A DNA stretch of 64,000 nt. It comes from Rickettsiales bacterium. Its GTDB lineage: Bacteria; Pseudomonadota; Alphaproteobacteria; Rickettsiales; UBA1997. Under the pieces are notes generated by a model. The model did no database searches. It was not told where the DNA came from and was given only the letters and a program-made list of their open reading frames with translations. The position numbers and the translations under genes were made by a program. Below, piece by piece: positions 1 to 64,000 of this stretch. Location of the stretch: contig JAGWYT010000001.1 of the NCBI GenBank assembly GCA_018969185.1, forward strand, positions 13,959 to 77,958, written 5' to 3'. Every line of letters starts with the position of its first letter. Within the stretch, counting starts at the first letter, position 1.

Positions 1-1120
1 TAAATGACATCCAAATTTTCAATGCTTTAAAACCACGTGAAAGTTCCATGCCAAAGTTGTTGAAGCTTTCAGGTCCTGACGCAAGCCCACGTTCATGAGC
101 AGATAAATAATTAGGAACGATAGCAAAAGCGTCACGATGTTTTTTAGAATCTTTCACTAAAAGACAGCCAACTTCATAATTAACGTAAAACCATTTATGA
201 AAATCAAACGCCAGAGAATCTGATCTCTCAATTGCTTTTAAATATTTGCCACATTCATCAGTAATTTTTGCTGCTGCGCCATAAGCGCCATCAACGTGAA
301 ACCATAATTTTTCTTCTTCACAAATATCGGCAATTGCATCTAAATCATCAATTGCTCCAGTATTTACAATTCCTGCATTTCCAACAACTGCAAAAGGTAT
401 TAAGCCATTTTTCTTATCTTCATGAATCATCTTTTTTAATTCATCAATTTTGATTCTGTGTCTTTTATCAACAGCAACTTTTCTAATGCCTTCACTTCCA
501 AGCCCCATTACTTCAGCGGCTTTCTGCATACAGGCATGAGTTTCGCTTGAACAATAAAATACCATTTGAGAATTAACATTTTTCAAACCTTTTTTACGAA
601 CATTTAAATTAGCATGAGAATTACGTGCAACAATAAGCCCAGTAATATTCGCCATTGATCCACCAGAAAGTAAAATTCCGCTTGCCTGAGATGGATAACC
701 CATAATTTCTTTTGACCAATTTAGCACTTCATTTTCAACATACATTGCAGCATGTTCACCAATTGCAACATTTGGATTTAAGCTTGAAGCAAGGAAGTCT
801 GCAAAGGCGCCATATAATGTACCGTTTCCTTGAATCCAAGAAAAAAATCTTGGATGAATGGAGCCTTTGTAATAAGGAAAAATATGTTCTAAAAATTCTT
901 GATAAATTTCTTCGGGCTTTTGTCCTTTTGTTGGTAATTTTGCGCTTAGAAATTTTTTTGAATTTTCAGGAATTTGTTGCCAAACTGGTTTTTCACCGAT
1001 GTTTTGTAAAAGATCAACCATATCATCAACCATCTTTTTTCCAAGATTACGCATTCTATCCCAGTCTTGATTATCAAGGCTTTGTTCGTTTTCTAAAATT
1101 TTAAGATGGTTGTTTGACAT
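1..1120 (-). CDS. PLP-dependent group II amino-acid decarboxylase (partial; C-terminus lies beyond window start)
   Basis: Absent from the ORF track because it runs off the window edge. Manual reverse-strand translation from the ATG at 1120-1118 gives MSNNHLKILENEQSLDNQDWDRMRNLGKKM...SGGSMANITGLIVARN...KLWFHVDGAYGAAA...DSLAFDFHKWFYV...SRGFKALKIWMSF, open to position 2. HVDGAYG and the S-x-HK PLP-lysine motif are typical of DDC/GAD-type decarboxylases. The start overlaps the hemW stop by 28 nt. Confidence 0.8.
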   Translation of the reverse strand, partial: MSNNHLKILENEQSLDNQDWDRMRNLGKKMVDDMVDLLQNIGEKPVWQQIPENSKKFLSAKLPTKGQKPEEIYQEFLEHIFPYYKGSIHPRFFSWIQGNGTLYGAFADFLASSLNPNVAIGEHAAMYVENEVLNWSKEIMGYPSQASGILLSGGSMANITGLIVARNSHANLNVRKKGLKNVNSQMVFYCSSETHACMQKAAEVMGLGSEGIRKVAVDKRHRIKIDELKKMIHEDKKNGLIPFAVVGNAGIVNTGAIDDLDAIADICEEEKLWFHVDGAYGAAAKITDECGKYLKAIERSDSLAFDFHKWFYVNYEVGCLLVKDSKKHRDAFAIVPNYLSAHERGLASGPESFNNFGMELSRGFKALKIWMSF

Positions 1121-2280
1121 ATTTTCTCTATTATTGGATTTGTAAGTAATTTTTTATTATCAGGAATTTTTATTTGATTTTCACTAAGGTTAATTAGTCC
1201 TTGATTTGCAAGAGTTTCTAGTTTTTCAAAATTAAAAATATCTTTTAATTTTTTATTAAAATGAATTTTGAAAATTTCTTCATCAATTCCTTCTTTCAAG
1301 CGCAAACCCATTAAAATCAACTCTTCAAGCAATTCATTTGTTGAAATCTTTTCTTCTTTTTGAATTCCAGCGCCAAATTCTTCAACTTTTTTAAGCCAAG
1401 ATAAAGGCTCATGAAGCATTGTAATTGCTGATCTTTCTTTATCACCTTCAAGATAAATTCTTGAATGAGCACCAGCACCAATTCCAAGATAATCTTCACC
1501 TCGCCAGTAAACTAAATTATGCTTACATTCGTAGTTCTTCTTAGCGTAGTTAGAAATTTCATAAGTTTTAAAACCAGCTTGAGTGGTGATTTCATCGGTC
1601 ATTTCATAAAATTCAGCAGCTAAATGCTCGTCAGGTAAGGTAAATTTTTTATCATGAAATTCTCTAAAAAATTTAGTGCCTTTTTCAATTGTAAGTTGAT
1701 AAAGCGATAAATGTTTTGTGCCAAAATTAATTGCTTGCAAAAGCTCATTTTTCCAAGACTCAAGGCTTTGTTTTGGTCTTGCGTAAATTAAATCAAAAGA
1801 GAAATTATCAAAAATTTTTGCTGCCATTTCAATTGTTGTTATCGCTTCAGAAGCACTATGTTCACGCCCCAGAAATTTTAAATTACCATCATTTAAAGCT
1901 TGAATTCCAAGAGATAGACGATTAATCCCAACATTTCGCAAATCCTTGAATTTAGAGCTTTCAGAAGATGTTGGATTTGCTTCTAAAGTAATTTCACAAT
2001 TTTTATCAATTGTCCAAAGATTTGAAATTTTTTCTAAAATTTTTTCTGGTAAAAAAAGTGGCATTAGAGAAGGTGTGCCGCCGCCAAAGAAAATAGTTTT
2101 GATTTTGCGATTTGGTAATTTTTTTACAAAAAATTCTAATTCACGCAAATAGCCTTGCAAAAATCTTTCATGATCTATTTGCGATTTGACATGTGAATTG
2201 AAGTCGCAGTAGGGGCATTTTGATTTGCAGAAAGGATAATGTATGTAGATGGAAAGATTTTTTTCTGCGTTATTTGACAT
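1093..2280 (-). CDS. hemW: Radical SAM heme chaperone HemW / oxygen-independent coproporphyrinogen-III oxidase-like protein
   Basis: 395 aa. N-terminal YIHYPFCKSKCPYCDFNS carries the CxxxCxxC radical-SAM cluster motif. FFGGGTPS and the HemN_C-like tail are also present. Confidence 0.9.
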   Translation of the reverse strand: MSNNAEKNLSIYIHYPFCKSKCPYCDFNSHVKSQIDHERFLQGYLRELEFFVKKLPNRKIKTIFFGGGTPSLMPLFLPEKILEKISNLWTIDKNCEITLEANPTSSESSKFKDLRNVGINRLSLGIQALNDGNLKFLGREHSASEAITTIEMAAKIFDNFSFDLIYARPKQSLESWKNELLQAINFGTKHLSLYQLTIEKGTKFFREFHDKKFTLPDEHLAAEFYEMTDEITTQAGFKTYEISNYAKKNYECKHNLVYWRGEDYLGIGAGAHSRIYLEGDKERSAITMLHEPLSWLKKVEEFGAGIQKEEKISTNELLEELILMGLRLKEGIDEEIFKIHFNKKLKDIFNFEKLETLANQGLINLSENQIKIPDNKKLLTNPIIEKICQTTILKF

Positions 2281-2337
2281 TTTAAATATTATCTTGATGC
2301 TTTCAAACCCCCTTTAACTAATGTAATAGTAAACATT

Positions 2338-3381
2338 ATGAAAATTCTGCAAACAATATTTTTCTCATTTCTTTTATTATTTTCTTTAAACGCCAATGCT
2401 AAGAACATTGCTGTAATTGCAACAGGTGGAACAATAGCGGGAGTTGGAGGTTCGGCAACAGACGCTAAATATTCGCCATCAACAATTGATATTGATAAAA
2501 TAATTAAAAGCGTCACAGGAATTACTGACCTCGCAGAAATCAAGGCGGAGCAATTGCTGCAAGTAAGAAGCCAAGATATGAAGCAAGAATATTGGCTAAA
2601 AATTGCAAATAGAGTTAATGAAGTTTTGTCACAAGAATATACAGATGGTGTGGTGATAACTCACGGAACGGACACGTTAGAAGAAACCGCTTATTTTCTA
2701 AATTTAGTGGTGAAGAGTAATAAGCCCGTGGTGCTTGTTGGATCAATGCGTCCTTCAACTTCTTTGAGTGCAGATGGAAATTTAAATTTATTTAATGCCG
2801 TTGCTTTGGCAAGTTCTGATGAGGCGTATGCTAAAGGAGCCTTAGTATTGCTTAATGACAATATTTATGCTGCAAGAGATGTAACTAAAACACATACAAC
2901 TAATGTTGCTTCTTTTTCTTCTCCAAACGCGGGACCAATTGGGCAGGTTCATTATGGCAAAGTAAAAATTTATTATGAACCTTTAAGAAAACACACGGCG
3001 AGAACAATCTTTGATGTCAAAAAATTGCAAGAATTACCAAAGGTTGAAATAGCATATGTTTACGCAGGTCAAGATGCTAAAATTATTGATGATTTAGTAA
3101 ATTCAGGAACAAAAGCAATTGTCACCGCGGGAGTTGGTGATGGCAATGTTAGTGAAGAAGTAGAGCAATCTTTAATAAAAGCAAGTAAGCAGGGCGTTTT
3201 GATTGTTAGAAGTTCAAGACTTAACGGTGTTGTTATTCCTGATTCAGAAATTAATGATAGCGAGCTTGGTTTCGTTTCTGCTGATAATTTAAGTCCGCAA
3301 AAGGCAAGAATATTAACAATGCTGGCTTTAACAAAAACCTCGGATGTTAAAGAAATAAGAAAGATGTTTGCGGTTTATTAA
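2338..3381 (+). CDS. ansB: Periplasmic type II L-asparaginase
   Basis: 347 aa. Signal peptide MKILQTIFFSFLLLFSLNANA. Catalytic motifs VIATGGTIAG and ITHGTDTLEETA. Confidence 0.9.
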   Translation: MKILQTIFFSFLLLFSLNANAKNIAVIATGGTIAGVGGSATDAKYSPSTIDIDKIIKSVTGITDLAEIKAEQLLQVRSQDMKQEYWLKIANRVNEVLSQEYTDGVVITHGTDTLEETAYFLNLVVKSNKPVVLVGSMRPSTSLSADGNLNLFNAVALASSDEAYAKGALVLLNDNIYAARDVTKTHTTNVASFSSPNAGPIGQVHYGKVKIYYEPLRKHTARTIFDVKKLQELPKVEIAYVYAGQDAKIIDDLVNSGTKAIVTAGVGDGNVSEEVEQSLIKASKQGVLIVRSSRLNGVVIPDSEINDSELGFVSADNLSPQKARILTMLALTKTSDVKEIRKMFAVY

Positions 3382-3528
3382 GCCTCCTTTGAAAAAGGAG
3401 GTGTAAGCTTTTGCTTTAGCAAAAGCTGACGGAGGATTTAGATTTAATAATTAATTTAATTAAATCACCCGTCTTGAATTGCTATCGCAATTCAAGCCAC
3501 CCTCTTTTTCAAAGAGGGTTTAAAAACC
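3382..3528. repeat. Palindromic element family B, copy B1 (two hairpin modules)
   Basis: cctcctttgaaaaaggaggtg-[gc hairpin]-cggaggattta ... aatcacccgtcttgaattgctatcgcaattcaagccaccctctttttcaaagagggtttaaaaacc. Begins directly after the ansB stop. Homologous to 49399..49603, and partly to 63538..63630, 27334..27390 and 29489..29553. Confidence 0.8.
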
Positions 3529-3613
3529 TAATCCTAATTTTCAATTAACCCCTTGATTTCAGTAATAGCATCGCTATATTGATAAGTATTATCATTCTCA
3601 AACATCTAAAAAT

Positions 3614-4417
3614 ATGTTTCAAATTGCTATTGTAGTTTTTCGTGAAATTTTGGAAGTGGCGTTGATTGTGGGGATTTTGGTTGCTGCAACTAAGAATATT
3701 TTAAATCGCTCTAAATGGATCTTAAGTGGTGTTGCCTGTGGTTTTTTGGCATCTTTAATTTTAGCTTTTTTTACAGATAAAATTTCTGAAAGTCTTAATG
3801 GAGTGGGGCAGGAAGTTTTTAACGGCGTGATATTATTATCAGCAAGCATAATGATTTCCTCAACGGTCTTATGGATGCAAAAACATGCTAAATCACTTTC
3901 TGGTGAATTAAAAAAATTAGGCAATGCCATTCGTGAAGGAAATAAGCCGCTTTATGCATTATTGTTAGTAACGTTCTTTTCTGTGTTAAGAGAGAGCGCT
4001 GAAATTGTTTTATTCACTTATAGCTCTTACATTTCAGGTGTTGAGTTAAGTGAAATTATACTGGGTTTATTAATTGGTGTAGTTTCTGGCAGTCTGGTTG
4101 GAGCGGCTCTTTATTTCGGGATTATTAAAGCTTCAGGTAAATATTTCTTTATTGTCACAACTTGGATTTTGGTTTTTCTGGCGTCAGGAATTACAGCATC
4201 AGGAGTTGGATTCTTTATCAACGCTGAAATTTTACCATCCTTGGGAGATCAAATTTGGGATACATCAATGGTTATTTCACAAACCAGTTTTGTTGGAAAA
4301 ATTTTGAATATTTTCTTAGGCTATATTGACAGACCTTCAGGCATGCAGGTTCTTGCTTACTTGACGAATTTGATGATATTGGTTATTGGTTTGAAGCTAA
4401 TCAAAAAAGGCGCGTAA
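3614..4417 (+). CDS. FTR1/EfeU-family iron permease
   Basis: 267 aa polytopic membrane protein with two REXXE motifs (FREILEVAL near the N-terminus; LRESAEIVLF mid-protein), characteristic of FTR1-type high-affinity iron permeases. Confidence 0.75.
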   Translation: MFQIAIVVFREILEVALIVGILVAATKNILNRSKWILSGVACGFLASLILAFFTDKISESLNGVGQEVFNGVILLSASIMISSTVLWMQKHAKSLSGELKKLGNAIREGNKPLYALLLVTFFSVLRESAEIVLFTYSSYISGVELSEIILGLLIGVVSGSLVGAALYFGIIKASGKYFFIVTTWILVFLASGITASGVGFFINAEILPSLGDQIWDTSMVISQTSFVGKILNIFLGYIDRPSGMQVLAYLTNLMILVIGLKLIKKGA

Positions 4418-4427
4418 ATTTCAGATC

Positions 4428-4573
4428 GTCATGCCGGACAAACAATTTCTTAGTTGGCTTTGCCAACTTAAAAATTGTAGATCCGGTATCCATTGTTATT
4501 TTTTATGGATTGCGGATGAAGTATTTCTAAGAATTGCTTTGCAATTCCAAGAAATACTAGCTCCGCAATGACG
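4428..4573. repeat. Palindromic element family D (gtcatgccgg ... ccgcaatgac)
   Basis: Termini gtcatgccgg / ccgcaatgac are inverted. Two internal hairpins (ttagttggctttgccaactta; gtatttctaagaattgctttgcaattccaagaaatac). Lies in the convergent gap between the FTR1 gene and trpC. Confidence 0.6.
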
Positions 4574-4611
4574 ACTTTTGTTAGATAATTAGATTTACGA
4601 TATATATTAAG

Positions 4612-5403
4612 TCAGCCTAAGAAAGCCTTAACCGCGGCGGCGATATTTTTTTGGCTCATGAAATGTTCGCCAATTAAAAAGCAATTAATTCCCGCTTCTT
4701 TAAGCAGTAAAATATCTGAAATATCTTTAATACCACTTTCGCCAACTAAAACATAATCAGCAGGCACATGATCAGCAAGTTTTAATGAAGTTTGTAAATC
4801 AACTTTTAATGTTTTCAAATCACGATTATTAATGCCAATTAATCTGCTTTTCATTTTAAAAGCGCGCTGTAATTCTTCTTCATTGTGAACTTCAATTAAT
4901 ACAGATAAACCAAGGCCTAAAGCACAGTCTTCAAGTTCATGTAATTTTGCGTCATCAAGCATTGCAACAATTAGTAAAATGCAATCAGCTCCAAGTAATT
5001 TTGCTTCATAAATTTGATAAGGATCAACAATAAATTCTTTGCGCAAGATTGGTAAATTAGTGACTTCGCGTACTTTTGCTAAATATTCATCAGAGCCTAA
5101 AAAATATTTTTCGTCCGTTAGAATTGAAAGACAGGTTGCGCCTGAATTTTCATAAATTTTTGCAATTTCAACAGCGTCAAAATCTTCTCTAATAATGCCT
5201 TTTGAAGGCGATGCTTTCTTGATTTCGCAAATTAAAGCGGTGTTGCCATTTTCATCTTTTGCTTTTAAGGCTGAGTAAAAATCACGTGTTTTTTTCTCTG
5301 CACATTTCAGTTTTTCACAAATGTCAGTTAAATTAACTACTTTCTTTTTGTTTCTAACCTCTATAAGCTTGTGCTGGTAGATTTCTTCTAAGATGTTAGT
5401 CAT
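4612..5403 (-). CDS. trpC: Indole-3-glycerol phosphate synthase
   Basis: 263 aa. ALICEIKKASPSKGIIREDF signature and an IGPS TIM-barrel pattern (NNRDLKT, GESGI). Confidence 0.9.
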   Translation of the reverse strand: MTNILEEIYQHKLIEVRNKKKVVNLTDICEKLKCAEKKTRDFYSALKAKDENGNTALICEIKKASPSKGIIREDFDAVEIAKIYENSGATCLSILTDEKYFLGSDEYLAKVREVTNLPILRKEFIVDPYQIYEAKLLGADCILLIVAMLDDAKLHELEDCALGLGLSVLIEVHNEEELQRAFKMKSRLIGINNRDLKTLKVDLQTSLKLADHVPADYVLVGESGIKDISDILLLKEAGINCFLIGEHFMSQKNIAAAVKAFLG

Positions 5404-5446
5404 AAGTTTTTACAAAAATGTTAACGGTATTAAAAAGATTAAGAAC

Positions 5447-6454
5447 ATGAAAAATTTTTACAACGGATCTTTTCCGCAAGTTCGTTTAAGAAGGTTAAGA
5501 AAATCAACATGGATGCGTGAATTGGTTGCCCAAAATTCACTAAGATCCAGTGATTTGATTTTGCCGCTTTTTGTTGTTGAAGGAAAAAATATTGAGCAAA
5601 AAATTGATCACTTACCCGGAGTTTCAAGATTTTCAATTGATCTAATAGTTAAAAAAGCCAAAGAGGCAAATTCTCTTGGAATTCCTGCAATTATGCTATT
5701 TCCAAGCGTTGAACAAAAATTAAAAACTGCTGATGGCAAAGAAGCATTTAATGAAAATAATTTGATTTGCCGTACTATTAAAGCGATAAAAAAACAAGTT
5801 CCAGAAATTGGTGTAATTTGCGATGTGGCGTTGGATCCTTATACAACCCACGGTCATGATGGTGTTATTGATGAAAATGGTGAAGTGTTAAATGATGCAA
5901 CAATTGAAGTGTTGTGCAAACAGGCTTTGGTTCAAGCTCAGGCAGGTTGCGATATCATTGCGCCTTCGGACATGATGGATGGTAGAGTTGCGGTGATTCG
6001 TGATGCTTTAGATGAAAGTGGATTTATTGATGTGGCAATTATGAGCTATGCTGCAAAATATGCTTCGTCATTTTACGGACCCTTCAGACACGCAGTTGGA
6101 TCAGTTTCTAACTTAAAAAAATCTGATAAAAAATCTTATCAAATGGATTTTAGAAATTCTTCTGAGGCAATGCGTGAGATTGCTTTGGATGTTGATGAAG
6201 GTGCAGATATGGTGATTATAAAACCCGGCATGCCATATCTTGATGTGGTAAAAGAAGCAGCGCAAAATTTTTCTCTACCAATAATTTCTTATCAAGTTAG
6301 TGGAGAATATGCGATGTTAAAGCATGCAGCAAATAAAGATGCTTTTGATTTTGAAGCGGCTTTATTTGAAAGTTTAATTTCTTTTAAAAGGGCGGGAGCC
6401 ACCGCCATCATTACTTACGGCGCAATTGAGATTGCTAAGAGATTTAAAAATTAG
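5447..6454 (+). CDS. hemB: Porphobilinogen synthase (delta-aminolevulinate dehydratase)
   Basis: Track ORF starts at 5393 with a non-ATG codon. The ATG at 5447 (MKNFYNGSFPQVRLRRLRKSTWMRELV) fits HemB N-termini. Asp-rich metal site DVALDPYTTHGHDG, Schiff-base region VIIKPGMPYLD, YQVSGEYAM. Confidence 0.9.
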   Translation: MKNFYNGSFPQVRLRRLRKSTWMRELVAQNSLRSSDLILPLFVVEGKNIEQKIDHLPGVSRFSIDLIVKKAKEANSLGIPAIMLFPSVEQKLKTADGKEAFNENNLICRTIKAIKKQVPEIGVICDVALDPYTTHGHDGVIDENGEVLNDATIEVLCKQALVQAQAGCDIIAPSDMMDGRVAVIRDALDESGFIDVAIMSYAAKYASSFYGPFRHAVGSVSNLKKSDKKSYQMDFRNSSEAMREIALDVDEGADMVIIKPGMPYLDVVKEAAQNFSLPIISYQVSGEYAMLKHAANKDAFDFEAALFESLISFKRAGATAIITYGAIEIAKRFKN

Positions 6455-6461
6455 TAAAAAT

Positions 6462-7130
6462 ATGTTCAGAATCTTCTTATTATTTTTCTTATTATTTTCT
6501 TCAAATGCTTTAGCAAAGGCCTATTTTCCAGCAGATACTATTCCGCCAATTTTACTTACTAAACCGCTTTCAAGGGACAGTGTTGAATATAAGAATGAAG
6601 TTAAGCAGATTGTTGAAATGCAGCGTGATAAATCAAATCTTGATGAAATAAAGCAAGCTAAAAAAGAACAAGTTCTTAAAATTGATTCCATAGCTTTAGC
6701 AATTTCTCCAAAGCTTCATAGAGATAAATTCCCACATCTTTATAAAATGCTGGATAATATATTTGATACTGTAAAGCCTGTTACAAGAAGTGCTAAGGAT
6801 TATTGGAATACTAAGCGTCCTTACTCATCTGAAAAAGAAATAAAAAATCTTGTTAATCCTCTTCACAATACTTCTTATCCAAGTGGGCACACTTGCATGG
6901 CTTATGTTGTTGCCAAAGTTTTAGGAAATGCTTTGCCTAAAGAATTAGATGATTTTGAAAAAGCTGCAGAAAAAATTGCTTGGCATCGAATTATTGTTGG
7001 AGCTCACTATCCTCACGACATAGCGGGTGGAAAAGAATTATCTTTTTTGATAGTTGGTGGCTTAATGCAAAATGAAAAATTTTTGCGTGACTTTGATTTA
7101 GCGAAAAAAGAATTAGTAGAAAAATATTAA
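6462..7130 (+). CDS. Class A acid phosphatase / PAP2 family phosphatase (secreted)
   Basis: Signal peptide MFRIFLLFFLLFSSNALA from the ATG at 6462. PAP2 motifs KRPY, YPSGHT and VGAHYPHDIAGG. Confidence 0.8.
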   Translation: MFRIFLLFFLLFSSNALAKAYFPADTIPPILLTKPLSRDSVEYKNEVKQIVEMQRDKSNLDEIKQAKKEQVLKIDSIALAISPKLHRDKFPHLYKMLDNIFDTVKPVTRSAKDYWNTKRPYSSEKEIKNLVNPLHNTSYPSGHTCMAYVVAKVLGNALPKELDDFEKAAEKIAWHRIIVGAHYPHDIAGGKELSFLIVGGLMQNEKFLRDFDLAKKELVEKY

Positions 7131-7141
7131 AAACGTAAAAT

Positions 7142-8542
7142 ATGTTTAAAATTGCAATTATTGGCAGACCAAATGTAGGAAAATCAACGCTTTTCAATAA
7201 GCTTGTTGGTAAGAGCTACGCGATTACTGATAACATTCCCGGAGTAACTCGAGATAGAAAAGAAGCGCGTGCCAGTTTGGGGCCAATGAAATTTATTGCA
7301 ATTGACACTGCAGGTCTTGAAAGTGAGGCGGATAAATTATCCTTAGAAAAAAGAATGTTTGAGCAAGCAGAAATTGCCGTGATGGATGCTGATGTTTGTT
7401 TATTTGTGGTTGATGGCAGGAATGGCGTGGTTGCAAAAGATTCGACATTAGCTGATATGATGCGCAAAAAAGGTAAAAAAATAATTTTGGTTGCGAATAA
7501 ATTGGAAGGAAAAAACGAAGAAAATTTAGGTAAAGAATATTATCGTTTAGGTTTTGGAGCGCCGGTTGCAGTGTCTGCAGAGCATAATGAGGGTTTTGGT
7601 GATTTATATGAAAAAATTGAGCCAATCTATGAAGAATATCAAAAGAATTTTTCTGAAATAGAAATTGATAAAAGTGACGATAAGGCTTTGTTACAAGTGG
7701 CAATTGTTGGTAAACCAAATGCTGGAAAATCAACTTTCTTAAATAAAATTCTTAATCAAGAAAGATTAATTACGGGCCCAGAAGCTGGAATTACACGTGA
7801 TTCAATTGCCATTGATCATGAATTTAAGGGACAGAAAATTCGCTTTATTGATACTGCAGGAATTAGAAGAAAAACAAATATTAAAGGTAAGTTAGAACAG
7901 CTTTCAGCGGTTGATAGTTTCCGTGCAATTAATTTTGCGCAAGTGGTGATTTTGATGATTGATGCAAACTCGCTCTTAGATCATCAAGATGTGGCGCTGG
8001 CTGGTCAGATTTTGCAGGAAGGACGTGGTTTAATTTTTGTGATTAATAAGATTGATACGGTTAAAGGCGATAAGGAAGTTTTCTTACGTGAAGTGCGTAA
8101 ACAATTACAATCATTATTTAAAGAAGTTGATGGAGTGCCAATTTTAGGGGTTTCAGCGCAAAATGGTTATAATGTAGAAAAAACTTTGGATTATGCGCTA
8201 AAAGTTTATGAACAATGGCAAGTTTATATTCCAACTTCAAAATTAAATGAGTGGTTAAGAATGGCGGATAGAGCACATCCTCCTAAATTATTTAAAGGCA
8301 AAGAAACTAAGTTGAAATATGTAACGCAAATAAAAAGACGTCCACCAACTTTTGCGGTATTTACTAATTATCCAAAAGCGGTTGAAGGTTCTTATCAGCG
8401 TTATTTAGTTAATTCTTTGCGTGAAACTTTTGGATTGAACCTAACGCCAGTGCGCTTGGTTCTAAGAAAAACTGAAAATCCTTTTGAAGGTAAGAAAGAA
8501 AAGATTTTCTCTAAAAAAACTCATGTGAAGAAAAAGAAGTAA
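7142..8542 (+). CDS. der: Ribosome-biogenesis GTPase Der (EngA)
   Basis: 466 aa. Tandem GTPase domains (GRPNVGKST...DTAG; GKPNAGKST...DTAG...NKID) and a KH-like C-terminal domain. Confidence 0.95.
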   Translation: MFKIAIIGRPNVGKSTLFNKLVGKSYAITDNIPGVTRDRKEARASLGPMKFIAIDTAGLESEADKLSLEKRMFEQAEIAVMDADVCLFVVDGRNGVVAKDSTLADMMRKKGKKIILVANKLEGKNEENLGKEYYRLGFGAPVAVSAEHNEGFGDLYEKIEPIYEEYQKNFSEIEIDKSDDKALLQVAIVGKPNAGKSTFLNKILNQERLITGPEAGITRDSIAIDHEFKGQKIRFIDTAGIRRKTNIKGKLEQLSAVDSFRAINFAQVVILMIDANSLLDHQDVALAGQILQEGRGLIFVINKIDTVKGDKEVFLREVRKQLQSLFKEVDGVPILGVSAQNGYNVEKTLDYALKVYEQWQVYIPTSKLNEWLRMADRAHPPKLFKGKETKLKYVTQIKRRPPTFAVFTNYPKAVEGSYQRYLVNSLRETFGLNLTPVRLVLRKTENPFEGKKEKIFSKKTHVKKKK

Positions 8543-8543
8543 A

Positions 8544-8658
8544 TCTTATCCGCTGGTTCCTGCGAAGTCGAAACCAAGGATAAGATTATTGTAAAGCTTC
8601 TCTTGGTTTCGATACTTCGTCAAGCTCAGTACGGCGCAGCTCAACCAGCGAGAAGCTT
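8544..8658. repeat. Palindromic element family A, copy A1
   Basis: atcttatccgctggtt..gaagtcgaaaccaaggataagat + cttctcttggtttcga...ctcaaccagcgagaag. Starts 2 nt after the der stop. Homologous to 12010..12100, 52675..52764 and 60539..60632. Confidence 0.85.
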
Positions 8659-8691
8659 AGCGAAAGATTCATTAAATAAATACTTTAAAAA

Positions 8692-9639
8692 ATGACTCAA
8701 AAAAATTCAGAAAAATTAGTAAAAATTGATTGTAAAAAAACTTTTGGAATCAATTGTGATTTTGATGTTTACGGCTTTGCTGAAGGCAGTGAATTTGTGC
8801 CGCAAATTGATAAGAATTATGTTTTTGATCCAAAAACTACAATCGCAATTTTAGCGGGTTTCGTTTTTAACAGCCGTGTTTTAATCCAAGGAATGCATGG
8901 CACGGGAAAATCAACTCATATTGAACAAGTAGCGGCGCGTCTTAATTGGCCTTGTGTGAGAATTAATTTTGATTCACAAATTACGCGTCTTGATTTGGTT
9001 GGCAAAGATGTAATTAAATTAAAAAATGATAAGCAAATTACTGAATTTAAAGAAGGTATTATTCCTTTCGCTTTAAGAAGAAATATTGCGCTTGTTTTAG
9101 ATGAATATGATGCGATTAAAACGGATGTGTCTTTTGTGATTCATCGCTTACTTGAAAATGATGGTAAATTTGCACTCTTAGAGGAAAATCAAGTAATCAC
9201 GCCGCATCAATATTTTCGTATCTTTGCAACATCAAACACTCTTGGTGCTGGCGATGATCTTGGAATTTATCATGGCACAAATTTGATAAATCAAGCGCAG
9301 ATGGATCGGTGGAATATTGCGGTATCGCTTAATTATTTGAGTGAAAAACAAGAGTTAGAAATTTTGCAAAAAAAATTACCTTTTTTAAATTCCACTTTGC
9401 ATAAAGATACAGCGAAATTGATGATTCGCCTTGCTAATATTACTCGTGAAGCTTTTAAGAATGGTGATATTTCAACTTTAATTTCACTGCGCACATTAAT
9501 TTCTTGGGGTGAAAATATTAAAATTTTCAGTTCAACAAAAAATGCTTTTATTTTGAGTTTTTATAACAAGGTAATTGATGATGAGAAGCCGGTGCTAAAT
9601 GAATTTTATCAAAGAGTTTTTGGTGAAGAATTGGTGTAA
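8692..9639 (+). CDS. cobS: CobS-like AAA+ (MoxR-type) ATPase
   Basis: 315 aa. Walker A GMHGTGKSTHIEQVAARLNWPCVRINFD, Walker B LVLDEYD. The overall pattern matches alphaproteobacterial CobS-type ATPases. Confidence 0.85.
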   Translation: MTQKNSEKLVKIDCKKTFGINCDFDVYGFAEGSEFVPQIDKNYVFDPKTTIAILAGFVFNSRVLIQGMHGTGKSTHIEQVAARLNWPCVRINFDSQITRLDLVGKDVIKLKNDKQITEFKEGIIPFALRRNIALVLDEYDAIKTDVSFVIHRLLENDGKFALLEENQVITPHQYFRIFATSNTLGAGDDLGIYHGTNLINQAQMDRWNIAVSLNYLSEKQELEILQKKLPFLNSTLHKDTAKLMIRLANITREAFKNGDISTLISLRTLISWGENIKIFSSTKNAFILSFYNKVIDDEKPVLNEFYQRVFGEELV

Positions 9640-9734
9640 CCAATATTGTCATCCCAATAGGGAGGGTTACTGGTAAAGGTTTGACTTATGCGTAAGTATT
9701 TAATTTATTAATATTTTTTACTTTTTATTTACGT

Positions 9735-9846
9735 GTCATCCTGAGCCTTAGAATTTGTTTTACAAATTCTTGGCGAAGGATCTCATCAAAACGCACGAGA
9801 TCTTTCGCTAAGATTTTCTAAAAGAAAATCTATAGCTCAAGATGAC
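9735..9846. repeat. Palindromic element family C, copy C1
   Basis: gtcatcctgagcc-[hairpin]-ggcgaaggatctc...gagatctttcg-[hairpin]-ctcaagatgac. Framework identical to 38868..38979. Ends 5 nt from the stop of the kinase gene at 9852. Confidence 0.8.
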
Positions 9847-9851
9847 ATCAC

Positions 9852-11858
9852 TTAACAACTTTTAGAAGAAATTTCCTTCAAATTTCCTGGTAGAGAAATA
9901 AACACATTACTTCTATCACTTGCCATGCTGCTCCAGAATTCAAGGATTCGGTAGAGATCATCATAATCATTTCCTTTAATAAAATAATCATCAAATCCTG
10001 CACTAAGTATTTTATAAATTTGTAGTTTGTGATTATCTCCGGTAATTGCAATTACTGGTGTGCGGCTGGAATTATTATTTTTTTGAAATTTTCTGATTTC
10101 TTCAACAGCTTCAATGCCGTCCATTTTTGGCATTTCGATATCCATCAAAATTAAATCATAATTATTTTTTTTGATTAGACCAATTGCTTCTGAACCGTCT
10201 CTTGCCTTGTCAATTTCAACTTGATATTTAGACAAATATTTCGCGGTAATAATTAAATTACTTTCTTCATCATCAGCAATTAAAACTCTTTTCTTGCGTA
10301 AATATTCTTGATTTCTTGCTTCTTTAACTTCGTCTTTAAGCTTTACCATTCCCCATTTTGAAACCATTTTCAGTAATATTGCTGGAGAAGATGATTTAGA
10401 AACATAACCATTAAAACCAGAGGTTTTTAAATCACTAATTACTAAATCAAGATTCTTTGATGAATAAGCAAGAACAGGAGTGCCATTGTTAAATTTCCTA
10501 ATTTCTTTTGTGGTTAAAATGCCATCAATTTCAGGCATTTCTATATCCATCAATATTACATTATATCTGTTATTCTTAATCAAATCTAAAGCTTCATTGC
10601 AATTTGTTGCTTTGTCACATCTTGTGGCATATAGGCTTTTTTCTAAGAATGATTTTGTAACCATCAAATTAGTTTCCTGATCATCAACTATTAAAATCTT
10701 ATTTTCAGATTCATTTTGATAAGTTTCATTTGTAACTTTTGGAAATTCTAAAACAAATTCCGTAAATTTCCCTTCTTCGGAATTGCACAAGATATCGCCA
10801 TTAATTGAGCGCATTGATCTTTTGCAAAATGTTAAACCAAGACCAGTGCCGCCTTTTTTCCCTGAAGTTGAAAATGCGCCAAATATTCCATCTAACTTAC
10901 TTGCGGGAATTCCTGGACCATTATCACGAAAATAAATTCTGTTAAATTGATCTTTACCATCTTCAATTCTGATGATGATGTGCAAGTCAGGGGTTGAAGA
11001 TGCGTAATATAGAGAATTCTTCAATAAATTGAAAAATACGTAAATTAAAGAATTTTCATTACATCTAATTTTAAAATCATGTTCTCTTTCGGCGTTAACA
11101 GTAATTTTCGCTTTTTCATTATCTTTAAATGCATATTCATCGATAACTTTCTTGATAATTGTTGTTGCAGGAACAACATGTAAATTGCCTACAATGGCAG
11201 ATTTGCCACTAATATTATTTAAAATAATATCTATAATGGCATTGCCTCTGGTGGCTGATCTATCAGCTAAATCAAGCGATGAGATAATATCTTGAAAATC
11301 CTGTTTGGTTAGTGGAGTTATTTTTTCTGCAGCGCCATTACAGAATCTTTCTTGTTGATGAGCAGCAGATAATCTTTCTTTAACTAACTTAGTTGATTGT
11401 CTAACGTTACTTAATGGATTTCTCATTTCATGAGCAATTGAGCCGCTTAAGCTGATGTAATTTTGTCTTATTTCAAATTCTTCTAAGGCTTTGGTCAAAA
11501 TTGCTTTGGTATTTTCAAAATCCCAAGGTTTTGTTAAGTAGGCAAAAACATTACCCTTATTTATAGCTTCAATATTATTTTCAAGGCTGGCGTAAGCAGT
11601 TGTAAGAATTCTAACTATATTACGATTTTTTTCTTTGACTAAAGCAAGCAAATCAACGCCGCTGGCTGTTGGCATTTTTTGATCTGTAACTACAACGGCG
11701 ATTTCTTCAGGTTTTTCATCAATAATTCTTAAAATTTCACTTGGATCACTTGTAGCAATAACTTTAAAAAATTGACCAAATAACTTGTCGAAATATTTAA
11801 CCGAGTTTTCTTCGTCGTCTAAAAATAATATGTAAAATTTTGATCTGATATTATCCAT
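9852..11858 (-). CDS. Hybrid signalling protein: receiver - histidine kinase - receiver - receiver
   Basis: Start taken at the ATG at 11858 (MDNIRSKFYILFLDDEE). REC1 is of the TDQKMP...RILTTAY...TKPWD type. H-box SIAHEMRNPL. HATPase boxes LLKNSLYYA, DNGPGI, GGTGLGL. Two further RECs (ILMDIEMPEIDG; ILMDIEMPKMDG). Confidence 0.85.
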   Translation of the reverse strand: MDNIRSKFYILFLDDEENSVKYFDKLFGQFFKVIATSDPSEILRIIDEKPEEIAVVVTDQKMPTASGVDLLALVKEKNRNIVRILTTAYASLENNIEAINKGNVFAYLTKPWDFENTKAILTKALEEFEIRQNYISLSGSIAHEMRNPLSNVRQSTKLVKERLSAAHQQERFCNGAAEKITPLTKQDFQDIISSLDLADRSATRGNAIIDIILNNISGKSAIVGNLHVVPATTIIKKVIDEYAFKDNEKAKITVNAEREHDFKIRCNENSLIYVFFNLLKNSLYYASSTPDLHIIIRIEDGKDQFNRIYFRDNGPGIPASKLDGIFGAFSTSGKKGGTGLGLTFCKRSMRSINGDILCNSEEGKFTEFVLEFPKVTNETYQNESENKILIVDDQETNLMVTKSFLEKSLYATRCDKATNCNEALDLIKNNRYNVILMDIEMPEIDGILTTKEIRKFNNGTPVLAYSSKNLDLVISDLKTSGFNGYVSKSSSPAILLKMVSKWGMVKLKDEVKEARNQEYLRKKRVLIADDEESNLIITAKYLSKYQVEIDKARDGSEAIGLIKKNNYDLILMDIEMPKMDGIEAVEEIRKFQKNNNSSRTPVIAITGDNHKLQIYKILSAGFDDYFIKGNDYDDLYRILEFWSSMASDRSNVFISLPGNLKEISSKSC

Positions 11859-12009
11859 TTTTTGTGGTTTTAACAAAACTTTTAAATATAGGGACAATCA
11901 GGACAGCATATTAATAAGCCTTATGCAATGATAAGTAATTGCCAATGACATTGAATTTCTACATTGCTTCAAAATTAAACAGGAGCTGAAGCTCTGACTA
12001 CTAGAAACA

Positions 12010-12100
12010 ATCTTATCCGCTGGTTGAGCTTGTGACAAACCAAGGATAAGATTGTAATCAAAACCTTCTCTTGTTTTCAACAAGCTCAACCAGCGAGAAG
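12010..12100. repeat. Palindromic element family A, copy A2 (diverged)
   Basis: atcttatccgctggttgagcttgtgacaaaccaaggataagat...cttctcttgttttcaacaagctcaaccagcgagaag, in the divergent intergenic region between the hybrid kinase and the giant exoprotein gene. Confidence 0.8.
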
Positions 12101-12168
12101 ATGAACTGTGAAATATCGCCAGTTAATGTATAAACCTAACGAATTACTTCAAAACATATTGATTTACA

Positions 12169-12197
12169 AAGATGAGCCAAATATAATCGAGCCATAA
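12169..12197 (+). promoter_or_regulatory. Candidate sigma70-type promoter for the giant exoprotein gene
   Basis: TTGATT - 17 nt - TATAAT, ending 33 nt before the ATG at 12230. Such matches arise easily in AT-rich DNA. Confidence 0.35.
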
Positions 12198-12229
12198 AGA
12201 ATTTTAAAACTTTTCACCACTAAGTTTAT

Positions 12230-15200
12230 ATGTTTGCTTCAAGCCTCATCAGGCGTTTTCTCACAATCTTCACGATAATCTCATTAATCATTGAGCAGTT
12301 TCTTTTTGTCTTTTCGTCAAGTGCTATTGCTTCCGATTTGGCAATTACTGTTGATGGTTCAACTGATACGCAAGTTACGCAAACCGCTTCGGGCATAGAT
12401 CAAATCAATATTGCTGCGCCAAATTCTTCAGGTCTTTCTCATAATAAATTTACGGATTATAACGTTAATTCTTCTGGTCAGATCATTAATAATTTTTCTG
12501 GTAGCGCAACTGCTGTCACGGGAACAGCAATTGCTGGTTTGGTTGTGGCAAATCCTAATCTTAGCGCTTCAGGAAGTGCTTCAGTGATTCTAAATGAAGT
12601 TACTTCGGGAAACACTTCGCAACTTCTTGGTTACACAGAAATTGCTGGTACTAAGGCTGATTTAATTTTAGCGAATCCTAATGGAATTGCTTGTTCGGGC
12701 TGTGGATTTATTAACACGGCGAAACTCTTGATGGTGGCTGGAAGCAGTGATTTTGATTCATCAGGCAATCTTGGTTTTAATTTAAAAGAACAAGCTAATC
12801 CAAATTTATATGTGCCATTAATTACAATTGATGGTTTGGGGCTTGATGTTGAAAATGTTAGTGGCACTGAAATTATTGCTTCAAGTGTTAAACTTCTTTC
12901 TTCAATTTATGGAAGTGATGATAATTATGTAATTATAAAGACGGGAGAAGGAAGATATGATTATGATACGAAAGAAATTACAGGCGATAATACAAAAAAT
13001 AATACAGATGCAGTTTTTGCAATTGATGCCTCAGCACTTTCTAAGATTCAGGCTGGTCAGATTTATTTGATTGCAACGAAGGAAGGTGTTGGTGTGAAGA
13101 TGGAAGGTGAGATTCTTGCGTCATCAACTCTCAACATTGATGTTAATGGTGATATTTATTATAATAATATTTCCGCTTCTGATGCTGCAACTATTCAATC
13201 AAGTAGTTCGATTAACTCACTTGATAATGATTCAATCATTTCGTCATCTACCATTAATATTACAGCAAATCAATTTAACAATTTTGGTTTGGTTTCTGCG
13301 AATAATTTGAATGTTGAAAATACTGAAATTCTTGATAATTCAGGAAAATTTAAAGCGTTAAATTTAAATCTTTCCAACATTAATAATATTGATAATTCTG
13401 GCACAATTTATGGAAAGAATTCTTTAGTAATTTCAGGAAAGAATTTAACTAATGAACTTCTCGGAACTATTTATTCGCCAGTTGATTATACAATTACTCT
13501 TACTGGTCTTCTAAGTAATTCTGGTCTAATTACTTCGGGGAATAATTTAACATTAAATTCAAACCAACTAAACAACTCTTCGGAAATTTCGGCACAGAAT
13601 AATCTTACTTTCTCAGTTACAAATTCATTTGAAAATTCAGGAAGTTTAATTGCAACTAAAGATCTAAACTTAACCGCGGAATCACTGAGTAATTCAAATC
13701 AAATAAAATCAGATGGAAGTTCAACATTTAATTTAAGCAGTTTAACCAACAGCTCATCAATTTATTCTGATACTGTTCTTACTTTAAATCTGGCATCAAG
13801 TCTTAACAATTCTGGATCAATTTCTTCACAAAGCGATTTAATAATTACGGGAAGTTCAAGCATTACTAATTCAAACCAAATCCTTTCTAATTCTGATATT
13901 AATATTGTTGGAAATTCATTTACGAATGATGAAGATGCTATTGTTTCATCACTTGTTAAATCTCTAACTCTAACATTAAATGAAACTTTACAAAATTATG
14001 GCGATTTAAATGCAGAAACTGATCTTACTGTTTCTGCCAATTCATTGAATAATTCAGGGGGTATTATTGCTAATAGTTTGGATATTACTTCAACAAATGA
14101 TTTAACAAATAATGGCAAGATTGGTAGTTATAACGATATAAAAATTGCGGCAAAGAACCTTAACAACTCTTCAGAAATTAAAGCTCTTACAACTTCTACA
14201 ATTACTCTAACTGGAAATTTAACTAATTTTGAAGAGGCACTGATTTATTCAATTTCTAATCTTACTTTATCAGCTTCTGGTTATTTGAGTAATTTAGGAG
14301 AAATTTCAACAAGAAATTCAGCAGATCTAACTTTTTCAAACATTACTAATTCAAATAAAATTCTTGCTAATGAGGCTTTAAATATAAAAAGCTCTTCAAT
14401 TGATAATAATAGTTCAGATTCAGTTCTGGCTTCGGTTAATCAAGGTGTGAATTTAAATATTACAGATTTTTTAATAAACTCTGGAAATATTTTTGCTAAA
14501 ACAAATTTGACTTTAGGAAACGAGACTGAATTAAATTCAATTGATAATTCTGGTTCAATTACTTTCAATAAACTCATCAATACAAATTCAGAGTTAAAAG
14601 TTAGAGATTTTATAAACTCTGGCGAGTTCTCATCAAATTCAGCAATAGATGATCTTACAATCACCTCATCAAACAGATTCACGAATAGTGGAAATTTATT
14701 TTCTGGTAAAAATTCTACGATTAATTTAAGTGGAAGTTTTGACAATTCAGGAAATTTATCTGCAACAAATAATTTAACCATCGGTTCATCATCTTCATTA
14801 AATAATCTGATTAATTCTGGTCAAATTGGTGCTGTAAATAATTTAATAATTAACAGCAATTCAGACATTAATAATTCAGGATATATTTTAGCTGATAATA
14901 TAGTAAATATTTCGGCGATTAACATTAATAATGAATTAGATGCAGTGATCTCTTCGCTTGGCGCTGCAACAACTTTAACAACTTCTTCTGATGTTAAGAA
15001 TTATGGTGAAATTTCTTCAAAAACTGCTCTTGTTCTAAATGCCACAAATCTCTTCAATTATTCCAACATAATTGCAGCAACAGCTTTAAATGTTAGTGGT
15101 TTTGGACTAATCAATAATTCAGGTAATTTACAAAGCTCTACTGATACAACTTTAACGTCAAATTCTTTAATAAATTCGGGAACAATTTACAGTAAAGGTG

Positions 15201-18200
15201 ACTCAACAATTTCTAGTTTATCTGATATAACCAACTCAAATAATATCTATGCTGAAGGTAATTTAACAACAACTTCAAATAATTTAATCAATCAAACTGG
15301 CGCAGTTTTATCAGCAAAAGAAAATCTTACAGCTAATGCAACAAGTGACATCACAAACTCTGGCTCAATTGCGGCAGTTAATGATTTAGAGGTGACTGCT
15401 AATAATTTTACTAATTCAAATTTGGTTCAAAGTGGCAATAATAGTAATTTCACTTTAACTTCAAATTTAACTAATAATTCAGGCGCAACAATTTATTCAG
15501 GCAATAATATAGATATTAACAAAGCAGCTGGCTCATCATTATCAATTAATAATTCTGGTTCAATTTCAGCGGTTGGCAAATCAGATTTTACGGTTTCATC
15601 ATTTACAAATTCCAACAGTGTTTTAGCAAATAATGATGTCACTATTAATGCTGATTCATTTAATAATGACAATGTTAATTCAGTTTTAGCATCAATTAAT
15701 TGGGCGTTAAAATTGAATTTGACTAAATCTTTAGCAAATTCAGGAACAATTTTTGCTAAAACTGATCTGACCCTTGCAGATGGTGTGATGCTTGATTCAA
15801 TTGATAATTCAGGCTCAATTTCTTTTAATAAATTAGCTAATATTGATAATAAAATTCAAACTAAAGAATTCATTAATTCAGGAATTTTTTCTTCTAATAG
15901 TTCAGGAAATAATTTAGAAATTACTGTTCAAGATAAGTTTGACAATTCAGGAAGTCTTTTTGCGCAGGGAAGTTTTACAATCAATTCAAATGCTTTAACA
16001 AGCACAATAAGCAAAAATTCTGGCACTATCAATTCCGCAACAAGTTTAACTTTTAATTCTAATAATCTTGAAAATTCTGGAGAGATTTCTGCGCTTACAA
16101 ATTTAACAATTGCAGATAATTCAACTGTTACTAACTTAGGTAAAATTCTTGCTAATGGTGTTGTAACTATTAATGCAGAAAATTTAGAAAATGGCTCAGA
16201 GTATAATTCAAACGCCACAATTTCTTCGCTTACAAATTCTTTAACTTTAACAATTTCCAACCAGTTAGAAAATTTTGGTCAGTTAAGCTCAAGTTCTGAT
16301 TTAACGATTGCGGCTGCTGATGTTAATAATAGTGGTGATGTTCTTTCTTCTACAAAACTTAGCCAAACAGTTACTAATTCAATTATTAATTCTGGAACTT
16401 TCCAAAGTGTTAAAGATTTAACATTAAACGCTGCGTCACTCACAAATTCTGGTGTAATTAAATCTTTCGGAAATTCTGATGAGACTTCAACAAACTCAAG
16501 TAATATCAATGTTGCAGCAATTACCAATGAAGCTGATGCTTTGATATTTTCAAATCTTTCAATGGTGATTGCAGATAATATTTCACTTACCAATAAAGGA
16601 ACAATTCTTTCTAATTCTAAACTTGATGTAACTTCGGGAGATGTTGATAATAGCGGCTCAATCTTAGCAAATTCTGATTTAGATTTAACGGTTAGTTCGT
16701 CTTTGACTAATAGAACTTCTGGAGAATTAAGTGCGCTTGGCAATTTAACTATTGATGGTACTAGTTCAAAAGTTTTAAATTATAATCAAATTTATAGTAA
16801 TGGTAATCTTGCAATTACAACAACAGAGCTGGTTAATGAGGATAATGGTAAAAGCAAAATTCAATCTAATGGAACTCTGAATTTAAATTTAACAACTCTT
16901 ACTAATTACGAAGAAATAATTGCTGGCAAAACTTTTACAATTACAGCAAGTGGCAATGTTTCAAATTATTCACTTTTACAATCTGATGAAGATTTAATTT
17001 TAACGGCGGCAAGTTTTACCAATTTAGCAAATTCATTAATTTTAGCGCAAAATGATCTAACAATTGCGGCTTCAACAATAACTAACAGCAATACCAAACC
17101 ATCAGATAAAAATTCTACTACAAGCGGAATTATTTCTAGTAGTGGCGGCATTAATCTAAACGCCAATAGCATTTACAATAATGCTGGTTTAATCAAAGGA
17201 AAATCAATTGCTCTAAATAAGCTTTCTTCATTATCTTCGTCGTTATATAAGAAGGTTTTTGACGCGAATACGATGAATTACAGTTATGCTTCTGACGCAC
17301 TAACTTTCAATAACACTTCTGGTAAATTAATTGCTGATGCAGAAGTTAAATTAGATTTTGGTAATATTGATTACACAATTACTGGTGAAGTTACTGCAAG
17401 AAATATTGATCTTACAGCTAATAATATTAACAACCAAGGTAATGTGGTTGCCAGTGAATTTATTAAGTTAAATGCCACGGGAAATAGTGGAGCTTCGGGA
17501 AGCGGCAATATTACTAATGGTTTTGCAAGTGGTGATAATTCCAATGTTCAATTAGCAGCGGGAAGCTATATTGATTTTGTTGCAAAGAATAACATTCTTA
17601 ATTACGCCACAATATCAGCAACAACCAATTTAACACTTAGCGCAACAAATGGTGATATTAAAAATTATTCGTCAGGTAAAATTATTGGTGGTAATGGAGT
17701 TGCAACAATAAACGCCACAAACGGAACTTTTTATAATTATAATAGCACCAATTCTTCTGGTCAAGTAACGGCATCATCACTTTTCATTTCAAATAATAAT
17801 GCAATTTTTAATGTTAAGGATTTGAGTAATAGTGGTGAAATTTCTGTGGCGCAAGATTTAACGGCGAATGTGAGTAATAATTTTAGTAATAATAGTTCAG
17901 CGCTTATATGGTCTGGCAATAATATAATATTTAATGTTGCGAATAGTTTTGTTAATTCTCAGGCTGAAATTTATGCCAATAATAATTTGACGATTCAGAA
18001 AAATTCATCAACCACCTCATCTTTAAATAAAGTTAATTCTGTAACCAATTATTCTGGTGTAATAAAAACTTATTTGGGTGATTTAACAATTAAGGCTATT
18101 GATTTAAAAAATCAGAGATCAGTTAATCTAACAGATTCAACAGAAACTAATTTATTGGTTATACCTGAAGGTTACACTTATTCTTATGGTTATTGCCAAT

Positions 18201-21200
18201 ATTGTAGTAAGTTTCTAAATACTGATACTCAGAGTTGGACATATTTAGGAAATTGGCGTGATGGAAATTTCGGCGGAGCTTACCATGAAGCCTATAGTAC
18301 AACACAAGGATCGATCATACAAAATACTACTGCATCAGAAATTTTCTCAGGAAGAACTCTTAATTTGGAAGCAACTAATATAACTAATGAAGCTTCTAAT
18401 ATATTTAGCGTTTCTTCGATGTTTATTAACGCACAAACTCTCAGCAATAATTCATTTCAATATAGTAAAGATGTTTATTATGAGCCAATTAATGCCTATG
18501 GAAGAATGCAATATCATTATGGTTTTTCTACTCCACAAACTTTATTGGCTTTAATTAAAAGTGGTAGTTCCACACCAATCACAAATCTCACATCGCTTAG
18601 TAATGTAACTATTGCTCCGAATGTAGTTGAAGGGGCTTCAACACAATATTTAACTACTAGCAGTCTATCAACTAATATCGGTCAAGATACGACACTTGGT
18701 GGTGGAAGCATTACTAAATCCACCACAGTAAACAACATAGACATTTACACACTTGCAGAAAGCGGTGTTGTTGATGTTGATTTATCTTCAATTACCAATG
18801 CTATAGGAAATAATAATGGCAAAAAAGAAGCTTCAAAACAAGATGTTTCTGACAGTAATTCAGGAAGAAAAGTTGAAGATGCTGTTAAAGAACAAAGCGT
18901 AACGAAAGGTGATGCGTTAAATTTAACATCCACTTCATCAGAAATTGATTCTTCTAGTTCTGATGATGGAGTTGATGCTGTTGATTCTAAAACTGTAACT
19001 AAAAAAGATGTTGATATTACAACTTCCACAATTACCGCTTCAACATCAGATACAATTTTTTCTGGTTCATATAAGATTAATCTTGATGCAGCAGCTACAA
19101 CTCCACTTGTTGAATCAAGAAGTCAATTTACAGATGTGAGCAAATTCTTTGGTTCCTCTTATTACTTTGACCAGCTTGGCTTGAATGGTTCTTCTGTTTT
19201 AGCTGATATTGATCGTCAAACCAGAAATACTAATATTAGAATGCTTGGCGATGCTTTTGTTGAAACCACTCTTATTTTAAATCAGTTACAAAAATTGACG
19301 AATGATTCATTATTTCTATCAAAAACAACAACCGATCCAAATGAGCAAATAAAAGAACTTCTTGATAATGCGGTTAATCAATTTGCGGCTCTTGGTTTAA
19401 ATGCTGAAGATGTTGCAACTAAAGGTCTTACAGCTTCGCAGGCAAATTCACTTACAAAAGATATTGTAACTTTTGAATTGACGAAGGTTAATGGCGTGAA
19501 TGTTTTGGCTCCGAAGATTTATTTAAGCCAAAGCACAAGAAATCGTCTTTTAGGAACTGATGCTGCGCTTGCAACTAACTCAACAATATTTGCTAAAGAT
19601 AATCTTACAATTGATGCTTCAACAGCAGATTTATTAAATACTGGATCAATTATTGCGGGTAATAATTTAACTTTAAATATTGGCAGTTTAAACAGTTCGT
19701 CGGGAGGTTCTGGAAATCTTGGCACCACAGCAATAAACTCACTTGCAAAAATTAAGGCAGGCAATGATTTAACAATTACTGCTAATAATCCGATCACAAC
19801 TTCCTTTGATACAAATTCTTTTGGCATTGCTAATGTAATTCAACCTTTATCAATTCCAACTTCAGGAATTACACTACAAAATACTTATTTAAGTTCAGGT
19901 GGAAAAACTTCACTTTCAGCACTTGGTGATATTTCCATTAAGAATGATGATGCGTTAAAATTAACAACAATTTCTGATATTTTTGCGGCGTCAAATTTAT
20001 CAGTGAATTCAGCTTTAAGTTCTTCATCAAGGATTGCTTCTAAATTTTCGGCATCAGATGTGTTGGCTTTAACTTCAGCTTCTATTTCCTCACCAAAAGA
20101 CGACGCAGCAGCAGCAAGGGCTGCTCTTACTTTTAATGCGGGAAGTGATATTGAAATTACGTCACTTGGCAATATTAATATTGCGAATAATTATACTAAT
20201 TCTGGTGGCAGTATTTTTATGAGTGCGGCAAATAATATTAATAATAGTAATTATACAGTTTATGCCAGTGACAATGTTGTGATGGATGCGAATAATATTA
20301 ATAATATCCATACGGTTGGTAATAATTCAGAAAGTGAGACCAGAATTGAGGCTGGTAATATTGTATCGTTAAATGCGACGAAAGATGCTGATGGTAATGG
20401 CGGCAACATCAATAACATTGGTGCAACAATTAAAGCTGGAAGTTTGGTTTATTTAACTGCAGATAATAACATAACTAATAAAGCTTTAGTTGAATATAAT
20501 ATTAATGGCGCGGTGTCTTACAGCAGCGGTCTTGGGATTAGTCAAACGGCAAATGATTTTACTAATTCAACTTTAGATGATAATGGTGTTGCCGCTGCGG
20601 ATAATAATCTTTTGAGCGCGGGAGGCAATTACATCAGGTCTAATTTGATTTCACAGGGAAATATCATAGCTGGTGACAGTAGCACAGGAACAGTTGGCAA
20701 TGTTGTTATGGTTGCAGGAAATAATTTAAATAATATTGGCTCTAACATTACAGCAACGGGCGATTCTTATCTTGAGGCGACTAATGGCAACATAAACATT
20801 ACCATTGCCCTTTTAAGAGACAGAACTGTTGCAACTTGGGGAAGTAAGAAGAAAGGTGGAATTTCAGTTTCGGATAATACCAGCAACATTCAAAGTAATG
20901 TAAGTGCAGGAACTTTAGGAAGTGGAACTCTTGATGTTCTTGCTGGCATAGATTCTTCATCATTAATTTCCTCAACAAGTGAAGTTGGTAATATTAATAT
21001 TAATGGTTCTAATTTAAGCAGTGCTGATGATTTAACACTCACTGCTCAAAATGATGTTAATATAATTTCTGCACAAGATAAGACTTATAGTTTCAGTGCG
21101 GGAAGGATTGGTAAAGGTAAATCATACTCAAATACATCAAGTTCAACAACTCAAGTTGCAAGTGTTTTAAGTACAACTAATAATGGTGATATTTCAATTA

Positions 21201-27390: not shown

Positions 27391-27494
27391 ATTTTACTTG
27401 ATTAAAAATCATATTAACTATATTAACCATACTGGTTATATCAATTAATATGGTTAAAATAATTTTTATTTTTATGATTATAGAAGCAACTGCA

Positions 27495-27746
27495 ATGAAG
27501 CTTCGCCAAAATCTTGGTGAAATGATAAATCAGGTTCAATATCGCAATGCCGTTATTGAAATTACCAAAAGCTCTAAGCCTGTAGCTGCTTTGATTGGTA
27601 TTGAAATGTTTGAGAAAATTCAATTAATGCAAAAGGAATTTGATGCTGTTACTAAAAAAATAAGATCTTCTTTTAAAGATTCTTCTGCCGCTGAAATTGA
27701 AGATTTAATTAACGATGCAGTAAAAAAATCTCGTCGTAAAAAATAA
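27495..27746 (+). CDS. Phd/YefM-type antitoxin
   Basis: MKLRQNLGEMINQVQYRNAVIEITKSSKPVAALIGIEMFEKI fits the Phd/YefM N-terminal fold pattern. The true start is uncertain (27450, 27474 or 27495). TAATG overlap with the PIN gene. Confidence 0.8.
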   Translation: MKLRQNLGEMINQVQYRNAVIEITKSSKPVAALIGIEMFEKIQLMQKEFDAVTKKIRSSFKDSSAAEIEDLINDAVKKSRRKK

Positions 27747-28156
27747 TGAAAATAGTTCTTGATACTAATGTTTTTGTTTCTGGTTTATTCTTCCCAAAAA
27801 GCAATGCTGGAAGGATTCTGAATTCCTGTATTGAGGGTAAATTTAATTTGTGCTTAAGCGATGAGTTGTTGTCTGAAATTGAAAAAGTGCTTTTTTATCC
27901 AAAAATCAGAAAGCGTTTAAACTTATCTCAATTAGAAATTGAAAATTATTGTTCTCTTCTGCGGTTTAAATTTGAGATGTTTGGTATTAAAAATGTTAGA
28001 GCAAGTGTTGTAAAAGATAAAAAAGATAACCACATTTTAGCAACATTTATTGCAAGTGATGCTGATTATTTAATTACAGGAGATGATGATTTATTATCAA
28101 TGTCCGATGAATATAACATAGTTTCTTTAAGTGAATTTGTTAAAAAGTATTTTTAA
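27746..28156 (+). CDS. PIN-domain toxin (PIN_3 / TIGR00305-like)
   Basis: 136 aa. MKIVLDTNVFVSG (first acidic residue), DKKDNHILATFIASDADYLITGDDDLL (C-terminal acidic cluster). Confidence 0.85.
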   Translation: MKIVLDTNVFVSGLFFPKSNAGRILNSCIEGKFNLCLSDELLSEIEKVLFYPKIRKRLNLSQLEIENYCSLLRFKFEMFGIKNVRASVVKDKKDNHILATFIASDADYLITGDDDLLSMSDEYNIVSLSEFVKKYF

Positions 28157-28226
28157 TGTTATGAGAATTTTTATATTTTTCTTTTATTTTAATTCTTATT
28201 TTTAATAAATCTAAATTGCAAAGATC

Positions 28227-28937
28227 ATGTCAAATAAACCATCTAATGTTGATAACTGGATAAAAAATCGTTCCAAACATCAAGTTAAGGCTCTTGAAAA
28301 AGCCTCGAAGATTTTTGATGAAAAAGATTCTTTTACTGTTAACACTCTGGAAGCAATTTACGGACAAGAAAGTAGTTTTGGTGAGAGCTTAAGAGCGAGA
28401 GGTATCACAGGAGCGGCTGGACATTTTCATATAGAAAAGAAAACAGCAATTAGATTCGGTATGGTTGTTTCTAAAAATAATGACCAAAGATTTGATGTTG
28501 ATGATGCTACATATGTTGCTTCAAGATATCTCAAGGAACTTGATGGATTTTTTAGAAATGTCACAAATTTAGGAGGTGGCATCAAGTCAATAGCGGTTAC
28601 AAATAATGATGAGAGAAAATTATTTGTAATTGCCTCATACAATGCTGGTGAAGGTCGTATTGCTAAAGCTCAAAAAGAGGCAGAAAAAAATGGAAAAAAC
28701 CCACAATCTTGGGAAGATGTTAAAAATTATCTTATTGATGCTGGCGCAACGGAAAGTAAGGCTGAAGAAATTATTAAATATGTAGAAAAAATCATTGGAT
28801 ATGAAAAAGAATTTTCTACCAAATCAAAAGCAAATAAAGAATTAAAGGATAAAAAACCCAGTAAAAAAGCTATTAATGATGAGGGTTATTGGGTTACATT
28901 GGATGATGGAAAGCATGTTTTAATAGCAAAAAAATAA
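28227..28937 (+). CDS. SLT-domain lytic transglycosylase-like protein without signal peptide
   Basis: 236 aa. Catalytic-Glu motif IYGQESSFGE, plus ASYNAGEGRIAKA (AYNAG-type motif). The N-terminus MSNKPSNVDNWIKNRSKHQ is hydrophilic. The C-terminus ends GYWVTLDDGKHVLIAKK. Confidence 0.75.
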   Translation: MSNKPSNVDNWIKNRSKHQVKALEKASKIFDEKDSFTVNTLEAIYGQESSFGESLRARGITGAAGHFHIEKKTAIRFGMVVSKNNDQRFDVDDATYVASRYLKELDGFFRNVTNLGGGIKSIAVTNNDERKLFVIASYNAGEGRIAKAQKEAEKNGKNPQSWEDVKNYLIDAGATESKAEEIIKYVEKIIGYEKEFSTKSKANKELKDKKPSKKAINDEGYWVTLDDGKHVLIAKK

Positions 28938-28953
28938 CATAATTTATCAAAAA

Positions 28954-29421
28954 ATGAAAACTTCCCACAAGTGGTTTTTGATTTCAATCATTCTAACTCT
29001 CTCATCTTGCCAATCAAATTTTCTGCATAAAAGCAAATATCAAAAAATGCATGATCACAAAGCCAGCAAAGTCTTGCGTGAAATTTTTGATTTTTATTCC
29101 AGAATTAATTGCCCAGATGCTGCAACTAAAGGTGCCAAAGCTTTTAACAAAAAACAATTTGCAATGTTAAGAGAGAAATTTTTTGTTTTAGACATTCAAG
29201 AAAATGAATATTTGGAATATGTAATGAATATTGCAATAGTACCTAAAAATTATCCCAAGAAAGTAAAAATATGGCGATTGGTTTTAGCTAAAAGCAAATG
29301 GGAAAAAAGTGGTTATGAGATAATTAAATTCGATGAATATCCATTTAAAGATGTTGAAGGTGAAAAATTATTATTTGATCAAGAATATTCAAAATATTGG
29401 GTAGAGTCCGAGATTTATTAA
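28954..29421 (+). CDS. Lipoprotein, unknown function
   Basis: 155 aa. Signal/lipobox WFLISIILTLSSC. No recognisable domain. Confidence 0.55.
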   Translation: MKTSHKWFLISIILTLSSCQSNFLHKSKYQKMHDHKASKVLREIFDFYSRINCPDAATKGAKAFNKKQFAMLREKFFVLDIQENEYLEYVMNIAIVPKNYPKKVKIWRLVLAKSKWEKSGYEIIKFDEYPFKDVEGEKLLFDQEYSKYWVESEIY

Positions 29422-29488
29422 GCATTTAACCGTTCTGTGTAAATTTCGGGAGTTTGTTTCTGTTGTACCACAATAAATTTGGAAATTA

Positions 29489-29553
29489 AATCACCACGTC
29501 TTGGAAATGCTTTGCACTTTGATCCACGATCTTTGTAAAAAGAGGATTTAAGA
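29489..29553. repeat. Degenerate half-copy of palindromic family B
   Basis: aaatcaccacgtcttggaaatgctttgcactttgatccacgatctttgtaaaaagaggatttaaga parallels aaatcacccgtcttgaaattgccaaagcaatttcaagccaccatcttttacaaagagggtttaaaa (B2). Confidence 0.45.
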
Positions 29554-29763
29554 GATGTGCAACATATTGTGCCAAGTTTTAGCATTTTTGCCGGCTATTT
29601 ATTTTTACTTTTGACTTTTTGAAGAATTCTAAGAAGATCTAAAAAAATCCCACAAATTTTACTTTGCCACAAATGAAAAATCTTCACGAAGAATATAAAA
29701 AATCAGACCAGGAATTAAGAATAAAGAGGTCGATGATGTTTCTTGATTTGATTAGGAGGTGCG

Positions 29764-32337
29764 ATGTCAGAAAATACTAATTATCAAAATATATTAAAAG
29801 AATCCTATTCTAGTTATGATTTAAATGCTAGAAAACAAAGGCTTAGAATAGGTTTGTTCATAGCTTTAGCATTTGTAGCGGCTTTTGGAATTCTGGATTT
29901 CTTTTATTATCGATCTGATTTTATTTTATTAATTACAATTCGATTCGTAACGGAAGTTGTTTTGATAACTCTATTTTTTATCCTTCGCTTAAGTAGTGGT
30001 GAAAGGATAAAAATGTTAGAAAAGATTTGGGCTATTTTTTTATTCATATTTATAGATGTACTCATTTTTTTCACTGAAGGAGCTACATCTTCCTATTATG
30101 CTGGTCTAAACTTGACGGTCGTTGCGATGTCAGTATTGATGTTGTGGACTTTTAAAGAAGCATTATTTGTATGTTTCTCTTTAGTTTTTTTATACATAAT
30201 AACCATAGTTATACATCATAATATAACAAGGGTTGATTATGATTCACGGGTTCTGGTTAACAATATATTTTTCATTATAGGTACAGCAATAATTTGCGTT
30301 ATTGCAAGTTATGTAAATTCAAAAAAACGCTTCCAAGAATTCTGCCTCAATTACGAACTTGAACAAAACAACCAAAAACTTGCAGCGTTAGATAAAATAA
30401 AATCGCAGTTTTTTGCTAATGTTAGCCATGAATTAAGAACTCCTCTGACCTTGATTTTAGCGCCAACGCAAGACGTGTTGCAGGACACTGGCAATAGCAT
30501 TTCGCAAAAAGTTCAATCTTCTTTAGAAGTGATTAATAAAAATGCTTTACGGCTTTTAAAATTGGTTAATGACCTGCTTGATATAACCAAGCTTGAAGAA
30601 GGAAAATCAGATCTAAAATTACAAAAGCTTGAAGTGAATAATTTGGTTGCGGGTCTTTCAGATTCAGTGTCGCACTTGGCTAAATTGAAGGGAGTTAGAA
30701 TAGTTAAAAATATAATGACCAAAGATTTATTCATTGCGGCGGATGTGGATGCAATGGAAAAAATAATTTTAAATCTTCTTGGTAATGCCATTAAATTTAC
30801 TGATAAAGGCGGAGAAATAAAGGTTTCAACCTCTATTCAAGAAAATGACATTGTGATTTCAATTGCAGATGATGGCATTGGAATTAGCTCTGATAATTTG
30901 CCTTATATTTTTGATCGCTTCAAACAAGTTGACAGTTCAAGCACCAGAAAATATCAGGGAACTGGTTTAGGCCTTGCTTTGGTGAAGGAGTTAACCGAAT
31001 TGCAAAAAGGGCAAGTGAGTGTTGAAAGTGTGATAGATAATGGAACTATTTTTAAATTATCTTTCCCAAGATTGACTGAGAAGAATCTTGACGTTGTTGG
31101 TTTATTATCTGAAGAGGAAGATGCTGATATTCTAAAAATGACAAAAATGGCGCGCCGAGTAATGCCAAAAATTGTTGATGAAGAGTCAGATCAAGAGTTT
31201 AGTTTTGTTAATCGTGATGCCAAGACAGTGTTGGTTGCAGAGGATGAGCCTGACATGAGCAGTTATATAACAAATCTTGTCAAAGGCGAAGGTTATAATG
31301 TTATTAAGGCGAAGGACGGCAAGGTGGCGCTTGAACTGGCTAATAGATTTTCTCCTGATTTGATAATACTTGATTTGATGCTTCCTGAAATTGATGGTTT
31401 GTTAATTTGCGAACAGTTGAAATCAGATGATAGAACCAGATTTATCAAGATTATAATGGTGACAGCGCGAAGTGACGAAAAATCAAAATTAACCGCTTTA
31501 AAAAATGGTGTTGATGATTTTGTTAATAAGCCTTTTAGCAGCAGTGAGCTTAAGGCAAGAATAAATAACATCTTAAAATCTGATAGGTTACAAAAAGATA
31601 TGTATCAGCAATTAAGAAAAGCGATGGATCAATTAACTTTGGCACAAAACAGGCTGGTGCGCAGTGAGAAGCTGAATATTATGGGCAGGCTGCCAGAAGA
31701 GATTATGCATGGGGTGAAAAACCCTCTAAATTATATGGTTACTGCGCTTTATTCAATGAAGCTGGATCCAACGGTGAACAGCGATCCAGAGCTAATTAGC
31801 ATTATCAGAGACGTGGAAGATGGGGTAAAAAGGATTGATGACATAGTGTCCGATATTAGGTCTTTTGCTGATTTTAGTGAGATTGACAGAACAAAATTCT
31901 TGATTAAAGATGCGGTTGATGATGCTGTGAAATTTATTAGATATGAATTAAGAAATATAAAAGTTGATTTGGATGTTGATAATAAATTATATGTGATAGC
32001 ATCAAAAAATCACATTACACAGGTACTGATAAATTTAATTAGTAATGCAATTAAAGCCATAATTGCATCTGAAAATAATGTTGGAAAAATTACGATCAGA
32101 TGTAAACATGAGGAAAATAAAGCAGTAGTTACGGTAAGTGATAATGGTATTGGAATTAGAAATGAGGATTTGAAAGTAATTTTTAATCCTTTTTTCACAA
32201 CCAAAGATATTGGATCCGGAATTGGTCTGGGGCTTAATATTAGCTATGTTATAATCAATAATCACAATAGCGAATTAAAAGTTATTAGTGAATTTGGCAA
32301 AGGCAGCAGCTTTTATTTTGACTTACCGATTTGGTGA
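29764..32337 (+). CDS. Membrane sensor with two kinase cores: TM domain - HisKA/HATPase - receiver - second HisKA/HATPase (PhcS-PhcR-like fusion), paralog 1
   Basis: 857 aa. RBS aggaggtgcgATG. About 6 TM helices. H-box 1 FANVSHELRTPL, with N/G boxes LLGNAIKFT, DDGIGI, GTGLGLALV. REC VLVAEDEPDM...IILDLMLPEIDG...NKPF. Second core SEKLNIMGRLPEEIMHGVKNPLNY, LINLISNAIKA, DNGIGI, GSGIGLGL. Confidence 0.9.
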   Translation: MSENTNYQNILKESYSSYDLNARKQRLRIGLFIALAFVAAFGILDFFYYRSDFILLITIRFVTEVVLITLFFILRLSSGERIKMLEKIWAIFLFIFIDVLIFFTEGATSSYYAGLNLTVVAMSVLMLWTFKEALFVCFSLVFLYIITIVIHHNITRVDYDSRVLVNNIFFIIGTAIICVIASYVNSKKRFQEFCLNYELEQNNQKLAALDKIKSQFFANVSHELRTPLTLILAPTQDVLQDTGNSISQKVQSSLEVINKNALRLLKLVNDLLDITKLEEGKSDLKLQKLEVNNLVAGLSDSVSHLAKLKGVRIVKNIMTKDLFIAADVDAMEKIILNLLGNAIKFTDKGGEIKVSTSIQENDIVISIADDGIGISSDNLPYIFDRFKQVDSSSTRKYQGTGLGLALVKELTELQKGQVSVESVIDNGTIFKLSFPRLTEKNLDVVGLLSEEEDADILKMTKMARRVMPKIVDEESDQEFSFVNRDAKTVLVAEDEPDMSSYITNLVKGEGYNVIKAKDGKVALELANRFSPDLIILDLMLPEIDGLLICEQLKSDDRTRFIKIIMVTARSDEKSKLTALKNGVDDFVNKPFSSSELKARINNILKSDRLQKDMYQQLRKAMDQLTLAQNRLVRSEKLNIMGRLPEEIMHGVKNPLNYMVTALYSMKLDPTVNSDPELISIIRDVEDGVKRIDDIVSDIRSFADFSEIDRTKFLIKDAVDDAVKFIRYELRNIKVDLDVDNKLYVIASKNHITQVLINLISNAIKAIIASENNVGKITIRCKHEENKAVVTVSDNGIGIRNEDLKVIFNPFFTTKDIGSGIGLGLNISYVIINNHNSELKVISEFGKGSSFYFDLPIW

Positions 32338-32422
32338 TATTTGGTTAAGTTTTTGATGTAATCTATAATTGTTACAATTTTCCAATTTATATAATAACTT
32401 TGAAAATTATTAATTTGTTCGG

Positions 32423-33811
32423 ATGGAAAAAGTAAATTTTGTAGATAATGAATTAGTTGTTTTTAAGAATAGTCAAGGTCTGAAGGCTCGCGGTACTCTG
32501 CTCAAATTGTCTCAAAACTATATAGTTTTCGAGGTTTATAATCCATATTCGATAGTTCAGTTAAGTGAGGTTTTAAATGAGTTAACAATTACAAGAGCTG
32601 AGAAGCAGATATACTGTGGTAAAGCAATTGTAACAAATATTGTTAATACTGGGATAATTTTAATTGTTTCAGCAACTCTTTCAGATGTATATTGGAAAAG
32701 CACTGTTGATATTGACTCGCAAGAAGATATTCAAAAGGAAATAAAGTTTCTGATTGATAGTTTTGATTTAACACAAAAGATTAGTCCTGAGTTTAGATTG
32801 AATATTTTATCAATAAGATCATTTCTATCAGATATAAAGAATTGGCTTGAAAAACTAGAACCATCTCTTGAAAAAGCTAATATTGAAATAAGCTCTGATT
32901 TTATGTTAACCAATTTTTCTTCTTTATTTAAGAAAGCTGATCAATTAAGTCATGAATTTCATGATCTATCATTGCAGATTTCCAAGGATGAAATTGATTG
33001 TTATAGAGATTTTACTCAGGGTTTGTTGCATCCTTTCTTTATGTCTTCGCCATTTCCTTACAGGGTTTATTCAAAGCCCTTAGGATACGCCGGTGATTAT
33101 GAAATGATGAGAATGATTCAAAGAGAAAATGCTGAAGGTCCTAATCTTTTTGCAAAGTTTGTTAATGTTTTTTACACAAATATTCCAATTGCAAATTCTG
33201 TAAAAAATAGAACCAATAGATTAGTAGGATTGATTGAGGAAGGTGTTAAACTAGCAGAACAAAAAAACGAAGAATATAATTCCCTCAGTATAGGCTGTGG
33301 TCCAGCTTTGGAAGTAAAGCAATTTATAGAAAATAATTTTCCTAAAACAAAATGTAATTTTAAGCTGTTAGATTTTAATGAAGAGACTATGAATTTTGCG
33401 GTGAATCAAGCAAATAACGTTAAAAAAGATAAATCATGCGAGATTAGTGGTGAACTGAATTCAGTTCATGAACTTTTAAAAAGAAGCATCAACAAAAAAG
33501 AAGAAGAAGAAAGGTATGATTTAGTTTATTGTTCTGGATTATTTGACTATCTATCAGATAGAGTTTGTTCTAAGTTGGTAAAATTATTTTACTCTATGGT
33601 TAAGCCAGGTGGAAAAGTTTTTGTTACTAATATGCATTCTAATAATTACCATCATCATTTAATGGAAATTATATTTGAGTGGTATTTGATTTATAGAGAT
33701 GAAAGAGTTATTGCCGATTTCGCACCTGGTTTAGGAAAACAGAAGATTTATACAGATTCAACTGGAGTTAATTTATGTTTGGAAATTATCAAAGAAACTT
33801 CTGATAAATGA
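32423..33811 (+). CDS. PhcB-like class I SAM-dependent methyltransferase with a long N-terminal non-catalytic region
   Basis: 462 aa. C-terminal MTase motifs LSIGCGPALE (motif I), KLLDFNEE, YDLVYCSGLFDYLSD (motif II), GGKVFVTN (motif III). The first ~90 aa are beta-rich and weakly PilZ-like (KARGTLLKLSQNYIVFEV). The stop overlaps the next kinase start (ATGA at 33808-33811). The PhcB assignment rests on architecture and context, not on a search. Confidence 0.7.
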   Translation: MEKVNFVDNELVVFKNSQGLKARGTLLKLSQNYIVFEVYNPYSIVQLSEVLNELTITRAEKQIYCGKAIVTNIVNTGIILIVSATLSDVYWKSTVDIDSQEDIQKEIKFLIDSFDLTQKISPEFRLNILSIRSFLSDIKNWLEKLEPSLEKANIEISSDFMLTNFSSLFKKADQLSHEFHDLSLQISKDEIDCYRDFTQGLLHPFFMSSPFPYRVYSKPLGYAGDYEMMRMIQRENAEGPNLFAKFVNVFYTNIPIANSVKNRTNRLVGLIEEGVKLAEQKNEEYNSLSIGCGPALEVKQFIENNFPKTKCNFKLLDFNEETMNFAVNQANNVKKDKSCEISGELNSVHELLKRSINKKEEEERYDLVYCSGLFDYLSDRVCSKLVKLFYSMVKPGGKVFVTNMHSNNYHHHLMEIIFEWYLIYRDERVIADFAPGLGKQKIYTDSTGVNLCLEIIKETSDK

Positions 33812-36477
33812 TTGACGAGAAATATCGTAATAGTTTAAGAGAGCCTTATCAGAAATATGATATTGAAGAACTATATAAAAATAGGCTTAGCCTGATAATA
33901 GTTATTAGTATCATATTTATTGTGTTTTTTGGAGCTCTTGATGTTGTAATGTATAAGGAAGTATGTTTAGAGCTAATAATGGCAAGGTTGGTTGTCGATT
34001 TGTTTTTAATGCTTACTTTGTTCGTAGTGCACAGAAAGTTAGTAAATTTAAAACTAGTTAGTTTTATTTGGAGTCTTGCGGTAATAGTTTTAATTGATGT
34101 TTTGATAATAATTACGGGGGAGGGACCGCTTTCTCCGTATTACGCTGGTTTAAATTTAGTAATAGTATCTTCTGCAGCTCTTCTTTCTTGGAAATGGTAT
34201 GAAATGAGTTTCATATGTATTCTGATGTTAGTATCGTATGCTATCTCTTCCGTTGCTAGTTTGAATCATACTTATGAAGTTAATCTTAACTTCCCAATGC
34301 TCATAAATAATCTATTCTTTTTATTTTCTACTAGTTGTTTTTGTACTCTAGCGGCATACCTTAATTATAGACAACGCTTCAAAGAATTCTGCCTTAACTA
34401 CGAATTGGAAGAAAAGAACAAAAAACTAGCCGCAATTGATGAAATGAAATCAGAGTTTTTTGCTAATGTTAGTCATGAATTTAGAACTCCATTAACTTTG
34501 ATTTTAGGGCCAATACAAGATGTGTTACATGGTTCTCTGAAACTGCCAGATAAGGTGGCGTCAATTCTTGATATTATTCAACAAAATGCTTTGCGACTTT
34601 TAAAATTAGTAAATGATTTGCTTGATGTAACAAAGTTGGAAGAGAGAAAATTTAATGTAAAATTACAAAAGACTGAAGCAAATAAATTAATTGGCGGGCT
34701 TGCGGATTCAATGGCTCTGATGGCTTCTTCCAAAGAAATTGAGATTGTAAAAAATATTAGTAAGGAAGATTTATTTATTGCAATTGATGCTGATGCAATG
34801 GAAAAAATAATTCTCAATTTGCTGAACAACGCCATTAAATTTACTCCTAATGGTGGTGTTATTAATGTTTCAACAGTAAAAGAAATTTACACAATCAGCA
34901 ATAAAAAGCAGGGTGAAATTCAAAAAGAAAATATCGTAATCACCGTTAAAGATAATGGTATAGGAATTGATGCAGAAAATTTACCGCACATTTTTGAACG
35001 CTTCAAACAGGTTGATAGTTCAAGCACCAGAAAATATCAGGGAACAGGTTTAGGGCTTTCATTAGTGAAAGAATTAACTGAATTGCAAGGTGGCAAAGTT
35101 AAAGTAGAAAGTGCTCCTAATCAAGGAACCAGCTTTGCATTAATATTTCCGGCTTTTGAAGAGCAAATGCTTGCTAAAAAAGAAGAAATTCAAAAGGAAG
35201 AAGTTAAAATTGAAGCGAATCCATCTAATGCTCACGAATTAAAAGTGGAAGAAGATAAATTATCAAATATTCACAAAATGGCGGTGAGAGCAAGAAAAGT
35301 AACTAATGATGATGATCACGGTTTGGAAGAGGTGGTTGGCAAAATTAATCAGGATGCAAAAACAATATTGGTGGCAGATGATGAGCCTGACATGCGCTAT
35401 TACATTGTCAGTATTTTGAAGGAAGAAGGATATAATATTATTCAATCAAAAGATGGCAGAGCCGCGCTTGAAATGGTTAAAAAATATAATCCTGATTTAA
35501 TTGTGCTGGATTTGATGATGCCTGAAATTGATGGTTTGTCTGTGTGCGATATTATTAGAAAAGATGAAAATATGAAGATGACCAAAATAATAATGCTTAC
35601 AGCAAGAAGTGACGAAGGCTCTAAAATCAAGGCATTACAAAATGGTGTGGATGATTTTGTGAATAAGCCTTTTGGCAGCACGGAAATAAAAAGCCGAATT
35701 AAAAATTTATTGCAAAATAGTGAATTGCAAAAAGAAGTATTTCATAAGAATTTAGATCTAACAAAAACTTTAACTGATTTACGTTCAACCCAAGCACAAC
35801 TTGTGCAAAGTGAAAAGATAAATGCAATTGGAAGCCTTTCTGCTGGTTTGTTGCATGAGGTGAATAATCCGCTTAATTACACAATGACAGCAGTGCAGCT
35901 AATGAAGATGGAGCCTGCGGTGAATGCTGATGCTGATTTAAAAGATACTCTGAAAGATATTGAAGAAGGCATGACGCGAATCAAAGATATTGTTAGTGAT
36001 TTGCGCGCTTTTGCTTATCCTGAAGAAGCGGACAAGAAAGTTCAATTCCCAATTCGTGATGCAATTGAAAGCACGTTGCGCTTCACGGCAAGTGAAACAA
36101 AAGATATTGAAAAAATAATTAATGTGGCGCCAGAGCTTATGGTGAGCGCGTCAAAAACTCATATTGTGCAAGTGTTAATTAACTTAGTTTCAAATGCAGC
36201 AAGAGCAATTAGCAAAGCGAATCGTGAAAAAGGTGTGATTACAATTGATGCTAAAGAAGAAAATGGTCGCATCAAAATTTCTGTTTCTGACAATGGAACT
36301 GGCATGAATGAAGAAACTTTAAAAAGAGTTTTTGATCCGTTCTTTACAACTAACGAAGTGGGGAAAGGCATGGGTCTTGGCTTAAGCGTTAGTCACACAA
36401 TTATTAAAAATCATGGTGGAAATTTGGCGGCGGAAAGTGTGCTTGGAGAAGGCAGTAAATTTTATTTTGAGCTTTAA
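33808..36477 (+). CDS. Membrane sensor with two kinase cores (PhcS-PhcR-like fusion), paralog 2
   Basis: 889 aa. Same architecture as 29764..32337, with long near-identical blocks (RFKEFCLNYELEEKNKKLAAIDEMKSEFFANVSHEFRTPLTLIL; ALRLLKLVNDLLDVTKLEE). REC ILVADDEPDM...IVLDLMMPEIDG. Canonical second H-box LSAGLLHEVNNPLNY, then LINLVSNAARA, DNGTGM, GKGMGLGL. Confidence 0.9.
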   Translation: MIDEKYRNSLREPYQKYDIEELYKNRLSLIIVISIIFIVFFGALDVVMYKEVCLELIMARLVVDLFLMLTLFVVHRKLVNLKLVSFIWSLAVIVLIDVLIIITGEGPLSPYYAGLNLVIVSSAALLSWKWYEMSFICILMLVSYAISSVASLNHTYEVNLNFPMLINNLFFLFSTSCFCTLAAYLNYRQRFKEFCLNYELEEKNKKLAAIDEMKSEFFANVSHEFRTPLTLILGPIQDVLHGSLKLPDKVASILDIIQQNALRLLKLVNDLLDVTKLEERKFNVKLQKTEANKLIGGLADSMALMASSKEIEIVKNISKEDLFIAIDADAMEKIILNLLNNAIKFTPNGGVINVSTVKEIYTISNKKQGEIQKENIVITVKDNGIGIDAENLPHIFERFKQVDSSSTRKYQGTGLGLSLVKELTELQGGKVKVESAPNQGTSFALIFPAFEEQMLAKKEEIQKEEVKIEANPSNAHELKVEEDKLSNIHKMAVRARKVTNDDDHGLEEVVGKINQDAKTILVADDEPDMRYYIVSILKEEGYNIIQSKDGRAALEMVKKYNPDLIVLDLMMPEIDGLSVCDIIRKDENMKMTKIIMLTARSDEGSKIKALQNGVDDFVNKPFGSTEIKSRIKNLLQNSELQKEVFHKNLDLTKTLTDLRSTQAQLVQSEKINAIGSLSAGLLHEVNNPLNYTMTAVQLMKMEPAVNADADLKDTLKDIEEGMTRIKDIVSDLRAFAYPEEADKKVQFPIRDAIESTLRFTASETKDIEKIINVAPELMVSASKTHIVQVLINLVSNAARAISKANREKGVITIDAKEENGRIKISVSDNGTGMNEETLKRVFDPFFTTNEVGKGMGLGLSVSHTIIKNHGGNLAAESVLGEGSKFYFEL

Positions 36478-36484
36478 GCGTTAA

Positions 36485-64000: not shown

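Follow-up and report, generated by a model that had tools for sequence, protein, structure and literature searches.

The window is the entire 64,000-nt stretch of DNA analysed here; its GC content is 32.7%. Its RuvB is identical to MBU6338406.1 and its Der to MBU6338369.1, both filed at NCBI under a MAG named Rickettsiales bacterium. The identities of Der, a CobS-like AAA protein, HtpG, RuvA and RuvB are supported by Pfam. Four copies of a palindromic element, which we call family A, are located between genes (Table 1); 4/4 are intergenic and none lies in frame inside a gene. Copy c1 begins 0 nt after the TAA of der (8540-8542) and ends 33 nt before the gene for the CobS-like protein. Copy c3 is 1 nt away from the TAA of htpG (52766-52768, minus strand) and 107 nt ahead of the start of a 133-aa ORF. 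Copy c4 follows the TAG of ruvA (60525-60527) by 11 nt, and ruvB starts at 60665. Thus, c1, c3 and c4 reside in co-directional spacers, adjoin the upstream stop and leave 32-107 nt before the next start. Copy c2 is positioned in a divergent spacer. The flanking genes, a hybrid histidine kinase on the minus strand (9852-11897) and a TpsA/FHA gene on the plus strand (12230-23320), start 112 nt and 129 nt away, respectively. The original prediction had each copy at the 3' end of a housekeeping gene; this is correct for c1, c3 and c4 (0-11 nt after the stops of der, htpG and ruvA), but not for c2.

A family profile matches c1 through c4 with E = 1e-15 to 2e-23 (nhmmer; window plus 14 kb of adjoining contigs from the same organism). 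In the same sequence the next match has E > 2, i.e., there is no fifth copy. The profile search thus recovers exactly the four copies which had been claimed. Their earlier coordinates were nearly exact throughout, except that the 5' end of c1 was 1 nt short (8543, not 8544). The 12-mer GTCGAAACCAAG (≤2 mismatches) occurs 12 times as compared to 3.2 expected occurrences, and the counts of family A motifs in the window exceed those of shuffled sequences. The density in the window is one copy per 16 kb. Logan short-read contigs of the same organism (SRR31802048) break inside c1 and c4 (end of L001, start of L122). Contig breaks inside the elements are independent evidence that they are repeated within the genome. 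In practical terms, short-read assemblies fragment at these elements, and gene callers can yield spurious small ORFs or misread fused ORFs.

Table 1. Positions of repeats, their parts and neighbouring features (window coordinates unless a contig is named)
Feature	Position	Strand	Description
Copy c1	8543-8658	+	116 nt; window reading, alignment, profile search
c1, A	8543-8550		
c1, left arm	8551-8578		X_b (variant CCTGCG)
c1, A' + spacer + B	8579-8601		
c1, right arm	8602-8650		long variant X_L
c1, B'	8651-8658		
Copy c2	12010-12100	+	91 nt
c2, A	12010-12017		
c2, X	12018-12044		
c2, X'	12070-12095		
c2, B'	12096-12100		
Copy c3	52674-52764	-	91 nt; inverted; parts below in plus-strand reading
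c3, B	52674-52680		
c3, X	52681-52707		
c3, X'	52731-52756		
c3, A'	52757-52764		
Copy c4	60539-60632	+	94 nt
c4, A	60539-60546		
c4, X	60547-60573		
c4, X'	60597-60624		variant X_b
c4, B'	60625-60632		
Second palindromic family	9734-9850; 38867-38983		two head-to-head TGTC-tagged units
Third palindromic family	~3380-3520; also L121 start, L123 4039-4200, L115 9645-10000		
Stutter sites in relatives	L111 ~12840-12880; L073 2368-2413; L101 332-355; L104 ~6230-6265; L050/L054		
~37-kb block: TpsA/FHA protein			3696 aa
~37-kb block: FadL			
~37-kb block: hybrid histidine kinases	29764-32337; 33808-36477		paralogous
~37-kb block: RTX protein	40982-47962		2326 aa

All four copies are built according to the same plan, A - X - A' - spacer - B - X' - B', with a spacer of 7-10 nt. 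X is a sequence of 27 nt, CGCTGGTTGAGCGAAGTCGAAACCAAG, and X' is its reverse complement. The X unit has a stem of 4-5 bp, GGTT/AACC, around GAGC-GAAG-TCGA. Specifically, the stem consists of GGTT/AACC, the non-Watson-Crick pairs GA/AG and a single G-C pair; the apex is GAAG and the tail AAG. In 4/4 copies the tags are outermost, i.e., the copies are head-to-head dimers. The outer stems in the window are ATCTTATC(C)/(G)GATAAGAT for A/A' and (AAG)CTTCT(C)/(G)AGAAG(CTT) for B/B'. Compensatory changes which keep the pairing are present in the A stem of c3, ATCTTATTC/GAATAAGAT, and in the B stem of c4, CTTTTC/GAAAAG. Both arms of c2 share a TTGT apex variant. In 78 kb there are no empty A/A' or B/B' palindromes, i.e., palindromes devoid of X.

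RNA folding predicts stable structures for c1 through c4, with z-scores of -3.9 to -11.3 against shuffled sequences. The minimum-free-energy fold of the RNA is uniformly one long hairpin (-37 to -49 kcal/mol); in c3 and c4 this hairpin attains -47 to -49 kcal/mol as RNA and about -31 kcal/mol as DNA. Two separate hairpins add up to -28 to -35 kcal/mol as RNA and -15 to -18 kcal/mol as DNA. The long hairpin is therefore the more stable one in prediction, for RNA as well as for DNA; the two-hairpin fold is the only one which accounts for the covariation of the outer stems, or clamps. Alignment and folding, for which both alternatives were computed, agree with the design initially proposed, i.e., two modules with complementary inner sequences that can form either two hairpins or one long stem.

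When elements of different subfamilies are compared, the 27-nt core is near-invariant and the outer clamps change in a complementary fashion. The A-type clamp pairs are ATCTTATC/GATAAGAT, AATCTTTT/AAAAGATT and TTCTTATC/GATAAGAA; the B-type pairs are CTTCT/AGAAG, AACTTT/AAAGTT and CCCTTCC/GGAAGGG, and the last two of each type occur in combination in the order given. Further clamp pairs are GATC/GATC and ATTTTC/GAAAAT. In an alignment of 23 elements, which represent only about 3-5 independent subfamilies so that counts overstate the number of independent events, 88% of the cells in the two outer helices are paired and 12/15 pairs display double changes. The covariation score of the outer helices is 0.634; shuffles score 0.26 (none of 500 attains the observed value) and slid controls 0.08-0.33. 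The long X:X' helix is 96% paired and mostly invariant. At its apex, column 25/79 (GAAG vs GGAG) changes jointly on both arms; other apex variants are uncompensated between the arms. At one orthologous site shared by 5 species, divergence amounts to 1.5-3% in the X arms, as against 7.1% in the coding flank and 26% in the spacer. The lower divergence of the X arms compared to the coding flank signifies that the core is either constrained or continually homogenised.

Do these properties denote a cis-acting RNA element of the host, i.e., a terminator, an attenuator, an RNase site, a bistable switch or a stabiliser of 3' ends, selected behind particular genes? The folds are very stable, and both are supported, by the covariation of the outer stems and by the co-variation of the arm apices (columns 25/79). 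Likewise, conservation is higher in the X arms than in the coding flanks, and the copies are stop-proximal in 3/3 co-directional spacers. On the other hand, the genes that would be served are unrelated, the family occurs in either orientation with respect to transcription as well as inside ORFs and in a divergent spacer, and another repeat family occupies the same spot in a close relative. Rfam returned 0 matches at gathering threshold in the window, and four element-bearing loci, searched by E-value, yielded only generic miRNA-hairpin matches below threshold. A terminator scan did not call a terminator-like site at any of the copies c1 through c4, and no T run follows B'. Because the hairpins have no U tract, an intrinsic (Rho-independent) terminator is rejected. 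Overall, we regard a selected cis-acting RNA function as unlikely. Any implied strand-specific role lacks support, the orientation versus transcription being mixed across the family. Within the window subfamily, the copies in unidirectional spacers (c1, c3, c4 and one in L123) all have one orientation, which at n = 4 is not significant, and in related subfamilies orientations are mixed; an orientation bias was rejected on these grounds.

The X core is present in nearly identical form in at least seven alphaproteobacterial MAG species from lakes or groundwater and in metagenome contigs. It is identical in 27/27 positions across genomes of 29-43% GC, and the surroundings vary. A pattern scan of species-representative genomes, which is not a census, gave 109 stretches among the matches listed; more than half of these are chance matches in high-GC Actinobacteria and the source genome of the window is not among them. 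True matches among those listed are in lake MAGs of about 40% GC: CAMBES, CAMBFP, CAMBXE, CANNMN, CAIQBQ, JAGWWH and CAYVKI. A metagenome scan revealed a 63-kb contig with four copies and a 3.8-kb contig with two; a 1.4-kb metagenome contig has a copy that is almost the same as the window subtype. One copy, between sodB and hisB, is present in the close relative L123 (29% GC; identities of 92% in Der and 96% in CobS). The family-bearing MAGs share 71% identity in CoaBC and 69% in an M24 peptidase with the window organism and are about as distant from it as the genomes L115-L120, in which 20 kb each contain no family A copy. A contig binned as Moraxellaceae (L083, 1698-4678) carries X units together with related CCC-TGAGC-GCAG-TCGAA-GGG hairpins, which would mean that either the contig is wrongly binned or hairpins of the TGAGC...TCGAA class have a wider range of hosts.

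In relatives family copies are also found in frame inside protein genes. An ABC ATPase contains a copy between its two ATPase domains (L109 1967-2040; L060 344-417). The L060 protein has a second in-frame copy (833-924) inside the second ATPase domain, and the orthologue in L109 is without it. A MiaB-like radical-SAM enzyme (L095 5208-5268) harbours a copy between the UPF0004 and radical-SAM domains, and an acetyl-CoA synthetase (L077 ~5880-5990) a degenerate one. L060 additionally possesses an in-frame repeat of the CGTC type (~600-700) which is missing from L109.

The window has two further palindromic families (Table 1). The units of the second family read TGTC-ATCCTGAGC ... GCGAAGGAT-CTC, with a variable extra hairpin at each apex. 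In the third family, CCTCCTTTGAAAAAGGAGG and CCCTCTTTTTCAAAGAGGG palindromes enclose two CGTC-tagged hairpins, each with a stem of 9 bp and a loop of 4 nt. Both fit the CGTC/TGTC REP definition and have the inner motif GAGC...CGA in common with X. The families replace each other at identical positions. Directly after the same der TAA, family A is found in the window and a CGTC-type palindromic family in L123/L124 (Der 92% identical); this der-cobS repeat comprises two CGTC-tagged hairpins bracketed by CCTCC...GGAGG palindromes, and in L123 it is the third family which directly follows the der stop. Different families behind the same TAA demonstrate that the stop codon is native and that the spot was colonised independently. 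Other palindromes also fill the spacer behind htpG (L119) and the ruvA-ruvB spacer (L115/L118), in the latter case the third family. The only polymorphisms found are the intragenic L060/L109 copy and the replacement of families at the der-cobS spacer. Since no orthologous intergenic pair, empty in one genome and filled in the other, was found, all shared sites being filled, we infer the exact termini and the mobility of the intergenic copies.

A block of about 37 kb (12230-49390; Table 1) is missing from the syntenic der...htpG...ruvAB region of L115/L119. It is followed by a gene for a Xer-like recombinase (49582-50577) which is conserved in relatives. The window further contains a 26-nt, 96% inverted repeat at 23912-24005 (GGGGGCAGGTTCATTATATGACATAT), the arms of which are 42 nt apart, and a 44-nt inverted pair, 25310-25353 with 39641-39684, that contains GGGGTCAAAGC.

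Two variants of the arms recur: X_b, which reads GGTTCCYGCG..., and X_L, which is longer by about 21 nt. The roughly 21 extra nt in the right arm of c1 represent this long variant, which is also present in the relative L123, and not a random insertion. Comparing c1 (8551-8578 / 8602-8650) with L123 (7844-7959), X_b and X_L are swapped between the A- and the B-clamped hairpin, and the clamps keep their positions. This swap suggests that the inverted arms have recombined or undergone conversion. Next to many MAG copies there are stutters, i.e., tandem partial copies of 20-24 nt that consist of the outer stem and the first ~9 nt of X. Stutters are absent at the four window copies. The nested covarying clamps and the modular swapping of arms are unusual; they do not change the category of the element.

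One might ask whether the core serves a host protein at the DNA level, as a binding or structural site presented by hairpin or cruciform loops and recognised by a gyrase or IHF-like protein, a nucleoid protein or a recombinase. Gyrase or IHF-like binding is known at E. coli BIMEs. The invariance of all 27 core positions in varying surroundings would be in line with such a site, the 20-24-nt spaced partial repeats at many MAG copies look like iterated half-sites, and the X apex appears to resemble the very stable d(GCGAAGC) mini-hairpin. No candidate protein is known, however. A frequency of 1 copy per 16 kb and the absence from 20-kb samples of L115-L120 argue against a general chromosomal role, and copies inside ORFs are hard to square with a positional function. 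A DNA-level site of this kind appears extremely unlikely.

Alternatively, the elements could be classical MITEs, i.e., deletion derivatives of an IS with a DDE transposase, in which X and X' are the terminal inverted repeats and which move by cut-and-paste. X and X' do constitute inverted repeats of 27 nt on either side of a short, variable centre, and in L113 a copy of the window subtype (1230-1330) is situated 200 nt from an ORF for an IS5-like DDE transposase (119-1030, minus). Yet reading of the flanks revealed no direct target-site duplication at any of the five window-type copies, c1 through c4 and the copy in L113. X and X' are subterminal, with A and B' extending the conserved element by 8-9 nt at either end; no locus has X and X' bracketing a transposase; and hairpins with X are also seen alone or as tandem stutters. 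The L113 neighbourhood would be accounted for by the known use of REPs as insertion targets by IS (PMC1525189). A MITE origin is consequently rated as very unlikely. In L113, the IS5-like ORF may represent an IS that landed close to a REP; the far end of that contig carries no X.

We consider it probable that the four copies are non-autonomous palindromic repeats of the REP/RPE type in uncultured Rickettsiales-like Alphaproteobacteria, with a likely neutral or mild effect. Each copy is a head-to-head pair of REP-like X units of 27 nt, in which A/A' clamps X and B/B' clamps X' as a short outer stem. The family has probably spread or been reshuffled among short intergenic spacers and, in relatives, also into tolerant loops of protein genes. 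In the window the copies, c2 excepted, adjoin stops, where an insertion spares promoters and ribosome-binding sites. From the stop-proximal placement co-transcription with the flanking genes is to be expected. In the RNA, the two small hairpins would presumably form first during transcription, with the one long hairpin as the alternative. The effect, if any, might be a mild one on the stability of mRNA 3'-ends or on the decoupling of neighbouring genes. The slow evolution of the X arms compared to neighbouring coding DNA would be unusual in purely neutral junk and could reflect a host function.

With low confidence we propose that these repeats are mobilised in trans by an enzyme which recognises the X hairpin on single-stranded DNA, either of the HUH/Y1 type or another one. 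Pfam identified no RAYT/Y1_Tnp, Y1/HUH or DDE transposase in the 37 ORFs of the window and no Y1_Tnp in 10 locus ORFs adjoining elements, both sets coming from fragments of the genomes. The wider idea that the X hairpin is the recognition site of a trans-acting enzyme which mobilises or homogenises CGTC-like REPs/RPEs is improbable in our estimate. Candidate footprints of such an enzyme would be the conservation of the core above that of coding DNA, the arm variants which swap clamps and the terminal stutters of 20-24 nt. If true, this would bear on the question of what moves RPE and CGTC repeats. Some lineages of the clade have X and others lack it, so that the enzyme could be identified by phylogenetic profiling. 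An invariant core, free clamps and patchy presence among lineages together make a clean case for the study of mobilisation by comparative genomics.

How does family A relate to named repeats? The kind of element is ordinary and the sequence family seems new. A blastn search with c4 returned no element match among 72,556 plasmids, a collection in which any available Rickettsia plasmids should be included, and none in phages, and a literature search with exact core strings brought up nothing relevant. The contention that the sequence matches no known family therefore stands with respect to Rfam, plasmids, phages, exact strings in the literature and the definition of CGTC-tagged REPs. By eye, an integron attC site and a hammerhead were also considered and rejected: GTTGAGC fits GTTRRRY, but only as a short match and with the core sites in reversed order, and CUGGUUGA...CGAAAC does not fit CUGANGA.

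REPINs and BIMEs with their RAYT transposases are the GTAG REPs of Pseudomonas and E. coli. Family A shares with them the inverted REP doublet, the one long hairpin, the dispersal in spacers and evolution as a unit. Unlike REPINs and BIMEs it has no GTAG tag, and its halves are not simple inverted copies because the outer stems differ.

CGTC-tagged REPs are mainly alphaproteobacterial repeats and include RPE-4, RPE-6 and the dRS3 of Neisseria (Di Nocera, De Gregorio and Rocco, 2013; PMC3733652). They have an 8-9-bp stem which starts with AT, a 4-5-nt loop and a CCA-like tail, with TGTC and CCTC as tag variants, and are mostly organised as head-to-head dimers which fold separately or as one large stem-loop (PMC3733652). 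They are found <20 bp from the 3' end of the upstream ORF in unidirectional or convergent spacers; some are in frame inside genes, some are embedded in extra palindromes, and they come without a dedicated transposase (PMC3733652). Family A, too, is mainly alphaproteobacterial and made up of head-to-head dimers whose short hairpin units have a G-A-rich loop of 4 nt; the apex GAAG obeys the loop rule. Of the window copies, 3/4 follow a stop by 0-11 nt in unidirectional spacers, and c2 occupies a divergent one. The family also has in-frame intragenic copies and no dedicated transposase. In contrast, the tag is CGCT in nearly all of about 50 arms, with the variants CGCC and TGCT, the Watson-Crick stem has 4-5 bp (GGTT/AACC) and no AT start, and the tail is AAG instead of CCA. 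Tag, stem and tail thus set family A outside the formal definition of CGTC-tagged REPs. A further difference is the additional covarying outer stem of 6-9 bp per unit, which differs between the halves of the dimer.

Rickettsia palindromic elements (RPEs) were reportedly described by Ogata et al. in 2000 and 2002. They are dispersed palindromes with a long stem-loop, located in spacers and in frame within conserved genes (PMC2229807; PMC10969869). Family A differs in its host, an uncultured freshwater or groundwater lineage and not Rickettsia, in that the four window copies are all intergenic, and in being composed of two short REP-like hairpins that have separate outer clamps. The resemblance concerns size, fold, coding capacity and in-frame insertion: family A falls into the size class of about 100-150 nt (window copies 91-116 nt), is predicted to form one long stem-loop, has open reading frames through the element, combines spacer copies with in-frame genic copies in relatives, has no known transposase, and its host belongs to the Rickettsiales sensu NCBI. 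The parallel to RPEs which the original prediction had drawn is borne out by the in-frame copies in relatives, the Rickettsiales host and the stop-proximal placement. RPE-style in-frame repeats thus reach beyond Rickettsia and Wolbachia into a large freshwater and groundwater clade labelled Rickettsiales.

What the first reader, a model, noticed from the sequence alone, without database searches (positions are those of the whole stretch)
29764..32337. Sensor architecture with two complete kinase cores separated by a receiver, present twice
Both 857-aa and 889-aa proteins read as ~6 TM helices, then HisKA (SHE[LF]RTPL) + HATPase, a receiver (DLM[LM]PEIDG), and finally a second, different-class H-box (HE-x-NNPL type) + HATPase. 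Ordinary hybrid kinases end at the receiver or an HPt domain. A second full catalytic core downstream of the receiver means the receiver may gate a second kinase, giving an intramolecular kinase cascade. It equals a covalent fusion of the separate PhcS and PhcR proteins of Ralstonia. The two paralogs are nearly identical around the first DHp helix but diverge in the membrane domain, consistent with two ligand specificities.
Basis: seen in the sequence. Interest (0 to 1): 0.65.

Follow-up and report, generated by a model that had tools for sequence, protein, structure and literature searches.

The report
Double-kinase PhcS-like quorum sensors, duplicated
Two neighbouring membrane sensor proteins each carry two complete kinase units separated by a receiver domain. 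They flank the gene for a Ralstonia-type quorum-signal methyltransferase, which makes them an undescribed long version of the PhcS receptor and not a PhcS-PhcR fusion.

Summary
Both ORFs (29764-32337, 857 aa; 33808-36477, 889 aa) read 6 TM helices, HisKA+HATPase, receiver, then a second DHp+HATPase, with all catalytic boxes present.

The architecture is not unique:
- Transmitter-receiver-transmitter kinases are known (TodS, LvrA).
- Full-length relatives fill a 120-hit list from several phyla.

The useful result is the context. The gene between the two sensors is a PhcB-type methyltransferase, and a PhcQ-like regulator follows, so this is a phc-type quorum-sensing cassette in a Rickettsiales MAG.

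The "PhcS+PhcR fusion" reading fails:
- The kinase core of 76 Burkholderiales PhcS proteins matches the C-terminal core (median 43% identity, 212 bits). It matches the first core only weakly (53 bits).
- PhcR matches a separate 681-aa ORF in the window better.
- Salinisphaera has the long sensor and a PhcR-like gene in the same operon.

The protein is therefore a PhcS sensor plus a PhcS-type core, with a canonical kinase-receiver module between them. The most likely mechanism is an LvrB-like receiver-gated second kinase that feeds the PhcQ-like regulator.

The upstream paralog belongs to a clade whose second core is decaying. The window copy has H-G where 115 of 118 relatives have H-E.

Verdict: new variant of a known kind, moderate interest.

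The parts
29764..32337 (+). HK1, 857 aa: HK1-type (upstream) paralog of the long PhcS-like sensor (6TM, HisKA/CA, REC, DHp2/CA2)
   Evidence: ORF and translation; Pfam; exact match P0121, annotated 'MAG: Rickettsiales bacterium'; paralog-clade assignment
29764..30318 (+). HK1 membrane sensor domain (aa 1-185, six hydrophobic segments, weakly MASE8-like in relatives)
   Evidence: Hydropathy. Aligns with the PhcS TM domain at 24-31% identity. No Pfam hit for the window copies even at E<=10.
30319..31083 (+). HK1 first kinase core: signalling helix + DHp1 (His222, codon 30427-30429) + CA1
   Evidence: Pfam HisKA 213-280 and HATPase_c 327-436; H-box1 invariant in 118 relatives; N/G1/F/G2 boxes present
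31225..31572 (+). HK1 internal receiver (aa 488-603, phospho-acceptor Asp537, codon 31372-31374)
   Evidence: Pfam Response_reg 489-601; DD/D/T/K residues conserved
31573..32334 (+). HK1 alpha-S helix + second, PhcS-type core (DHp2 with His649-Gly650, codons 31708-31713; CA2)
   Evidence: 35% identity to the Ralstonia PhcS core; colinear with LvrB; alpha-S is 3 aa shorter than the family norm, and H+1 is Gly, unique among 118
32423..33811 (+). PhcB-type class I SAM-dependent methyltransferase (462 aa), putative signal synthase
   Evidence: Pfam methyltransferase hits, all below Pfam's own gathering cut-offs; relatives named by JGI as the 3-OH-palmitic acid methyl ester biosynthesis protein; 33-40% identity over ~450 aa to PhcB in 80 Burkholderiales phcBSRQ loci
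33808..36477 (+). HK2, 889 aa: HK2-type (canonical) paralog. Its start overlaps the MT stop by 4 nt. Key residues His223 (34474-34476), Asp568 (35509-35511), His683 (35854-35856).
   Evidence: invariant residues; AlphaFold model pLDDT 86 with continuous helices TM6-to-DHp1 (162-241) and REC alpha5-to-DHp2 (624-700); top PDB fold match is LvrB
35677..36474 (+). HK2 alpha-S + PhcS-type second core (aa 624-889)
   Evidence: 43% identity and 224 bits to the Ralstonia PhcS core; median 212 bits against 76 PhcS proteins; groups with PhcS cores in an NJ tree, far from the first cores
36934..37579 (+). Toxin-antitoxin pair (Gp49/HigB-like + HI1420/HigA-like) inserted between HK2 and the regulator gene
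   Evidence: Pfam; absent at this position in relatives L083 and L001, where the regulator follows the sensor directly
37601..38776 (+). PhcQ-like response regulator (391 aa: REC plus a C-terminal domain with no family match), probable phosphoryl acceptor of the second core
   Evidence: Pfam REC only; 35% identity over 260 aa to Ralstonia PhcQ (E 2e-48); 39% over 210 aa to the P. graminis homolog; same position in L001, L083, L084, L085, L086 and L087
9852..11897 (-). PhcR-like REC-HK-REC-REC protein (681 aa), about 18 kb upstream. In relatives it sits next to the cassette.
   Evidence: Pfam; 27.6% identity over 387 aa to Ralstonia PhcR (E 4e-34) and 32% to the Salinisphaera PhcR-like protein; 66% to the L083 663-aa protein that adjoins the cassette
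48086..49390 (+). FadL/TodX-type outer-membrane channel; possible route for a hydrophobic signal (association is tentative)
   Evidence: Pfam Toluene_X, E 5e-81. A homologous gene lies two genes upstream of the first sensor in relative L083, separated from it by the REC-HK-REC-REC gene.

Best explanation
The locus is a phc-type quorum-sensing cassette in a Rickettsiales MAG. Its order is HK1, PhcB-like methyltransferase, HK2, (TA insertion), PhcQ-like regulator. A PhcR-like REC-HK gene and a FadL-type channel, which lie beside the cassette in the close relative L083, are far from it in the window.

Each sensor is a long form of PhcS. It has the PhcS-type six-helix membrane domain and, at the C-terminus, the PhcS-type kinase core. 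A canonical HisKA/CA kinase and a receiver sit between them.

Proposed mechanism:
1. A lipid-like methyl-ester signal made by the methyltransferase is sensed in the membrane domain (inferred).
2. TM6 continues as one helix into DHp1 and sets autophosphorylation of His222 (HK1) or His223 (HK2). The helix geometry is modelled; the regulation is inferred.
3. The phosphoryl group passes to the internal Asp537/568 (inferred by analogy with LvrA).
4. The phosphorylated receiver switches on the second kinase through the continuous alpha5/alpha-S/DHp2 helix, as shown experimentally for LvrB (inferred here).
5. His683~P is transferred to the PhcQ-like, and perhaps the PhcR-like, regulator. This is inferred because PhcS, whose core is the ortholog of core 2, is thought to serve those receivers in Ralstonia.

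HK2 is the conserved, canonical copy. HK1 belongs to an older paralog clade with a 3-residue shorter alpha-S helix and a degenerating second core. It may act as a modulator or phosphatase, or respond to a different ligand.
For: - Domain architecture and intact catalytic residues.
- PhcB homology and phcBSRQ-like gene order: MT, sensor, REC protein.
- The PhcS TM domain aligns with the HK1/HK2 TM domain, and the PhcS core aligns with core 2. The P. graminis PhcS-like protein equals HK1 minus about residues 208-615. For 76 PhcS proteins the median is 212 bits to HK2 core 2 against 53 bits to core 1. In an NJ tree the PhcS cores are sister to the long-form core 2 group, with PhcR cores and then core 1 outside.
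- PhcQ and PhcR counterparts are separate genes.
- REC-core2 is colinear with LvrB in sequence (E 1e-17) and LvrB is the best PDB fold match.
- The AlphaFold model shows single helices 162-241 (TM6 through His223) and 624-700 (REC alpha5 through His683).
- The ATP-binding boxes of core 2 are conserved across the family. This argues that core 2 is a working autokinase and not only a phosphotransfer helix.
- The LvrB activation mechanism and the LvrA His218-to-Asp524 transfer are experimental (PMC13269768, PMC5863495).
Against: - No biochemistry exists for any member of this long family.
- The only experimentally dissected T-R-T kinase, TodS, uses a His-Asp-His-Asp relay, not allosteric gating.
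- The AlphaFold model is a monomer, and the alpha-S/DHp2 junction (668-682) has pLDDT below 50.
- No PhcA-type LysR regulator is present in the window, so the output is unknown.
- The MT product is unknown. At 35% identity to PhcB the substrate could differ.
- HK1 lacks the acidic residue next to His649, so the scheme may not apply to HK1.
- The family's D-to-His2 spacing varies by 3-4 residues, not clean heptads (112/115/119).
- The window is from a MAG, so single-residue peculiarities could be assembly errors.
Confidence: 0.6

Rival explanations
1. TodS-type four-step phosphorelay. His223 autophosphorylates and passes the phosphoryl group to Asp568, which passes it on to His683 of the second DHp. 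That DHp acts like an HPt domain, and the group then goes to the PhcQ-like regulator. The second CA domain contributes only basal autokinase activity.
For: - TodS has a comparable transmitter-receiver-transmitter order, with an additional PAS domain before its second core, and was shown to work as a His1-Asp1-His2-Asp2 relay with two autokinase domains (PMC4321377, PMC3018481).
- The Red system's second transmitter also receives phosphoryl groups from a receiver.
- HK1's loss of the acidic residue next to His649 would matter less for a pure phosphotransfer role.
Against: - The N, G1, F and G2 boxes of core 2 are conserved across the family. This is unexpected if ATP binding by CA2 were dispensable.
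- REC and DHp2 are joined by one long helix, as in LvrB, where the receiver gates the kinase allosterically (PMC13269768).
- That geometry places the Asp far from the His of the same chain.
Confidence: 0.2
2. One reading: the protein is a covalent fusion of PhcS (sensor + first core) with PhcR (receiver + second core).
For: - The locus really is phc-like.
- PhcR has the REC-HK order, and its HK part is closer to core 2 than to core 1 in the NJ tree.
- Weak colinear alignments of PhcR to the C-terminal halves exist (52-60 bits, 22% identity).
Against: - PhcS cores match core 2, not core 1.
- In the segment-wise BLAST at E<=1e-5, the PhcR receiver hit the PhcQ-type receiver of the 391-aa protein and gave no hit to the internal receiver.
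- PhcR's best full-length matches are separate genes: window ORF 9852..11897 (123 bits) and Salinisphaera 387 aa (157 bits).
- The long sensor and a PhcR-like gene coexist in one operon in Salinisphaera and in L087.
Confidence: 0.04
3. The second core is largely vestigial or acts only as a phosphatase or docking module. On this view the proteins are ordinary hybrid kinases (sensor-HK-REC) whose output leaves from the receiver, or the core-2 dimer merely scaffolds the PhcQ-like regulator.
For: - In the HK1-type clade the second core is visibly decaying. P0132 and P0216 have Gln in place of His and have lost the N/G1/G2 boxes. HK1 itself has Gly at H+1. Core 1 and REC stay intact in all seven members.
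- Locus L087 has the sensor split after the receiver (625 + 248 aa).
Against: - In the family as a whole His2 is kept in 116 of 118 members and Glu/Asp at H+1 in 117 of 118.
- The HK2-type clade keeps DHp2 at 84% and CA2 at 75% identity.
- The short PhcS of Burkholderiales keeps precisely this core, and its His230 is required in Ralstonia (PMC11960443).
Confidence: 0.12

Closest known systems
Ralstonia/Cupriavidus phcBSRQ quorum-sensing operon (PhcB methyltransferase, PhcS sensor kinase, PhcR REC-HK, PhcQ REC protein)
   Same: - The gene order MT, membrane sensor kinase, REC protein is shared.
- MT is 33-40% identical to PhcB across 80 Burkholderiales loci.
- The sensor TM domain is 24-31% identical to that of PhcS.
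- The C-terminal core is 35% (HK1) and 43% (HK2) identical to the PhcS core.
- The 391-aa regulator is 35% identical over 260 aa to PhcQ.
- A PhcR-like REC-HK exists elsewhere in the window.

   Different: - In PhcS (442-450 aa) the sensor joins the kinase core directly. Here a complete HisKA/CA kinase and a receiver (about 410 aa) lie between them.
- The sensor gene is duplicated and flanks the MT.
- The PhcR-like gene carries two extra receivers and is not in the cassette.
- No PhcA is seen in the window.
- The host is a low-GC Rickettsiales MAG, whereas the literature describes phc clusters as restricted to Betaproteobacteria (PMC10653808).
LvrA / LvrB of pathogenic Leptospira
   Same: - LvrA is PAS-DHp-CA-REC-DHp-CA, the same T-R-T order.
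- The best NCBIfam hit of both window proteins is the LvrA model, as one colinear stretch (197-855 against profile positions 186-817 of 819).
- LvrB (REC-alphaS-DHp-CA) is the top PDB match in sequence and in fold for the C-terminal half.

   Different: - LvrA is cytoplasmic with a PAS sensor. The window proteins have a six-helix membrane sensor.
- Scores of 341 and 314 bits are far below the LvrA model cut-off of 1200.
- Identity to LvrB is about 26%.
- The genomic context differs: there is no PhcB in the lvr locus, and LvrB signals to the anti-sigma factor LvrC.
TodS/TmoS/StyS double sensor kinases (TodS/TodT of Pseudomonas putida)
   Same: They have two autokinase cores separated by a receiver in one polypeptide, followed by a separate response regulator. 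They are the textbook T-R-T-R system.
   Different: - TodS is soluble, with two PAS domains (seven domains in all), and senses aromatics.
- Its mechanism is a His-Asp-His-Asp relay.
- No specific sequence relationship to the window proteins was seen here. TodS did not appear among the listed best NCBIfam or PDB hits.
MASE8 membrane sensor domain (Pfam PF20968)
   Same: Most full-length relatives carry a precomputed PF20968 hit over the same about 150 residues, with six helices.
   Different: The window copies give no MASE8 hit even at E<=10, and relatives rescanned here score 9-18 bits against a cut-off of 26.2. At best this is a divergent offshoot.

Membership tests
Phc-type quorum-sensing cassette (phcBSRQ) | PhcB-type SAM-dependent methyltransferase adjacent to the sensor gene | tested here: met
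   Window MT 32423-33811 is 33-40% identical over ~450 aa to the MT of 80 Burkholderiales phcBSRQ loci, including 9 Ralstonia. JGI's own name for relatives is '3-hydroxypalmitic acid methyl ester biosynthesis protein'.
Phc-type quorum-sensing cassette (phcBSRQ) | PhcS-type polytopic membrane sensor domain | tested here: met
   The TM domains of HK1/HK2 align colinearly with PhcS residues ~5-200 at 24-31% identity (43-72 bits) in 70-73 of 76 PhcS proteins. The YYAGLNL and NN motifs are shared.
Phc-type quorum-sensing cassette (phcBSRQ) | PhcS architecture: the sensor domain joins a single HE-x-NNP-type kinase core directly (~445 aa) | tested here: not met
   About 410 residues (HisKA/CA + REC) separate the sensor from the PhcS-type core. 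The PhcS-type core itself is present (43% identity, 224 bits).
Phc-type quorum-sensing cassette (phcBSRQ) | PhcQ-type REC protein encoded downstream | tested here: met
   Window 37601-38776 is 35% identical over 260 aa to Ralstonia PhcQ (E 2e-48) and occupies the same position in six relatives' loci.
Phc-type quorum-sensing cassette (phcBSRQ) | PhcR-type REC-HK protein in the operon | tested here: inconclusive
   It is not in the cassette. The best counterpart is ORF 9852-11897 (-), 18 kb away: REC-HK-REC-REC, 27.6% identity over 387 aa to PhcR, E 4e-34. Its ortholog adjoins the cassette in L083.
Phc-type quorum-sensing cassette (phcBSRQ) | PhcA (LysR) output regulator, and a 3-OH fatty acid methyl ester as the signal | not testable with these tools
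   No LysR-type ORF appeared among the window ORFs scanned.
Transmitter-receiver-transmitter (T-R-T) double sensor kinases (TodS, LvrA) | Two DHp+CA cores, each with a phosphorylatable His and ATP-binding boxes, separated by a receiver with the acceptor Asp | tested here: met
   Caveat: HK1 has Gly in place of the conserved Glu next to the second His.
Transmitter-receiver-transmitter (T-R-T) double sensor kinases (TodS, LvrA) | Phosphoryl flow His1 to Asp to (His2 or activation of core 2) to a partner receiver | not testable with these tools
   Needs phosphotransfer assays with His/Asp point mutants.
LvrA (NCBIfam NF047465, hybrid_HK_LvrA) | Score at or above the curated cut-off (1200 bits) | tested here: not met
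   341.1 and 314.2 bits. The architecture is the same, but these are not LvrA orthologs.
Rec-controlled histidine kinases (LvrB type) | REC, continuous alpha5/alpha-S helix, DHp, CA, all colinear | tested here: met
   phmmer hit to LvrB 8vc9_A, E 1e-17, residues 45-373 against 48-377. The AlphaFold model has a single helix 624-700. Foldseek's top PDB hit is LvrB over 387 columns.
MASE8 (Pfam PF20968) | Score at or above the gathering threshold (26.2 bits) | tested here: not met
   No hit for the window N-termini at E<=10. Relatives score 8.7-17.7 bits, although precomputed tables list PF20968 for most relatives.

The most novel reading that the evidence does not exclude
The long transmitter-receiver-transmitter sensor may be the general, possibly ancestral, receptor of PhcB-type methyl-ester quorum sensing. 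It occurs across Alpha- and Gammaproteobacteria, Verrucomicrobiota and Planctomycetes, and the well-studied short PhcS of Burkholderiales could be a deletion derivative of it.

The interposed kinase-receiver stage would add a gain or threshold step, or a checkpoint for a second input.

In this Rickettsiales lineage an old duplication may have produced a second receptor whose output core is turning into a pseudokinase or phosphatase. The pair would then integrate two signals with opposite sign.
Probability: 0.3. Interest if true: 0.6.

Novelty: new variant of a known kind. Interest (0 to 1): 0.42.

Why it matters
**Distribution.** Phc quorum sensing is treated in the literature as a Ralstonia/Cupriavidus, betaproteobacterial speciality (PMC10653808). 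Here, PhcB-linked cassettes turn up in a Rickettsiales MAG, Salinisphaera, a Verrucomicrobiota MAG and a Planctomycetes MAG. In every non-Burkholderiales locus examined the receptor is the long double-kinase form. If this holds, ortholog surveys based on the short PhcS have under-counted this signalling system.

**Experimental handle.** The short PhcS and the long sensor form a natural comparison pair for one sensor and one output core, with and without an intervening kinase-receiver stage. This could be used to ask what an intramolecular kinase cascade adds, such as thresholding, amplification or a phosphatase checkpoint. That question is still open for TodS and LvrA.

**Ecology.** A quorum-signal system in a Rickettsiales-affiliated genome rich in giant surface proteins is of ecological interest.

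**Limits.** The T-R-T architecture itself is not new, and nothing here is biochemically shown.

Tried and rejected
- **PhcS+PhcR fusion.** Tested by segment-wise BLAST against 80 Burkholderiales phcBSRQ loci and an NJ tree of cores. Rejected.
- **LvrA orthology.** Same architecture, but the score is far below the family cut-off. Rejected as membership and kept as an analogy.
- **MASE8 assignment of the sensor.** The window copies give no hit. Left as 'weakly related at best'.
- **Recent gene conversion between the paralogs around DHp1.** DNA identity is at most 81% over 167 nt. Rejected.
- **Promoter and terminator scan of 29300-39400.** Counts equal those of shuffled sequence, so it says nothing about operon structure.
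- **Direction of evolution (insertion or deletion).** The NJ tree makes short and long forms reciprocally monophyletic sister groups, so this stays unresolved.
- **Heptad periodicity of linker lengths.**
  - TM-to-His1 spacing is 33, with two cases of 40 (+7).
  - Asp-to-His2 spacing is 112, 115 or 119, which is not a clean heptad series.
  - No conclusion was drawn.
- **The look-up of encoding contigs for the Nitrococcus protein P0201.** Returned nothing.
- **Literature searches.** No paper was found in the searched library describing PhcB homologs in Rickettsiales or long PhcS forms. This is absence in that library only.
- **PhcA-like LysR regulator in the window.** Looked for among the ORFs scanned and not found.


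Full report
**1. What is in the sequence**

A 462-aa ORF (32423-33811) lies between them, and its stop overlaps the HK2 start by 4 nt.

Pfam finds the following in both proteins:
- HisKA at 213-280.
- Two separate HATPase_c stretches.
- Response_reg at 489-601 (HK1) and 520-632 (HK2).
- A second HisKA stretch is reported for HK2 only.

NCBIfam places the C-terminal part (627-856) with AtoS/ZraS/EspC-class cores and the first core with PhoR/WalK/TorS-class cores.

I aligned 118 full-length relatives:
- H-box1 SHE[LF]RTPL is invariant.
- The N, G1, F and G2 boxes of both cores are present in both window proteins.
- The receiver's DD / D537 (D568 in HK2) / T / K residues are present in both.

Family-averaged hydropathy gives six hydrophobic segments. 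An AlphaFold model of HK2 (118-row alignment, mean pLDDT 86) gives six TM helices.

Per-domain identity between the paralogs:

| Domain | Identity |
|---|---|
| TM | 34% |
| DHp1 | 70% |
| CA1 | 65% |
| REC | 60% |
| alpha-S | 38% |
| DHp2 | 48% |
| CA2 | 46% |

HK1's second H-box is MHGVKNPL. The Gly after the His is unique among the 118 relatives, which have E in 115 and D in 2.

**2. The context identifies the system**

- The middle ORF is a class I SAM-dependent methyltransferase. Its exact sequence is deposited as 'MAG: Rickettsiales bacterium', on a 144-kb contig.
- JGI names its relatives 'extracellular factor 3-hydroxypalmitic acid methyl ester biosynthesis protein', which is PhcB, the Ralstonia quorum-signal synthase.
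- Downstream of HK2 there is first a HigB/HigA-like toxin-antitoxin pair (36934-37579). A 391-aa protein with an N-terminal receiver follows at 37601-38776.
- In the close relative L083 the order is FadL-type channel, REC-HK-REC-REC (opposite strand), 867-aa sensor, MT, 882-aa sensor, 390-aa REC protein. There is no TA pair there.
- L001 is similar.

The cassette sensor-MT-sensor-REC is therefore conserved in this lineage. In the window it has been loosened by insertions:
- The REC-HK-REC-REC gene is at 9852-11897 (-).
- The FadL-type gene is at 48086-49390.
- Giant surface-protein genes lie in between.

**3. Comparison with genuine phcBSRQ operons**

A tblastn of the MT against plasmids found a Paraburkholderia graminis plasmid locus with MT, a 445-aa kinase, and receivers of 134 and 344 aa.

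A scan of GTDB species genomes with a PhcB alignment found at least 592 stretches that encode a relative. The best 80 are all Burkholderiales and include nine Ralstonia and many Cupriavidus. Their gene order is uniform: MT (463-470 aa), PhcS (442-450), PhcR (365-405), PhcQ (328-340).

Segment-wise BLAST gives a clear result:
- The PhcS TM domain aligns with the TM domain of HK1/HK2 (24-31% identity).
- The PhcS kinase core aligns with the second core of the window proteins. Over 76 PhcS proteins the median is 212 bits and 43% identity to HK2 core 2, and 160 bits to HK1 core 2. The first core scores only 53-59 bits.
- The pairwise alignment with the P. graminis kinase shows the junction directly. 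Its residues 189-217 align both with HK1 189-217 (after TM6) and with HK1 608-640 (before DHp2). The short protein therefore equals HK1 minus roughly residues 208-615.
- In a neighbour-joining tree the short PhcS cores are sister to the long-form core 2 sequences. PhcR cores lie outside them, and the first cores are far away.

**4. The fusion hypothesis fails**

- Ralstonia PhcR's best matches are separate REC-HK proteins: Salinisphaera 387 aa (157 bits), L083 663 aa (126 bits) and the window's 681-aa ORF (123 bits, 27.6% over 387 aa).
- Against the C-terminal halves of HK1/HK2, PhcR scores 52-60 bits.
- The PhcR and PhcQ receivers belong to the same class as the receiver of the 391-aa protein (36-53% identity). 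In the segment-wise BLAST at E <= 1e-5 they gave no hit to HK1's internal receiver.
- Salinisphaera hydrothermalis has MT, a long sensor (879 aa), REC-HATPase (387 aa) and REC (382 aa) in a row. L087 has MT, a long sensor split 625+248, REC-HATPase and REC. The long sensor and PhcR therefore coexist.
- PhcQ matches the 391-aa protein over 260 residues, which extends beyond the receiver.

The correct description is a PhcS-type sensor and a PhcS-type core with a canonical kinase-receiver module between them.

**5. How common is it**

- All 120 best hits to HK1 are 765-915 aa, cover 88-100% of it at 39-55% identity, and carry the same Pfam set. Named sources include Rickettsiales MAGs, Nitrococcus mobilis, Salinisphaera, an Ectothiorhodospiraceae isolate, Pelagisphaera and other Verrucomicrobiota, and Gammaproteobacteria MAGs.
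- By inspection, at least 20 contig lengths recur in the PhcB list and the sensor list. This is an indirect sign of linkage.
- Linkage was verified directly in the six fetched non-Burkholderiales loci (L001, L083, L084, L085, L086, L087) and in the window itself.
- A profile of the sensor domain alone, run against 1.84 billion cluster representatives, found 2994 proteins at E<=0.001, 1339 at <=1e-10 and 273 at <=1e-30.

I classified the best 150 of those hits:

| Class | Count |
|---|---|
| Both H-boxes in the long arrangement | 53 |
| Sensor followed by H-box1, sequence truncated | 31 |
| H-box1 present, no H-box2 recognised | 10 |
| Further long forms (839-905 aa) | 9 |
| Short PhcS arrangement | 21 |

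The profile was built from long forms, so this ranking favours them.

T-R-T kinases as a class are known:
- TodS is a T-R-T-R phosphorelay.
- LvrA is PAS-DHp-CA-REC-DHp-CA.
- 51 of 4650 hybrid kinases had two transmitters in a 2010 census.

**6. Mechanism**

Shown here, or modelled:
- TM6 runs as one helix (162-241) through His223.
- REC alpha5 runs as one helix (624-700) through His683, though confidence is low at 668-682 in the monomer model.
- REC-core2 is colinear with LvrB in sequence (E 1e-17), and LvrB is the best PDB fold match.

Established elsewhere:
- LvrA autophosphorylates on its first His and prefers its own Asp.
- Phosphorylation of the LvrB receiver forms an alpha-S coiled coil that frees the CA domain (PMC5863495, PMC13269768).

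Inferred for this locus:
1. Ligand binding in the membrane domain regulates core 1.
2. Core 1 phosphorylates the internal Asp.
3. The phosphorylated receiver activates core 2.
4. Core 2 phosphorylates the PhcQ-like, and possibly the PhcR-like, receiver. These are the partners that PhcS is thought to serve in Ralstonia (PMC11960443, PMC8578825).

Conservation of core 2's ATP-binding boxes favours gating over a pure TodS-type relay. The relay cannot be excluded without assays.

**7. The two paralogs are not equivalent**

- HK1 groups with P0122, P0123, P0126, P0128, P0132 and P0216.
- HK2 groups with P0124, P0125, P0127, P0134 and P0135.
- L083 and a 15-kb contig each carry one of each type, so the duplication predates these genomes.

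The HK2-type clade is tightly conserved (DHp1 96%, DHp2 84%, CA2 75%).

The HK1-type clade keeps core 1 and REC intact but differs in two ways:
- Its alpha-S helix is three residues shorter (Asp-to-His2 spacing 112 against 115).
- Its second core is degenerating:
  - H-D in two members.
  - H-G in the window.
  - Gln in place of His, with loss of the N/G1/G2 boxes, in two members.

From general knowledge of HisKA kinases, and not tested here, the acidic residue after the His is needed for autophosphorylation, while the Asn/Thr four residues on supports phosphatase activity. HK1 keeps Asn653. HK1 may therefore be a modulator or phosphatase-biased receptor. The single Gly could also be a MAG error.

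**8. Novelty and verdict**

The literature I could search treats phc clusters as restricted to Betaproteobacteria (PMC10653808). I found no description of long PhcS forms or of PhcB in Rickettsiales.

- The architecture class is known (TodS, LvrA).
- The signalling system is known (Phc).
- What is new is the combination, its breadth, and the duplicated, diverging pair.

I rate it a new variant of a known kind, of moderate interest.

Noticed in passing
window 12230-23320 (+): A giant 3696-aa ORF whose only family hit is a marginal filamentous-haemagglutinin repeat. It separates the PhcR-like gene from the rest of the cassette.
   Followed up: partly
window 40982-47962 (+): A 2326-aa RTX-type protein (15 HemolysinCabind stretches, a He_PIG Ig domain, HCBP_related). 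It lies between the PhcQ-like gene and the FadL-type channel.
   Followed up: partly
window 27450-28156, 36934-37579, 39366-39644: Several type II toxin-antitoxin modules are present: Phd/YefM + PIN, Gp49/HigB-like + HI1420/HigA-like, and a CopG-like antitoxin. The HigBA-like pair sits exactly between HK2 and its presumed partner regulator and is absent there in relatives L083 and L001.
   Followed up: partly
window 48086-49390 (+); L083 2509-3753: A FadL/TodX-family outer-membrane channel lies two genes upstream of the first sensor in the close relative L083 but is 10 kb away in the window. It could carry a hydrophobic methyl-ester signal across the outer membrane.
   Followed up: no
window 24898-25209 (-), 25546-25827 (+), 25832-26161 (+): Three small paralogous ORFs with the TRL-like domain (PF13146) are clustered together.
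   Followed up: no
L085 1-5562 (Pelagisphaera, Verrucomicrobiota): A large modular polyketide synthase ends 9 nt before the PhcB-like methyltransferase. In that lineage the methylated signal may be a polyketide-derived acid instead of a fatty-acid intermediate.
   Followed up: no
L001 7390-9985: A relative's cassette carries two PhcB-like methyltransferase genes in tandem (356 and 458 aa) together with two sensors. The window has one methyltransferase for two sensors.
   Followed up: no
L002 10733-11137 and Paraburkholderia loci L003-L011: In the graminis/xenovorans group of Paraburkholderia, the PhcR position holds only a ~134-aa receiver (annotated size in L002). Its kinase part has been lost.
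   Followed up: partly
window 56307-58889 (-), 39983-40969 (+), 58919-59881 (+): ORFs of 859, 328 and 320 aa have no Pfam match at E<=0.001.
   Followed up: no
window 49582-50577 (-): A XerC/D-type tyrosine recombinase gene lies next to the FadL-type gene. Together with the TA modules, it fits a region that has been reshuffled.
   Followed up: no
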